Below, piece by piece: positions 1 to 64,000 of a stretch of DNA of 64,000 nt. Source of the stretch: an uncultured Verrucomicrobiae bacterium (lineage in GTDB: Bacteria > Verrucomicrobiota > Verrucomicrobiia > Chthoniobacterales > UBA10450); assembly GCA_963815455.1 (NCBI GenBank), contig CAWFGO010000001.1:192001-256000 (forward strand), written 5' to 3'. The stretch's first letter is position 1, and the number at the start of each line of letters is the position of its first letter. Below the pieces are notes generated by a model, which did no database searches, had not been told where the DNA came from, and saw only the letters and a list, made by a program, of their open reading frames with translations. Both the position numbers and the translations under genes were made by a program.

Positions 1-618
1 AACAAGCTGGGCGATTACATCACCATGGTTTCGGATAATACCGGAGGCGATGTGGCCTATGCCGCCACGTTCAATGGCGAACAAGATGTTTACTTCATTC
101 GCGTCGCTCCCGCATTCCCGATGGCGCAAACCGCGTTTTCCCGAAAGACCCATGGCGGCACGGGCGTTTTTGACCTGCCGCTCCCAATTAGCGGTACCGT
201 TGGGATCGAGTGCCGCAGCGGCCCGGATTATCAGGTGATTATTAACTTCGCCGGCCCAGTCACCGTCCAGAGCGCATCGGTGGCCGCCGGTATCGGGAGC
301 GTGAATAATTTTAGCGTGAGCGGGTCGCAGGTCACGGTCAATCTCACCGGCGTGGCGAACGCCCAGCGCGTCACCGTTACACTTGGAAACGTGAACGATG
401 GCACAAATATCGGCGACGTTGCCGTTTCCATGGACGTGCTGCTGGGAGACACCAACGCGAACGGCGTCGTCAACGCCACCGACGTGAGTCAGGTAAAATC
501 ATATATCGGCCAGCCGATTGACGGGACGAATTTCCGGACGGACGTGAATGCCAGCGGCGTTATCAACGCCTCCGACACGGCGATCGCCAAAGCAAACATC
601 GGCACGTCGCTGCCATAA
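1..618 (+). CDS. 5'-truncated protein with C-terminal Ig-like + dockerin-like module
   Basis: Frame is open from base 1 (NKLGDYITMVSDN...). C-terminus has SRKTHG..ECR plus the duplicated EF-hand-like GDTNANGVVNATD / DVNASGVINASD. Confidence 0.8.
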   Translation, partial: NKLGDYITMVSDNTGGDVAYAATFNGEQDVYFIRVAPAFPMAQTAFSRKTHGGTGVFDLPLPISGTVGIECRSGPDYQVIINFAGPVTVQSASVAAGIGSVNNFSVSGSQVTVNLTGVANAQRVTVTLGNVNDGTNIGDVAVSMDVLLGDTNANGVVNATDVSQVKSYIGQPIDGTNFRTDVNASGVINASDTAIAKANIGTSLP

Positions 619-658
619 CGAACGACCGCCGAGACCCTGTTCAGCCACGGAAATTGGA

Positions 659-688
659 TTGACATTCGATTGTCGATCTAACTACGCT
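659..688 (+). promoter_or_regulatory. putative sigma70 promoter
   Basis: TTGACA (659-664), 18 bp spacer, TACGCT (683-688). AAAGGA precedes the ATG at 718. Confidence 0.5.
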
Positions 689-717
689 CCGGTCTGTAGT
701 GAAAGGACCCTAACCAT

Positions 718-2323
718 ATGAAAACTCCTGTTTCCGTTTTGTCGCAAATTCGTCTTTTTTCGGGCATCGCTCTCGTCGTTTTGGGTGCGGCTGTCGCGGT
801 CTGCGACCTGAGCGGGCAATCTACAAAATCCACATCGGCCGGGCCGACCGGTCTCGGTGTCGGCGCCGATGGGATTTCGTCTATAGACAGCTGGTCCAAT
901 GGCGCCAACCTGCCGACCAATCTCGTTCGCGCCGTTGGCATTTATTTCCCGGCCAACGGTCTCTTCTACGCCATGGGCGGACGCACCAGCGATACCGCTG
1001 GCAGCGACTCCATTCACCCGCTCGAATACAATCCCGGCGGCAAACACCTGGACGACTAAGGCCGCAACTTTTCCCGATAACCAAATGAATAACATGGCCT
1101 GCGGCGTTCTCACCGTGGGCGGCGTCCCGCAGATTTACTGCGTCGGCGGCTCGGCGGCCGGCGCCGCCGTTGCCACTGCCCGTGTGTTTAGCTACAACCC
1201 GGTGACCGATACAATCACGACCCTGACGGCGCCCGATAACTGGCCGGGCAACGCTGGCGGCGCCATCCTCCCGGGCGGATTCGCGGTGGTCGCGAACAAG
1301 CTCTACATCATGGGCGGGTTCAATATTAACGTAGGAATGACTTCGGAAACGTGGCAGTTCGATCCAACCCTCGCGATTGGATCGCGCTGGCTTCAGCGCA
1401 TGAACTATCCCGCCCAACGCGGTTACATCCCCGCGGCCGCCATTGGCGGGTTCATTTATACCGGAGGCGGCTCCCTCTGGGACGGCACGACCATTGTAGA
1501 CAGCGCCGATTCTTTCAGGTACGACCCCGTCGCCAATGTCTGGAGCGCCATCGCCAGCATAACGAGAGCGACAGGCGAAACGCGGGCCGTCGTGGTTAAT
1601 AACCAAATGTGGATTTTGGGCGGCGGGAGAACCGCGCCCAATCCATCCAATGAAGTCGACATCTATACTCCCGGCACCGGCATGTGGAGCCACGGGACAG
1701 ATTTCGTTACTGTTCGACGAAATTTCCCGGCCGATAGCGATGGCACCCGGGTCTGGCTGGCCGGCGGCTACGACAGCACCGGCACCGGGTTCGTGATGTC
1801 GACGGAAAGATTCACGGTCCCCACGGCCCTGACCGCCGTGTCGCGTAAGACGCATGGTGGAGCCGGCACGTTCGACATCAATCTTCCACTCTTCGGCAAC
1901 GTAGGAATTGAATGCCGCAACAGCGCAGGCGCACACACAATCGTGGTTACGTTCGCCACTTCGGTCACCGTCGGCGGTGCGACGGTAACTTCTGGTACCG
2001 GAGTCGCGGGCAGCCCTTCGGTGAGCGGGTCGCAGGTCACCGTCAATCTCACGGGCGTGACCAACGCTCAGAGACTCACGCTCACGCTGAACAACGTGAA
2101 CGACGGCACGAGCTCCGGCGATGTTCCAATTTCCATGGGCGTGCTGGCCGGCGATACCAATGGGAATAGTTCGGTCAACGCATCCGACGTGAGCCAGACC
2201 AAAGGCCAACTCGGCAACGGGGTCTCGGCCGCGAATTTCCGGAATGACGTAAACGTGAACGGCACACTCAACGCTTCGGATACGGCAATCGTAAAAGCGA
2301 ATCTGGGCACGGCGCTCCCGTAA
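718..2323 (+). CDS. secreted Kelch-repeat beta-propeller protein with dockerin-like C-terminus; one frameshift near 1033
   Basis: ORF 718-1059 (hydrophobic leader, FYAMGG..EYNP) continues in another frame as AANTWTTK.. within ORF 899-2323. Several Kelch repeats (GG..Y/F-D-P..W) and the C-terminal SRKTHG/dockerin module. Confidence 0.8.
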
Positions 2324-2462
2324 TAATCCAGATTGAGACAGCTGCGTCCGGGTTGGAACCGCCGGTGCAGGCGGCATCTGCTTCGGTAGGGCAAATGCGA
2401 GGACACGTTCCGGCTGCACTTGCCTTTCCTTTCATGCGACAGATGTTGCCGCTCCTAATCAT

Positions 2463-4598
2463 ATGAAATCCTTACTCCTCTGCCTGCTACTGGTTCTTGT
2501 CGCCCTAAGCACAAACCTTTCCGCTTCCGACCTGAAAACGATCGATGATTTCCGCGACGCCGCAGCCAAAGCGAATGCCGTTCTGACCATTCCCGACTGG
2601 GAACAAACGCCGGAAGCGGTTGAGAAATCCGTAAACGACGCAATCGCGAAGGCAAATAAAGCGCTGGATGCGATCGGCGCGCAGGATCCCAAGAAGGTCA
2701 CGTTCGAGAGCACCGTCGTCGCGTTGGACGATTTGGGCTACGAGGCCGGAAATGCGGCCAACAAAGCGGTCGTGATCAAGGAATCGAACACCAACGAGGC
2801 GATGCGGACCGCGGGCGAAAACGCGGTCAAGGTTTTCCAGGATTGGGCCGTCGGAGTCGATTATCGCGAGGACGTTTACAAAGCGGTCAAGGCGTTCGCC
2901 GATACCAAGCCGAAACTCTCCGGTGAAGACAAGAAATTGCTCGATGAAACATTGCGCGACTACCGCCGGGCCGGCCTGGCTTTGCCGCCGGAGAAACGCA
3001 AAGAGGTCGAAGATTTGCGCAAACAACTGGCCAAACTGGGCACCGACTTCGACACCAACATCGTCAATGCGAAAACGCCGATGGTGTTCACAAAGGCGGA
3101 GCTCGATGGGTTGCCGGAAAGCTTTCTTGCCGCGCCCGGAATCAAGACCGGCGACGACGCCTACACGGTAATGGCCAATGTAACCTGGCAATATCGCACC
3201 GTTGAGGAAAACGCGAAAAACGAAGCGACCCGCAAAAAACTCAACGTCGCCCGTTACACTCTGGCCAAGGACACCAACGTCTCCGTTCTCAATCAAATGC
3301 TGGCGCTACGAAACAAGATCGCGCTCCGGCTCGATTACAAGTCGTGGGACGATTATCAGACCGAGATCAAAATGGCGAAGACCGGCGCCAACGCCAAGAA
3401 ATACATCAATGATTTGATTGCCGGCATTCAGCCGAAGTTCGCCGCCGAAATCTCCGATCTGCAAAAAATGAAAGCCGCCGATACAAACGATCCCAAAGTC
3501 AAGATCGACCACTGGGACTGGCGGTACTATGACAACCAGCTGGTTAAGCAGAAGTTCAACGTCGATAAGGAAGAGCTCCGCAATTTTTTCCCGCTCGACA
3601 AAGTTCTTCAGGGGATGTTCGACATTTATCAGAACATTTTCGGGCTAAAATTCTATCAGATCGCTGCGCCCTACAAATGGATCGACGATCTTCAACTATA
3701 CGTCGTGACAGACTCCGCCACCGGCGAGCCGCTCGGGTTGTTTTACCTCGACATGTTCCCGCGCGAAGGAAAATTCAATCACTTCGCTGAGTTCGAGATC
3801 GTCGGCGGCAAACAGCTTTCCGGCGGAAAGTATCAGCGGCCAACCGTGACGCTGCTCTGCAATTTTCCGCCAGCGAGCGGGGATAAACCGTCACTCATGA
3901 CCCACACCGATGTGGAGACGCTCTTCCATGAGTTCGGTCACGTGCTGCATACCATCACCACACGCGCAAAGTATGGCCGGTTCGCCGGAACACATGTGCC
4001 GGGCGATTTCGTGGAAGCGCCTTCGCAAATGTTACAGAACTGGGTCTGGGACAAACAAGTGCTCGACACTTTTGCCGCCGATTATCGCGATCCGTCGAAG
4101 AAAATTCCGGCCGAAATGATCCAGAAAATGAACGACGCGAAACTGGCGACTGCGGGCGTGTTTTACCGGCGACAGTTCGCCTTCGCCTCGATCGACATGA
4201 CCCTGCATGACGTTCATCCCGAGAACGCGCCCTACGATTGCGTGGCCATGTCGAACCCGGTCCTGCAGAGAGTTTTTCTGCCGATCGATCCCGACACGAC
4301 CTTCGTTACTTACTTTGGGCATTTGAATGGATATGACGCCGGCTACTACGGTTACGCCTGGGCCGATGCGATCGCCGCGGACATGGCCACCGTCTTCGAA
4401 AAAGCGAAAGGCAAATATCTCGATCGCGATGCCGGTCTGCGCTTGCGCCACGAAATCTACGAGCAGGGCGCCGGGCGCGACGTATCGTTGTCGATCGAAA
4501 AATTCCTCGGACGCAAACAATCGGTCCAGCCGTTCCTGAAACGGCTCGGCATCGGCGCGGAAGAGAAAAAGAAGACGCCGGAAAATCCAAAGAAATAG
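2463..4598 (+). CDS. M3 family zinc metallopeptidase (thimet oligopeptidase-like), secreted
   Basis: FHEFGH zinc motif, DFVEAPSQ, YLDMFPREGK, GYYGYAWA; N-terminal signal peptide. Confidence 0.93.
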   Translation: MKSLLLCLLLVLVALSTNLSASDLKTIDDFRDAAAKANAVLTIPDWEQTPEAVEKSVNDAIAKANKALDAIGAQDPKKVTFESTVVALDDLGYEAGNAANKAVVIKESNTNEAMRTAGENAVKVFQDWAVGVDYREDVYKAVKAFADTKPKLSGEDKKLLDETLRDYRRAGLALPPEKRKEVEDLRKQLAKLGTDFDTNIVNAKTPMVFTKAELDGLPESFLAAPGIKTGDDAYTVMANVTWQYRTVEENAKNEATRKKLNVARYTLAKDTNVSVLNQMLALRNKIALRLDYKSWDDYQTEIKMAKTGANAKKYINDLIAGIQPKFAAEISDLQKMKAADTNDPKVKIDHWDWRYYDNQLVKQKFNVDKEELRNFFPLDKVLQGMFDIYQNIFGLKFYQIAAPYKWIDDLQLYVVTDSATGEPLGLFYLDMFPREGKFNHFAEFEIVGGKQLSGGKYQRPTVTLLCNFPPASGDKPSLMTHTDVETLFHEFGHVLHTITTRAKYGRFAGTHVPGDFVEAPSQMLQNWVWDKQVLDTFAADYRDPSKKIPAEMIQKMNDAKLATAGVFYRRQFAFASIDMTLHDVHPENAPYDCVAMSNPVLQRVFLPIDPDTTFVTYFGHLNGYDAGYYGYAWADAIAADMATVFEKAKGKYLDRDAGLRLRHEIYEQGAGRDVSLSIEKFLGRKQSVQPFLKRLGIGAEEKKKTPENPKK

Positions 4599-4987
4599 AT
4601 TTCCATTAATCCAGTGAAGATCCGTCGCTCCCACCCAAGCCGGATTAGACCCAAAACTGAGACATTTCTCTTGAAAGACCCAATTTTTGGACCGAATTCT
4701 CGTTAGGCGCGAGATCACGCATTGTGAATGAAAAAACGGACCTCCATATTATTGCTGGTCGAAGAGCCGCTCCATCCCGCCAGTGGAGCGTAAGGTTATG
4801 TTCGATGGAGCCATTCGCCTAACCCCTATGAAGGGTGTCAACGGTGAATAGTAGAAAGTTGAGGGCAAACCAGAGTTCGTTTCTTCAGTGGAAGGCTCGT
4901 AGTAAGAGTGGTGACTGATCTCGTTCGCGGCACGCCACTGGAACGGCTATCGTTCCGACGACATCAGCGCAATAAAGGAAAATACCC

Positions 4988-5302
4988 ATGAAATACATGC
5001 TCACTTGGTCGGAACGTCCGCAAGGCTCACCGATCGAATACGAGAATGCCCAGAAACGGATCCTGGAGGTTTTCACGCAATGGAAAGCTCCGGCCAATTT
5101 CAAGATCGAGCTGTTCGTGATCCGGGTCGGTGATTGGGGTGGGTATATGATGCTGGATTGCGATGATCCCGCTGCGGTCCACAAGTTTTGCTCGATGTTG
5201 CCGGCGTTTGTTTTTGAGGCGCGCCCGGTGATTCCAATCGAAGATGCTGTCCGAGTCGAATTGGAATCCATCGCCTTTCGTGATGGACTTAAAAGCAAGT
5301 AA
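4988..5302 (+). CDS. DUF3303-like small protein
   Basis: 104 aa starting MKYMLTW and ending FEARPVIP; AAGGA RBS upstream. Confidence 0.65.
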   Translation: MKYMLTWSERPQGSPIEYENAQKRILEVFTQWKAPANFKIELFVIRVGDWGGYMMLDCDDPAAVHKFCSMLPAFVFEARPVIPIEDAVRVELESIAFRDGLKSK

Positions 5303-5632
5303 CGTGGGAAAACGATCCCGTCGCATTCACGTAGCAGAATCGGCGACGCTTCCTCAGGCTTCCGTTCGCGGCCGGGCTACGGCGCGCGTTGTCACCTCTA
5401 CCAGTTGACCAGCTCGTAGCGGCTTCTCAATAAAAAGAAAACTCTCCACCGGTATTCACAGGGAACCGCCAGACCCAAATCTTTGACAAACGCCTTGGTG
5501 AATCCGTTCACTCGAAGAATTGCAGTGGGAGCAGACGCCCTTTCCAGCTCTTGACTGGCTTGAGAAAATCGAACTTGCTGTTAGTTGATTGCGCCCTTCG
5601 AGTCGTAAATCCATTGGCGGGCTTTTTTCTGC

Positions 5633-6793
5633 ATGTCAGTTGGCCATTCCATTCCAATCCCGCACGGAATCGCGAAAATCGTTTCGCTGGCCGAGCTTCA
5701 GGACTGCGAAGCCTGGCCGCGCGCGTTTCAGGACAAAGCGAAAGATCATCGCTACTACGAGATCGTCGAACGCACTTTGCGCGATGGGTTCGAGCATCAT
5801 TACGTCGTTCTCGAAGATGGCTCCCGTCGCATCCGCGGCGTTCAACCGGTTTTCTTTGTCCGGCAGAATCTTGTCGAAGGGGTGCCGGCGCTCCGGGCGA
5901 TTGTCGATCTTATCCGCAAAATATTTCCGCGGTTCCTCACGATGCGCGTGTTGATGGTCGGCTGTGCGGCCGGCGCGGGCGAATTGGGAACCGCCGAACC
6001 GGCGAACGACGAATGGGTGGCCGGCGCGCTGCCGGCTGCCCTGTTGCCCTTCGCCCGGCAAAATAAAGCATCGCTGATCGTGCTAAAGGATTTCCCGGCC
6101 AGATATCGTTCGAGCCTGGAGATCTTGCGCCAAGACGGTTACGCCCGAATCCCGAGCATGCCGATGACGCGGCTTTCGCTCAATCACGCCAGCTTCGCCG
6201 ATTACCTGGCCACGATCGGTTACGTGACCCGGAAAAGTTTGCGCCGAAAATTTCGGAAAGCCGAGCGCGCGGCGAAGATCGACATGGAAGTCGTCACCGA
6301 CGTCACGCCGCAGATCGATGAGATTTATCCGCTCTATCTTCAGGTGCACGAGCGGTCGCAATTGAAGTTCGAGACGTTGACCAAAGATTATTTTCGACAG
6401 ATCGGCCAGCGAATGCCGGACCGGGCGCGGTTTTTCATTTGGCAACAGAATGGGAAGATTATCGCGTTCACGCTTTGCCTCGTTCATGGCGACACCATTT
6501 ACGACGAATGCCTCGGGCTCGATTACAGCGTGGCGCTTGATTTGCATCTCTACTTTTATACGCTGCGCGACGTGATCAGTTGGGCGATCACAAACGGGCT
6601 GCGTCAATATCTCAGCGGCCCGCTCAATTACGATCCGAAGCTGCATCTCCGTCACGAACTCGCGCCGCTCGATCTTTATGTGATGCACACGCGGCCGATG
6701 TTGGACGCAATTTTCCGGCGTGTGGTAAAATACCTCGAACCGACCCGGCACGATCCGGTGCTGAAGCAATTTCCGAATGCGGATCAGATGTGA
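5633..6793 (+). CDS. GNAT / FemAB-like acyltransferase
   Basis: SFADYLA..RKSLRRK, GLDY..LYF and YDPKLHL motifs of tandem-GNAT FemAB-like proteins. Confidence 0.75.
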   Translation: MSVGHSIPIPHGIAKIVSLAELQDCEAWPRAFQDKAKDHRYYEIVERTLRDGFEHHYVVLEDGSRRIRGVQPVFFVRQNLVEGVPALRAIVDLIRKIFPRFLTMRVLMVGCAAGAGELGTAEPANDEWVAGALPAALLPFARQNKASLIVLKDFPARYRSSLEILRQDGYARIPSMPMTRLSLNHASFADYLATIGYVTRKSLRRKFRKAERAAKIDMEVVTDVTPQIDEIYPLYLQVHERSQLKFETLTKDYFRQIGQRMPDRARFFIWQQNGKIIAFTLCLVHGDTIYDECLGLDYSVALDLHLYFYTLRDVISWAITNGLRQYLSGPLNYDPKLHLRHELAPLDLYVMHTRPMLDAIFRRVVKYLEPTRHDPVLKQFPNADQM

Positions 6794-6821
6794 TCGTTAT
6801 TTTGTGAACACGTAGCCGTTT

Positions 6822-7252
6822 GTCATCTGAGCGAAGCGAAGGCAGACAATACTCACAAGCAACCATGCGACCCGGATTTTGTGTTGCTCGGCTTTTCAAA
6901 TTCGACCGTGAGGTCCCTCGCTGCGCTCGGGATGACAGAAGGGGTTGTGCGCGTGGTTATCGTCCTAGCGTGCGAGCAACGGAAACCCGGCGTCACATGC
7001 TTGTCATCCTGAGGCCGCCATTGCGGCCGAAGGACCCCGCGAGTAGAGATTACGCTCGCGAACCGCAATGCGATCATGCTTCCAGTATGGCTCGGCTTTC
7101 TACGTGCGACCGTGAGGTCCCTCGCTTCGCTCGGGATGACTGAATGTTTCGCTTGTGCGTTGGGCCTTCGCTTGTGAATTGTGAAAAATGAGAGATTCTT
7201 CCCAGCCTTCGCATGACGCTACGGCGCGGCAGGCGACTGCGCCTGGGATGAC
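6822..7252. repeat. cluster of GTCATCCTGAGCGAAGCGAAGGA-type (family A) REP units
   Basis: Inverted pairs at 6822/6936 and 7003/7140, plus a single unit at 7192-7252. Confidence 0.85.
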
Positions 7253-7652
7253 AGGAAAACCTTCCGGATTTCGCAATCCCTGGCTGCATCTCGCGCTTAG
7301 TGTTCTTTGCGTATTTTTCTCCGAGCTACTCTTGAAGCGTGGCGCCTCCGACGTGGCGGCCCCCGATAGCGCGCTTTCCTGGACCGGGATCAACGGTCTT
7401 CTTTCACCGCTGGTTTGGTGGGCGATCCTGCTGATCCTGGCCAGCTTCGTGACCTGGCTTTACGTATTGAAATACATTCCGCTCTCGATCGCTTTTCCAT
7501 TGTCCCGAGTTGTCGATGTTCTCGTTCCCGTGGGCTGCTGGATTTTTCTGGGCGAAATGGTTTCGGTCTGGCGCTGGTGCGGCATCGCTCTGGTCGTGAT
7601 CGGACTTGCCATCATCGCCAAGCCGGTGGCGCGACTAGGTCAACGTTTATGA
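7248..7652 (+). CDS. EamA/SMR (ArnE/ArnF-like) small membrane transporter
   Basis: Four hydrophobic segments; WLYVLKYIPLSIAFP and GEMVSVWRWCGIAL motifs. Start is 7248 or 7188. Confidence 0.8.
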   Translation: MTGKPSGFRNPWLHLALSVLCVFFSELLLKRGASDVAAPDSALSWTGINGLLSPLVWWAILLILASFVTWLYVLKYIPLSIAFPLSRVVDVLVPVGCWIFLGEMVSVWRWCGIALVVIGLAIIAKPVARLGQRL

Positions 7653-7990
7653 GTTTTCTCGCGCTGACTCTCATTCTCATCGCCTTGGTGGCATTCGTGG
7701 GAGGACAGATTCTCCTGAAACACGCAATGGCGCCGGCCTCCCCCGGCCTAACCAGGCCCCGATTCATTGCCCTTTTGGCCGCGGGAATTTTCCTGATGAC
7801 CATCTCGTTCTTTCTCACCCTCGGATTGCTCCAGCGATTCGATCTCAGCTATCTCTATCCGTTCCAGGGACTCAGCACGATCATCATCAGCTTGATGGCG
7901 GCCGTTCTGCTGAAGGAAAAACTCACGCTTCGATTGACCATTGGGGCGCTATTGATCAGCGCCGGGGTAATCCTGGTTTCACTGAGCTAA
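7649..7990 (+). CDS. EamA/SMR (ArnE/ArnF-like) small membrane transporter
   Basis: ATGA overlap with the previous gene; DLSYLYPF and LKEKLT..GALLI motifs. Confidence 0.8.
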   Translation: MSFLALTLILIALVAFVGGQILLKHAMAPASPGLTRPRFIALLAAGIFLMTISFFLTLGLLQRFDLSYLYPFQGLSTIIISLMAAVLLKEKLTLRLTIGALLISAGVILVSLS

Positions 7991-8827
7991 CGCCGGCCAA
8001 AGTTTCTCGAGCGTAGCGAAATTGATTCTGCGAATTTCATCCGGACTCCGCTCCGGCAATTTCGGATGATCGAATTCGGAAGCGAACCGTTGTTTCCAGC
8101 GCGCATAGCTGGGCCGGGAAAACGCGCCGCAAATATCGCCGCCCACAATCCGGCAGCGTTTTCTTAATTCCGTCAGCGCCCAGATAAGATCGACAACTTC
8201 AAAACGGCCGTTTTCCCAATTGGTCACGGCTTCCTCGGCCCGAAGGCAATCCAAATCGATGGTGACATAGACATTCGCGCTCTCAAGATTCCGGGCGAAT
8301 TCCTCGAAATGCTCCCGCCAATTTTCTCGCAACATCGCGCCACGCCGTTGTCGATCCTTCACCGGACGATCGTCGGCCCAGGGATGAACTTCCAGCTTGC
8401 CCGCGCGTTCGGCGCGGCGGTTCCCGAAAAGCTGATGCGGCCACCAACACTCGAAATTTCCGCAACCCCAGACACTGATCTTCTGCACGCGCGGAATTTC
8501 CAGCGCGCGATTCACCCAGCCGCCACAGCCCCATTTGGGCGGACGAATATCCCAGTCGGGATGATTGTCGAACGAGACCAGAACGATCGGCTGCGTGGCG
8601 CGGCGGGCCCAGAGCGCGGTCAGGTAATGAAAATCGCCGGAACCAAAAAGTAAAAACGGCGCGAGCCGCGACTCGTTTCCCTGGTAGAAATTCTCGACCA
8701 AATGAGGCGGCGCGGAGAACCGCAGCTGCGGTCCCCATTCGCGCAAATCCAGTGTCGGCAAGCCGAGCGGCTCGCCCAGCCATGCGTTATCCAGGTTGAG
8801 ATGTAGAGCGATGGAAGAAATGTCCAT
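7979..8827 (-). CDS. arginase/ureohydrolase-fold protein
   Basis: GSGDFHY, FDNHPD, TIDLDCL and GGDICG metal-binding motifs. Confidence 0.75.
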   Translation of the reverse strand: MDISSIALHLNLDNAWLGEPLGLPTLDLREWGPQLRFSAPPHLVENFYQGNESRLAPFLLFGSGDFHYLTALWARRATQPIVLVSFDNHPDWDIRPPKWGCGGWVNRALEIPRVQKISVWGCGNFECWWPHQLFGNRRAERAGKLEVHPWADDRPVKDRQRRGAMLRENWREHFEEFARNLESANVYVTIDLDCLRAEEAVTNWENGRFEVVDLIWALTELRKRCRIVGGDICGAFSRPSYARWKQRFASEFDHPKLPERSPDEIRRINFATLEKLWPALAQ

Positions 8828-8833
8828 GGTGGG

Positions 8834-8892
8834 ACCGCGGATTATCCGCCTTCGCCAAAGCTACGGCGCGACCGGGCACGGATAGTGCGGAT
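8834..8892. repeat. CGGAT-periodic repeat (family I) interrupted by a family B unit
   Basis: ACCGCGGATTA [TCCGCCTTCGCCAAAGCTACGGCGCGACCGGG] CACGGATAGTGCGGAT. Confidence 0.6.
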
Positions 8893-8990
8893 TTGAAGAG
8901 AAATCCAGACTTCGTTCGATCCATTAATCCCTACAGAATCGACATCTTTCATGCGCGCACCGTCGCGACTGGGCGCGAAATGTAGGTGAA

Positions 8991-9458
8991 ATGACGAAAA
9001 ACGATCGGTCGAAAAAGCCCGAGGAGCAGACAACCTTCTTTTGCACGGTCCAGGAGGCCTTTCGGGTCTTCGCCCGTCAGTCGTCAATTGTTCTGGGCAC
9101 GGCCTGGACCTTCACGGTCGCCGTGCTCATCATCGCCGTGTGGGCGGTGACCGGACCCACGTTTCACTTTTCCGATACCTGGCAGCTCGTTATCAACACC
9201 GGCACGACCATCGTGACATTTCTGATGGTGTTCATCATTCAAAACACCCAGAACCGCGACGCCAAGGCCATTCACTTGAAACTCGATGAATTGATCCGCG
9301 CGCTCAAAGGTGCACGGAATAAATTGGTCGACTTGGAGGAACTCTCCGATGAGGAGCTAAAAACGCTCGAGGAAGAATTTCAGCGCCTTCATAAAAAAGC
9401 CAACGGATCGGCGCATAGGAACGCCAAGCCGGCTCCAAAACAACCGGTTCAGCGTTAG
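8991..9458 (+). CDS. low-affinity iron permease (Fet4-like) family protein
   Basis: FSDTWQLVINTGTTIVTFLMVFIIQNTQNRD..AIHLKLDELI signature. Confidence 0.9.
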   Translation: MTKNDRSKKPEEQTTFFCTVQEAFRVFARQSSIVLGTAWTFTVAVLIIAVWAVTGPTFHFSDTWQLVINTGTTIVTFLMVFIIQNTQNRDAKAIHLKLDELIRALKGARNKLVDLEELSDEELKTLEEEFQRLHKKANGSAHRNAKPAPKQPVQR

Positions 9459-10114
9459 CTGGCGCTTTCGCCCGATCGCAGGAAACGTTTACCGCTCGGG
9501 CAAAGCCGAAAAACTTCGCATTGGCTGCAATCGGGCTTCCGCGCATAGCAGCGACGCCGGCCATGCCAGATCAACCAGTGACTCCAAATCGCCCAATGCT
9601 CGCGCGGAACGAGTTTCATCAAGTCGCGCTCGATCTTTTCCGGGTCTTTATGTTTCGTGAGGCCAAGCCGCTGCGACAGCCGGATCACGTGGGTATCGAC
9701 GACAATTCCCTCATTTTTTCCAAACGCGTTGCCCAGGACGACGTTTGCTGTCTTGCGTCCGACGCCGGGTAATTCGCGAAGCTCTTCCATTGTCGATGGA
9801 ACTTTGCCACCGAATTTTTTTGCGATTGTCGATGTTGCCGCGCGGATGCTCTTGGTCTTGTTCCGATAAAACCCGGTGGATTTGATTGCCTTCTCCAGTT
9901 CGGATTGCGGCGCGCTCGCGTAATCCTTCGCGGTTCGATATTTCTTGAATAGCGCCGGCGTAACCATGTTGACCCGTTTATCGGTGCACTGAGCCGAGAG
10001 AATGGTCGCAATCAGCAACTCCAGCGGATTCTTGAAATCCAGTTCAGTATGCGCGTCCGGGTAAACCCGGGGCCAAATCTTAATCAGTTTGGCAACGCGT
10101 TCGCGAGCAGTCAC
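9455..10114 (-). CDS. nth: endonuclease III
   Basis: LIATILSAQCTD, HhH motif LPGVGRKTA, VDTHV, and the C-x6-C-x2-C-x5-C Fe-S motif. Start taken as GTG at 10114. Confidence 0.95.
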   Translation of the reverse strand: MTARERVAKLIKIWPRVYPDAHTELDFKNPLELLIATILSAQCTDKRVNMVTPALFKKYRTAKDYASAPQSELEKAIKSTGFYRNKTKSIRAATSTIAKKFGGKVPSTMEELRELPGVGRKTANVVLGNAFGKNEGIVVDTHVIRLSQRLGLTKHKDPEKIERDLMKLVPREHWAIWSHWLIWHGRRRCYARKPDCSQCEVFRLCPSGKRFLRSGESAS

Positions 10115-10150
10115 TCGCGCATTATTCCCGCCGATGCCGATCTTGCAACT

Positions 10151-10876
10151 GTAGCCGCGGGCGCCGACCGCGGCCCTCGTGGCATCGCATTCTGAATGGC
10201 CGAGGTCAGCGCCCTCGGCTACAACGAGGCATGCACAAGCATTTTCGCCGTTTGGAGCGCAACTGGATTGAAGCTCCAATTTACTTCATCACCACGTGCA
10301 CACAGAATCGTTGCGCAATTCTCGCGCGCGACGAGGCCGCAGCGATCCTGACTGATGAATGGCGGAGTGCACACGCGCGGCACGGCTGGATTATCGGGCG
10401 CTATGTGATCATGCCCGATCATGTGCATTTTTTCTGTGCGCCTGAGCATGATGCAAAAAATCTGTCTGATTTTGTCGGCTTTTGGAAAAGCTACAGGAGC
10501 CGGAGAGTCAATGCGCTGGGTCGGCCGCGGTCAGCGCCCGCGGCTACAACCGGGCGTCAGCAAGGGTCCGTAGGCCCTGCGCAGTCATGTCCTCGGTCAG
10601 CGCCCGCGGCTACAACGGGACGTCACCGAGCGGCTCCAGCCCCAACGCTTTGGCAACGCGAATTTTTCGATCATCTTCTTCGCTCTAGCGAGAGCTATGA
10701 CCAAAAATGGAATTACGTTCGTGACAATCCCGTTCGCGCGGGGTTGGTATCGGATGCCGAGCATTGGAAACACGCCGGCGAAATCGCGGACCTGATGTTG
10801 TAGCCGCGGGCGCCGACCGCGGCCGACACTGGAAATAGTCATCTCTCGGATTGGCGAGATCGCGGCCCCTGGCTAC
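10151..10876. mobile_element. RAYT locus with flanking and internal GTAG-type REPs (family C)
   Basis: GTAGCCGCGGGCGCCGACCGCGGC units at 10151, 10199 (inverted), 10524 (inverted), 10590 (inverted) and 10800, plus a degenerate unit at about 10853-10876. Confidence 0.85.
10231..10803 (+). CDS. REP-associated tyrosine transposase (RAYT, IS200/IS605-like Y1 HUH)
   Basis: YFITTCT, YVIMPDHVH (HUH), LWQREFFDHLLRS, YVRDNPVRAGLV. Confidence 0.92.
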   Translation: MHKHFRRLERNWIEAPIYFITTCTQNRCAILARDEAAAILTDEWRSAHARHGWIIGRYVIMPDHVHFFCAPEHDAKNLSDFVGFWKSYRSRRVNALGRPRSAPAATTGRQQGSVGPAQSCPRSAPAATTGRHRAAPAPTLWQREFFDHLLRSSESYDQKWNYVRDNPVRAGLVSDAEHWKHAGEIADLML

Positions 10877-12141
10877 AACGCGAAGCGTTCCAGTTTTTGC
10901 GCGAGCTCGGGCGGGACGTGGGCGACAACGAGGGTGTCGTTGTCTTCGTAACTCAATTCGAGCACGTGCCCGACACGATGGATCTCGGCGATAAGCGCGC
11001 TTTCGTTTGCCGGAATGCGGAAACGAGAACGCAATCGCCAGGAACCGAGCGCGCTTTCGAGAGCATGGACGAGATCGACGAGTCCCTCCCCGGTACGGGC
11101 GGAGATGGCGACGCTGCCTGGAAATCGCTTTAGATAGGTCTCGACCGGCTCACTGTCCTCCACCTTGTCGATTTTGTTAAAGACGATGAGCGTTTGCTTG
11201 CCGAACGCGTCAAGTTCCTTGATCACGCTGTCCACGGCTTCCATCTGCTCGTCCACGCGAGGATGGCTAAGATCGACAACGTGAATGAGCAGATCGGCTT
11301 CGCTCACCTCTTCGAGCGTCGCCTTGAACGATTCGATCAATGTGTGCGGCAATTTTCGCAAAAATCCCACCGTGTCCGTGAGCAAAACTCGCTGTTTGTT
11401 GGGCAAAACGAAACTGCGCGTGGTCGGATCGAGCGTAGCGAAAAGTCTGTTCTCGGCCACGACGTCCGAGCCGGTGAGCAGGTTCAGGAGCGTCGATTTG
11501 CCGGCGTTGGTGTAACCGACCACCGCGGCGACGGGCCATTGATGCCGTTTCCGGCCCTGTCGTTGCACGGCGCGCGTTTTGCGGACTTCTCCGAGCTCGC
11601 GCTCGAGACGCGCGATGCGTTCCTGCACACGACGGCGATCGACTTCCAACTGGGTTTCGCCCGGCCCGCGGGTGCCGATCCCGCCAGTTTGGCGGGAAAG
11701 GTGGTCCCACATGCGAGTGAGGCGCGGGAGCAAATATTGCAATTGGGCCAGCTCGATTTGCAAGCGGCCTTCCCGGCTGCGAGCCCGTTGCGCGAAAATA
11801 TCGAGAATCAGTTGGGTGCGATCGAGCACTTTTCGGGAAAGAAGAATTTCCAGGTTGCGCCCCTGGGCAGGAGAAAGTTCGTCGTCGAAGATGACCGAGG
11901 TCACTTGTCGATCTTGCATGGACTGCTTGATCCATTCCGCTTTGCCTTTGCCGATGTAATAAGGCGCGGTCGGCTTCTGAAGCTTTTGGGTAATGGTATC
12001 GACCACTTCAGCACCGGCGGAATTGGCCAGCTCGGCAAGTTCTTCCAGCGAATCGCGCAGGTCCCACTTCGAGACGCCGTCGTGTTCCAGGCCGATCAGG
12101 AGCGCGCGTTCGTGTGTTTTTTGCGGGCGAGTCTCAAACAT
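10873..12141 (-). CDS. hflX: ribosome rescue GTPase HflX
   Basis: GYTNAGKST, LFATLDPT, DTVGF, NKID, GPGETQLE. Confidence 0.97.
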   Translation of the reverse strand: MFETRPQKTHERALLIGLEHDGVSKWDLRDSLEELAELANSAGAEVVDTITQKLQKPTAPYYIGKGKAEWIKQSMQDRQVTSVIFDDELSPAQGRNLEILLSRKVLDRTQLILDIFAQRARSREGRLQIELAQLQYLLPRLTRMWDHLSRQTGGIGTRGPGETQLEVDRRRVQERIARLERELGEVRKTRAVQRQGRKRHQWPVAAVVGYTNAGKSTLLNLLTGSDVVAENRLFATLDPTTRSFVLPNKQRVLLTDTVGFLRKLPHTLIESFKATLEEVSEADLLIHVVDLSHPRVDEQMEAVDSVIKELDAFGKQTLIVFNKIDKVEDSEPVETYLKRFPGSVAISARTGEGLVDLVHALESALGSWRLRSRFRIPANESALIAEIHRVGHVLELSYEDNDTLVVAHVPPELAQKLERFAL

Positions 12142-13072
12142 TCCCTTGCGCTGAGGCCAGACGCGCCTTCAGCGAAATCCTTGCTTCGTTGTGAGTGAGA
12201 AGCGATAAATTCAGCGGCTCAAAATTAGTTTGGCGCCGGAACCAGGTCAACTGTCTTTTGGCGTAACGCCGCGTCGCTTGCTGAATCGCGGCCATGCATT
12301 GTTGGATCGACATTTTTCCGTCAAGCATTTCCCCGATTTCGCGTAAGCCGATCATCTGCGCAGCAGTCCCGCTCATCGCGCCGGCTGCGCGCACTTCTTC
12401 GATCACTCCTTTTTCGAACATGATCTCGACTCTGCGATTGATTCGCTGATAAAGGTCATCGCGATCGCGAAAGACGAAGACGCCGGTTGTAGCCGCGGGC
12501 GTTGACCGCGGCCGGCCGAGGTCGGTGCCCTCGGCTACAGCCCATTGGCCGCGCTGCTCGGACGCAGGCTGGCCGGTGGCGAGGCAAATCTCTAGGGCGC
12601 GTACAACTCGTCGACGGTTTTTCATGTCGATCTTGCGGACGGCTTCGGGATCAAGATTGCCCAGTTTGGAGCGCAACTCGTCAACGCTCAAGGCGTTCAA
12701 TCGCGCGCGCAGTTTTGGATCGACATCCGGCAGGGTCGCCAGGCCGTGGGTCAGCGCCTTGATATAGAGCCCGGTTCCGCCGACAACGATTGCTGATTTT
12801 CCACGCGAATGAATATCGGCAATCGCGTGCAGGGCAGCAGTGCGAAACTTTTCCGCGTTCATCTCTTCGAGGATCGACACCGTGCCGATTAGATGATGCG
12901 GCACTTTCGACAGCGTCACGGCGTCCGGTTTCGCCGTAAGCAAATCGAGGCCGCGATAGATTTGGAATGCATCCGCGCCGACAATTTCCGCGTTGAGCTC
13001 TGATGCAACATCGGCGGCCAGCTGGGATTTTCCGGTCGCAGTCGGGCCAACGATGTAGAAGGTGCGCCGCAT
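12134..13072 (-). CDS. miaA: tRNA dimethylallyltransferase
   Basis: GPTATGKS, DAFQIYRG, GGTGLY, TRRYAKRQLTWF. Confidence 0.96.
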   Translation of the reverse strand: MRRTFYIVGPTATGKSQLAADVASELNAEIVGADAFQIYRGLDLLTAKPDAVTLSKVPHHLIGTVSILEEMNAEKFRTAALHAIADIHSRGKSAIVVGGTGLYIKALTHGLATLPDVDPKLRARLNALSVDELRSKLGNLDPEAVRKIDMKNRRRVVRALEICLATGQPASEQRGQWAVAEGTDLGRPRSTPAATTGVFVFRDRDDLYQRINRRVEIMFEKGVIEEVRAAGAMSGTAAQMIGLREIGEMLDGKMSIQQCMAAIQQATRRYAKRQLTWFRRQTNFEPLNLSLLTHNEARISLKARLASAQGNV

Positions 13073-13080
13073 TCATTAAT

Positions 13081-13164
13081 TGTAGGGCGTTTCTGTGAAC
13101 CCCGAAAGCATTCGGGGCTGGCACAGAAACGCCCTACAAATCGACGGTCGGAGACCGCCGCTAC
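13081..13164. repeat. GTAG-type palindrome with nested hairpin, followed by a family D REP
   Basis: Perfect 17-bp inverted repeat TGTAGGGCGTTTCTGTG / CACAGAAACGCCCTACA enclosing CCCCGAAAGCATTCGGGG, then CGGTCGGAGACCGCCGCTAC. Confidence 0.8.
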
Positions 13165-13211
13165 AGAAACAAATCGGGAGACGCGCGCTTCGAAGCGCAA
13201 CGTCTCCCGAT
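13165..13211 (-). terminator. intrinsic terminator of the RRM gene
   Basis: Stem ATCGGGAGACG / CGTCTCCCGAT followed by TTGTTTCT on the minus strand, 19 bp after the stop. Confidence 0.65.
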
Positions 13212-13229
13212 CGAAATTGCCAGGCTCGG

Positions 13230-13727
13230 TTATTCCGAGTGATGTTCGCTCGACTTGGCGCCGCTCACCACCAGCTTGCGGCCGAGAAACTCCTTGTCGT
13301 GCAATTCTTCAACCGCCCGCTTCGCTTCCTCGACGGTCTGCATCTGGACAAAGGCGAAACCTTTCGAACGTTGATTGTGGCGATAACTCACCACCTCGGC
13401 GTTTTGCACATGGCCCACGCCGTTGAACAATTCGAAGAGATCGCTCTCGGTGGCGTCGAAGGACAAATTGCCGACGTAAAGACGCGGCGAACGAACTTCA
13501 ACCGATTCAGGCTTGCGCGGCGACCGCGACGGTTGCGAGCCGTTGCGCGCCACGACGGCGTGTTTCTTCGCGCTTTTTTCGTTTCCAAAAAATGCCGCGA
13601 CCCGCTGCCAGAATGTTTTCTTGGGCGCTGTTGGGCGTGCGTCTTGATAACGCCCCCGCCCCTCGCCCCTGCGTCGAGATCCGCCCCGCGGCCTGCGCGA
13701 GCGTCTCCCTGATGAATGAGAGTTCAT
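13230..13727 (-). CDS. RRM (RNP-1) RNA-binding protein with Arg-rich N-terminus
   Basis: RNP2 LYVGNL and RNP1 KGFAFVQM. Confidence 0.9.
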   Translation of the reverse strand: MNSHSSGRRSRRPRGGSRRRGEGRGRYQDARPTAPKKTFWQRVAAFFGNEKSAKKHAVVARNGSQPSRSPRKPESVEVRSPRLYVGNLSFDATESDLFELFNGVGHVQNAEVVSYRHNQRSKGFAFVQMQTVEEAKRAVEELHDKEFLGRKLVVSGAKSSEHHSE

Positions 13728-14100
13728 AATGATCCTCAATATTTACCCAATGATGTGATGGACGGAGCGCATCGGAAGATGCACGGTCCGCGGCGCGTCG
13801 CCCCCGAAGGGTCGATTCAAGCAAACTGCCAGCCCCACCATCTCGGGGCCGCGCCATTGGAAACTCCGTCTCGTTCTGTCGGGAACGAATTCGTCTCGAG
13901 CCGTAAAGCGCCAGAGTGAGCGAACGAAGCAGCGAAGATGCAAAATCCCGCATCATAATATTCAAAGCCTGGTATCGTCGTTAAGAGCGAACGGAATCGA
14001 TAACGATTCCCGACAGTGGCGCACATTATCCGCGAAGCGCATGCGATTGCAAGCAAAAGAAGCCGGCTAGGCACAGTCAGTCCTTCAGCTCGCTTTCCTG

Positions 14101-14231
14101 GTCATCCTGAGCGAAGCGAAGGATCCCGCGAGGGCGGGCAACGCGCGCGAGCAACTTCTGCGACCCGGCCTTCAGTGTGGCTTGAATGTCCGCAATACGT
14201 AGGCGAGTTCCCTCGCTTCACTCGGGATGGC
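14101..14231. repeat. family A REP inverted pair
   Basis: GTCATCCTGAGCGAAGCGAAGGATCCC ... CCCTCGCTTCACTCGGGATGGC. Confidence 0.8.
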
Positions 14232-14237
14232 AGCCTC

Positions 14238-15247
14238 TCATCGAGTAAACCGGTCTCGCAGGGAGTAGAATCGCGATTTCAAATACTGCCGCGGTCGTTC
14301 ATGCCGGATCGGTTTCATAAAATGTCTCAAGGCTCGCTCGCTCAACTGCGGCTCGTAACCGAATGCCGGCATCAGATCGCGGCAATGCCATTCCACCCAG
14401 CCGATTTCATCCTCCGATAAGTCACCCTGCCATCGCGTAAGCGGCTCGGCACTGATCTGGGTAAAGCGCGCCTCGGTGGCGGAATTACCCGCCCAGAATT
14501 TTCCAGCCTTGGTCGGGGTCAACACAATCTCCGGATCGTAGTCGATCTCGAGAAAGGCGCAGACTTTTTTCATCCAATCGGCTGTTTCGAGGACGAGCTT
14601 TTCATAGGGCACGACCAGCGTCGAGGAATCGCCTCCGTTCATCGCCGGCAAAGCGACTCTGGCGATTTCCCGCCAATGACTGATGCAGTAATAAGTGGAA
14701 AAGGTTCCCAGCCTTCTCGTTTTTTCCAAGGCGATCTGGGCCGCCAGAATGGCGCGGGGATCGCGGAGGGTGAGCAGGATCCTGGCATGCGGGAAACGGG
14801 AGCGAATGGCGGGAATACACCTGCGATTGGCCGGCGTCTTTTCGACCCAGCGCGCCACCGAATCGAGCGATCTTCCGAGCACAGCCGCGTAGGCCTGCAT
14901 CAGGATGACCAGCAAATCTTTTTCGGAGTTCGCTGGATCGAATGCCATCTGCTCGAAAGTCTGCAAAGACGCGCAGTTGGAAAATAGGAGTAATCGCGCT
15001 TCCCCCATTTGCAGGGACCACCAAAGAGAACATTCGAGAGCGATTGGGTGGTAATATAATCAAACTGGGCCCGCCGCCCTCGCGAGCCGTATTTGGTGAG
15101 AACCGTCGGGAAATAGGCGGTCTCTTCCGGAAGGACGAGCAGTTCCGGATGATTGTCGAGCAAGGCAACCAGCAGGGTCGTCCCCGACTTTGCCTGGCCG
15201 GCTATGAAACAAGCGCGCTGATCGAACGGCAAGTGGCTGGAATCCAT
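14238..15247 (-). CDS. sulfotransferase; one frameshift at about 14965
   Basis: PAPS loop GQAKSGTT in ORF 14900-15247 and RDPR in ORF 14238-15008. The frames join if one base is added to the A3 run at 14965-14967. Confidence 0.8.
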
Positions 15248-15418
15248 TGACCTGGAAAAGTAGCACAGCCGAGCCGTTTGCGGGTGTTTTGTCGGAACGC
15301 GCGCAGGTCCGGCTAGAACGGAAGAACCATCAAATAAGCGTAGCTATTTATTGGTCGATAAACTAACATCGGCATCCCTAATTTCCTCTCCGGAACGGAA
15401 CAAAAGCTAATTACTCGA

Positions 15419-17692
15419 ATGAAAAAGAAATCCCTGTCGCAATCCGCCTTCTTTAGTCGCAGAACCTTGATCGGTTTTGCCATTTGCCTTGCTGGCGTAA
15501 CCCTTGCCTTCCTTGGATTCGCCGCAAATCCGACAAAGTCTCCCATCGCACCGAAAGCACGACCGGACGATTCGCGCCGGCCGCAACCGGACGTGGTGCG
15601 AATGGTTGGTCCCGTCTCGCTCGATCGCGATCTTCGCACGCTTCCCTACATTCCTCAGGGTGGAGAAAATGACGAGGACATTCGGCTGACCCGGCATCCC
15701 CGTCTTAAGAGCGGCGCGCCGGAAAAGTTCGATCCGGTAATGGCGGTGCGGAAGCTGATGGCACCGATGGCCATGCCGACGCCGATTGCAACCTATGCGG
15801 GCATCGGTCGCCCGAATAATGGATGTAACTGCGTGCCGCCCGACACCAACGGCGATGTCGGCCCGAACCACTATATTCAGACCGTAAACTCGACGTTTAC
15901 GGTCCTCGACAAGTCCGGCAACGTCCTGGTCGCACCCACGACGTTTAACTCCCTTTTCGTTGCGATGGGTGCCACTCCCTGCGGCTTGAACCAAAACCAG
16001 GGCGACCCGGTGGCCTTTTACGATCACGTGGCCGATCGGTGGGTGATCAGCGATTTTGCTTTCCCCTCGTTTCCTGGTGTCTCGTTTTACCAGTGCTTCG
16101 CCGTCTCGAAGACAAGCGATCCGGTGGCGGGCGGCTGGTGGCTCTATTCGCTCCAGGTCGATCCGACGAATCCGAACTATTTGGGTGACTATCCGAAGTT
16201 CGGTCTTTGGCCCGATGCTTACTACATGACGGTTAACATGTTTGCGAACACCACCACATTTAATGGCGTGCGAGTTTACGCCCTTCCCCGCAACGACATG
16301 ATCAACGGCATCGGGGCGCCAAATCCTAATGCCGTCGCTTTTAGTATCGCGGCCGCCGACATTGGGGACACTTACAGTCTTGTTCCGGCCGGGTTTCGCA
16401 CGGGCAGCCCGCCCCCGGTTGGGACGCCGGAATACCTACTTTCCGTCGACAGCCCGGCTACGGGTGGCGTGACGCTGACTCAAGTGCACGCGTGGCGGTT
16501 TCATGTCGATTTTACCACCCCAGCCAACTCCACTTTTGGCGTCGGTGCCGGCCACACTCAGAATGCCGAGATTACCGTGGACGGTTTCGTGGACGCGTTT
16601 ACCGATTCGTCAAGCAGTCTGGTGCCGCAGCTGGGAACGACCCGGCTGCTCGACACGCTCGGGGACAAGATCATGTACCCGCTCGTCTATCAGAACCGAG
16701 GCGGCGTGGAATCTCTGTGGGCTGCGCAGACCGTAAACAACAATCAGGGCGGGACCGGCCCCATGGCGATTCGCTGGTATCAGTTCGATGTCACCGGCAG
16801 CACCATTCCCGCTGCACCGGTGCAGCAGCAAACGTTTAATAATGCGGCCGACGGGTTGTTCCGCTGGATGCCGAGCATCGCTGTGGACGCACAAGGTAAC
16901 ATGGTCATCGGTTATTCGACATCGAGTTCCACTGTCTCTCCTTCTATCCGTTATGCCGGCCGGTTGGCCAGCGACCCACCCAATTCTCTCGCCCAAGGCG
17001 AAGCAACCATGATCACGGGCGGGAGTCAGACTGGTGCCAGCCGCTGGGGTGATTACAGCATGTTGAGTATCGACCCGGCGGACAATTCCACCTTCTGGCA
17101 GACGCACGAATACTACGTCGCCACCAGCTCCTCGACCTGGGCCACGCGCATCGGCAAGTTCCGATTCCCGCCGGCGGCGCTCGCGATGGCATCGTCCGTT
17201 TCCCGTAAAGCCCACGGCGGCGCGGGCAGCTTCGACATCGCCCTGCCCGGCGTCGAATGTCGCAGTGGCGGCGTGGGCGGCGATTACACGTTTGTCTTTA
17301 CCTTCAATAACAACGTGACCAGCGGCACGGCCACGGTCGACACCGGTGTTGGCAGCGTCTCGGGTTCGCCCGTGTTTTCCGGCAACACAATGACCGTGAA
17401 TCTCACCGGGGTCGGCAACGCCCAAGTCCTGACTGTAAAACTGGCCGGCGTAACCGACGTTTTCGCCCAAGTGCTGCCGGATACACTGGTGAACGCCACC
17501 ATGTTGATCGGCGACACGAACGGCAATCATCTGGTCAACGGAACGGACGTCTCCCAAACCAAAGCGCAGCTTGGCCAACCTGTAACCGGCAGCAATTTCC
17601 GGACGGACGTAAATGCCAACGGCTCTGTCAATGGCACCGATGTATCCCAGGTGAAAGCGCACATCGGCGAAGGGGCTGGACCGGCGGAATAG
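15419..17692 (+). CDS. secreted protein with Ig-like + dockerin-like C-terminus
   Basis: Signal peptide; PPDTNGDVGPNHY, DYPK and RWGDYS motifs; C-terminal SRKAHG..ECR and twin GDTNGN / DVNANG repeats. Confidence 0.85.
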   Translation: MKKKSLSQSAFFSRRTLIGFAICLAGVTLAFLGFAANPTKSPIAPKARPDDSRRPQPDVVRMVGPVSLDRDLRTLPYIPQGGENDEDIRLTRHPRLKSGAPEKFDPVMAVRKLMAPMAMPTPIATYAGIGRPNNGCNCVPPDTNGDVGPNHYIQTVNSTFTVLDKSGNVLVAPTTFNSLFVAMGATPCGLNQNQGDPVAFYDHVADRWVISDFAFPSFPGVSFYQCFAVSKTSDPVAGGWWLYSLQVDPTNPNYLGDYPKFGLWPDAYYMTVNMFANTTTFNGVRVYALPRNDMINGIGAPNPNAVAFSIAAADIGDTYSLVPAGFRTGSPPPVGTPEYLLSVDSPATGGVTLTQVHAWRFHVDFTTPANSTFGVGAGHTQNAEITVDGFVDAFTDSSSSLVPQLGTTRLLDTLGDKIMYPLVYQNRGGVESLWAAQTVNNNQGGTGPMAIRWYQFDVTGSTIPAAPVQQQTFNNAADGLFRWMPSIAVDAQGNMVIGYSTSSSTVSPSIRYAGRLASDPPNSLAQGEATMITGGSQTGASRWGDYSMLSIDPADNSTFWQTHEYYVATSSSTWATRIGKFRFPPAALAMASSVSRKAHGGAGSFDIALPGVECRSGGVGGDYTFVFTFNNNVTSGTATVDTGVGSVSGSPVFSGNTMTVNLTGVGNAQVLTVKLAGVTDVFAQVLPDTLVNATMLIGDTNGNHLVNGTDVSQTKAQLGQPVTGSNFRTDVNANGSVNGTDVSQVKAHIGEGAGPAE

Positions 17693-17713
17693 ACAGCTAA
17701 TGCCGGCCCTTCC

Positions 17714-17769
17714 GTCGCGACGCTCTCTGAGCGTCGGACGAAGAATGCGACGGTCGGCGACCGCGCTAC
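17714..17769. repeat. GTAG-type REP pair (family D)
   Basis: CGACGCTCTCTGAGCGTCG hairpin, then CGGTCGGCGACCGCGCTAC. Confidence 0.65.
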
Positions 17770-18731
17770 AGCACAGGTTTGCCAGCGCTCTGCGTCTTCC
17801 GATACCATTCGACAAAGCGCGGCAGCCCGACGCTCAGTCGAGTGGTCGGCTTGTAGCCGAGCAGCCGTTTCGCTTTCGAAATGTCGGCGCAAGTTAGCGG
17901 GACATCGCCCGGTTGTTCCGGTAAGCGATTGATCTTCGCCTTTGCCCCAAGCGCGTTCTCGATCGCGGCGATTAAATCCTTGAGCTGAATCGTTTCACTC
18001 TCCCCGAGATTGAAGATATCGAACAACGGGCCGTCATAATCGATCGCCGCCATGGTACCCTGAATAATATCGTCGATGTAAGTATAATCCCGGCGCGTGG
18101 TGCCGTCGCCGAACTGGTCGATCGGCTGGCCTGCCTGAATTTTTCTGGTGAATTGATGGATCGCCAGATCGGGCCGTTGCCGCGGGCCGTAAACGGTAAA
18201 ATAACGAAGCGCGACCACCCGCATCTGGTAAAGATGCGAGAAGGTCGAGCAAAGAAATTCACCCGCGATTTTGGTCGCCGCGTAGGGACTGATGGTCTGG
18301 GTGAGGTGTTGATCTTCTGAAAACGGCACCGTTTTCGAGACTCCGTAAACCGATGAGCTCGACGCAAAGACGAATCGTTCCACGCCGGTCAAGCGGGCCG
18401 CTTCGAGCAGATGCAATGTGCCGTTCACATTCGTGTCGTAATAGAGCTGGGGATCCTGGATCGACGGGCGAACACCCGCGCGCGCGGCCAAATGCACAAT
18501 CACTTCAAATTTCTCGCCTTGGAACACCCCGCGCACCGCGCCGCTATCGCGAAGATCGACATGGTGAATGGCGACATCTTTCGCCACCGCGGCGATATTC
18601 TCCCGCTTGATTCGCGGATCGTAATAATCGTTGAAGTCGTCGAGGATGGAGACTTGATGCCCATCGCCGAGAAGTTTCTCGACAAGATGCGAGCCAATGA
18701 AACCCGCTCCGCCTGTGACCAGAATTTTCAT
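17766..18731 (-). CDS. NAD-dependent nucleotide-sugar epimerase (UDP-glucuronate 4-epimerase-like)
   Basis: GGAGFIG, HLAARAGVRPS, ASSSSVYG, YAATK, RDYTYIDD. Confidence 0.92.
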   Translation of the reverse strand: MKILVTGGAGFIGSHLVEKLLGDGHQVSILDDFNDYYDPRIKRENIAAVAKDVAIHHVDLRDSGAVRGVFQGEKFEVIVHLAARAGVRPSIQDPQLYYDTNVNGTLHLLEAARLTGVERFVFASSSSVYGVSKTVPFSEDQHLTQTISPYAATKIAGEFLCSTFSHLYQMRVVALRYFTVYGPRQRPDLAIHQFTRKIQAGQPIDQFGDGTTRRDYTYIDDIIQGTMAAIDYDGPLFDIFNLGESETIQLKDLIAAIENALGAKAKINRLPEQPGDVPLTCADISKAKRLLGYKPTTRLSVGLPRFVEWYRKTQSAGKPVL

Positions 18732-18746
18732 CCAGCCAAGAGTTGA

Positions 18747-18842
18747 ACCACGAAGGCCGCGAAGTGCACGAAGAAAATTTCGGATTTCTGCCCTGGTTGT
18801 CTTTTTCCATGCAGACTTCGTGTTCTTCGTGATCTTCGTGGT
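18747..18842. repeat. 9-bp periodic CACGAAG inverted repeat pair (family E)
   Basis: ACCACGAAG-GCCGCGAAG-TGCACGAAG ... CTTCGTGTT-CTTCGTGAT-CTTCGTGGT. Confidence 0.75.
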
Positions 18843-18848
18843 GAAACA

Positions 18849-19499
18849 ATGAAAAAAGTCATCGCGCTCAGCGCTGCCGCGTTTCTCCTGGGATTCGTTG
18901 CCACGCTTTGGTTTCGGCTTTGGCCGGAATTAACGCGCCCGGCCCATGTCGATCCGGCGTTTCGGCTCCCCTCGCCTCTCGATCTGGCTTCATTGCCAAC
19001 CGCGACGCGATTCGATTTTCCGCTCGGCAGCGAAAACGGCGCGATGAGCTATAACGCGCAGCCATTTACCGAGAACCGTCATCTCGGCGACGATCTCAAC
19101 GGCATCGGCGGCGAAAACAGCGACTTGGGCGATCCGATCTTCGCCGTGGCCGATGGCCGCGTTTTATTGACCCGCGACGGCGGCCCGGGCTGGGGTAACG
19201 TGATCATCGTGCTGCATGCTTACATCGAAAATGGCGCGCGAAAATTTGTGCAGTCGTACTATGGGCATGTGCAGGAAATGCTCGTCCGGGCCGGCGACGA
19301 TGTTCGGCGTGGCCAGCAAATCGCGACCGTCGGCACCGCTAATGGCCGTTATCTGGCGCATCTACATTTCGAGATGCGCGAATTCACTATGCCGTTTATC
19401 GGTCCGGGTTATCGCGACGATACCAGCGGCTGGGTCGATCCCGCAGCCTTTATTCAATCACACCGTGGCGCCGCCGAGGACGACATAGGGAAACCGTAA
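18849..19499 (+). CDS. M23 family metallopeptidase
   Basis: HLGDDL, YYGH and HLHFE motifs; N-terminal anchor. Confidence 0.9.
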   Translation: MKKVIALSAAAFLLGFVATLWFRLWPELTRPAHVDPAFRLPSPLDLASLPTATRFDFPLGSENGAMSYNAQPFTENRHLGDDLNGIGGENSDLGDPIFAVADGRVLLTRDGGPGWGNVIIVLHAYIENGARKFVQSYYGHVQEMLVRAGDDVRRGQQIATVGTANGRYLAHLHFEMREFTMPFIGPGYRDDTSGWVDPAAFIQSHRGAAEDDIGKP

Positions 19500-19585
19500 G
19501 GTGGATCGACCGCTCCGCGGGCGATGCTAGACAAATGCGGCTTCGCCGCCTGATTTAACATCGCGCTCGGAGATCGCGATCCACC
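19500..19585. repeat. GGTGGATCG-type REP doublet (family F)
   Basis: GGTGGATCGACCGCTCCGCGGGCGAT ... ATCGCGCTCGGAGATCGCGATCCACC; siblings at 37513 and 40763. Confidence 0.75.
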
Positions 19586-20007
19586 TAGTATGTGCGCCAA
19601 TGCGCAAGTAGATACACCCAGTTCAGCGCCAGGACTGCGATCACGATAAAGCGGGCGTATTTCTTTTCCGCGCGGCTCCGGAATTCGATGCGCAGGCGCG
19701 GGGCGCGCATCACCAGGACAATTAATGCGTAAGCATTGAAGATCGACAATCCGCACAACGCGGAAAATACCAGCGGATTCCAGCGCAGAGAGAACAGAAA
19801 GTGTCCATGAAAAAATTGAATGGCGGAACGAGTCATGCCGCATGTCATGCACGGCAGGCCGGTCAGATCGTGAAAAGCGCAACGCGGCCACGGCAAGCCG
19901 AGCACGAACCAGCCCGCCGCCAGACCCAGCGAGGCGAGCGACGCGCTCAGCCAGATCAATTCATGATCGATTTCGTTCCTAGCCAGTCTGCGCGCCGCAA
20001 TCTGCAC
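19585..20007 (-). CDS. DUF2752-like membrane protein
   Basis: CAFHDLTGLPCMTCGMTRS..WNPL motif. Confidence 0.8.
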   Translation of the reverse strand: MQIAARRLARNEIDHELIWLSASLASLGLAAGWFVLGLPWPRCAFHDLTGLPCMTCGMTRSAIQFFHGHFLFSLRWNPLVFSALCGLSIFNAYALIVLVMRAPRLRIEFRSRAEKKYARFIVIAVLALNWVYLLAHWRTY

Positions 20008-20010
20008 AAC

Positions 20011-20898
20011 TCACTGATTCCAGTTGTGCTGCAAGGCTGCCATTCCACCAAACATGAACACCAGCAGCAAACCACCACCGCAACAAACAATGATCGGTAG
20101 GAAGACAGCCAGCGTGGCACGCCCGGTGTCGATCTCCTGGGCGCGGGCGAGCCCGATACAGTTTGCCACCAGAAACCAGACCAGCGCGATCAACCCGCCG
20201 CAACAGGGCACAAGTTGAAGCGGCGCCGTCGAACCTTGCGAAAATGCGATAACCCGAAACGTGGTCTCGAATGTCTTGTTAGCGCTCCCGATAAGCAGGA
20301 GCGACAAATGAACCAAGCCGGCAAAAATGAACGGCGCGACGGCTACCATCACCAGCCGCCACACGAATACCATGGAACTCACCGTCATCCCGAGCATGGG
20401 ACCAAACCTCCCTTCACGGGGAGTCAGAAGCCCAAGCGAATTAAACCCGAGCGAGAAAATGAACCAAACGATCACGCCGATCGCGCCGCCGATGACGGCG
20501 TAAATCAGCGGCTCACCAAGACCGCCCTCGGTCCGCATCACGGAGAAGGCCGTGCCGGGTTTAGTCAGGACCATCGTGAGCGTTTCAATGAACGCGTTGA
20601 AAAATCCGCGCTCGTGGCGGTGCTCCCAGGGCAGACCACTGCGCGGCGCGGGAGTTTCCGATGTCGATCCTCCGGCGGATGGAGTGGCCGTCGATGCTGC
20701 GGCAACTTGAGCGGGTGGCGCGGCCGGAGTTTCGCTGCCAAACTCGGGAAACTGCGAGAGTGGTTTCCAACTTGCCATCCCTTCCCGCCAGCCAAGATCG
20801 CTGGGAACAAAACGACCCGCCCGCAAACCTTCGCGAACGTCTTCCTCGGAAAATGCGCCCAGACTCGTTGCGCCCCGATTAACGTGGATCATTGCCAT
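20011..20898 (-). CDS. GYF_2 (DUF4339) + YIP1-like membrane protein
   Basis: N-terminal GAFS..WREGMASWKP, then LPWE and five TM segments. Confidence 0.8.
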   Translation of the reverse strand: MAMIHVNRGATSLGAFSEEDVREGLRAGRFVPSDLGWREGMASWKPLSQFPEFGSETPAAPPAQVAAASTATPSAGGSTSETPAPRSGLPWEHRHERGFFNAFIETLTMVLTKPGTAFSVMRTEGGLGEPLIYAVIGGAIGVIVWFIFSLGFNSLGLLTPREGRFGPMLGMTVSSMVFVWRLVMVAVAPFIFAGLVHLSLLLIGSANKTFETTFRVIAFSQGSTAPLQLVPCCGGLIALVWFLVANCIGLARAQEIDTGRATLAVFLPIIVCCGGGLLLVFMFGGMAALQHNWNQ

Positions 20899-20962
20899 AA
20901 TGCTTCGCTTCTAATAAGATGCGGCTGCAAAGTCAATCCGCGTCTCGCTGGCGCGTGCCCAT

Positions 20963-21598
20963 TTAATCAAACCGATTTGCCTTCTCAGGCTTATCCAAGG
21001 CCCGCCAGAAATACCATGCCGCCACCGAGCGATACGGCCGCCATTTTTCGCCGAGCTTTTCCAGTTGCTTCGGCGTGGGCAGTTTTCGTTTCCCAAAGGT
21101 CTTGGCGAATCCTTTTTGCACCCCGTAATCCGCCACCGGCCATACATCGGGACGCCCGAGATCGAAAAGCAAAAGCATCTCCGCCGTCCACCGGCCAATG
21201 CCGCGCACGGCTACTAGACGCTCGATGATTTCCTCATCGGACATTTTCTCCAACGCACGCGCCGAAGGCACCGTTCCGTCGATCGTTTTCGCCGCCAGAT
21301 CTTTGAGCGCGGCAACTTTGCTGCGGGATAAACCACAGGCGCGCAGTTTTTTGTCCGGGGTGCCGAGCACGAGCTTTGGATCGAGATTTTTCTTCTTCGG
21401 ATAAAGCGCGCGGACACGACCCCAGATCGTAGCCGCCGCTTTGCCGCTCAATTGTTGATAAGCAATGGATTCGGCCAGCGCGTCAAAAGGACGCAGGGAA
21501 AGCGATGGCGAGAGGTTAAACCGAACGGATCGCGCGATCAGCTCCGCCATTCGCGGATGACTGGCCGAGATGTGCCGGTGCGCTTTCTTGTGATCCAC
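20963..21598 (-). CDS. alkA: DNA-3-methyladenine glycosylase II (AlkA-like HhH-GPD)
   Basis: IAYQQLSGKAA, VRGIGRWTAEM, WPVAD, WRPYRS. Confidence 0.88.
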   Translation of the reverse strand: MDHKKAHRHISASHPRMAELIARSVRFNLSPSLSLRPFDALAESIAYQQLSGKAAATIWGRVRALYPKKKNLDPKLVLGTPDKKLRACGLSRSKVAALKDLAAKTIDGTVPSARALEKMSDEEIIERLVAVRGIGRWTAEMLLLFDLGRPDVWPVADYGVQKGFAKTFGKRKLPTPKQLEKLGEKWRPYRSVAAWYFWRALDKPEKANRFD

Positions 21599-21613
21599 GC
21601 GACATAGTTAAAA

Positions 21614-21752
21614 TGACGAATACCGAATGTCGAATGCAGTCATCCTGAGCGGAGTCGCCTGCCACGCCATAGCTGATGCGAAGGCGGGAGGAAGCCCGTA
21701 GCGTTAGCTTCAAGTTAACTCCACGGGATCCTTCGACTTCGCTCAGGATGAC
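21614..21752. repeat. 7-bp periodic tract plus family A REP pair with nested family B unit
   Basis: TGACGAA-TACCGAA-TGTCGAA, then GTCATCCTGAGCGGAGTCG[CCTGCCACGCCATAGCTGATGCGAAGGCGG]GAGG ... CTTCGCTCAGGATGAC. Confidence 0.8.
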
Positions 21753-21757
21753 CGCCC

Positions 21758-23491
21758 TCAGCCCCCTTCGCCTAAAGGAAACGAGGGAGATAACTGATCT
21801 CCTGGAGACAAATGCGCCGTGGCAAGAGGCGAGGCTGCGAATACTTTCTCCGGCTCGAGGCCAATTCTGCGGAGGATCGACAAAAATCTTTCGTCGGATC
21901 GCAGCGCCGCGAACTCGGGAGCGATGCCAGTAAGGTGCAACGATGACGAATGCTCCTCGCAGGCGCGTTCCAACTCGCGAATCGCGTCGTCGTGATCGTT
22001 CAGGGCGACGTGCACATGGGCAATGGCGTCGCCCGGCGTGTATCCTCGATTTGCCACCGCTGCTTCCAGCGTTTCCTGCGATTCCTTGCGCCGATTCATG
22101 CGGGCGTAGGTGATGGCCAGACCAAATCCGGTCCGGCCGCGCAAGCTCTCCGCCTTTTTGTAGAGGGCGATCGCTTCATCGAATCGGCCCATCTCGCGAT
22201 AAACCGCGGCCAGCAATGGTTCGCCATAAAGAAAGGTCGAATCGAGTTGCAAAGCGTGTTCGCCGGCGGCAATCGCTTCGTCGTTCAAGCCAAAATAACG
22301 ATAAAGTTCGCATGCGAAATTACTCACCCAAAGCGAGGCGGGATCGAACTTCGTGGTCCGCCCCAGATAGGTCAGCGCTTTTTCTCGGTCGCCGCGCGCG
22401 GCGTAAAATGCGGCGATGAAATAATTCGACGGCGTCGAATTTGGGTCGATGACAAAAGCACGTTTGTATTCGGCTTCCGCGCCATCGAGGTCCCAATCGA
22501 GAATCCGCTTCGCTTCCGCGAGATAGACGTGCGCTTCGGCCTCGTCGTTGTCGATCTTGATCGCGTTGAGCGCGGCTTCGCGCACTTTCGAATAAGCCTC
22601 TCGCGGCGGCATGTAGGCGTCGGCCAGCCAGAGCCACGCCTTGGCCGTTCCCGTCCAGGCCGGGGCGAATTGCGGATCTTTTTCGAGCGCCTGTTGGAAA
22701 AACTCCAGACTCTTTCGCAACGATTCCTCGGTGCTTTTGTCGGAATAAAAAAGGCCGTGCAAATAAATATCGTAAGCCTCAGTGCTGGGCACCAGCCGTG
22801 AGGCCGGCTGGGCCGCGATATCGAGTTTCAGTTTCAAGGCATCGACAATCGCGCGCGTGATTTCATCTTCGAGCGCGAAAATCCCCTGGAACTGGCGCTC
22901 GAATGTTTCCGACCAAAGAGTGAAGCCGTTGCAACAATCCGTTAACTCGGCCGTGATTCGCACGCGATTTCCGTCCCGGCGCACACTGCCTTCAAGCACG
23001 TGCTCGACGTTCAGCGCGTCGGCAATTTCCCTCACCGTCGCTTTCTTGTCCTTGAACCAGAACGAAGACCGCCTAGCCGCGACGCGCAAACCATCGATCT
23101 TGGCCAGCGCGCTCAGAATTTCCTCCGCGATGCCGTCTCCGAAATAATCCCGTTGTTCTCCCGAGGTGACGTCGCTAAAGGGCAGGACCGCGATCGATTT
23201 CTCGAACAGGTCCGCGGTTTCCGCACTGTCGATTCTCGGCTCCGGCGTCGCGTCCAGTGTGCGCACAACTCCATATCTCGTGAGATCGAAAAACCAGGAG
23301 AGAATCAGTGCGACCGGAAAACCGAGCACGATCAGGATCACGATGAGGCGAACGACCCAAATCGGAATATCGAACACCGGCAAGACCTGGGCGATCCCCT
23401 GGGCCAGGGCCCAGCCGGCGACCACGTAGGCGATCGCGACCGTGTAAACTCTTCTGCGCTTCAGCTCAGCGAAGAATTTCTTCGGGTTCAC
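21758..23491 (-). CDS. membrane-anchored TolB-like/TPR protein
   Basis: FFAELKRR head, two TM segments, SIAVLPF..VLEGSVR domain, TPRs. Confidence 0.85.
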   Translation of the reverse strand: MNPKKFFAELKRRRVYTVAIAYVVAGWALAQGIAQVLPVFDIPIWVVRLIVILIVLGFPVALILSWFFDLTRYGVVRTLDATPEPRIDSAETADLFEKSIAVLPFSDVTSGEQRDYFGDGIAEEILSALAKIDGLRVAARRSSFWFKDKKATVREIADALNVEHVLEGSVRRDGNRVRITAELTDCCNGFTLWSETFERQFQGIFALEDEITRAIVDALKLKLDIAAQPASRLVPSTEAYDIYLHGLFYSDKSTEESLRKSLEFFQQALEKDPQFAPAWTGTAKAWLWLADAYMPPREAYSKVREAALNAIKIDNDEAEAHVYLAEAKRILDWDLDGAEAEYKRAFVIDPNSTPSNYFIAAFYAARGDREKALTYLGRTTKFDPASLWVSNFACELYRYFGLNDEAIAAGEHALQLDSTFLYGEPLLAAVYREMGRFDEAIALYKKAESLRGRTGFGLAITYARMNRRKESQETLEAAVANRGYTPGDAIAHVHVALNDHDDAIRELERACEEHSSSLHLTGIAPEFAALRSDERFLSILRRIGLEPEKVFAASPLATAHLSPGDQLSPSFPLGEGG

Positions 23492-23504
23492 GACTTACAG
23501 GCGG

Positions 23505-25553
23505 CTAATAAACCGTTTCTCGCTCCGGACCGGCGGCGAGTTTCTGGAACCGGGCATTTTTTCGCAGCGGATCCCATTGCCAGCGCAATTGCAGATCGTG
23601 CAGGGTCACGCTGGCGTCGGAGAAACCGACCGCCGCCGGCGTGGTAATAAGACGCTCGAGCAATTCCGTAGCCTGATCGGTATCGCCGGTCAGCGTGTAA
23701 ATCAAAGCCCGGACCGCGGCAAATTGCGCGCCGAGCAACGCGTCCTTACTCTCCGGCTTCAATTCAAGCGCGCGACGACCTTCGCGAATGGCGTCGTCCT
23801 TGCGACCAAGAAATGCGTAGGTCAATCCAAGCGCTGAATGCCGGCTGGCATCCTCGGGGCTCTCACGGACATATTTTTCCAAATCCCCGGCCGCCTGCTG
23901 GAACGGTCCTCGACTGCCGGGAATATCGCCGCGGGCGAACGCGATGCAGCCTTCCAGATACGACCTGGGGATAGGCGGCCCGCTCGGCACTGGAAATTCC
24001 CGCGAAGTAAGACCAGCCAGGAGTTGCGCGGCCCGGTCGAAATCGCGCCGCAACATGGCGAATTCCCATCTCACCAGCGCATTGCCGCCGTCGGGACCGT
24101 CGCCCGCGGGCAGCCTCTCCAGGATCGCCTCAGCCGCAGCGATATCGCCCGTCTCGAAAAATTCTACATATGCGCGCATCATCGTCGCAGTGGGAGAGGA
24201 AGGTGCGAGGCCCAGGAGACGATCGACCGTCGCTTTGCTTGCCGGCCAGTCGCGCAACATGAGATAGGTAAAGACCGTTTCCTGCATGATACCGCCGTTG
24301 CGTGGATCGACAGTTTGGGCGCGATTAAACTCGGTCAATGCATCGCGCCAGCGCCCTTGTCTCCTACGAATTGCCGCAGTTGTCATCGGCACGTCGGAGC
24401 TGTTCGGCAAAGTTCTGGCTGCAACGGCAAGCTCCTGCAATGCGGTCTCGTAATCGCCTTCGATCCAATAATACCAATGGGCCAGAGCAACATGCGCCTC
24501 TCCCAGATCGGGATCGAGGCGCAAGGCGGCCTCGGCCTCCACCCGGGCCCGTCGCTTGCGATCCTCGGTCGGCTCGAATTCATGATAAACGTTCGCGATC
24601 GCGGAGGAGAGCCTGGCCCTGGCCAGGGCGAACTTTGGATCGAGGGCCACGGCTTTGACGTACGATTCTTCGATTTCCTTGAATAAACCGGGCGAAACAT
24701 CCGGACTCATCTCGAGCTCAAGCCCCTTTAAATAAAGAGTGTACGCGTCCGGGCTGGTCGTTGGCTTCGTTTCCACTCGCGCCTTTTCCTGCGGGCTCAG
24801 AGTTGCGCGAAGAGCGGACGCGATCTCGGTGGCAAGCTGGCCTTGCAGCGAGATCACATCTTCCATGGTCCGATCGTATCGATCGGCCCAGATATGACGA
24901 TCGTTGAGCGCATCGATCAATTGCACGTTTACCAGGACGCGATTACTCACCCGGCGCACGCTTCCCTCCAAAACATTGGTCACGCCCAGCGAACGCGCGA
25001 TGTCGCGCAGATTGCGCGCTTCGCCGCCGCGATACCCCATGACCGATGTGCGACTGATGACTTTCAAATCCCGGATCTTCGCCAGGCTCGTAAGAATGTC
25101 ATCCTGAATACCGTTGGCAAAGAACGTGTCCGCCTTGTCGTCGCTGTAGTTTTCAAATGGCAGAACCGCGATCGATTTTTCCGCTGCCACACTGCCATCC
25201 GAACCCGGAGCGGTGTAACGTCCGAGAAAGAACAGCCCGATCGAAAGCGCCGCGCCCACCAGAACGATGTAGATCCAGGCGCCGCCGCGGGTGTGTTTTT
25301 GTCCAGGATCGACATCCTCCGCGCGCTTAAATCCTTCCGGCGTTATTTCGAAGGCCCAGGCGATGACCAACGCGATCGGAAATCCGACGACGATCAGCAA
25401 GACCACCAGCCGCACTGCCCAATTCGGAATTTCGAAAAATGGGAAAACCTGCGTTGCGACCTGAATAATCAGCCAGCCAATAATTGCATAGGCCGCGGCG
25501 ACTTTGTAAACGTTGCGCCGTTTCAGCTCGACCAAGAATTGCTTCGGATTCAC
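23505..25553 (-). CDS. membrane-anchored TolB-like/TPR protein
   Basis: ELKRRNVYKV head, three TM segments, SIAVLPFEN..DLKVISRTS, TPRs, WDPLRK tail. Confidence 0.85.
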   Translation of the reverse strand: MNPKQFLVELKRRNVYKVAAAYAIIGWLIIQVATQVFPFFEIPNWAVRLVVLLIVVGFPIALVIAWAFEITPEGFKRAEDVDPGQKHTRGGAWIYIVLVGAALSIGLFFLGRYTAPGSDGSVAAEKSIAVLPFENYSDDKADTFFANGIQDDILTSLAKIRDLKVISRTSVMGYRGGEARNLRDIARSLGVTNVLEGSVRRVSNRVLVNVQLIDALNDRHIWADRYDRTMEDVISLQGQLATEIASALRATLSPQEKARVETKPTTSPDAYTLYLKGLELEMSPDVSPGLFKEIEESYVKAVALDPKFALARARLSSAIANVYHEFEPTEDRKRRARVEAEAALRLDPDLGEAHVALAHWYYWIEGDYETALQELAVAARTLPNSSDVPMTTAAIRRRQGRWRDALTEFNRAQTVDPRNGGIMQETVFTYLMLRDWPASKATVDRLLGLAPSSPTATMMRAYVEFFETGDIAAAEAILERLPAGDGPDGGNALVRWEFAMLRRDFDRAAQLLAGLTSREFPVPSGPPIPRSYLEGCIAFARGDIPGSRGPFQQAAGDLEKYVRESPEDASRHSALGLTYAFLGRKDDAIREGRRALELKPESKDALLGAQFAAVRALIYTLTGDTDQATELLERLITTPAAVGFSDASVTLHDLQLRWQWDPLRKNARFQKLAAGPERETVY

Positions 25554-27937
25554 GGATTCTTCCCCGCGATTAGTTTTTGAAATTCAGGATCTTTACGCAG
25601 CGGGTCCCATTCCCAGCGCAATTTTAAATCGCTCAAAGTGATGCTGTAGTTTGCGGTATCCACCGCTCCGGGAACGGCCAGGAGATGTCGAAGCAATTCG
25701 ATCGCGCGACCGTTTTCGCCGACACGCGCGTAAATCAAAGCCAGCACCGCGTTCAAGATGGTGCCATCGAGCGCATCCTGCCATTCGGGCCGTAGCTCGA
25801 CCGCGCGGTTGCCTTCCTGGATCGCGCGCTGTTTTTCTCCCAGCAAAGCACAGGTCAACCCGAGGAACGCGTGGCGCTCGGGCACATCCGGGGCTTCTTG
25901 TAGCGCTGCGGCGAAAAAGTCGCGGGCTTTCGCCAGCTCCGCGCGGGCCGTAGGGTGATCGCCCCGCATCAATGCGATCTCCCCGACAAAGAAACTCCGA
26001 GGTGTATCAACGCTGTTGTAGTAGGAAAATGTGTCCAGCGGCGAACTCTGCAAAATACGCTCGGCCGCAGCCGGATCGCGATCGATCAGGCTCGCGTCGA
26101 TTCGGAACGCGGTCACCGCGCCATCCGGGTCTTTGCCGGCGGAAACACTGGCCATTTCGCTCTTCAGGCGCGCCGTAGCGCCTTTCGCCCAAAACTCGAC
26201 GTAGCCCATTTGGGCCTTGGCGTTTACCGAGTTCGGCGTCAAGGCCAGAAGGCGGCTCGCGATTTCTTCAGTCTTCGGCCAGTCGCGCATGGCGCAGTAA
26301 ACGTAAAGGAGATCGCGCAGGATGTTCGCATTCTGCGGATCGAGCAGAAGAATCTGGTGATAATCGGCGGCCACTTCCTGCCACCGGCCCTGGCGGCGTT
26401 TGATGGCGGCAATGTGCCAGGCAATTTCGCTATCGTTAGGCAGGATCGATTGAGCGATGGCAAACTCCCGCAACGCGCCTTCGTAATCGCGTTCAAACCA
26501 ATAATGGCAAAGTCCGAGAGCGTGATGCCCTTCTCCGAGACCCGGCTCAAGTTGCAGAGATGTCTCCGCTTCGTCACGGGCCCGTTTCTCCCACACCTCG
26601 GTCGGCTCGTAGAAGTGATAGATGCGGGCACAAGTCGTGGCCAGTCCCGCGTGAGCCAGCGCGAATTCTGGATCGAGGGTGATGGCTTGCATGTAAAGCT
26701 GCTCCGCCGTGCGATAATCCTGGAGAAAGTTGTCGGGCTTAAATTCGTACTGCCGAGCCTGGAGATAAAGCTCGTAAGCCTGGGAATTGTTCGTCGGCTT
26801 CCGCTCGAACCGCGCCTTTTCTTCAGGAGTTAGCGTGGCCTGAAGCGCATCGGCGATTTCCCGGGCCAGGCGACCCTGGAGTCCCAGCGAGTTGTTAATC
26901 GTCTCGTCGTAGCGATTGGCCCAGAGATGTCGATCCTGTTCCGCATCGATCAGCTGCGCGTTGACCACTACCCGGTTCCCTTCCCGGCGCACGCTTCCTT
27001 CCAGCACGTTGGCCACTCCCAGCTCCTTGGCGATCTCACGCAGATTGCTTCCCTTGTAACGGCCGCGATACTTCTCCACCGACGTCCGGCTGATCACTCG
27101 CAGATCGTGGATCTTGGCCAGACCGGTCAGGATGTCGTCCTGAATTCCCTCGGCGAAAAATCCCGTCTCCTTATCGTCGCTGAAATTCTCGAAGGGAAGA
27201 ACCGCGATCGACTTGTCCGGCGTCCCGCCGAGCCAGCTGATCGAATGACTCCTCCAAAGCCAGCCAGCCACGTTGAGGATAACGACAACCACGAGAGCCA
27301 TCGCGGCGCGCCAGCCAAAGCGGACCCAGCGCGCTTTCTTCGCAGTAGTTGTCGCCGTCATAAGTTTTGCCGGCAATTCCGGGTTTCCGAAGTCCGGGCC
27401 ATGCAAGTTGAACAAGTGGACTTTGACGTCGTGCTTTACAGAGCACTCGCCGATGTCGTGCACGTGGGGCTGCCACTCGCGAAATTGCCCGATGTCCTCC
27501 GCCACGCGATGCGAGAGAAGGATGTGTCCGGCGTCGCCACAATCCATCACTCGTTGGGCCAGGTTGATTCCCGCCCCGGCCACATTCGTTCCTGCATCGA
27601 CATCCTCGACGTGCGTGACCGGTCCACTGTGAATTCCCATTCGTATGGGAAGATCCGGATCGAGCGCGCGAAGGGCGCGAGTGATTTCCAGCGCGCATCG
27701 AACAGGCGCTTCCGGGGTTGTGAAAAAAATGAGGGCCACGCCATCACCCGTCTGCAATCGCACTAGCTTCCCAACGGCTTCAGCTGCTTTTACTTCGTTG
27801 CTGGCGCGCACAACGGCGTTCAATGCCCGCACCGCCGCCTGTTGATCGTCGATGAGTAATTTCGAATAACCGACAACGTCGATGAGCAGGACGTGCGCGA
27901 TCTCCAGCTTTGCTGCTGGTGAGTTCCGGTCGGTCAT
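25550..27937 (-). CDS. class III nucleotide cyclase + TM + TolB-like/TPR protein
   Basis: IDVVGYS, TGDG, GIHSGPV, GINLAQR, then one TM, SIAVLPFEN and TPRs. Confidence 0.88.
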   Translation of the reverse strand: MTDRNSPAAKLEIAHVLLIDVVGYSKLLIDDQQAAVRALNAVVRASNEVKAAEAVGKLVRLQTGDGVALIFFTTPEAPVRCALEITRALRALDPDLPIRMGIHSGPVTHVEDVDAGTNVAGAGINLAQRVMDCGDAGHILLSHRVAEDIGQFREWQPHVHDIGECSVKHDVKVHLFNLHGPDFGNPELPAKLMTATTTAKKARWVRFGWRAAMALVVVVILNVAGWLWRSHSISWLGGTPDKSIAVLPFENFSDDKETGFFAEGIQDDILTGLAKIHDLRVISRTSVEKYRGRYKGSNLREIAKELGVANVLEGSVRREGNRVVVNAQLIDAEQDRHLWANRYDETINNSLGLQGRLAREIADALQATLTPEEKARFERKPTNNSQAYELYLQARQYEFKPDNFLQDYRTAEQLYMQAITLDPEFALAHAGLATTCARIYHFYEPTEVWEKRARDEAETSLQLEPGLGEGHHALGLCHYWFERDYEGALREFAIAQSILPNDSEIAWHIAAIKRRQGRWQEVAADYHQILLLDPQNANILRDLLYVYCAMRDWPKTEEIASRLLALTPNSVNAKAQMGYVEFWAKGATARLKSEMASVSAGKDPDGAVTAFRIDASLIDRDPAAAERILQSSPLDTFSYYNSVDTPRSFFVGEIALMRGDHPTARAELAKARDFFAAALQEAPDVPERHAFLGLTCALLGEKQRAIQEGNRAVELRPEWQDALDGTILNAVLALIYARVGENGRAIELLRHLLAVPGAVDTANYSITLSDLKLRWEWDPLRKDPEFQKLIAGKNP

Positions 27938-28022
27938 CTGGGGTTAGACTTCAGCAACGCTACTTAAGACAGCGACTCACCCTTTCACAAGCGGAAGCTG
28001 GCCGGTGATGCTATTTTGGCCG

Positions 28023-30251
28023 ATGCCGTTTCAGCTCGAGTCGAACTACCAGCCACGTGGCGACCAGGGCCAGGCCATAGCCAAGCTGATCAAGTCCGTC
28101 CAAGCCGGTAACCGGCATCAGACGCTGCTTGGCGTGACCGGATCGGGGAAGACGTTCACGATCGCGAATGTCATCCGTGAGGTCGATCGGCCGACCCTGG
28201 TGATTTCGCACAACAAGACGCTGGCCGCGCAGCTTTACTCCGAGTTCAAACAATTTTTCCCGAAAAACGCGGTCGAATATTTCGTCAGCTACTTCGATTA
28301 TTACCAGCCGGAAGCGTACATCCCGCGCTCGGACACCTACATCGAGAAGGATTCGTCAATCAATGAGGAGATCGAGCGGCTCCGGCTTTCGACAGCGAGC
28401 TCCTTGCTTTCACGACGCGATGTGATCGTAGTGGCCAGCGTTTCGTGCATCTATGGCGTGACTTCTCCGGAGGATTACGAACGGATGCTGCTCACGGTGA
28501 AGCGGGGCCAACAAGTCAGTCGAGAGGCGGTGCTCGGTCGTTTGATCGACATGTTATACGAGCGCAACGACGTCAGTTTTTCCCGGGGCAGGTTTCGCGT
28601 GCGCGGCGACGTGGTCGAGGTGTATCCGGCCACCGCCGACGAAGAAGGGATTCGCCTCGAGTTTTTCGGCGACGAGCTCGATGCCATTACCCGGTTCGAT
28701 CCTCTCACCGGTCATGCTCATGAATCGCTCGGCATGATCACATTTTTCCCGGCCAAACAATTCGTGACGCCGGCGGACAAACTGAATCGCGCTCTGGGCA
28801 CGATCCGAACCGAGCTTGAGCAACGAATCATCGAACTCGAGTCGCATGACAAATTACTCGAAGCCCAACGGCTTCGGATGCGTACCGAATACGACTTGGA
28901 GATGTTGCAGGAAATGGGTTTTTGCAATGGCATCGAGAATTACTCGCGCCATTTGTCGGGACGCCCGCCCGGATCGAAGCCGTACACGATCATCGATTTC
29001 TTTCCGAAGGATTTTCTCGTCGTGGTGGACGAATCGCACGCCACGATCCCGCAAATCGGCGGAATGTACGAAGGCGACCGCTCGCGTAAGACGGTGTTGG
29101 TCAATTACGGTTTTCGTCTGCCCAGCGCGCTCGACAATCGCCCCCTGAATTTCGACGAGTTCATGAAGACCACCAACCAGCTCATTTATGCCAGCGCGAC
29201 CCCGGCTGAGTTTGAGATTCAAAACAGCATCGCGGGAAACGACAAATATTTTCCGCACAAACGGCAGCGAATTGGCCAGGACGAACCAGTCCCGTTTGTG
29301 TTGCCCGGAGAGAAACGCCCAACGCTCAACGCCCAACGCTCAACGCTCAATGAAGGCGTGCAAATTTCGCGCACCGACGAGCCGGTGGAGAAATTCGATG
29401 TTCACACGCCGGGCGCCCAGCTCGTGGTTGAACAGATCATTCGGCCGACTGGTCTTCTCGATCCAAAAATCACCATCAAACCGCTCAAACAGCAGATTGA
29501 CGACACGATCGAGCTTTGCCGGCAGCGGGTTGAAAAAGGCGAGCGCGTTCTCATCACGACTTTGACGAAACGCACGGCCGAAGATCTGGCCGATTATTTG
29601 CGCGATGTCGGATTGAAAGTGCGCTACTTGCACAGCGACATCGACACGATCGAGCGGGTGGAAATCTTGCGCGGGCTGCGGGCCGCCGATTTCGACATTC
29701 TTGTCGGAATTAATCTGCTTCGCGAAGGTCTCGATCTTCCCGAGGTGTCGCTGGTCTGCATCCTCGACGCCGACAAGGAAGGTTTTCTGCGCAGCCAAAC
29801 TTCGCTTATCCAGACCGCCGGGCGCGCTGCGCGACACGTGAATGGCGAGGTGGTTCTCTTTGCCGATCAAATGACACGCAGCATGGAAGCGCTCATCTCG
29901 ATCTCCGAATACCGGCGGGCCAAGCAAATGGAATACAACGAAAAGCACGGGATCACGCCGCAAACGGTGCGTCGCGCGGTCCAGGAAAGCCTGCACACAA
30001 TCCTGCGCGGTCGCGAAATCGCTGCCTCGGTGATTCAGGAAGCCGGCGGCGATTTCAATATCACCGAATTGCTCCGCGAACTCGAAGACGAAATGCAACA
30101 GGCTTCGGCCAATCTCGAATTCGAACGCGCCGCGCTTCTGCGGGACCAGATCATGGAAGTCAAAAGCGGCGCCGGCATCGCAAAAATCGAACCCAAGCGC
30201 CGCCCGGTTAAGTACACGCGTAACGCCGGACGGCGTGGTTCGCGCGTTTAA
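28023..30251 (+). CDS. uvrB: excinuclease ABC subunit B
   Basis: GVTGSGKT, YDYYQPEAY-like segment, DESH, GINLLREGLD, C-terminal UVR domain. Confidence 0.97.
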   Translation: MPFQLESNYQPRGDQGQAIAKLIKSVQAGNRHQTLLGVTGSGKTFTIANVIREVDRPTLVISHNKTLAAQLYSEFKQFFPKNAVEYFVSYFDYYQPEAYIPRSDTYIEKDSSINEEIERLRLSTASSLLSRRDVIVVASVSCIYGVTSPEDYERMLLTVKRGQQVSREAVLGRLIDMLYERNDVSFSRGRFRVRGDVVEVYPATADEEGIRLEFFGDELDAITRFDPLTGHAHESLGMITFFPAKQFVTPADKLNRALGTIRTELEQRIIELESHDKLLEAQRLRMRTEYDLEMLQEMGFCNGIENYSRHLSGRPPGSKPYTIIDFFPKDFLVVVDESHATIPQIGGMYEGDRSRKTVLVNYGFRLPSALDNRPLNFDEFMKTTNQLIYASATPAEFEIQNSIAGNDKYFPHKRQRIGQDEPVPFVLPGEKRPTLNAQRSTLNEGVQISRTDEPVEKFDVHTPGAQLVVEQIIRPTGLLDPKITIKPLKQQIDDTIELCRQRVEKGERVLITTLTKRTAEDLADYLRDVGLKVRYLHSDIDTIERVEILRGLRAADFDILVGINLLREGLDLPEVSLVCILDADKEGFLRSQTSLIQTAGRAARHVNGEVVLFADQMTRSMEALISISEYRRAKQMEYNEKHGITPQTVRRAVQESLHTILRGREIAASVIQEAGGDFNITELLRELEDEMQQASANLEFERAALLRDQIMEVKSGAGIAKIEPKRRPVKYTRNAGRRGSRV

Positions 30252-30257
30252 AATGTT

Positions 30258-30281
30258 GTAGCCGGGATCGATGATCCCGGC
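30258..30281. repeat. single family C-like REP between converging uvrB and mgtE
   Basis: GTAGCCGGGATCGATGATCCCGGC. Confidence 0.7.
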
Positions 30282-30286
30282 CGCTT

Positions 30287-31684
30287 TCAGAACACTGCCC
30301 CGCCCATGATGAGCAAAGCAATACTGAAATAAATGATTAGCCCGGTAACATCGACAAGCGTAGCCACGAACGGCGCGGAGGACGTCGCGGGGTCGGCACC
30401 AATCCGGCGCAAGAGAAACGGTAGCATCGATCCGGAAAGGGAGCCCCACAAGACCACTCCCACCAGAGCAATGCCCACGGTGAGAGCGACCAACGGCCAG
30501 TGTTCGCCGTATGGTTGACGATGGAAATAATTTTCACCGATCATGGCCCAGGCGCTCACGCGAATAACACCGATCAGCCCCAGAATTCCCCCGAGAGCGA
30601 GACCGGCCTGAATTTCGCGGCCCATTACCCGCCACCAATCGCGCAAGTGCACCTCGCCCAGCGCCATGGCCCGGATCATCAACGTTGATGCCTGCGAGCC
30701 GGAGTTGCCGCCGCTGGAGATGATTAACGGCAGGAACAACGCCAGGACCAGCGCTTTGGCGAGCTCGTCCTGATATGCCGCCATCGCCGTCGCGGTCAAC
30801 ATTTCACCCAGGAACAACACCACCAGCCAAACCGCCCGCTTTCGCACCATCTGATAAAAGGAAAGACGCATGTATGGTTCATCCAAGGCTTCCACGCCGC
30901 CGAATTTCTGAATGTCCTCAGTCGCTTCTTCCTCGGCCACGTCGAGCATGTCGTCGATGGTGACGATGCCCACCAGCACGCCGCTCGAATCGACCACCGG
31001 AAGCGCGGTGCGATCGTACTTGCGAAAAACATTCAGCGCGTCCTGCTGAGAATCGGTCACGTTTAACGCCACGAAAGTTTTTTGCATCAAGTCGCGGACC
31101 GAATGAGCCAGAGGTTTGAGCAAAAACTCGCGCATCCGGATGTCGTCGATGAGTTTGCCGCGAGCATCGACAACGTAGATGACGTTGAGGGTTTCGCTGT
31201 CCTGACCGTGTTCGCGGATGTAATCGAGCACTTCCTGCACGGTCCAGTTTTCGTCCACGGCAATAAAATCCGGCGTCATCAACCGGCCGACGCTGCCTTC
31301 CGGATAGCCCAGCAACGCTTGCGCGATTCGCCGTTCCTCAGGCGTGAGTAATTTGATCAACTGCCGCGACGCCGCGCTCGGCATTTCCTCCAGCAGCGCC
31401 GTGCGATCGTCCGGCGACATTTCATTCAGAATGGCCACGACCTGTTCGTGCGCCATCGCCCGCAGCAATGTCTGTTGCGCCTCCAGATCGAGATACTCGA
31501 AAACGTCCGCCGCCAGGGCCGAGGGCAAGACGCGGAAGATGATCACTCGATCGTTTTCATCCATGTCGAGGATCACCTCCGCGACGTCGGCCGGCGGCCA
31601 TTCCCGGAACATCTCCCGCAACGCGCCGAAGCTGCGCGCCTCGATCAGGCTCTTGATTTCGGGAAGTAAGAGTTTGCCGACCAT
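30287..31684 (-). CDS. mgtE: magnesium transporter MgtE
   Basis: MgtE N domain, CBS pair, [23 protein letters not shown]. Confidence 0.95.
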
Positions 31685-31757
31685 AACGGAGCGTAGGAAG
31701 CGCCGCCGAGTTTTAACACCGGGCTCGAACAAGCGCAATCGTTCAACGGTTCTGGAA

Positions 31758-31783
31758 ACGCCCCGACAGACCGGGACGGCTAC
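31758..31783. repeat. GTAG-type REP (family J)
   Basis: ACGCCCCGACAGACCGGGACGGCTAC; the reverse complement matches the unit at 60140. Confidence 0.65.
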
Positions 31784-31829
31784 ACGTCTGCGCTTGGAAT
31801 TAATCGGAAACCGTCCAAAATAACAGCCA

Positions 31830-33950
31830 ATGCCAGCAACACTCACCGGCTCAATGATCCAACGCGAAATCGGGAACGATCACATTTGCGTGCTCACATT
31901 TGATCGCCCCGAATCGGGCGCGAACATTTTCGACGCGCCGACGCTGAGCGATCTCAGTAAACATGTCGATGTTATTGAGAAGGATCAGTCGCTGCGCGGT
32001 CTGATCATTACATCAGCGAAAAAATCGATCTTCATCGCCGGCGCCGATTTGCAGACGCTCCTTCGCCAGGCGGAGAGCGGCGAACTCGGCGCGTTCATTG
32101 CCAATGGACAACAGGTTTTCAATCGGATTGCCGCGTTGAAAATTCCAACCGTAGCTGCCATCAATGGCGCCTGCGCCGGGGGCGGTTATGAAGTTACCCT
32201 GGCCTGCGATTATCGCATCGCTTCCGATGAACCGGCTACGCGTATCGGGCTCCCGGAAACGACACTCGGCCTGGTCCCCGCTTGGGGCGGATGTACTCGC
32301 CTTCCACGCTTGATCGGCCCGCCAGGTGCCGGCGAGGTAATTCTCAACGGTAAACTCCATTCCGCGCGCGAGGCATTGAAGATCGGCCTGGTTGATGAAG
32401 TCGCGCCCCGCGAGCAATTACTCGACGCAGCTCGCAAGAAAATTTCGTCCGGCAAACGTCCGAAGTCGTCGCCGCCACATGTCGAAACCCAGGCGAAACC
32501 GCCGCATTCGCCTGGAAATGAAGCACCCGCCCGCGCATTCGACATCGTTCACCGGGCCCTCGCCAGTTCGGTTGAAGAATCGCTCCAGCGCGAACTCGAT
32601 GCGATTGTCGATCTTGGCAACACCGAACCGACCCGGAATCTAATCCGCAATTTCTTCCTGGCCGACAAATACAAGAAGGGAACAACCAAGGCGCCCGCCG
32701 AAAAAATTGCCCACGCGGTGGTGGTCGGGGCCGGGGTGATGGGATCGGGCATCGCCCAATGGCTGAGTTCTCGCGGCGTGACCGTGATCTTGCGCGACGT
32801 GAGCCGCGAGTTTGTCGATCGCGGTCTGGCCAACATCGAGAAAACCTACGCCGAGGCTGTGAAACGCGGCTTCATAAGCGAGGAGAAAGCGAAGGAAGGC
32901 CGTGCTCGCATCATCTGTTCAACCGCCCACGTGCAATTGCGCGACGTTCAGATCGTGATCGAAGCGGCCTCGGAGAAGATCGACATCAAAAAGGAAATTT
33001 TCCGCGAGCTTTCGGCCGAAGCGCCCAAGGCGATTCTGGCGACAAATACTTCGGCGCTTTCCATCAGCGAGCTGGGCGCCTGCACCGACGCGCCCGCTCG
33101 CGTGATCGGTCTTCATTTTTTTAATCCGGTCAGTCGGATGAAGCTGGTCGAAGTTGTCGTTGGCAAAAAAACTTCGGATGAAACGCGCGACCGCGCTCTC
33201 GCTTTTGCTCGGCAGATCGGGAAACTGCCGGTCGTCGTGCGCGATAGCCCCGGGTTCTTGGTTAATCGCGTTTTGTTCCCTTACCTGCTCTATGCCGCCG
33301 ATCTTTTCGAAAACGGTGTCGCCGCGGAGAAGATCGACAATGCCCTTTTGGAATGGGGCATGCCGATGGGTCCACTGCGTCTGATCGATGAGATCGGCGT
33401 CGATATCACGGTCGATATCGCCGACACACTGGCCAAAGCCTATGGCCGCCGTGACGAGAGCCCGAAGATTTTGCGCGAGATGCAATCAGCGAAAATGCTC
33501 GGACGCAAGACCGGCGCCGGTTTTTACAAATACGAAGGCAAACAGCAAGCTGCGAATGAAACGGTGGAAAAGTGGCGTGGCTCTTCATCAAGTCATCCTG
33601 AGCGAAGCGAAGGACCTCACAAGCCATCGACGGACACTCGCGAGATTCTTCGCTCCGCTCAGAATGACAACCAGGAAATTGCCCATCGCCTCGTCTTCCT
33701 AATGATCAACGAAGCCGCGCGGTGTCTCGAAGAAGGCGTCGTGGCCTCGCCGGAAGACGCCGATTACGGAATGATTCTCGGGACAGGTTTCGCGCCGTTT
33801 CGCGGTGGGCCGCTGCGCTTCGCCGAACATTTCGGTATCAAGAAACTGGTCGGCGAAATGGAACGGCTCGCCAAAACTGACGAAAAGTTTGCTCCGTGCG
33901 ATTTTCTGAAAAAACATGCACGAGACGGAACTACATTCTATAACAGGTAG
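31830..33950 (+). CDS. fadJ: enoyl-CoA hydratase / 3-hydroxyacyl-CoA dehydrogenase (FadJ/FadB-like)
   Basis: [38 protein letters not shown]. Confidence 0.85.
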
Positions 33951-34009
33951 GGACGCATCTCCGAGGCGTCCGTCGAAACCAGTCGGCGCGCTCGGAGAGC
34001 ACGCCCTAC
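33947..34009. repeat. GTAG-type REP doublet (family G)
   Basis: GTAGGGACGCATCTCCGAGGCGTCCG ... CGGCGCGCTCGGAGAGCACGCCCTAC. Confidence 0.75.
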
Positions 34010-34019
34010 CTGGGAAAAT

Positions 34020-35972
34020 ATGAACTCACCACTCGAAGCTCCGGAAAAACAGATTGCCGCGGAAACCAGCGCGAAACCGGCGAAGCCGGCCGCGGAGGTG
34101 ATCGACACGTCAAAAATGTCGAAGGGCCAGCGCGAGGCGCTCGAGCTGACTGAAGCGTCGCGCGATCCCCTGGACGATCGCGGCAGTTTCGCCAGCAATC
34201 TCTTTATTGGCCGCTACGATTTCGGCCGGATCCATCCTTATCCGGAACAGGCAGCCGACGATCGCGCTGCCGGGGCGGAGTTTCTCAGCAGCCTGAAAAA
34301 ATATCTGCGCGAAAACATCGACGCGGACGAGATCGATCGGACCGGCGAGATTCCGCAAAAGAACATCGACGAGTTGTTCGCGATGGGCGCGTTCGGCGTA
34401 AAAATCCCGAAGCAGTACGACGGACTCGGATTATCGCAGGTCAACTACGGGCGCGCGGCGATGTTGCTCGGCAGCTGGGACGCAAATCTCACCGCGCTCC
34501 TTTCGGCGCATCAATCGATCGGCGTGCCGCAACCTTTGTTGTTATTCGGCACCGAAGAGCAAAAGAAAAAATACTTGCCGCGAGTCGCGCGCAAAGAAAT
34601 CTCCGCGTTTGCTCTTACGGAATGGAATGCCGGGTCCGATCCGGCAAATATGAGCTTGAAAGCCGAGCCGACTGAAGACGGCTCCGCGTTTATAATGAAT
34701 GGCGAGAAACTTTGGTGCACAAACTTAATCAAGGCCGGCGTCCTCGTGGTCATGGCGCGAACACCGCCGAAAATTGTGAACGGCCGGGAGCGCAAACAGA
34801 TCACTGCGTTTATCGTCGAAGTGAATTCGCCCGGCTTGGAGATTACCTATCGCTGCCACTTCATGGGGCTGCGCGCGCTGTACAACGGGATCGTGAAATT
34901 CACCAACGTGCGGGTGCCGCGTGAAAACATGATCGCCAAGGAAGGCCAGGGATTAAAAGTCGCGCTTACGACTTTGAACACGGGGCGCCTGACGATTCCC
35001 GCGGCGTGCGTCGGATTGTCGAAGCGGCTGCTCGATATCTGCCGGAAATGGGCCAGCGAACGCGTCCAATGGGGTGTGCCGATCGGGCAGCACGCCGCCA
35101 TTGCCGGAAAAATTGCGGAGATGGCCGGCAATGTGTTTGCCATGGAAGCAATCACGTTTCTGACGTCGTCGATGGTAGATCGCAAAGCCGGCGACCTGCG
35201 GATCGAGACCGCAATGTGCAAAATGTGGGCGACGGAAATGACCTGGAAGATTGCTGATGACGCGATGCAGGTGCGCGGCGGACGCGGTTATGAGACTGCG
35301 GAATCGCTGGCCGGGCGCGGCGAAGAACCAATCGCGGTCGAACGTTTCCTGCGCGATTGCCGGATCAATCTGATCTTCGAAGGCTCAAGCGAAATCATGC
35401 GGCTGTTCATTGCCCGCGAAGCGCTCGACCCGCATTTGAAAGTCGGCGGCGGAATTTTCAATACGCAGCTGCCAATGTCCGAGCGCGCGAAAGCCGTTTT
35501 TACTTCCGGGAAGTTCTACGCCGGCTGGTACCCGCGCCAGTGGTTGCCCGGCAATGCCGGCAACATCGACAATCTGCACGAAACATTGCGCGGGCACGTC
35601 AATTACGGTGCGAGAGCGAGCAAACGACTGGCCCGCGGATTATTTCACGCCATGGCCCGGTTCGGTCCAAAGCTCGATCGGGAGCAGCTGCTTCTTTCCA
35701 GATTTGTCGGGATCGCCACGGAATTGTTTGCCATGAGCGCGACTTGCTCATTTGCTCAATCCAAGATCGACAACTCCGAAAGTTTTCGCGAGCAGGGTGG
35801 CGAACCGCGCGAAGAAATTCTTTCCCTGGCCGATTACTTCTGCCGTTCGGCGCGCCAACGAATCGATCATCATTTTGCCGGCACCAGTCGCAACGCCGAC
35901 AAGCGCGGTTATCAGCTCACCCAGGAATTGATGGCCGGGAAACACTCAAGCCTGCGCGACGGGATCGTGTAG
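34020..35972 (+). CDS. acyl-CoA dehydrogenase (long, VLCAD-like)
   Basis: AFALTE..GSD, NGEKLWCTN, GGRGYE, IFEGSSEI. Confidence 0.92.
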   Translation: MNSPLEAPEKQIAAETSAKPAKPAAEVIDTSKMSKGQREALELTEASRDPLDDRGSFASNLFIGRYDFGRIHPYPEQAADDRAAGAEFLSSLKKYLRENIDADEIDRTGEIPQKNIDELFAMGAFGVKIPKQYDGLGLSQVNYGRAAMLLGSWDANLTALLSAHQSIGVPQPLLLFGTEEQKKKYLPRVARKEISAFALTEWNAGSDPANMSLKAEPTEDGSAFIMNGEKLWCTNLIKAGVLVVMARTPPKIVNGRERKQITAFIVEVNSPGLEITYRCHFMGLRALYNGIVKFTNVRVPRENMIAKEGQGLKVALTTLNTGRLTIPAACVGLSKRLLDICRKWASERVQWGVPIGQHAAIAGKIAEMAGNVFAMEAITFLTSSMVDRKAGDLRIETAMCKMWATEMTWKIADDAMQVRGGRGYETAESLAGRGEEPIAVERFLRDCRINLIFEGSSEIMRLFIAREALDPHLKVGGGIFNTQLPMSERAKAVFTSGKFYAGWYPRQWLPGNAGNIDNLHETLRGHVNYGARASKRLARGLFHAMARFGPKLDREQLLLSRFVGIATELFAMSATCSFAQSKIDNSESFREQGGEPREEILSLADYFCRSARQRIDHHFAGTSRNADKRGYQLTQELMAGKHSSLRDGIV

Positions 35973-35973
35973 C

Positions 35974-36080
35974 GGGAGCGCACGCTTCCAGCGTGCTGTT
36001 TGCGGCATCTTGCCGCAAACTCTCGGATTGATCGTGTTCGGCAGGATGCCGACCACAGCACGCAAGATGCGTGCGCTCCC
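35974..36080. repeat. GGGAGCGCACGC-type REP doublet (family H)
   Basis: GGGAGCGCACGCTTCCAGCGTGC ... GCACGCAAGATGCGTGCGCTCCC with internal GGCATCTTGCC / GGCAGGATGCC. Confidence 0.75.
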
Positions 36081-36082
36081 CA

Positions 36083-36111
36083 TTGACCACATTCGCCCTC
36101 CAGACTACCAT
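36083..36111 (+). promoter_or_regulatory. putative sigma70 promoter of lat (leaderless)
   Basis: TTGACC, 17 bp, TACCAT, 6 bp, ATG at 36118. Confidence 0.6.
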
Positions 36112-36117
36112 CAACAG

Positions 36118-37503
36118 ATGAGTATGCCGCCCGTGCTCACGGAAACGGCTTCACCTCGAAGCCGTGCCCAAAAGAGCGAAAAAGCAGACCGAATAATGCC
36201 CGCGAACGTTCTGGAAACGATCGAGCAGCACGTTTTGCTCGACGGTTTCAAGATCGTGATCGATCTCGAAAAGAGCCGGGGCTCATATATATATGATGCC
36301 GCCAGCGATCGCCGCCTGATCGATCTCTACGGGTTTTTCGGCTCGATGCCGGTCGCGTTCAATCATCCGCACTTCGACGATGTCGATGTTCAACGCGATC
36401 TTTTGCAAGCGGCCAAGATTAAGATCGCAAATTCGGATGTTTACTCGGCCGGTTACGCCGAGTTCGTCGATACCTTTGAACGCGTCGTTGGTTTGCCACC
36501 GCTCGAACGCTATCTCTTTATCGAAGGCGGCGCGCTCGCGATCGAAAACACGCTCAAGGCGGCGATGGACTGGAAGGTGCGCAAGAATATGGCGGCCGGC
36601 CAGGGCGAGCGTGGGACTCAGATCTTGCATTTCCGGCGCGCCTTTCACGGACGGAGCGGTTACACGATGAGCCTCACCAATACCGACCCGCGCAAGACCG
36701 ATTTGTTCGCAAAGTTCGATTGGCCGCGTGTTTCCTGCCCCTGCGTCGATTTCTCTCTGCCGGAATCGGAGCGCGAAGCCGAGGTGATCGGGCGCGAGAA
36801 AAAATCGGAGGCCGAGATCCGCGACTTTCTGGCCCAGCGCAAGATCGACATCTGCGCCATTATCATCGAGCCGATCCAGGGCGAAGGCGGCGACAATCAT
36901 TTCCGCGGCGAATGGCTGCAAACATTGAGAAAGATTTGCGACGAGAACGACGTTCTGCTGATTTTTGACGAGATACAATGCGGCATGGGCGCGACCGGTC
37001 GCAATTGGTGTTGCGAACATTTTGGTGTTCTCCCCGACCTGCTTGCGTTCGGCAAGAAAGCGCAAGTGTGCGGCGTAATGGCCGGGCCGCGGCTGGACGA
37101 AGTGAAAGACAACGCGTTTCGCCTGTCGAGCCGGTTGAATTCAACCTGGGGCGGGAATTTCACCGACATGGTTCGCTCGACTCATTACCTGCGCATCATC
37201 GAAGAAGAACATCTGGTGGAGAACGCCGGAAAGGTGGGCGCATATTTTCTGGATCAACTGCGGGATTTGCAACGCGACGAGCCGACGATTTCCGGCGTCC
37301 GCGGCCGGGGGATGTTTCTCGCCTTCGATCTTCCCGATCCAAAGACGCGCGAGGAATTCTGGAAGGGCCTGTTCGCACTCGGCGCTCTCACCCTTCGCTC
37401 GGGAGAAAATTCGATTCGTTTTCGTCCCGCGCTCGATATGACAGCGGATGTTGTCGATGAAGCGATGGGGCTGATTCGTAAATTCTGCAGGAGTCGGAAA
37501 TGA
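36118..37503 (+). CDS. lat: L-lysine 6-transaminase (class III PLP)
   Basis: GGALAIENTLKAAMDWKVRKN, AFHGRSGYTMSLTNT, EPIQGEGGDNH, FGKK, STWGG. Confidence 0.9.
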   Translation: MSMPPVLTETASPRSRAQKSEKADRIMPANVLETIEQHVLLDGFKIVIDLEKSRGSYIYDAASDRRLIDLYGFFGSMPVAFNHPHFDDVDVQRDLLQAAKIKIANSDVYSAGYAEFVDTFERVVGLPPLERYLFIEGGALAIENTLKAAMDWKVRKNMAAGQGERGTQILHFRRAFHGRSGYTMSLTNTDPRKTDLFAKFDWPRVSCPCVDFSLPESEREAEVIGREKKSEAEIRDFLAQRKIDICAIIIEPIQGEGGDNHFRGEWLQTLRKICDENDVLLIFDEIQCGMGATGRNWCCEHFGVLPDLLAFGKKAQVCGVMAGPRLDEVKDNAFRLSSRLNSTWGGNFTDMVRSTHYLRIIEEEHLVENAGKVGAYFLDQLRDLQRDEPTISGVRGRGMFLAFDLPDPKTREEFWKGLFALGALTLRSGENSIRFRPALDMTADVVDEAMGLIRKFCRSRK

Positions 37504-37512
37504 ACACGACAT

Positions 37513-37598
37513 GGTGGATCGTGCGCTCCGCGCGCGATGCTAAAATAGTGGCGGCGAAGCCGCGTCGATTACCACCGCCCGCGGAGCAGCCGGTCCAC
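37513..37598. repeat. family F REP doublet
   Basis: GGTGGATCGTGCGCTCCGCGCGCGAT ... GCGGAGCAGCCGGTCCAC. Confidence 0.7.
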
Positions 37599-37600
37599 TT

Positions 37601-39148
37601 ATGCAATCTGTCTTAGAAAAACTCGGCATCGCCGATGACAATCCCGGCGTCTTTTGCGGCGAATGGCGCGGTGGCGGCGCGAAGATCGACAAGATTTCGC
37701 CGATCGACGGGCAAAAACTGGCCAGCGTTCGAACAGCATCGAGCGAAGATTACGACACCGCTATCGCTCGCGCGCACGAGGCATTCTTGAAGTGGCGCAC
37801 GACGCCTGGACCCGTTCGCGGCGACACCGTTCGCCGTCTCGGCAACGCACTCCGCGAATCGAAACACGAGCTCGGTCAGCTCGTGACCATGGAAACTGGG
37901 AAGATCATCGCCGAAGGCGAAGGCGAAGTGCAGGAGATGATCGACATCTGCGATTTTGCGGTCGGTCAATCACGAATGCTTTATGGCCTCACGATCCAAT
38001 CGGAACGCCCAAGCCACCGCCTGATGGAACAATGGCATCCGCTTGGCGTCGTCGCCGTAATCAGCGCTTTCAATTTCCCCGTTGCTGTCTGGTCGTGGAA
38101 CGCGGCGCTGGCCGCGGTCTGCGGCGACGCCACGGTTTGGAAAGCTTCGGAGAAAACGCCGCTGACCGCGATTGCGGTTACGAGAATTGCCGAGCGGGTT
38201 TGCCGCGAGACCGGGGCCGATCCGGCGATTTTCACGTTACTCATGGGGGACCGCAAAACGGTTGGACAAAAATTGTCGGCTGATAAGCGTATTCCGCTGA
38301 TCTCTGCCACCGGCTCGACGCAAATGGGAGTGCATGTCGCCCAAACCGTTCATGGCCGGCTCGGAAAAACGATCATGGAACTGGGTGGCAATAACGCGCT
38401 TATCGTCGCTCCCAGTGCCGATCTCGAAATGGCGACGCAATCGATCTTCTTCGGCGCAGTCGGCACTGCAGGGCAGCGTTGCACTTCAACACGGCGCGTG
38501 ATTTTGCACGAATCAATTGCCGGCAAGGTGCGTAAGAAACTTCTGGCGGCCTACAAGTCAATGAAGATTGGCAACCCTCTCGATCGACAGACGGTGATGG
38601 GTCCGTTGATCGAAAAAAACGCGGTGGACATGGTTCAACATTCCATTCAGCGATTGAAGGATGAAGGCGGCGAAATTCTTTACGGAGGCGAGCGGCTGGA
38701 TGGCAAACAATACACAGGTGGCTGCTACATGACGCCATGCCTGGCCAACGCGAAGCCTGAGTTCGAAATTGTCTGCCACGAAACATTTGGTCCGCTGCTT
38801 TATCTGATGACCTATCGTGATTTTGACGAAGCGATCGCGATTCAGAACGGCGTGCCGCAGGGTCTGACCTCCGCCATTTTCACGAACGACGCGCGGGAAG
38901 CGGAAAGATTCATGAGCCCGGCTGGGAGCGACTGCGGCATCGCGAATGTGAACACTGGAACGAGCGGCGCCGAGATTGGCGGCGCGTTCGGTGGCGAAAA
39001 AGAGACCGGCGGCGGCCGCGAAAGCGGGAGCGATTCATGGAAGATGTACATGCGCCGCCAGACCAACACGATTAACTTTTCGACCGAGTTACCGCTGGCC
39101 CAGGGAATTCAGTTCGGCGGTGACGACGCCGGCAGTGCGACGGCGTAG
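37601..39148 (+). CDS. pcd: ALDH7 aminoadipate-semialdehyde / piperideine-6-carboxylate dehydrogenase
   Basis: EGEGEVQE, SAFNFP, ELGGNNA, GTAGQRCT, GAEIGGAFGGEK, RESGSDSWK; adjacent to lat. Confidence 0.85.
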   Translation: MQSVLEKLGIADDNPGVFCGEWRGGGAKIDKISPIDGQKLASVRTASSEDYDTAIARAHEAFLKWRTTPGPVRGDTVRRLGNALRESKHELGQLVTMETGKIIAEGEGEVQEMIDICDFAVGQSRMLYGLTIQSERPSHRLMEQWHPLGVVAVISAFNFPVAVWSWNAALAAVCGDATVWKASEKTPLTAIAVTRIAERVCRETGADPAIFTLLMGDRKTVGQKLSADKRIPLISATGSTQMGVHVAQTVHGRLGKTIMELGGNNALIVAPSADLEMATQSIFFGAVGTAGQRCTSTRRVILHESIAGKVRKKLLAAYKSMKIGNPLDRQTVMGPLIEKNAVDMVQHSIQRLKDEGGEILYGGERLDGKQYTGGCYMTPCLANAKPEFEIVCHETFGPLLYLMTYRDFDEAIAIQNGVPQGLTSAIFTNDAREAERFMSPAGSDCGIANVNTGTSGAEIGGAFGGEKETGGGRESGSDSWKMYMRRQTNTINFSTELPLAQGIQFGGDDAGSATA

Positions 39149-39160
39149 TTATTCTCGCCT

Positions 39161-39447
39161 GTCATCCTGAGCCGCGTAGACTGTGCCAGTCCGGCTCGGA
39201 CCGAAGGACCTCACGAATCGACAAGGCTAAGGGCCTGCCGACAATTCTTGTTTCGCGGGCGATTTTGCTGCCGGGAAAGCGCGGCCGGCCTTACTGAACA
39301 CAACGTAACTTGCTTGTCATCCTGAGCGTAGCGAAAGACCCCGCGAAAAGAGACAACGTTCGCAAGCGATCATACGGTCGCGCTCTCAGAACAATTCGAT
39401 CCGATCCTTCCGGGCCTGTGAGGTCCCTCGCTTGCGCTCGGGATGAC
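39161..39447. repeat. family A REP cluster
   Basis: Units at 39161 (with internal insert) and 39316, and an inverted unit ending at 39447. Confidence 0.8.
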
Positions 39448-39479
39448 GGGAAATTATCGCGCGGAGACTCGACTGGATA

Positions 39480-40662
39480 TCACCCCGCGAACGCCGACAT
39501 TCCCGTAATCTGTTCGCCGAGCACGAGCACGATGGATGTCCTGCGTGCCTTCGTAGGTCTTTACACTTTCCAGATTACACATGTGTCGAAAACACTGGTA
39601 ATCATCGAGGATGCCGACAGCGCCGAGGATATCGCGCGCGTTGCGCGCCGCATCCAGCGCGATCTCCACATTGTTCATCTTGGCCATGGAGATGTGGTAG
39701 TGCTTCGCGGTTCCGGCATCCCGCAATTGGGCCAATCGATAAGCCAACAACTGCGCTTTGGTAATTTCAGTCAACATCCGCGCCAGCTTTGCCTGCACCA
39801 ACTGGAACCCGGCGATAGGCCGGCCGAATTGTTCCCGGCTCAGGGCGTAACGCCGCGCTTCATCGTAACACGCCATCGCCGCCCCGATCGCGCCCCAAGC
39901 GATTCCGTAGCGCGCATAATTGAGACACAAAAGCGGCGATTTTATTCCGCTGCTCTGCGGCAACAACGCGTTTGCCGGTATTTCGCAATCCTTGAATTCA
40001 AGTTCCGCCGTCAACGCCGCGCGCAGCGAAAGTTTTCCGTCGATCAATCTTGAGCTGAAACCGCGCGTTTTTTTCTCCACGAGAAATCCGCGTATTGATG
40101 AAGCGTTATCATCATCGACTTTGGCCCAGACCACGGCGACATCGGCGATCGTGCCGTTGCCGATCCATTTCTTCGCTCCGCTTAAGCGATAACCATCTGC
40201 GGTTTTGCGCGCGCAGCATTGGAGGCCACCGGGATTCGAACCAAAGTCGGGCTCGGTAAGCGCGAAGCAACCAAGCTTCTTTCCCTGGGCCATCTCCGGA
40301 AGCCACCGCGTTTTTTGCTCTTCCGAACCAAATAAATTGATCGCCGTTATGGAGAGAGAGCTTTGCACCGACGCAAAGGTGCGCAGTCCGCTATCGCCGC
40401 GTTCGAGTTCCCGCATGATGAGCCCGCAGGCGACGCTCCCGAGTCCGGCGCACCCGTAACCCTTGATGCCAGATCCAAAGACACCGAGCTGGGCTATCTC
40501 CGGCACGAGATCCATTGGGAACGTGCCGTTTCGATAATGTTTCGCGACGATCGGCAGAAAACGCTCCCCCACCCAGCCGCGCACGGTATCGCGAATCCGG
40601 CGCTCCTCCTCAGTCAGCGATTCATCGAGATTGTAAAAATCAACCGCTTCAAACGTCGTCAT
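39480..40662 (-). CDS. gcdH: glutaryl-CoA dehydrogenase-like acyl-CoA dehydrogenase; frameshift at about 39531
   Basis: LERGDSGLR, VQSSL, GCFALTEPDFGSNP, TYEGT. The expected tail VLVLGEQITGMSAFAG* lies in a shifted frame ending at 39480. Confidence 0.75.
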
Positions 40663-40706
40663 CGCAGCCAGCCTAGCAGCGGTCGCGCGCCGCGCCAGAT
40701 TCTGTT

Positions 40707-41016
40707 GTAGCCGGGGGCGATGACCCCGGCAAATCGTGGAGGACACGCGCTGTCGTGTCCAGGGTGGATCGGCCGCTCCGCGGGCGATGCCAATAGTGGC
40801 GCGAAGCGCATTTGCTTCTTAGCATCGAGCGGCGGAGCGCGCTCGATCCACCTCACTTAGCTGCCGTCGCTGTCATCCTGAGCCGCGCAGACGGGGAAGG
40901 ACCCCGCGAATTCAAGAAGGTCCACCTTCTGTCGACAATTCCGTTTTGCGAGCGACCTGGGTGTGGTCGAAAGCCAAAAGAACCCTCGCGAGATCCTTCG
41001 CTTCGCTCAGGATGAC
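40707..41016. repeat. mixed REP cluster (families C, F, A)
   Basis: GTAGCCGGGGGCGATGACCCCGGC (40707), hairpin GGACACG..CGTGTCC (40741), F doublet 40763-40852, A pair 40872-41016. Confidence 0.8.
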
Positions 41017-41018
41017 AG

Positions 41019-42515
41019 CTAGGCGTTGCCAGCCGTCGTCAGTTCAAACAGTCCGCCCAGATTCTTCGCCGTCTCCATGCTCATGATGAACTTCTGCAAC
41101 TTCTTGCACTGATCTTTTCCGACCACGTCTCCACCGAGCGCGGTGAATTTGATCGCGATTTCATCTTCGGTCATTGGATCGCGCGGATCGCCTTTGGGAA
41201 CATCGACACGAGTCGCATGCTGCTTGCCGTCGTTGGTTGTGATCGTCACCCGGCTCGGCTGGAATTTCGGGAAGAGCGCTTCAAACTCTTCGTTCGCGAC
41301 GACTTTTACTTTGTCCATGATCGGAATGAGCGCCTTATCCAGCACGCGTTCCTCCTTGAATTGCAATGGCGTGACCATGCCGTCGACCAATCCGGCCGCC
41401 ATGCAGTAGGGCAGCGAATGATCGGCCGTTTCCTTGGAATCCGGTCGATACTTGTGCGGATCGCCCAGAATGTCGGCGGCGCGGGCGATCACTTCGACTT
41501 TGATCTCCTTCACATTGTCCGCCTTAATATTGTGCTCCTTGATCGTCTTCATCATGGCGGTAAGCGGCGCGTGACTGAGCGCTTCGATCGGAAAACTTTT
41601 CATGCCGCAATCGAGAATGCGGTAGTGAGACTTGGGTGAATTTGGGAGGTCTGCGACTAACGCTTCGCCATCGAACGTGGCCGGTTGGCCTTTGTATTGG
41701 ACATGCTTAAACACGGCAAAGAGTCCTTCCTTGCCATCGATGATGTGTTCCGGGCCGGAGAATCCATCGCGTGCGAGAAGCGCGCTTTCCGCGCCCATTC
41801 GTCCCGCCCACGGATCGACCGTGTTTTTCATATTCGTTAACTTGCCCGCGGTCACCGCCCCCGGACAAAATGTACGCGACGCGCTGATCCCCATGGCCGA
41901 GACCATTTGATCCACAGTCAGATTCAGGACCCGCCCCGCGGCGATCGGGGCCGCGAACGCGCTCAATGTCGCGTGATGCCATCCGTATTCCCGCACGCCC
42001 GGCCGCCCCACTTCGCAAAGGCGCATTTCGATTTCGTAGGCGATGATCGTAGCCAGAATCAGGTCCTGTCCGCTCAGCCCTTCGCTTTCACACAACGCGA
42101 GCGGGGCGGCGATCAGATCGCTTGGATGACACGGATCGGCTTTCCAGTAGATGTCGTTGTAATCCATCGCCCGGATCATGTGACCGTTTAGGAACGACGC
42201 ATCCACGGGATTGGTTTTGAACCCCGAAACAAAAGCTGTGGCTTTTCCCTTCCCTGTTGTAGCCGGCGTCGGTGATGCCGGGCCGGGGTCAGCGCCCCCG
42301 GCTACAGTCTCACCGGCCATGGCCCGATAATGTTTCAGCAAAATCCTGGCGTCATCCTGCTGGCTCCCGCCCAGTGCGCAGCCGATAGAATCGAACCAGA
42401 ACAGCTTCGCTGCCTGAATCGCCTCGGGCGAGAGATGTTCGTATTTAAGAGCGGTAGCCCACTCAGCTATGGTATAAGAAAGGAGACGCTTGGCTTCGGA
42501 CGATTGCTTTGACAT
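41019..42515 (-). CDS. prpD: MmgE/PrpD family protein (2-methylcitrate dehydratase-like)
   Basis: IRAMDYND, CHPSD, ETADHSLPY, PKGDPRDP. Confidence 0.8.
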   Translation of the reverse strand: MSKQSSEAKRLLSYTIAEWATALKYEHLSPEAIQAAKLFWFDSIGCALGGSQQDDARILLKHYRAMAGETVAGGADPGPASPTPATTGKGKATAFVSGFKTNPVDASFLNGHMIRAMDYNDIYWKADPCHPSDLIAAPLALCESEGLSGQDLILATIIAYEIEMRLCEVGRPGVREYGWHHATLSAFAAPIAAGRVLNLTVDQMVSAMGISASRTFCPGAVTAGKLTNMKNTVDPWAGRMGAESALLARDGFSGPEHIIDGKEGLFAVFKHVQYKGQPATFDGEALVADLPNSPKSHYRILDCGMKSFPIEALSHAPLTAMMKTIKEHNIKADNVKEIKVEVIARAADILGDPHKYRPDSKETADHSLPYCMAAGLVDGMVTPLQFKEERVLDKALIPIMDKVKVVANEEFEALFPKFQPSRVTITTNDGKQHATRVDVPKGDPRDPMTEDEIAIKFTALGGDVVGKDQCKKLQKFIMSMETAKNLGGLFELTTAGNA

Positions 42516-42623
42516 GGTGATTCGATTTGGAACATGACCTTGAATGGGCCGGGCAGAATTTCAAGCCGCTTCCCTCAATGAGAAAGCGGACACCATGAAG
42601 CAGTTCCATTCGAGTTTGGCCGT

Positions 42624-42652
42624 TTGACAGAAAACCAGCTTTCTGGGAATCT
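42624..42652 (+). promoter_or_regulatory. vapBC promoter with overlapping palindromic operator
   Basis: TTGACA, 17 bp, GAATCT, 6 bp, ATG; CCAG-CTTT-CTGG palindrome in the spacer. Confidence 0.55.
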
Positions 42653-42658
42653 GGCTTT

Positions 42659-42883
42659 ATGAAAACCACCCTGGACCTCCCCGACGATCTGATGCGCGAG
42701 GTGAAAATCCGCGCCGTGCACGAGCATAAAAAGCTCAAGGACACGATCGCGGAATTGATTCGCAAAGGGATGGCCGCGTCGAACTCCCGGCGCCCGAAAC
42801 TGCCGAAGCCGGTGAAACTGCGCGGCGGATTCAAGCCGACGACCGAAGACATTGAGGCAGCCATCGCGTGGGGTCGCGATTGA
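42659..42883 (+). CDS. vapB: RHH antitoxin (VapB-like)
   Basis: MKTTLDLPDDL ribbon-helix-helix start; lies upstream of a PIN gene. Confidence 0.8.
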   Translation: MKTTLDLPDDLMREVKIRAVHEHKKLKDTIAELIRKGMAASNSRRPKLPKPVKLRGGFKPTTEDIEAAIAWGRD

Positions 42884-42896
42884 TTGCGATGCTCTA

Positions 42897-43304
42897 ATGG
42901 TCGTTGTCGATACAAACATCATTGCGCCGCTGTATGTGCGAAGCGCGCGCACTAACACGGTCGAGGAATTATTCGCGCGCGATGCGGTCTGGCGCACTGA
43001 ACCTCTGGCCCTGATCGAGCTAAGCAATGTGCTGATTACGTATGAGCGATCGCGATACATTACCGCCAAGGTCGCGCGCGATTGCCTCAATCGCGCCGCT
43101 GCGTTTCTACAGCCGCACTTCTTTCGAGTGAGCCACCAAGCCGCTCTCGAGGCCGCGCTCCGTCATCGCGTCACAGCCTACGATGCGCGCTTTCTCGCCC
43201 TGGCGGAGCAACTCGACAGCCGGCTTGTTACAGAAGACGCAAAGCTTCGCGCGGCCGCGCCGGCGCTTACCCAATCACTGGCCGAGGCGCTCGCCACTGA
43301 CTAG
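42897..43304 (+). CDS. vapC: PIN-domain toxin (VapC-like)
   Basis: VVDTN, E, TAYDARFLALA, LVTED. Confidence 0.85.
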   Translation: MVVVDTNIIAPLYVRSARTNTVEELFARDAVWRTEPLALIELSNVLITYERSRYITAKVARDCLNRAAAFLQPHFFRVSHQAALEAALRHRVTAYDARFLALAEQLDSRLVTEDAKLRAAAPALTQSLAEALATD

Positions 43305-43326
43305 GAATTCTGTCTTCATCGACACC

Positions 43327-45069
43327 ATGAATCCGCGCAACTTTTTCGGCGAGCTAAAGCGGCGCAACGTTTACAAGGTCGCCGTGGCTTACGCCGTGGT
43401 TTCGTGGCTGATCATTCAAGTCGCCACCCAGGTCTTTCCTTTCTTTGAGATTCCGAACTGGACCGTGCGCCTTGTGGTGATTCTCATGATCCTGGGCTTC
43501 CCGGTTGCGTTGGTCCTCGCCTGGGCGTTTGAACTCACTCCCGAGGGGCTGAAGCGCACGGAAGATGTCGATCCTGCGGCATCGGCGTATCAACCAAGAA
43601 AGCGAGCATGGATTTTTGTGGTCATCATCGCCGGCGCGATGTCGCTCGGTTTGTTTTTTCTCGGGCGCTACACGGCGCCGGGCAAGCAAAGCCGAGTCGT
43701 CCAGGGTTCTTCAGAATCGATCGCAGTGCTGCCTTTCGTCAACATGAGTTCGGACAAGGAGCAGGAATATTTCTCCGATGGTTTGTCCGAAGAATTGTTG
43801 AATCAGTTGGCGCAGATTCCGCAGTTGCGCGTGATCGCGCGCACTTCATCGTTTTCGTTTAAGGGCAAGGAGGTCGATGTCGCGACAATCGCCAAGATTC
43901 TCAACGTGGCCAATGTGCTCGAAGGCAGCGTACGCAAGTCGGCCAATACCTTGCGCATCACTGCGCAGCTCGTCCGCGCATCCGACAGCTCGCATCTCTG
44001 GTCGCAAACTTATGACCGCGACCTGACGGACGTGTTCAAGGTGCAGGATGAGATTTCCCGAGATGTCGTCGCCGCGCTGAAGGTGAAGCTGTTACCCACG
44101 CAGCAGCCTGCGAACCTGCAGCGCACGACTAGCAGTGAAGCCTATGAACAAGTCCTTATCGGGAAAGAGGCGCGGAAGCACGGCGGCTACGAAGCCTTTC
44201 AACGTGCTGTAACCGCTTTTCAACACGCGGTCGATCTCGATCCTAATTACGCCAATGCCTACGCCGGACTGGCCCAGGCCCAGGCGTTCTCAGCGGATTT
44301 CAGCGGCACGCCGGCGGAACGTGCGGCCGAAATTAAAAAAGCCTTCGCCAACGCGGACAAGGCAATCGAGTTGGCGCCCGATCTGGCGGCCGGCTATTGG
44401 GTACGCGGACTTCTCCGGCATCGCCTGAGTTGGGATTGGAAAGATGCGCAGGCGGATTTCAAACAGGCCGCCGCTCTCGCTCCGAACGACGTGGAGACCT
44501 TCAACTATGCGCAGGCCTTGTTCTTCAGCGGCCACCAGAGCGAAGCCTTTGCCATGGATCGGAAGGCGACCACGCTTGATCCTCTCTCTCCGGAAGCTTG
44601 GAATGTTCTCGGGTGGCATCATGCCTTCGCCGGGCAATACCCCGAGGCACGAGTAGCTTTAGAACGTGCCCTTGAACTGAGTCCAGACGTGCAATGGTCT
44701 GCTTTCTTGCTGGGTTATGTGGAACTAAAAGAAGGCAAGATCGACAAAGCCGCGGAATATTTTCGACGCGCGTCCGCCGCGTTCTCGCTGACAGGTCTGA
44801 CCATGTTGGAATATACAGTCGGCCATGAACACGAATCCCAACAACTACTGGCTGAGCTAAAGGAAAAATACGCGGTTGGCTTCGCCTACCAGATCGCGCA
44901 GGCCTCCGCCTGGCGCGGTGACAAGGATGGCGCTTTCGAATGGTTCGATCATGCCTACGATCAACACGACGCCGGCCTCTACCGGCTCCGTTACGATCCG
45001 ATGCTGGCCAGTTTGCACGACGATCCGCGCTGGGCCGGGCTGGTGAAGAAGATGGGCTTCTCGGAATGA
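43327..45069 (+). CDS. membrane-anchored TolB-like/TPR protein (array gene 1)
   Basis: FFGELKRRN head, three TMs, SIAVLPFVN, TPRs, DPML..DPRW tail. Confidence 0.85.
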   Translation: MNPRNFFGELKRRNVYKVAVAYAVVSWLIIQVATQVFPFFEIPNWTVRLVVILMILGFPVALVLAWAFELTPEGLKRTEDVDPAASAYQPRKRAWIFVVIIAGAMSLGLFFLGRYTAPGKQSRVVQGSSESIAVLPFVNMSSDKEQEYFSDGLSEELLNQLAQIPQLRVIARTSSFSFKGKEVDVATIAKILNVANVLEGSVRKSANTLRITAQLVRASDSSHLWSQTYDRDLTDVFKVQDEISRDVVAALKVKLLPTQQPANLQRTTSSEAYEQVLIGKEARKHGGYEAFQRAVTAFQHAVDLDPNYANAYAGLAQAQAFSADFSGTPAERAAEIKKAFANADKAIELAPDLAAGYWVRGLLRHRLSWDWKDAQADFKQAAALAPNDVETFNYAQALFFSGHQSEAFAMDRKATTLDPLSPEAWNVLGWHHAFAGQYPEARVALERALELSPDVQWSAFLLGYVELKEGKIDKAAEYFRRASAAFSLTGLTMLEYTVGHEHESQQLLAELKEKYAVGFAYQIAQASAWRGDKDGAFEWFDHAYDQHDAGLYRLRYDPMLASLHDDPRWAGLVKKMGFSE

Positions 45070-45073
45070 AGAC

Positions 45074-46876
45074 ATGAACTTCTTCGAAGAACTCAAACGC
45101 CGCAAAGTATTCAAGGTCGGCGCGGCCTACCTGGTGGTGGCGTGGCTTGTCGTGCAGGCGGCTTCGATCGGATTTCCCGCCTTTGATTCACCGCCTTGGG
45201 TGCTGCGCGTCTTCATCCTGATCGCGCTGCTCGGGTTTCCGATCGCGGTGGTGATGGCGTGGGTGTTCGATATCACACCGGAGGGGGTAAAGCTCGATTC
45301 CAGCGCGTCGGGCAGCAAGCTTCTCTTCGCCGCGGCTGCGTTGCTGGTCGTTCTGGCACTCGGCTGGTATTTCTACGGCCAGCCATCGTTTCGCAAGGGC
45401 GATGTGGCTACACCGACAATTGCCGATCGGAATTCGATCGCCGTCCTGCCCTTCGCCAACACGAGCGGTAAGACGGAGGAGGATTATTTCTCGGATGGCA
45501 TGACTGAGGAGTTATTGAACGTGCTCGCCAGGGTGCCGCAACTCAAGGTGGTGGCACGCACCTCGGTCTTTCAATTTAAGGACAAGGGCGGCGACGTGCG
45601 CGAAATTGGTCGCAAGCTCGGCGTGACGAACATTGTTGAGGGTAGTGTTCGTCGCGATGGTCAAGAGGTACGGATCACCGCGCAGTTGGTGCGCGTCGCC
45701 GACGGCTTTCACATTTGGTCCGAAACCTACGATCGCAAACTGGAGAAGGTGTTCGCGTTGCAGGATGAAATCGCGCGACGCATTGGCAATGCGCTTAAGC
45801 TTTCGTTAGGCGTCTCGGCTCCCGTTGTTACGCGCGCGCCCATCGAACCGGAAGCCTACGATGAGTATCTCAAGGGTCGGGCGCTGCTGCGCCAACGCAT
45901 TGATCTGCCATCCGCGATCGCGCATTTGAAGACAGCCGTAGCGAAGGCCCCGGAGTTCGCCGCGGGTTGGTCGTCGCTGTCGCTCACCTATGAGGTAAGC
46001 TTCTGGTACACTGCGCACATGACGCCCGGTCTCGAAGCGGAATTTCTCGCTGGGGAAGCCGCGGCGGCCGAGCGCGCCGCCGCGATCGAGCCGGAGAGCG
46101 CAACCACCCAGCATGCCGTGGGCAACGTCGCGCGCGCGCAGTTCAAGTTTGCCCAGGCCGAAAGCCATTACCTGCGCGCCATGCAGATCGATCCGGGCTA
46201 CCCCGATGTGCGCGAAGATTATGCCGAACTTCTCTACGAAGTCGGCCGCGCGGAAGATTCCATGGTCGCGGCGCGCCAGCTGGTGAAGCTTGATCCTTAC
46301 TTCATTGTCGGCTGGGTCCGCCTGCGCGATGCCGCGGCCGCGGCGGACCGTCGTGAAGAGGTCGAGGAGGCGGTGCGCCAGATGCGCGCCATCAATCCAA
46401 AATACGCCGCGGGCCGGTTCGGACTTTTTCAGTATGCCGTCGCTTATGGCCGATTGGAAGACGCCCGCGCCGAGCTCGCTGACATTGATTCACACTGGCC
46501 TAACGAAACCGGTTTCGCGCAAACCTTGCTGGCCTGGGCCCGGGACGATCCGGGTATTGATCCAGCGAAGCTGCGCGCGGCGATCGCGGATGCGCCGGAG
46601 AACGAGGCGAGCTACTTCCTGATCGCGCGTCGCGACATTGACGGCTACAACGCCGATATCCAAAGCCATGGCGCCGTTCTCGAGGCCTACTACTTCGCCA
46701 ATCTTTACAGCAGCAAGCCCGCCGGACAGGCCATGCTGCGGGATCAACGTGTGAAAGCCACGCTGACGCGGTACTCTTTCCCGGTTTACTGGCGAGAGAA
46801 AGGCTGGCCGCCCGGGTGCCGGCCGCTCGGCGAAACCGATTTCGAATGCGGCTTGGATACGACGAGCGGCAAATGA
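45074..46876 (+). CDS. membrane-anchored TolB-like/TPR protein (array gene 2)
   Basis: FFEELKRRKV head, SIAVLPFAN, TPRs, C-terminal GWPPGCRP..DFEC. Confidence 0.85.
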   Translation: MNFFEELKRRKVFKVGAAYLVVAWLVVQAASIGFPAFDSPPWVLRVFILIALLGFPIAVVMAWVFDITPEGVKLDSSASGSKLLFAAAALLVVLALGWYFYGQPSFRKGDVATPTIADRNSIAVLPFANTSGKTEEDYFSDGMTEELLNVLARVPQLKVVARTSVFQFKDKGGDVREIGRKLGVTNIVEGSVRRDGQEVRITAQLVRVADGFHIWSETYDRKLEKVFALQDEIARRIGNALKLSLGVSAPVVTRAPIEPEAYDEYLKGRALLRQRIDLPSAIAHLKTAVAKAPEFAAGWSSLSLTYEVSFWYTAHMTPGLEAEFLAGEAAAAERAAAIEPESATTQHAVGNVARAQFKFAQAESHYLRAMQIDPGYPDVREDYAELLYEVGRAEDSMVAARQLVKLDPYFIVGWVRLRDAAAAADRREEVEEAVRQMRAINPKYAAGRFGLFQYAVAYGRLEDARAELADIDSHWPNETGFAQTLLAWARDDPGIDPAKLRAAIADAPENEASYFLIARRDIDGYNADIQSHGAVLEAYYFANLYSSKPAGQAMLRDQRVKATLTRYSFPVYWREKGWPPGCRPLGETDFECGLDTTSGK

Positions 46877-46877
46877 G

Positions 46878-48902
46878 ATGAGTTTTTTCGCTCAACTTAA
46901 ACAGCGCAAGCTGGTGCAATGGACCCTGGCTTATATCGCGGCGGCGTTCGCGCTTCTCCAGGGCATCGACATTGTCGCGCAGCGATTCGGCTGGCCCGAA
47001 CAAACGATGCGTCTCGTCATCATCGCGTTGAGTGTCGGCTTCTTCGTTACAATTGTCCTGGCGTGGTATCATGGAGAACGGGGCTCGCAGCGCGTGACCG
47101 GAACCGAACTCTTGATTCTGGCTCTCCTGCTGGCTATCGGCGGCGGCTTTCTCTGGCAGTTTGCCGGCACTTCGCACCAGCGGCTCGTTAGCCCCACTTC
47201 GACCGTGTCACCCGGGGGGCCCGCCGCGATCCCGCAGAAATCGATCGCGGTGTTGCCGTTCGAAAATCTAAGCGACGACAAGGGTGCCGCTTATTTCGCC
47301 GACGGCATTCAGGATGAAATCCTGACCAAGCTGGCCAGCATCGCCGATTTGAAAGTAATCTCGCGCACATCGACCGCGAAATACAAGAGCAAGCCGGAAG
47401 ATCTAAAGACAGTTTCGCAACAGCTTGGCGTCGCGACCGTTCTCGAAGGCAGTGTGCAAAAAGCGGCCGACAAGGTGCGCGTGAACGTGCAGCTTATCGA
47501 TGCCCGCGCCGATTCGCATCTTTGGGCCAAAACCTACGATCGCGACATCCGGGATGTCTTTGCCGTTGAAAGTGAAGTGGCGCAGGAGATCGCCGATTCA
47601 CTGAAAGCGAAATTGTCGCCCGCCGAGGCGAACACCGTGGCGAGCGCGCCGACGCAAGACACCGAGGCCTATGATCTCTTCCTCAAAGGCGAGTTCGAGC
47701 AGCGTGCCGCCAACAGCAATTTCCGGGCGGAATCATTCGACCAGGCAGTGCGCTGGTACAAGGACGCGATCGCGCGTGACCCGAACTTTGCCCTAGCGAT
47801 GGCGCAACTGGCGATCTGCCAGCTGCGTCGTCATTGGCTAACGGATCCATTAACCGAGGCGGAAGTGATGGACGCGGGCAAAATGGCAAAGCAGTCGCTG
47901 GCACTCGCTCCCGACCTTGCTGAATCGCATATCGCGGTCGGGCTGTTTCACTACTATGGGTTTCGCGAGTACGAGCCGGCTTTAACTGAATTTCAGCGCG
48001 CTCTTCAGCTCCAGCCTAACAACGCGCTGGCGCTCTCGTTTGTAGCTTTTGTGCATCGCCGGCAGGGTAAATGGCAGCTCACGCTGGACGAACTGAAGAA
48101 ATCATTCGAGCTCGACCCACGAAATCCCTACATCGTGGGAGGCCTGGCGGAGACCAATATCTTTCTGCGTCGTTGGAAAGAAGCCGAAGATTTTGCCCAG
48201 CGTGGGCTCACAATCGATCCACACGAATCCACCTGCATGCGCATGTTGCTGCTCAGTCATTTGAACGGCACCGGGAATGCGCCGGAAGCTTTGCGACTAC
48301 TCGCGACCTTCCCGCCGGACGACCTGTTGCTTCCTAATACCGGCATGTTTGCCATGGTCATCGGGACCCGGGGCGAAACGTTTGTTCTGGGCCGGGACTT
48401 CAAGGCGGCATTACAGTCATGCGAAATCGGGACAGCGGCTACGACCAACGAATGGCAACGGTTTGCCGCCAGAGCGGGGATCCGTATCCTGGCCGGCGAT
48501 GTTGCCGGGGCCCAGTCTGATGCCGAGAAAGCGCGCGAGTTACTAGAGGCGAGGCAGCACGATCATCCGCGCGACATTCGTTCGCTCAGAGCATTGAGCT
48601 GGGCTTACCTCGCCCTCAACCGCAAGACGGACGCGATCAACACCGCCCGACGAGCCGTCGAGTTAATACCGCTGGAGAAGGACGCGGTGCTCGGTTCCGG
48701 CAACCTGGCCGCCCTGGCTGAAATGCAGGCGCGAACCGGCGCAACTAAAGAAGCAGTGGAGAATCTGAAAAAACTTCTCTCCATCCCGGCGGGCGAGACC
48801 GTTTCCATCGCGCGCCTTAAGATCGATCCGGTCTGGGATCCGATTCGGAACGACCCCGGCTTTCAACAACTGCTCGCGATGAAGGAGCGCGTGGGACCCT
48901 AA
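46878..48902 (+). CDS. membrane-anchored TolB-like/TPR protein (array gene 3)
   Basis: LKQRKLVQW head, SIAVLPFEN, TPRs, DPVWDPIR tail. Confidence 0.85.
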   Translation: MSFFAQLKQRKLVQWTLAYIAAAFALLQGIDIVAQRFGWPEQTMRLVIIALSVGFFVTIVLAWYHGERGSQRVTGTELLILALLLAIGGGFLWQFAGTSHQRLVSPTSTVSPGGPAAIPQKSIAVLPFENLSDDKGAAYFADGIQDEILTKLASIADLKVISRTSTAKYKSKPEDLKTVSQQLGVATVLEGSVQKAADKVRVNVQLIDARADSHLWAKTYDRDIRDVFAVESEVAQEIADSLKAKLSPAEANTVASAPTQDTEAYDLFLKGEFEQRAANSNFRAESFDQAVRWYKDAIARDPNFALAMAQLAICQLRRHWLTDPLTEAEVMDAGKMAKQSLALAPDLAESHIAVGLFHYYGFREYEPALTEFQRALQLQPNNALALSFVAFVHRRQGKWQLTLDELKKSFELDPRNPYIVGGLAETNIFLRRWKEAEDFAQRGLTIDPHESTCMRMLLLSHLNGTGNAPEALRLLATFPPDDLLLPNTGMFAMVIGTRGETFVLGRDFKAALQSCEIGTAATTNEWQRFAARAGIRILAGDVAGAQSDAEKARELLEARQHDHPRDIRSLRALSWAYLALNRKTDAINTARRAVELIPLEKDAVLGSGNLAALAEMQARTGATKEAVENLKKLLSIPAGETVSIARLKIDPVWDPIRNDPGFQQLLAMKERVGP

Positions 48903-48905
48903 CAA

Positions 48906-51332
48906 GTGGCTACGTCATCCGAACAACCTTCCGATGTGAAGTTCGAGATCGGGCATGTCTTGTTCATCGACATTGTCGGTTACTCGAAGTTGCTGATCAA
49001 CGAACAGAGCGAGCAGATTCAAAAATTAAAACAGATCGTGCGCGGAACGGAGCAATTCCGCATCGCTGAAGCGGAAGGCAAACTGCTGCGGTTACCGACT
49101 GGCGACGGTGGCGCACTGGTTTTTCGAAACAGTCCGGAAGCGCCTGTTCTGTGCGCGCTTGAGATTAGCAAGGCGCTAAAAAATCATCCCGAACTTCACG
49201 TTCGCATGGGAATCCATAGCGGTCCGGTCAATGAAGTTGTCGATCTAAACGAACAAGCGAATATCGCCGGCGCTGGGATTAATATCGCGCAGCGTGTGAT
49301 GGATTGTGGCGATGCCGGCCACATTCTTCTTTCCGTCATGTCGCGGAAGATTTGGAACATTACCCGCGTTGGCGAATCTACCTGCATGAACTTAGGGGAA
49401 GTGCGAAGTAAAACATGGTGTCCAAATTACGCTGGTGAACTTCTGTTCGCAAGCGAAGTCGGCAACTCGGAGCTGCCGGCCAAGTTTCAGAACGCGAAAG
49501 ATGAAAAGTCGTGCGCTCGCGGCGCCGGAGAATCGCAGGAATCGTGCTTTTCATTTCTTGCTCGTATCCATATTGGCATTTGGTGCTGATGGCTGTTACT
49601 CCAGCGATTCGACAAGATGCGTCACTCAACGACCACGGGGGGAGTAGTCGGACATCTTTATCCCAGAAAAGAGTATAGCCGTTCTGCCATTCATAAACTT
49701 AAGTGAAGAGAAGGAGAACGCCTTCTTTGCGGATGGCATGCAGGACGAAGATGCTGACTGACTTGTCGCGTATTGCCGATCTCAAAGTGATCAGTCGTAC
49801 CAGCGTGATGCAATACAAGAATGCTGGCACGCGTAATCTGCGCGAGATCGCGAGGCCAACTCGGCGTAGTTTACTTCCTGGAAGGCAGTGTCCAGCGTGC
49901 CGCCGGAAAGGTAAGGGTGATCACGCAGCTAATCGATGCGCGAAGCGACAGCCATGTCTGGGCAAAGACGTTCGATAGCCCACTGGATGATATCTTTGCC
50001 GTGCAGAGCGAGATTGCTCAGACCATCGCACAACAGTTACACGCCCAAATTTCGCCGGAAGCCAAGGCCGCGATTGAAGAGAAACCGACAAAGGATCTGC
50101 TCGCGTATGATCTCTACCTGCAGGCCACTCAGCTTTGGCATAACATCGCCACCTCGAAAGACTGGGAAGGAGATAATCGCAAAGCAATCGAACTACTCGA
50201 ACGCGCGGTCCAGCGGGATCCCCAGTTTGCCATTGCTTACAGCTTACTCTCCCAACTGCACCGGAACCTTTACACGTGGAGCGACTTCAGTACCGCCAGA
50301 CTGGCTCAGGTGAAAGCGGCCCTCGACGCGGCGATACGTCTCGCGCCGGAAAAGGCCGAAACTTATATAGCCCGCGCCGGCTACGAAGGAGCTATTGACC
50401 ACGACTACGATGCCCAACTCAAGGATTTGACCCACGCCGCCGAGCTGCTTCCGGGCGATTCGGAGGTTCTGATCGATCTCGCTTCCGCCCAGCGACGCCA
50501 TGCCAGATGGGATGAGGCTGTGCGGACCATGGAAAAGGCGCGAGAGCTGGATCCCAGAGGACCAAATGTCCCAAACCATCTCACCACGCTTTATATGGAA
50601 TTGCGCAACTACCCCAAGTGTGACGAGGTCGCAGACGACGCGATCAAGGCCTTCCCAGATGCGCCGGGATATTTCCAAGCCGCGAAAGTGGAAAGCGCCC
50701 TGGCGCGCGGCGATACCAAACTGGCCCGGCAAAGACTGGCAGCCATTCCAAAAGAATGGGACCCAAGCGCCTATCGCTCGTTAATGGCCATAAACCTGGC
50801 TATGGCTGACCGAAACTATGAGGAAGCAAAGCAGCTTCTCGCGGGTCTGGATCGGAAGAAAGTAATCGCCGCTCTCGAGGTAAATCTTGCCGTTTGGGAG
50901 GCGCTGCTCGCGCGCGACCAGGGCGATCCCGCCAAGTCTAAGTCCATCCTTCAGCCATTGCGGGATGCCAGAGCGAAAATGGTGGAGGAGGCTCCGAACG
51001 ACACCGGATATTACGAAGAACTGAGTTTGCTCGACGCCTACCTCGGGCGTAAAGACGAGGCTCTGCGCGAAGCCGAGAAGGCGGTCCAGTTACGACCGAT
51101 TACCCGGGACGCGACTGGTGGTGCGGAAGTCCTTGGCAATCTTGCCCATATTTGTGCATTAACCGGTGATCATGACCGCGCAATTCAATTGCTCGAGCAG
51201 GTAGCGACAATTCCATACGGTCCTTCCTACGGAAACCTCCTCATGCCGGGCTGGGATGACCTGCGCGGCGATCCGCGCTTCGAGAAGATCGTCGCCTCGT
51301 TAGCGCCGAAGAAAGTCACTTCGAACAAATGA
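48906..51332 (+). pseudogene. class III cyclase + TolB-like/TPR gene (array gene 4), multiply frameshifted at 49330-49860
   Basis: Cyclase motifs run to GHILLS. RHVAEDL, CEVKHG, EVGNSELP, PEKSIAVLPF and DLKVISRTS then appear in alternating frames. The TPR half is intact. Confidence 0.75.
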
Positions 51333-53452
51333 AGATCGACAATGGAACCGGCGGGAGCCGAGAGACATCGACGGGAAAGCCCGGCAGGGTTGACGAGCGG
51401 GGACGTGAGTCAATCAATTTCTTTGCCGAACTAAAGCGGCGCAACGTTTACAAGGTTGCGGTCGCCTACATTGTAGCGGGATGGGCGCTGTCGCAGGGAA
51501 TTGCACAGGTCCTTCCGATTTTCGATGTTCCGATCTGGTTCGTTCGATCGATTGTCCTGCTAATCATTCTCGGTCTGCCAATCGCGCTGGTTCTGGCCTG
51601 GATGTTTGAGATAACACCGGAAGGAATCAAACGAACCGAAACCGCCGATGCGATGCCCACGGCGACGCGAAAAAAGAAGCACACCTGGATTTACGTCGTT
51701 GCAGCAGGTGCGGTCCTCTCCATCGGTCTTTTCCTACTCGGTCGATACACCGGTCAGAATGTCGCGAGTGCGGCTCGCACCGAGGCGACTGCAAGTTCAT
51801 CGATTCCGCAAAAATCGATCGCGGTGTTGCCCTTCGAAAACCTGAGCAGCGACAAGGAGAACGCGTACTTCGCGGATGGCATTCAGGAAGAAATCCTAAC
51901 GCGGCTCGCCAAGATCGCGGATTTGAAAGTGATCTCGCGCACTTCAACTCAGCAGTATCAGAGCAAGCCCGGCAATCTCGCCGAGATCGCAAAGCAACTG
52001 GGTGTCGCGAACATCCTGGAAGGCAGTGTCCAGAAAGCGGCGGATCAGGTGCGCGTCAACGTCCAACTCATCCGGGCGGCCACCGATTCGCATCTGTGGG
52101 CCGATACCTACGACCGCAAACTGGTCGATATCTTCGGTGTCGAGAGCGAAGTCGCGAAAGCAATCGCCGACGCGCTCCAAGCGAAGCTTACCGGCGGCGA
52201 GCGGCAAGCGCTCGGGGTGAAGCCGACCAACAATTCAGAGGCTTACGACGCGTATCTCCGGGGGTTGGCTCTTGAAGCACGCGTATCCGCTCCAAACGAT
52301 TTTGAGAAGGTCGTCGGCTTTTACCAGCAGGCGGTGCAGCTCGACCCAGTTTTTGCGCTCGCCTGGGCCAGACTCTCTCGTGCAAACGCTCACGCGTATT
52401 TCGCCGGTGTAGATACGACTCGCGCCGCTCGCCGTGAGGCGACGGAGCGGGCCTTAAACACCGCGCAGAAACTCCAACCAAACTCGCCCGAGACCCTGCT
52501 CGCGCAAGCTTACTATCAATATTGGGTGTTGCGGAATTACGAGATTGCCAAAGCGACGTTCGGGCGCGTCCGGGAGCTTTTGCCGGGTAGCAGCGATGTC
52601 CCTGCCGCTCTCGCCCTAATCGCCCGACGACAAGGGCGCTGGGATGAAAGCGTTGCCTACTGGGAGCAAACCCTTGCGCTCGATCCGCGTAACACTGAAT
52701 GGCTTGGAAGCGTCGGAGAGACTTACGCAATGCTTCGGCGATTCCCAGCTGCGCTAAAAATATACGATAGATTGTTGGACATCGTTCCGAATGACTCCAC
52801 CGCCGTCGCGTTCGAAGCAAAAATTTATCAGGCCGAGGGCAATTTGGAACAAGCCGGGAAATTGTTGGCTGGCGTAAACGCGCAGACCCCTTCGTTTCTG
52901 GCCTTCATAACGAAGTTGAACCAATTATTTTTTGAGCGCGATTTCGACGAAGCCATCCGATTGATTCATGGCCGACGCACTGAATCTCGCGACCTGTCCG
53001 AGATCGAAAGGCTCCTTAATCCATTCTTTCTAGTCGCCGCCCAGGAATTTGCCGGGGATATTGCCGGAGCGCGAGCCACTGCTCAACAACTGTTGCCTAC
53101 GCTGGAAACGCTCCGCCAAAAGGCCCCGGATAACCCTGATCTTGAGACAGCGCTTTCGTTCATTCATGCTGTGCTCGGCCAGAAAGATGCAGCGATAAAG
53201 GAAGCTGAGCGCGCGATCACGCTGCTGCCAAGTGCGAAGGACGCAGTAGATGGACCCAAGTACGAGGAAAATTTGGCGGCGATCGAGGCAATGGTCGGCG
53301 ACAAAGACCGCGCGATTCCAGGGCTGCAGCACCTTTTGGAGATTCCGTATACCAACTTCCTTACGCCCGCGCTTCTAATGTTCGATCCGCAATGGGACCC
53401 GTTGCGTAACGACCCGCGTTTCCGGAAACTCTGCGAAGACAAGACAAAGTGA
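51329..53452 (+). CDS. membrane-anchored TolB-like/TPR protein (array gene 5)
   Basis: ATGA overlap; FFAELKRRN head after a 24-aa insert; SIAVLPFEN; DPQWDPLR tail. Confidence 0.85.
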   Translation: MKIDNGTGGSRETSTGKPGRVDERGRESINFFAELKRRNVYKVAVAYIVAGWALSQGIAQVLPIFDVPIWFVRSIVLLIILGLPIALVLAWMFEITPEGIKRTETADAMPTATRKKKHTWIYVVAAGAVLSIGLFLLGRYTGQNVASAARTEATASSSIPQKSIAVLPFENLSSDKENAYFADGIQEEILTRLAKIADLKVISRTSTQQYQSKPGNLAEIAKQLGVANILEGSVQKAADQVRVNVQLIRAATDSHLWADTYDRKLVDIFGVESEVAKAIADALQAKLTGGERQALGVKPTNNSEAYDAYLRGLALEARVSAPNDFEKVVGFYQQAVQLDPVFALAWARLSRANAHAYFAGVDTTRAARREATERALNTAQKLQPNSPETLLAQAYYQYWVLRNYEIAKATFGRVRELLPGSSDVPAALALIARRQGRWDESVAYWEQTLALDPRNTEWLGSVGETYAMLRRFPAALKIYDRLLDIVPNDSTAVAFEAKIYQAEGNLEQAGKLLAGVNAQTPSFLAFITKLNQLFFERDFDEAIRLIHGRRTESRDLSEIERLLNPFFLVAAQEFAGDIAGARATAQQLLPTLETLRQKAPDNPDLETALSFIHAVLGQKDAAIKEAERAITLLPSAKDAVDGPKYEENLAAIEAMVGDKDRAIPGLQHLLEIPYTNFLTPALLMFDPQWDPLRNDPRFRKLCEDKTK

Positions 53453-55512
53453 GCTCACGCAATTTTTTCGGAGAACTGAAGCGGCGCAATGTTTACAAGG
53501 TTGCCGTCGCGTATGCCGTCGTTGGCTGGCTGCTCATTCAGGTCGCTACGCAGGTTTTTCCATTTCTCGACATTCCAAATTCGGTTGTGCGATGGGTCAT
53601 TGTATCGGTGGCGATTGGGTTTCCAATCGCCCTGTTCGCGGCATGGGCGTTTGAACTGACGCCCGAAGGTTTGAAACGCACGGAAGATGTCGATCCTGCA
53701 GCTTCGGCGCACCAGCCAAAAAAGCAGACCTGGATTTTTGTCGTGATCGTCGGAGCTATTCTTTCCATCGGATTGTTTTTTGTCGGCCGCTACACGGCTC
53801 CGAATACCAGCAGCGCGTCGCAACCGCCTGCCAAATCGATCGCGGTATTGCCGTTCGAAAATCTGAGTGCCGACAAAGACAACGGCTACTTCGCGACTGG
53901 AATGCAGGACGAAATCCTCACGCGCCTGGCTGGTATTCGCGATCTCAAGGTGATCTCGCGCACCTCGACCGAACAATACGCCAGCCGTCCGCCGAATTTG
54001 AAAATCGTGGCCGAACAACTGGGCGTGGCGACGGTGCTCGAGGGCAGCGTGCAGAAGGCCGGGAATGCTCTTCATATCAACGTGCAGCTGCTCGATGCGC
54101 GCAGTGACAGTCATCTCTGGGCGCAGAGTTACGACCGCGACCTGAAGGATATCTTCGGGGTGCAGCGCGATGTGGCGCAGAATGTCGCCGATGCCTTGAA
54201 GGCGCATTTAGTCCCGGCGGAGTCGGCTCGCATCGCCAGCGTGCCAACGCAGAATCCCGAAGCCTACGATCTCTACCTGCGCGGCAATGCTCACTATCAG
54301 CGCGCATATGATCAAAGCGCGCTGACCTCCAGGGAGATGCCACTGGCGATTGAGGCGTATCAACAGGCGCTGGCGAAGGATCCAAACTTCGCGGTTGCCG
54401 CGGCGATGTTAGCGCAAACGCATATGCGGATTTATTGGCTATTGCCCGACCGGACCGAGGCTCGATTGGCTGCCGCCAAGGCGGCGGCGGACCAGGCCCT
54501 GGCTCTGCAACCGGACCTGGGCGAGGCGCACGTGGCGCTTGGAACCTACTGGTACTACGGTCATCGCGACTACGCGCAGGCTTTACTGCAACTCGATCTC
54601 GCGCAAAAATCCCTGCCCAACAGCGCCACCGTCGAGCTCTATGTCGGGGCCATCTTGCGACGCCAGGGTCAATGGGACGACGCCATCACTCATATGCAAC
54701 GGGCGATCGCGCTCGATCCGCGAAGCAGTCTATCCATTGATCAATTGGCTATCGTCTATCAGACTTTGCGTCGTTACGCCGAGGCCGAGCCGGTGTTCGC
54801 GCGGGCCGTTGCTGTAACCCAGGACCCGACTGACGAACAGATCACGCAAGCCTTTAACTATGTGGTCTGGAAAGGTGACCTCGCTCCAATGCGCGCTGCG
54901 GTCGCCTCCCTCACCGTCGGGGGCGCCGACTATTCCGGGAATGCGCTGTCCGTATTCCAACTCAGTTGGTGGTCGCGTAATTTCTCGGGAGCGGCAAAGG
55001 TGGCGGAAAATGATATGCAGGCCAACTGGGCCGATCAAAGCAACGTCACTTTGCCTCGGCGTTTATATCTCGCGTTCGCCTATCAGGCCGGCGGAGATAA
55101 GGCAAAGGCACAGCCACTTTACGCTGAGGTCCGCGCGCAAATGCAAACCGTTTTGGTCCAGCGTCCCGACGATCCCGATCTGCATCTGGCCCTCGGCTTC
55201 GCCGCCGCTGGGCTGGGACTCAAGGACGAGGCGATACGTGAGGGACGCAAAGCCACTGCTCTGATGCCAGTGAGTCGCGACGGTTACAGTGGTCCGGGCT
55301 ACCTTGTTCAGTTAGCGCAGATCTACCTGCGCGTGGGCGAAAACGATCAAGCGATCGATACGTTGCGTGAAGTGCTGGCTTTGCCGTCGGGCGGCGTTGC
55401 CATTTCGCCCGCCTTGATCAACCTGGATCCCATCTGGGATCTGCTGCGCAACGATCCGCGCTTCCGGAAGCTGACACAATCGAAGGCGGCGGGCGAAAAA
55501 AATTCAAAATGA
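53449..55512 (+). CDS. membrane-anchored TolB-like/TPR protein (array gene 6)
   Basis: GTGA overlap; same architecture; DPIWDLLR tail. Confidence 0.85.
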   Translation: MSSRNFFGELKRRNVYKVAVAYAVVGWLLIQVATQVFPFLDIPNSVVRWVIVSVAIGFPIALFAAWAFELTPEGLKRTEDVDPAASAHQPKKQTWIFVVIVGAILSIGLFFVGRYTAPNTSSASQPPAKSIAVLPFENLSADKDNGYFATGMQDEILTRLAGIRDLKVISRTSTEQYASRPPNLKIVAEQLGVATVLEGSVQKAGNALHINVQLLDARSDSHLWAQSYDRDLKDIFGVQRDVAQNVADALKAHLVPAESARIASVPTQNPEAYDLYLRGNAHYQRAYDQSALTSREMPLAIEAYQQALAKDPNFAVAAAMLAQTHMRIYWLLPDRTEARLAAAKAAADQALALQPDLGEAHVALGTYWYYGHRDYAQALLQLDLAQKSLPNSATVELYVGAILRRQGQWDDAITHMQRAIALDPRSSLSIDQLAIVYQTLRRYAEAEPVFARAVAVTQDPTDEQITQAFNYVVWKGDLAPMRAAVASLTVGGADYSGNALSVFQLSWWSRNFSGAAKVAENDMQANWADQSNVTLPRRLYLAFAYQAGGDKAKAQPLYAEVRAQMQTVLVQRPDDPDLHLALGFAAAGLGLKDEAIREGRKATALMPVSRDGYSGPGYLVQLAQIYLRVGENDQAIDTLREVLALPSGGVAISPALINLDPIWDLLRNDPRFRKLTQSKAAGEKNSK

Positions 55513-57278
55513 ACGAATTCCTGCAGCGCCTAAAGCAGCGCAAACTGGTGCAGTGGACGGTGGCCTATGTTGCGGCTGCGTTCGCGCTCCTCCAGGGCGT
55601 CGACATTGTCGCGCAGCGATTCGGCTGGCCCGAACAAACGATGCGCCTCGTCATCGTCGTGCTGAGCGTGGGCCTTTTCATCACGCTGGTTTTGGCCTGG
55701 TATCACGGAGAACGCGGCGCGCAACGCGTGACCGGGACCGAGCTGCTGATTCTTGCCTTGTTGCTGGCGATCGGCGGCGGTTTTCTCTGGCGATTTGCCG
55801 GCGCTTCGCGATCGATCGCGGCGCAGCCACCTTCAGAATCCAAATCAGCCGTCAACGCCAAGTCCGTTGCCGTACTCGCGTTCGCCAATCTTAGCGACGA
55901 TAAGGGCAGCGAATATTTTTCCGACGGCATCAGTGAGGAATTACTAACTGTGCTGCAAAAAATTCCCGGCCTACACGTGGCTGCGCGCACATCGGCGTTT
56001 TCTTTCAAAGGCAAAAACGCGACCGCGCAGGAGATCGGGCAGAAGCTTGGCGTGGCGCACCTGGTCGAGGGAAGTGTGCGCAAGGCGGGCGACGTCGTGC
56101 GCATCGCAGCCCGGCTCACCCAGGCCAATACCGGCGAAGAAGTCTGGTCGGAAAATTACACACGCAATTTGAAAGATGTGTTCGCGGTCCAAACCGAACT
56201 CGCGCAGACGATCGTCGAACAATTGCGCGGTCGATTTGCTGCAACGGATGCAGGGCCGACGGCAAAAGAAAAGATTCACGCGGAGGTGCAGGCGGCAGAA
56301 AAGGGCGGAACGAAAAACGTCGAAGCGCACGAATCCTATTTGCAAGGCCGTTTTTTTGCCAACCGCCACTCAGAAAAAGAAACGGACCAAGCCCTTGTCG
56401 CTTATGAACGGGCAGTGAAGCTGGATCCCAAATTCGCGCTCGCGTGGGCGGGGTTAGCCCAGACTCACGTCTGGAATTGCAACTATGCCACGGAGGGAGG
56501 CCAAAAAGGCTTCAACGCTCATCTGGCCGCCGCGCGCGAGGCCGTGGAACGAGCGCTTTCCTTCGAACCCGACCTGCCGGACGCGCTGTATCCAAAGGCG
56601 ATGATCGAAACAAATTTTGATTATGATTGGAAAGGTGCGGCCGAGACATTGCGCAAGGCCCTTGCTCTGGCCCCACAAGATCCGGCGCTGTTGATGGAGG
56701 CAGGAAATCTTGCGCAAGCTCGCGGCGAAACCACCCAGAGTCTCGATCTTTTCCGGCGGGCGGTTGCCTTGGACCCGGTGAATGCCCAAGCTCGGGCGTT
56801 TCTCGCGGGCAGTTTATCGGTCTCGGGGAAGCAGGAGGAAGCGCGGACGGAATACGCCCGCGAGATTGAGTTGAACCCGTCAGCACCGAATTCCCATGCC
56901 GGTGTAGGCTTGACTTATCTTTTGGAAGGCAAATTTGAAGAAGCGGCGGTGGCTGCGCAAAAGGACGCGGCCGATTGGGCACGACTCCTCATCGTGAGCT
57001 GCGCGCGCTGGAGCCAAAAGCGAGTTCCCGAGTCTGATGCAGCGCTTGGGGAGTTGATCGCAAACACCGGCGAAACCGGCGCCTACCAGATTGCTGAAGT
57101 CTACGGATATCGGAATGACAAGGATCATGCCTTCGAATGGTTGGAGCGCGCGCGCCGGCAACGCGATGCCGGTCTGCCCGTTTTGCGCGCAGATACATTG
57201 CTCCCTAATCTTCACGGCGATCCGCGGTGGGATTCATTTTTGCGCAAGATGGGCCTGGCCGACGACCAATTAAAATGA
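55509..57278 (+). CDS. membrane-anchored TolB-like/TPR protein (array gene 7)
   Basis: ATGA overlap; LKQRKLVQW head; SVAVLAFAN; TPRs. Confidence 0.85.
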   Translation: MNEFLQRLKQRKLVQWTVAYVAAAFALLQGVDIVAQRFGWPEQTMRLVIVVLSVGLFITLVLAWYHGERGAQRVTGTELLILALLLAIGGGFLWRFAGASRSIAAQPPSESKSAVNAKSVAVLAFANLSDDKGSEYFSDGISEELLTVLQKIPGLHVAARTSAFSFKGKNATAQEIGQKLGVAHLVEGSVRKAGDVVRIAARLTQANTGEEVWSENYTRNLKDVFAVQTELAQTIVEQLRGRFAATDAGPTAKEKIHAEVQAAEKGGTKNVEAHESYLQGRFFANRHSEKETDQALVAYERAVKLDPKFALAWAGLAQTHVWNCNYATEGGQKGFNAHLAAAREAVERALSFEPDLPDALYPKAMIETNFDYDWKGAAETLRKALALAPQDPALLMEAGNLAQARGETTQSLDLFRRAVALDPVNAQARAFLAGSLSVSGKQEEARTEYAREIELNPSAPNSHAGVGLTYLLEGKFEEAAVAAQKDAADWARLLIVSCARWSQKRVPESDAALGELIANTGETGAYQIAEVYGYRNDKDHAFEWLERARRQRDAGLPVLRADTLLPNLHGDPRWDSFLRKMGLADDQLK

Positions 57279-59023
57279 GCGGCCGCAATTTCTTCGCCGA
57301 GTTAAAACGGCGCAATGTTTACAAAGTCGCCGTCGCGTATGCGGTCGCCGGATGGGCCCTCGCGCAAGGCATCGCCCAGGTTTTTCCGGTTTTCGATATC
57401 CCAAACTGGGCAGTGCGTCTGATCGTGCTGGTGATCGTGATCGGATTTCCCGTTGCGCTTGTGATTGCGTGGGCGTTTGAGCTTACGCCGGAGGGGCTGA
57501 AGCGAACCGAAGATGTCGATCCTGCGGCATCGGCGCATCAACCGAAAAAACGGACATGGATTTTTGTCGTCATCATCGGCGGCGCAATTTCGCTCGGTTT
57601 ATTCCTTCTCGGTCGCTACAGCGCGACAACAACCGCAGCTCTGCCGGCGAAATCGATCGCCGTCCTTCCCTTCGATAATCTGAGCCGCGATCCGGACAAC
57701 GCTTACTTTTGTGAAGGCGTGCAGGATGAAATTCTAACTCGGCTCGCGAAGGTCGCAGACCTGAAGGTGATCTCGCGCACCTCGACCCAACATTTCAAGA
57801 GTGCGCCGGACAATCTTCCCGAGATCGCAAAGCAACTCGGCGTGGCTCACATTTTAGAGGGAAGTGTGCAGAAAGCAGGCGAGCAGGTGCGCGTGAATGT
57901 GCAGCTTATTAACGCGCTAACCGACGCGCATCTCTGGGCCGACACTTACGATCGCAAGTTGACCGATATTTTCGCGGTAGAGAGCGAGATCGCGAAAACA
58001 ATCGCGGAGACGTTGCGAGCCCGCCTGACCGGCTCGGAAAAAAGCTCGATCGCGAAAGAGCCGACATCGAATCCGGAAGCATACGAGCTTTACCTCAAGG
58101 GAAGATTTTTTTGGAACAAACGCAACGGCGACGATCTGCGCAAAGCGATCGACTATTTTAATCGAGCGATTGCCAAAGATCCGAATTACGCGCTGGCCTA
58201 TGTCGGCGTGGCGGATTCCTACCTGCTTCTTCCCAACTATGGCGCAGTCTCTCCAGTTGATTCAATCCCACCGGCGCGCTCCGCGTTGAAGAAGGCGCTG
58301 GCGCTCGACGACTCGCTGGCGGAAGCACACGCTTCGTCGGGTCTACTCGCAACCGTCGAGCTGGATCTCCAACCCGCGATTGACGAGTTGAAACGGGCGG
58401 TCGAGTTGAAACCGAACTACGCAACCGCCCATCACTGGCTCGCTTTGGCCTGGATGACAGTGAGGCAATTCGATCCCGCCATCGCCGAAGCGAAACGCGC
58501 GGTCGCACTTGACCCGCTCTCGCTAATCATCAATGCCGATTTCAGCTGGCTTTATCTCTGTAGCCGGCGCTACGACGAGGCGGAAGCGCAAGCGCGCAAA
58601 ACCCTGGAGATCGATCCCAACTTTTTTCTGGCGCATTACTATCTTGGTGAAATTTTGCAATTCAAAGGTCGCCTGACCGATGCGATCGCCGAATATCAAA
58701 AGGCGTTCGACCTAACGAACGATCCATACCCGCTCGCCGCCCTGGGCCAGGCGCGCGCTCGAAACGGACAAAAGGACGAAGCGCGCAAGATTCTTGACCG
58801 ACTTAATCAAGAAGCAAAGTCACGCTTTGTCGCGCCTTATGCGAAGGCGCTGGTTCTCAACGCGCTGGGCGAGAAAGCGCAGGCCATCGACGAACTGGAA
58901 CGCGCCTACCGCGAAGGCACCGGCGCTTACCTTTTCGTCATCACAGTGGATCCCATGGTCGATGATCTGCGCGGCGATCCGCGCTTCGAAGCGCTCGCTC
59001 AGAAGATAACGGGCGGGAAATAG
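57275..59023 (+). CDS. membrane-anchored TolB-like/TPR protein (array gene 8)
   Basis: ATGA overlap; FFAELKRRN head; AYELYLKGRFFWNKR; DPMVDDLRGDPRF tail. Confidence 0.85.
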   Translation: MSGRNFFAELKRRNVYKVAVAYAVAGWALAQGIAQVFPVFDIPNWAVRLIVLVIVIGFPVALVIAWAFELTPEGLKRTEDVDPAASAHQPKKRTWIFVVIIGGAISLGLFLLGRYSATTTAALPAKSIAVLPFDNLSRDPDNAYFCEGVQDEILTRLAKVADLKVISRTSTQHFKSAPDNLPEIAKQLGVAHILEGSVQKAGEQVRVNVQLINALTDAHLWADTYDRKLTDIFAVESEIAKTIAETLRARLTGSEKSSIAKEPTSNPEAYELYLKGRFFWNKRNGDDLRKAIDYFNRAIAKDPNYALAYVGVADSYLLLPNYGAVSPVDSIPPARSALKKALALDDSLAEAHASSGLLATVELDLQPAIDELKRAVELKPNYATAHHWLALAWMTVRQFDPAIAEAKRAVALDPLSLIINADFSWLYLCSRRYDEAEAQARKTLEIDPNFFLAHYYLGEILQFKGRLTDAIAEYQKAFDLTNDPYPLAALGQARARNGQKDEARKILDRLNQEAKSRFVAPYAKALVLNALGEKAQAIDELERAYREGTGAYLFVITVDPMVDDLRGDPRFEALAQKITGGK

Positions 59024-59034
59024 TAAAGATCGGA

Positions 59035-59970
59035 TCACCTTGGGCGGTGTTGCTCGGCCAGCTTCACCAAAGTAAACAGCGCGTGGTTGACGGGAACATT
59101 GACGCCCAACTCCGCTCCTCGTCGAGATACATAGCCGTTTAACGAATCAATCTCGGTAGGCCGGCCGCGATTGAGATCCTGCGCCGTGGAGGAGAGCGCG
59201 CCAGCCATTTGAGTGGCAATCTCCATCGCCGCGGCCATTCCTGCTTTCGCATCGGCGATGTCGGGCAAAATTACTTTCGCAGCCCGTGCTACGGCCAGGA
59301 CTTCTTCGACGACGCTCTGCATCACCTGCCGCGCGTCGTTGCTTTCGGCGATCTGGCCATAACGAGCCTGGCCCAGGGCCGAGATGGCATTCAGCGCGCA
59401 GTTGCAAAGAAGTTTAGCCCACAATTCACCTTCGATGTTGTTCGAAATCTCACAGCGGATGCCGGCGCGGCCGAAAATGTCCGCCACATACTTCGTTTCT
59501 TCATTGGGCGGTCCGACAATGATATCACCGCGCGCCAAATGTTTTATGTGGCCTGGCTCCGGCACGGACACGGCAATGTAAACGGCGGCTGAAACAGCGG
59601 AGACGTCGGCGGCTTCGCGGATCTGGTCAACGTTATTTACTCCGTTTTGCAGACTCACAATCGTCGCATCCTTTGCGAGGAAAGGGGCCATTTGTGTTGC
59701 CGCGAACGGCGTATCCATCGATTTCACACAAAACAGAATCAGCCGGGCATCGCGCACCGAGCTCATGTCGGCCGTGGCTTCGACGCTGATCCGTTCCCGC
59801 TCTTGCGACCGATCGAGGACGAGCCCATTTTGTTTGACCGCATCGACAAATTGTTGTCGGCCAATCATCACAACCGGAGCACCCGCCCGCACAAACATCC
59901 CGCCGAAATAGCCGCCAACCGCACCGGCGCCCACGACGGCTATTCGCGGCCATTCATCGCCCTTCGTCAT
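59035..59970 (-). CDS. panE: 2-dehydropantoate 2-reductase
   Basis: GAGAVGG, CVKS, LQNG, WAKL..N, SSTAQD, EIDSLNG. Confidence 0.9.
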   Translation of the reverse strand: MTKGDEWPRIAVVGAGAVGGYFGGMFVRAGAPVVMIGRQQFVDAVKQNGLVLDRSQERERISVEATADMSSVRDARLILFCVKSMDTPFAATQMAPFLAKDATIVSLQNGVNNVDQIREAADVSAVSAAVYIAVSVPEPGHIKHLARGDIIVGPPNEETKYVADIFGRAGIRCEISNNIEGELWAKLLCNCALNAISALGQARYGQIAESNDARQVMQSVVEEVLAVARAAKVILPDIADAKAGMAAAMEIATQMAGALSSTAQDLNRGRPTEIDSLNGYVSRRGAELGVNVPVNHALFTLVKLAEQHRPR

Positions 59971-60095
59971 ACGTCCTTATACTAGCAGTTACTTCGTAGC
60001 GTAACTGCATTGTCGAAAGCTATTCACTCTGGACCAGTTGCTCGGGGAGACGTCACTTCGACGCGCGTGCAGACAATTATCCGCGGGAAATAACC

Positions 60096-60136
60096 AAGAT
60101 CGACAATCGCTTTTTCCGAACTGAACCGGCGCAATT
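60096..60136 (+). pseudogene. relic 5' end of a TolB-like/TPR paralog
   Basis: AAGATCGACAAT (as at 51332) followed by TTTTCCGAACTGAACCGGCGCAAT, reading FSELNRRN. Confidence 0.45.
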
Positions 60137-60139
60137 GTT

Positions 60140-60202
60140 GTAGCCGCCCCGGTCTGCCGGGACGTCCTGGCCTGCGACACGGCGACAGAGCGCCGTGGCT
60201 AC
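60140..60202. repeat. GTAG-type REP doublet (family J)
   Basis: GTAGCCGCCCCGGTCTGCCGGGACG ... CACGGCGACAGAGCGCCGTGGCTAC. Confidence 0.75.
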
Positions 60203-60241
60203 ACCGCGAATTTATCTAATCACGCTTCGCGTTTCCCTGCC

Positions 60242-60808
60242 CTACGCTTTGTCGTACACGGCTTTGCCGTGGAACTTTTTGCCGTCCGCGCCGGTGCCGT
60301 TAATGGTCACAGTGCGCGACTTGCCGTCCTTGGCCACGGTGATTTTCCCCGACCAGACGACTTTGCCATCTTTCATGGCGGTGATTTCGTTGGTGTGATC
60401 GTTTACCGTTTTGTAGGCAGCGGAGTTCCACCCCATGTTTCCCTTCGCCGGATAGGCTTTTCCGTCAAACATCCCTACCCAAACTCCGTGGGTCGGTTTT
60501 CCATCCTTGTCCACACCGTCCACAGTCACCTTCACCTTGCCGCCCTTGGCCTCGGCGTAGACCACGGTGTGGTTCTTGCCCATCCCGGGCACGAGTTTCG
60601 ACTTCGCTTCATTGAGCTTCCATGTACCCATGTGAGGGCTCGTCGCGGCCATCATGGGAGCGGCTTCCTTCTTCGGAGCCTTTGCCTTGGCGGCTTTTGA
60701 AGCCGCTGGACTTGCCGCCGGCTCGGTCGCTTTCGTTTCACCAAAACAAACTGCCGCTGCCGTAAACGACAGGGCCACAACTGCTACTGCAATTCGAGAA
60801 TTCATCAT
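60242..60808 (-). CDS. secreted lipocalin-like beta-barrel hypothetical protein
   Basis: Signal peptide, GTWKLNEAKS, DGKAYP, VAKDGKS, VYDK. Confidence 0.7.
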   Translation of the reverse strand: MMNSRIAVAVVALSFTAAAVCFGETKATEPAASPAASKAAKAKAPKKEAAPMMAATSPHMGTWKLNEAKSKLVPGMGKNHTVVYAEAKGGKVKVTVDGVDKDGKPTHGVWVGMFDGKAYPAKGNMGWNSAAYKTVNDHTNEITAMKDGKVVWSGKITVAKDGKSRTVTINGTGADGKKFHGKAVYDKA

Positions 60809-60857
60809 GCGGCGGATTCCGGCAGAAATGCCGTTAGACGTCAATATCAATAATCTA

Positions 60858-60962
60858 AACCGCGGATTACCCGGATTAACACGGATCATAACTAATCGAG
60901 AATCTAGAATCTGGCCGTTGGATTCTTGTCGGTAATCCGCTAAATCCGCGTAATCCGCGGTT
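60858..60962. repeat. CGGATT-periodic inverted repeat pair (family I)
   Basis: AACCGCGGATTACCCGGATTAACACGGAT ... ATCCGCTAAATCCGCGTAATCCGCGGTT. Confidence 0.75.
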
Positions 60963-61009
60963 GAAAACAAACATTGACTCAGCATTCGATTCCCGGCTCG
61001 ATGGAAGCC

Positions 61010-61495
61010 ATGAAAACAAGAACCCTATTAGGTATTCTTACTCTGGGATTGGTCGCAACGGCAGTTTGTCTGGCAGGAGATGCGAAGATCGAACAAGCCC
61101 TTCGCGACCTCGACGCTCAATGGTCAGCGGCGGCCGCGGCCAAAGACGTCGATAAAACGGTTTCCTATTATTCCAAGGACGCTATTGTGCTGCCTCCGAA
61201 TAAACCGGTGGCGACAACCAGGGAAGCGATTCGCGCCTCCTGGAAAGAAGACATCGACAGCATGATCAGCGGAAGCTGGAAGGCAACGAGGGTGGAAGTA
61301 GCGAAGTCCGGCGACATGGCCTACGTCAGCGGCACCTTTGAGTGGACTTCGAAAGACGCCACCGGCAAAACGATCAACGACCACGGCAAGTATCTCGAGG
61401 TCTTCAAAAAACAATCCGACGGAAGCTGGAAGTGCACCGCCGATTGTTGGAATTCCGATCTTCCAGTTGCACCTACTGCAAACGAGAAAAAATAG
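61010..61495 (+). CDS. secreted NTF2-like (DUF4440/YybH) protein
   Basis: Signal peptide; YYSKDAIVLPP, SGDMAY..G, GKYLEVFKKQSDGSWK. Confidence 0.85.
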   Translation: MKTRTLLGILTLGLVATAVCLAGDAKIEQALRDLDAQWSAAAAAKDVDKTVSYYSKDAIVLPPNKPVATTREAIRASWKEDIDSMISGSWKATRVEVAKSGDMAYVSGTFEWTSKDATGKTINDHGKYLEVFKKQSDGSWKCTADCWNSDLPVAPTANEKK

Positions 61496-61555
61496 TTCGA
61501 TTGCCCGGACCGGCAACCGCAGAAGCTGACACACTGACACACAATAGGAGCGCAT

Positions 61556-62080
61556 ATGCCGATCACTTCCTTCAACAGTTTCACCGACGGTATCGATCCG
61601 AATCGAAGAAGCCGCGAACACTTCATTACCAACATCAACCTGGAAAATGACCGTCTCTGGGTTCCTTACGCGAATGGTGTCTGGTTCCAGCCCTGCTCGT
61701 TTAACGTCACATCTGGAGGATTCAGCGTCGTTCTGAAGGGCCTCCCCGGATCTATGGTGGGAACTCACTACCATGTTGGCACCGTTCACGGCTATACGAT
61801 GCGTGGTCACTGGCGATACCTGGAGCATGACTGGATTGCAAAACCCGGAACATACATTTACGAACCCGCCGGCGAGGCGCACACGCTGGTGATCACCGCT
61901 GACTCACCAGAACCCATGATCACTCTGTTCGTGGTTGGCGGCGGTCTGATCTATCTGGACAAGGCGGTCAATGGTGGCTTTGCCGCCTACGAGGATGGTT
62001 TCACGCTTCTCGAGCTGACACGGAAATACTACCGCGAGGCCGGTCTGGATGCGCGCCAGATCGACCTGCTCGTGCGCTGA
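61556..62080 (+). CDS. cupin, 2,4'-dihydroxyacetophenone dioxygenase-like
   Basis: HYHVG..GHWRYLEHDW..YEPAGEAHTL; AGGAG RBS. Confidence 0.8.
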   Translation: MPITSFNSFTDGIDPNRRSREHFITNINLENDRLWVPYANGVWFQPCSFNVTSGGFSVVLKGLPGSMVGTHYHVGTVHGYTMRGHWRYLEHDWIAKPGTYIYEPAGEAHTLVITADSPEPMITLFVVGGGLIYLDKAVNGGFAAYEDGFTLLELTRKYYREAGLDARQIDLLVR

Positions 62081-62218
62081 TTCAACGATTAGGATGATCC
62101 TAGAACAAGTTGATTTGATCAGCCAGTTCGTCGCCGCGGCGACACAAAGCGCCCGCCATCGCGGCACGCGCGCTTACGTTCCCGCCTAATCGCGATCGAT
62201 GAGTCGGCGTGACCAAGT

Positions 62219-62309
62219 CCACAGATTTCGCGGATTCACGCAGATTTTTCTTTTTCAGGCCAACACGGGCCATCCTGATTAAATCTGTGAAAATCTGTGT
62301 CATCTGTGG
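62219..62309. repeat. CAGAT-periodic inverted repeat pair (family I variant)
   Basis: CCACAGATTTCGCGGATTCACGCAGAT ... ATCTGTGAAAATCTGTGTCATCTGTGG. Confidence 0.7.
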
Positions 62310-62331
62310 TTAAACCTTGCAGGATCGACAC

Positions 62332-62733
62332 ATGAACCGCCTCTCGGAATTAACGAAGTTCGCACAGCGTTATGCCGAAGCGTGGTGCAGCCAAAACTCT
62401 GAAAGCGTAGCGGCATTCTTCGCCGAAAATGGTTCGCTGAGCGTGAACGACGGACCGCCCGCCGTCGGACGATCACCGATTGCGGAAGTAGCGCGAGGAT
62501 TCATGCGCGATTTCCCGGACATGATCGTGACTTTCGACAAACTGGAGCCGCGCGAAGGTGCTACTGCGTTTCATTGGACCTTGATCGGAACCAACACCGG
62601 ACCGGGCGGGACGGGAAGACGCGTCCAAATCAGCGGCTACGAACTTTGGAAGGTCGACAACGATGGGCTAATCGCAGAATCGAAAGGCAATTTCGACGCC
62701 GCCGAATATGAACGACAGCTCAAGGGCATGTGA
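62332..62733 (+). CDS. SnoaL-like / ester cyclase family protein
   Basis: FMRDFPD, HWTLIGTNTGPGGTG, GLIAES. Confidence 0.8.
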   Translation: MNRLSELTKFAQRYAEAWCSQNSESVAAFFAENGSLSVNDGPPAVGRSPIAEVARGFMRDFPDMIVTFDKLEPREGATAFHWTLIGTNTGPGGTGRRVQISGYELWKVDNDGLIAESKGNFDAAEYERQLKGM

Positions 62734-62784
62734 CAAGTGACGTGTGACGAGTGATAGGTTCGAGAGGCGCGAGCCGAATTTCTT

Positions 62785-64000
62785 ATGAATGACAGAAATC
62801 CTCTCCGATTCGCCAGCGGCATAATCCTTTTTTTGCTTGCGAGCGGTGCAGGCGTTTGTGCGACTGAGTCGGACCAGCACGCGGGACATCACTTGGGCAC
62901 GGTCAACTTTCCAGTCTCCTGTTCCAAGGAAGCCCAGGAGGAATTCAATCGAGCAGTTGCCCTGCTTCATCACATGACCTACCCGCAGGCGCGGCAAGCG
63001 TTCGAGCACGTCGCAGCAATCGATCCCAAATGTGCGATGGCGCATTGGGGCATCGCGATGACTTTATTTCAGCCACTCTGGCCGACTCGTCCGTCTCCCA
63101 AAGCTCTTCAGCGCGGTTGGGAAGAGGTGCAAAAAGCAAAAGAACTTCAGCCGGCGACCGAACGGGAACGGCTCTTGGTGGCAGCGACCGAGGCGTTCTT
63201 CCTGGAACCGGCCTCGCCCGATTACTGGCTTCGGATTCGTCGCTGGGAACAAGCCATGGAAAAAGCTTACAACGCCTTTCCGGACGATCCGGAAGTCGGT
63301 GCTTTTTACGCTTTGGCGCATTTGGCCACCGCTCCATCGGATAAAATTTCCCGAGACCACTCCGATCGGGCCGCCGAAATTCTGCTCCGCATCTACAAAC
63401 AGAATCCGGATCATCCCGGCGCCATGCATTATCTCGTTCACGCTAACGATGTGCCGGGGCGCGAGCGCGAATCACTGGAAATCACCCGCAAGTACGAAGT
63501 CGTCGCGCCGGACAACCCGCACGCGCTCCATATGCCGACCCATATTTATACCCGGCTGGGAGATTGGGAGGGCGTGATTCGCGGAAACCTCCGCGCCGCA
63601 GACGCAGCCCTGAAATATCCTGTCGGCGACAACGGAGAGTTTGTTTGGGACGAGTTTCCTCATGCGATCGAGTACCTCATCTACGGGTATCTTCAGAAGG
63701 GCGCGGACGACCAAGCCGCGGCGCAGTTGAAGCGATTACGCGGAACGGCGCATCTGGAACCGACTTTCAAGGTGGCGTTTCATCTGAGTTCAACTCAAGC
63801 CCGGTATGCTTTGGAGCGGCGCGCCTGGAACGAGGCGATGTCGATCGTCCCGCGCGAACCGGCAAATCTCGATTGGGATCATTTCACCTGGCCGGAAGCA
63901 ATCGTGCGATTCGCGCGCGGTCTGGGCGCGGCGCATTTAGGAAAAATCGATGAGGCCAAAGCGGAGGTGAAACGTCTGCAGGAACTTGAAGATGCCACGG
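62785..64000 (+). CDS. secreted TPR-type protein, 3'-truncated (absent from the ORF track)
   Basis: MNDRNPLRFASGIILFLL..LGTVNFPVSCS..DPKCAMAHWG..HPGAMHYLVH..PHALHMPTHIY; appears open to the window end. Confidence 0.8.
   Translation, partial: MNDRNPLRFASGIILFLLASGAGVCATESDQHAGHHLGTVNFPVSCSKEAQEEFNRAVALLHHMTYPQARQAFEHVAAIDPKCAMAHWGIAMTLFQPLWPTRPSPKALQRGWEEVQKAKELQPATERERLLVAATEAFFLEPASPDYWLRIRRWEQAMEKAYNAFPDDPEVGAFYALAHLATAPSDKISRDHSDRAAEILLRIYKQNPDHPGAMHYLVHANDVPGRERESLEITRKYEVVAPDNPHALHMPTHIYTRLGDWEGVIRGNLRAADAALKYPVGDNGEFVWDEFPHAIEYLIYGYLQKGADDQAAAQLKRLRGTAHLEPTFKVAFHLSSTQARYALERRAWNEAMSIVPREPANLDWDHFTWPEAIVRFARGLGAAHLGKIDEAKAEVKRLQELEDAT

Follow-up and report, generated by a model that had tools for sequence, protein, structure and literature searches.

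A candidate variable-content site of modular TolB-like/TPR receptors with exchangeable heads in an uncultured Verrucomicrobiae bacterium

Eight paralogous, coupled membrane-protein genes (g1–g8) lie in tandem within the 64,000-nucleotide stretch of DNA analyzed here (the window), which belongs to the genome of an uncultured Verrucomicrobiae bacterium (G000). The reading that we favor, with slightly better than even credence, is that this array marks a variable-content site of modular receptors, in which the sensors would cluster and switch their heads and the common three-helix head would relay to a partner.

The arrays and their chromosomal site

The original prediction of a head-to-tail array with genes at most 4 bp apart or overlapping is borne out by the coordinates (Table 1), the gaps being 4, 1, and 3 bp, followed by four ATGA/GTGA overlaps. 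The basic amphipathic membrane head that it assigned to seven genes is seen in seven of the eight, the shared TolB-like domain is present in all eight (with SVAVLAF as the motif in g7), and the cap attributed to most passes the NCBIfam TPR_END_plus cut-off in six, g1 scoring 26 against a cut-off of 32 and g2 being unmatched. The TPRs are as divergent as had been claimed, with 15–44% identity between paralogs versus 34–76% for the TolB-like domain. Because the domain E-values of the array proteins range from 1e-40 to 1e-65, chance is excluded for the array. Repeats in the array region are paralogous coding stretches only; no near-identical template/variable repeat pair of a diversity-generating retroelement was found in 42400–60300, tandem repeats and Rfam families gave zero matches, and promoter and terminator scans stayed at chance level. 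The genes abut or overlap, with at most 4 bp between them, which is not the arrangement of attC-bearing integron cassettes.

Table 1. Receptor arrays and flanking features in the window
Feature	Position	Strand	Description	Remarks
Second array	21758..27937	-	three genes of the same family	missed by the original prediction
b3	21758-23491	-	two-helix form without helix 3	second array; sensor predicted cytoplasmic
b2	23505-25553	-	three-helix form	second array
b1	25550-27937	-	cyclase-TM-TolB-like-TPR	second array
prpD/MmgE	41019..42515	-		left boundary of variable site
VapBC-like pair	42659..43304	+	74-aa partner without family match + PIN domain (PF01850)	directly upstream of array
g1–g8 array	43327-59023	+	eight paralogous membrane-protein genes
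g1	43327..45069	+	three-helix head type A + TolB-like + short TPR + weak cap	580 aa (AF2 model)
g2	45074..46876	+	three-helix head + TolB-like + divergent TPR, no cap, Cys-rich tail	600 aa
g3	46878..48902	+	three-helix head type B + TolB-like + long TPR + cap	674 aa
g4	48906..51332	+	class III cyclase + one membrane helix + TolB-like + long TPR + cap	frameshifted in assembly
g5	51329..53452	+	three-helix head type A + TolB-like + long TPR + cap	707 aa
g6	53449..55512	+	three-helix head type A + TolB-like + long TPR + cap	687 aa
g7	55509..57278	+	three-helix head type B + TolB-like + short TPR + cap	589 aa
g8	57275..59023	+	three-helix head type A + TolB-like + short TPR + cap	582 aa
panE	59035..59970	-	ketopantoate reductase, convergent	within variable site; also in G057
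Lipocalin-like gene	60242..60808	-	protein without family match, GxW motif	right boundary of variable site

The genome as a whole holds 22 loci of this TolB-like/TPR receptor family, 11 of them inside the window, an extent that the original prediction had missed. Their heads comprise 10 three-helix, 1 two-helix, 6 cyclase, 3 kinase, and 1 TIR form and 1 fragment, and a single membrane helix precedes the sensor in every intact enzyme-headed form. All 24 genomes of the family tested gave matches, from 4 to 65 each, and 253 receptors fall into 110 sensor types, with roughly 300 types estimated. About 39 of 121 genomes carry a full-length orthologue of the two-helix form b3 in single copy, and as a query b3 was unmatched in several genomes rich in three-helix forms; a role as universal adaptor was rejected, the form being confined to some genera. 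A search of sequencing runs returned two soil runs only (share 0.05), with no RNA run listed; the contigs compared come from relatives and do not bear on the g4 frame changes.

The site that houses the array, between prpD and the lipocalin-like gene, carries 0, 0, a remnant, 1, 3, 5, 5, 8, and about 9–10 receptors in related genera, with differing content and order, as judged from comparisons between species or genera. This is in agreement with the likeness to a receptor repertoire that had been proposed, in that types and order differ and content ranges from none to about 10 genes at one site; the arrays are not fixed sets of orthologs serving an established housekeeping function. The PIN gene lies inside the arrays of three relatives (G013, G021, and G053). 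The right-boundary product is probably secreted, and we take it to be lipocalin-like from its motif; it gave zero PDB, Pfam, PHROG, or named Atlas matches, and its candidacy as an obligatory partner was rejected, as it stands beside a family gene in 11 of 30 loci. No non-family neighbor is consistent, the best one accompanying 6 of 73 loci.

Sensor types recur across genera at 64–90% identity. For example, the TPR type of g2 is found at 76% in G013 and 82% in G053, that of g3 at 81% in G057, that of g5 at 86% in G053, and that of g6 at 78% in G046, and that of g1 has zero relatives at 55% or above in 20 loci. Among 81 TPRs, 2 have a same-genome relative at 60% or above and 33 have one in another genome. 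The array paralogs are saturated at four-fold sites, and the copies are old.

Sensor fold, topology, and exchange of heads

The AF2 model of g8 (pLDDT 90.7) has the periplasmic domain of CadC (3LY7) as its top structural match, with Z 23.4 over 308 of 322 residues and rmsd 4.2, in a search of 48,161 chains whose next row has Z 19.1 and whose span excluded the three-helix head. CadC is also found by Foldseek (3LYA, TM 0.67) and by a sequence profile (3ly8, E 2e-4), and NCBIfam CadC is matched over positions 215–418 (E 2e-10). A TolB N-terminal-like domain followed by TPRs and the TPR_END_plus cap (NF047558) was found; TolB itself matches structurally (1c5k, Z 14.4 over 129 residues), and positions 23–151 of TIGR02800 are weakly matched in g3 and g5. 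A PDB sequence search with g8 returned TPR proteins only, and a viral fold library returned generic TPRs only. The ectodomain common to all eight genes has the CadC periplasmic sensor as its best structural match.

The three-helix head belongs to no Pfam family, yet it matches 21,055 protein clusters. It has no catalytic or DNA-binding motif; K11, R13, Y22, Q31, W66, and G74, which are cytoplasm-side or intramembrane polar positions, are invariant across distant bacteria, and the head is almost always joined to a TolB-like/TPR sensor. Mean K/R content over 51 heads is 4.5 at the N-terminus, 0.8 in loop 1–2, 4.5 in loop 2–3, and 2.1 after helix 3, and the positive-inside rule together with the enzyme heads predicts that the sensor of three-helix forms faces the periplasm. 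The two- and zero-helix forms have the sensor placed in the cytoplasm, so "periplasmic receptor" is not a universal description. A two-copy complex prediction of g8 residues 1–489 scored 0.00 and was not counted as evidence.

A constant scaffold bearing a variable solenoid, as first envisaged, is not supported for these proteins: the whole TolB-like plus TPR sensor travels and the head is swapped. The sensor type of g7 is carried by 11 cyclase and 17 three-helix heads among 28 members, in relatives on three kinds of three-helix head, and well-supported branches of its tree force three cyclase/three-helix changes. On the other hand, the g8 type has a three-helix head in all 27 members with the head in view; mixed heads occur in 12 of 38 multi-member types. 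Heads are exchanged precisely where the TolB-like domain begins; there, identity jumps from about 20–40% to 90%, and head and sensor identities are uncorrelated (rho -0.26 and 0.07). Within the array, g3 and g7 share 79% identity in the head but 46% in the TolB-like domain. Travel of a sensor with the head of the next gene was not supported (rho 0.15). Swapping may proceed by recombination in the conserved stretch encoding KSIAVLPF.

Domain-wise dN/dS, which had been suggested as a check, indicates purifying selection on the sensor types: values for the TolB-like domain are mostly 0.02–0.09, and a purpose-made grid mixture gave no site class above 1 in the two types analyzed (g7 and g8). Predicted concave and convex TPR positions of the g7 type show no clear difference in variability (0.27 versus 0.23), the register of the g8 type being unreliable.

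Enzyme heads, signal output, and competing explanations

The cyclase head claimed for one gene was confirmed in part: g4 encodes a class III cyclase (PF00211, 28.4 bits versus a cut-off of 21.9) with the two metal-binding Asp and the Asn/Arg pair typical of its kind, but the gene is not an open frame: blastx indicates at least four net changes of frame and motif reading at least six, all within about 49334–49857. These are probably sequencing or assembly errors; frame changes also occur in 6 of 27 non-family genes of this genome, and broken forms number 24 of 86 in long-read-type versus 4 of 68 in short-read-type records. That the array is a decaying or neutral pile of paralogs without specific role is largely refuted and has next to no probability. 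In its favor are the broken g4, the remnants and empty sites, and breaks in 3 of 11 cyclase forms even among short-read assemblies; against it, seven of the eight genes have intact frames and are under strong purifying selection, and the breaks depend on assembly type and extend to non-family genes.

The commonest cyclase subtype, including g4, has Leu and Asn at what we take to be the ATP-specifying Lys and Asp positions, so its product is uncertain; a second subtype keeps what are presumably the same Lys and Asp. The solved relatives of the b1 cyclase are LipJ-like. A kinase is fused directly before the three-helix head in 14 of 34 long proteins, by two kinds of junction, and also in P0066, and some proteins carry two or three sensors in tandem.

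In the favored reading, the CadC-like sensor, predicted to face the periplasm, would bind a ligand and then dimerize or cluster, switching on the fused inner head. Dimerization as the switch is proposed by analogy with CadC and with class III cyclases, Hanks kinases, and TIR domains, all of which are proximity-activated. As ligands, small molecules or peptides from the environment are fairly probable, more so than phage. For the three-helix head, the genome of a relative (G007, 99% complete) is informative: it has 18 three- or two-helix members and zero enzyme-headed ones, so the enzyme-less head likely signals through another partner, presumably a separately encoded membrane protein. The kinase-head fusions point to a Ser/Thr kinase as that partner, which would be the most probable candidate, albeit a tentative one. 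G007 encodes seven membrane Ser/Thr kinases, none carrying a TolB-like/TPR sensor. The fusions could also be accidental read-through products of tandem arrays, because whole family genes fuse end to end as well (P0001, P0002, and P0018).

A bolder and distinctly less probable version sees in the arrays hundreds of conserved sensor cassettes, subject to gain, loss, and re-wiring among cyclase, kinase, TIR, and three-helix outputs. The head would be an undescribed signaling output domain, the two-helix forms would possibly be the cytoplasm-facing half of an in/out pair, and the whole would provide a lineage among the most abundant in soil with Toll-like recognition of neighbors, predators, or phage.

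Somewhat less likely again is that these are immune or conflict receptors, their TPR sensors recognizing phage, predator, or competitor proteins as in STAND/Avs systems and their swapped heads (TIR, kinase, cyclase, or membrane helices acting as a pore) serving as defense effectors. Conflict systems are indeed resembled both in the set of effectors and in their exchange on a TPR sensor, the site is cassette-like, a PIN toxin gene accompanies 4 arrays among those mapped, a TrlF/Ppl-like ATPase lies near one array, the TIR of the TIR-headed member weakly matches PADLOC TIR models (E 1e-12), and the repertoire is large and open, as seen from the number of types. However, the candidate immune system of the original prediction found no support. 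None of the 9 array ORFs, g4 included, and none of four further cyclase forms gave a PADLOC hit, the cyclases being unmatched by its Pycsar/CBASS models, and the array's neighbors are metabolic rather than defense genes; 85 neighbors yielded four PADLOC rows (two metabolic enzymes, a TrlF-like ATPase, and a short match of ATPase type). The genome has 13 cNMP-binding matches, none of which falls inside the window. No STAND P-loop ATPase was found between effector and TPR with Pfam, NCBIfam, or PADLOC, the central domain being TolB-like; MscL homology of the head's amphipathic helix plus first membrane helix was rejected (hhalign probability 0.67%, 3 of 40 local shuffles scoring as high as the head); and the head is absent from the viral contigs searched and uncovered by any plasmid match among those listed. 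The lack of positively selected site classes in two types and the persistence of types across genera also speak against this role.

It is improbable that the three-helix head is a mere anchor, with surface binding proteins that capture substrates or scaffold the envelope and only the enzyme-headed minority signaling. The absence of catalytic or DNA-binding motifs and of a Pfam family would fit, as would neighbors such as an amidase, peptidase T, MFS transporters, and acyl-CoA enzymes and the sensor types seen on three-helix heads only, such as that of g8; yet the invariant residues exceed what an anchor needs, the head is tied to essentially one sensor, and one sensor type moves repeatedly between cyclase and three-helix heads. 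A shade more doubtful still is the proposal that three-helix forms are co-receptors or decoys obligatorily pairing with cyclase- or kinase-headed members, like plant receptor-like proteins. In most arrays the two forms lie intermixed and are coupled in translation, tandem-sensor proteins exist, and the TolB-like domain is very constrained; G007, on the other hand, has no enzyme-headed member, and its kinases and the cyclases examined have no TolB-like domain, so the pairing cannot be obligatory.

Relation to known systems and significance

The plant comparison extends to receptor-like proteins and receptor kinases that are clustered, copy-number-variable, with or without a kinase, and subject to ectodomain exchange, but the folds are unrelated, no positive selection was detected here, and a same-family enzyme partner is not needed (G007). 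The array likewise resembles STAND/Avs and NLR-like antiphage receptors, with a TPR sensor and exchangeable TIR, kinase, or membrane effectors; it differs in having no STAND ATPase and no PADLOC match, in spanning the membrane with an external sensor, and in lying outside defense islands. The annotated "TolB-like protein" group is presumably COG5616, linked to S. meliloti CyaF. The TolB-like domain is 38–53% identical to annotated cyclases and helix-turn-helix proteins, and it is shared with rhizobial TolB_N-like/TPR adenylate-guanylate cyclases and Bacteroidota HTH-headed forms, which do not have the three-helix head, whereas the array members are mostly enzyme-less and in variable tandem arrays. 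CyaF2 has been called "of unknown function" (PMC5498481).

The closest likeness is to E. coli CadC, which in a published account is activated by periplasmic dimerization, is paired with LysP, and senses pH through an acidic patch of D198, D200, E461, E468, and D471 (PMC5936718); another describes its periplasmic sensor as two-domain (10.1101/2022.04.08.487670). The alpha/beta sandwich and TPR-like helices have the same arrangement, to judge from the 3LY7 match and the two-domain description, and the N-in, C-out topology is predicted here as well. Unlike CadC, the array proteins have no winged-helix DNA-binding domain (Pfam gave no such match, NCBIfam CadC/HilA matches begin at profile position 115 or later, and the g8 model shows membrane helices); they have three membrane helices in seven genes, a single one being limited to enzyme-headed forms, a longer TPR with the TPR_END_plus cap, and tens of arrayed paralogs in place of one gene beside its target operon. 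VtrA/VtrC and ToxR/ToxS also have a CadC-like periplasmic sandwich, and the adjacent secreted lipocalin-like gene is a possible parallel; here, however, that neighbor is convergent and likened by motif, and the array sensor keeps its TPR part. The literature searched does not describe this array architecture, which may be mentioned in the supplements of domain surveys.

Studies of the CadC sensor have dealt with one acid sensor of enteric bacteria; in small-genome soil Chthoniobacterales, its fold is found as an exchangeable input module made in large numbers. The natural swaps between sensor and output make ligand discovery directly testable, as sensor types found on a canonical adenylate cyclase could be assayed through cAMP. 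As a domain family, the three-helix head is very large and has no name; if it is a new transmembrane signaling module, it would fill a gap across Verrucomicrobiota, Gammaproteobacteria, and Gemmatimonadota.

Heads and topology of the arrays

The assembly studied (G000, 3.62 Mb in 7 contigs), presumably placed with its relatives labelled Chthoniobacterales or Candidatus Udaeobacter, supplies the window as C1:192001-256000. It carries eight head-to-tail paralogs, g1-g8, at most 4 bp apart or overlapping, as originally predicted, and the other structural claims also hold: all eight possess the TolB-like domain and TPRs, a basic amphipathic helix with membrane helices opens seven of them, g4 has a class III cyclase at its start according to domain searches, and the cap is present in most (6/8 pass the TPR_END_plus cut-off). 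The reading frame of g4 is split by frameshifts clustered within about 520 bp. These are probably an assembly artefact, because frames also change in 6 of the 27 conserved non-family genes tested in G000 and because three-helix family genes are broken more often in long-read-type (24/86) than in short-read-type records (4/68; types judged from record titles), although cyclase forms are broken in 3/11 cases even in short-read records and the density of breaks within g4 far exceeds the background. Given this background, caution is needed with apparent pseudogenes in the assembly.

A TolB-like domain profile recovers 22 family loci in G000, 11 of them inside the window. The 22 heads comprise 10 three-helix forms, 6 cyclases, 3 Ser/Thr kinases, 1 two-helix form, 1 TIR domain and 1 fragment, and a single membrane helix comes after each intact enzyme head. 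Lys/Arg counts flanking the helices of the three-helix head predict an inside N terminus, a short outer loop, an inner loop and an external sensor (TolB-like domain plus TPR part), and the AF2 model of g8 (pLDDT 90.7) places helices at residues 15-40, 44-67 and 94-116, with a beta-hairpin joining the second and third. Because helix 1 holds an invariant Gln, a simple hydropathy scan misses some of these helices, calling three in 44/60 heads and in 51/60 at a lower threshold. The two-helix form of the second array, restricted to part of the family, lacks helix 3 in each of 30 loci, where it retains a head of its own, shows full-length identity of 65-79% and adjoins another family gene in 28/30 loci. 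Its sensor would face the cytoplasm, and in/out receptor pairs built on homologous heads are suggested. Orthologues of this form adjoin an HExxH membrane peptidase (M50-like, by motif) in 27/30 loci, and the two genes probably constitute one inherited locus. Because some cyclase forms have no membrane helix at all, the TolB-like-TPR module may work in the cytoplasm too.

Features of the window and of related loci
Feature	Location	Strand	Remarks
Kelch-repeat protein with dockerin domain	899-2323	+	
Large dockerin-bearing protein	15419-17692	+	Second dockerin-bearing protein of this Verrucomicrobium window
GYF_2 and Yip1 membrane protein	20011-20898	-	Next past second array
Second array	21758-27937	-	Cyclase, three-helix and two-helix forms
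VapBC-like pair	42659-43304	+	PIN gene also embedded within arrays of G013, G021 and G053
Eight paralogous units	43327-59023	+	Gaps of 4, 1 and 3 bp, then four ATGA/GTGA overlaps
Cyclase subtype of g4 and paralogs	48906-49589		Leu and Asn at what we take to be the usual ATP-specifying Lys and Asp positions
GxW-motif protein, no family match	60242-60808	-	Probably secreted; lipocalin-like by motif; in 54/61 family genomes
TIR-membrane helix-TolB-like-TPR receptor (G000 C3)	L081:3566-5815		Toll-like layout
TrlF-family ATPase (G007)	L001:3205-6255		Adjoins one array
TPR-S and class III cyclase protein (G007)	L249:726-2723		Layout found in predicted conflict systems
IS110 transposase (G018)	L008:2113-3159		Within array
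Pentameric ligand-gated ion channel-like gene (G009)	L005:9140-10204		Straight after large receptor array
Membrane-free cyclase form (L011)	G013:C1:292765		
Membrane-free cyclase form (L016/L017)	G021:C1:308469		

A CadC-like sensor and candidate functions

In a fold search of 48,161 solved chains, the sensor model is matched best by the periplasmic domain of CadC (Z 23.4, 308/322 residues, rmsd 4.2; second-best row 19.1), an assignment that is shared by Foldseek, by a sequence profile and by NCBIfam, and the TolB N-terminal domain is also matched (Z 14.4). PMC5936718 reports that dimerisation of the periplasmic domain activates CadC, that cadaverine binds both at the interface and in a cavity, and that CadC pairs with LysP through contacts in the membrane and periplasm; the fold in two parts is described in 10.1101/2022.04.08.487670. 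The input side of the array receptors would work as in CadC, although they are not members of the CadC/ToxR regulators. Cyclases, Hanks kinases and TIR domains are known to require proximity too. Because CadC dimerises and these enzymes need proximity, we infer that ligand-controlled clustering of sensors, which would switch on the fused heads, is the simplest mechanism common to all heads.

The three-helix head matches no family in Pfam or PHROG, and its Atlas matches are unnamed clusters only (Pseudomonadota, Verrucomicrobiota and Gemmatimonadota). Its profile matches 21,055 clusters formed at 50% identity (14,676 at E 1e-10), many of those listed being fragments; the head was not found on viral contigs, and none of the plasmid matches listed covers it. 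Homology to MscL was tested and rejected. A TolB-like or TPR part nearly always follows the head, Xanthomonadales included. Among 34 long homologues, 14 have a kinase fused directly ahead of the head, with two kinds of junction (for example P0005, P0012 and P0019-P0021), a fusion seen in P0066 as well, and further homologues bear sensors in tandem, either two or three (two in P0022-P0033).

We judge it slightly better than an even bet that these are sensing receptors acting with an outside partner. Ordinary second-messenger wiring is at hand in G000, where searches gave 14 matches for cyclases, 8 for kinases and 13 for cNMP-binding domains. That they are immune receptors is unlikely: a PIN gene lies within four arrays and the TIR-headed member weakly matches PADLOC TIR models, but PADLOC gave no match for the array ORFs or four further cyclase forms, and only 4 of 85 neighbours scanned (92 listed) have PADLOC rows, namely a TrlF/Ppl-like ATPase, a short ATPase-type match and two metabolic enzymes. 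The neighbours with an assigned name are an amidase, peptidase T, MFS transporters, oxidoreductases, a pullulanase, a catalase and one IS110 element. It is quite unlikely that the three-helix head is an anchor only. That three-helix forms are co-receptors for enzyme-headed members of their own family is similarly unlikely, since in G007 (99% complete) all 18 receptors bearing the head are without an enzyme head, and the sensor is absent from its kinases and from the cyclases examined; an enzyme partner of the same family thus cannot be essential to the head. Decay, despite the broken g4, is far-fetched.

Selection, module exchange and array turnover

A diversified TPR solenoid had also been predicted, and fast diversification found no support: our own site-mixture model, applied to 28 g7-type and 29 g8-type genes, placed zero weight above dN/dS 1 with a likelihood gain of 0, deep divergence limiting its power. 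About 3% of g7-type sites lie near dN/dS 1. In 41 pairwise comparisons, whose synonymous sites approach saturation, most dN/dS values lie at 0.02-0.09 in the TolB-like domain and, where estimable, at 0.08-0.34 in TPRs. Concave TPR positions (2, 5, 6, 9, 12, 13, 33 and 34, following PMC1261162) average 0.27 in the g7 type versus 0.23 for convex ones; the g8 register is unreliable for this comparison.

Paralogs within the array are old, since four-fold sites agree at about 40%. The array was drawn from a shared pool and not by recent duplication, because relatives at ≥60% occur in other genomes for 33/81 TPRs versus 2/81 in the same genome. Modules are discordant: g3 and g7 share 79% in the head and 46% in the TolB-like domain, g3 and g5 28% and 74%, respectively. 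The g7 sensor is carried by 11 cyclase and 17 three-helix heads (28 complete cases in 30 loci), the starred branches of its tree requiring three changes between them, and heads fall below 60% in 25 of the 33 pairs whose sensors reach at least 80%. The start of the TolB-like domain is a plausible crossover point, because the identity switch sits there and coincides with the sole repeat common to all eight genes (60-75% DNA identity). In addition, TolB-like and TPR parts have to some extent been exchanged, or else TPRs have changed faster, as in g1 (TolB-like 92% versus TPR 34%).

The receptors occur in 24/24 genomes of the bacterial family, with 4-65 matches each (21/21 excluding three unpublished genomes), in 2/16 from other families of the order and in 7/121 of the class; the 24-, 201- and 61-genome denominators and the g8-type and two-helix-form searches include unpublished G003, G008 or G015, on which nothing else here depends. 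All site and type comparisons are between species or genera. Between prpD and the GxW-motif gene, itself a convergent array neighbour in 11/30 loci, receptors number 0 (G002, G062), a remnant (G078), 1 (G023), 3 (G022), 5 (G013, G050), 8 (G000) or about 9-10 (G053, G057), and more than 15 adjoin the same right flank in G018; order also varies, g5 preceding g2 in G053. Among 20 loci, TPR types at ≥55% recur in 2 (g2), 1 each (g3, g5, g6) and 8 each (g7, g8, both inflated as several loci were picked via them), with no relative for g1 or g4. The g7 TPR is matched in 58/201 family genomes, mostly in one copy. Grouped at 60% TPR identity, 253 intact receptors form 110 types, 72 of them singletons (Chao1 about 295). 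Our literature search did not find such receptor arrays or this architecture described. The arrays are accordion-like, joining an exchangeable library of CadC-type sensors to an unnamed three-helix head as the putative output.
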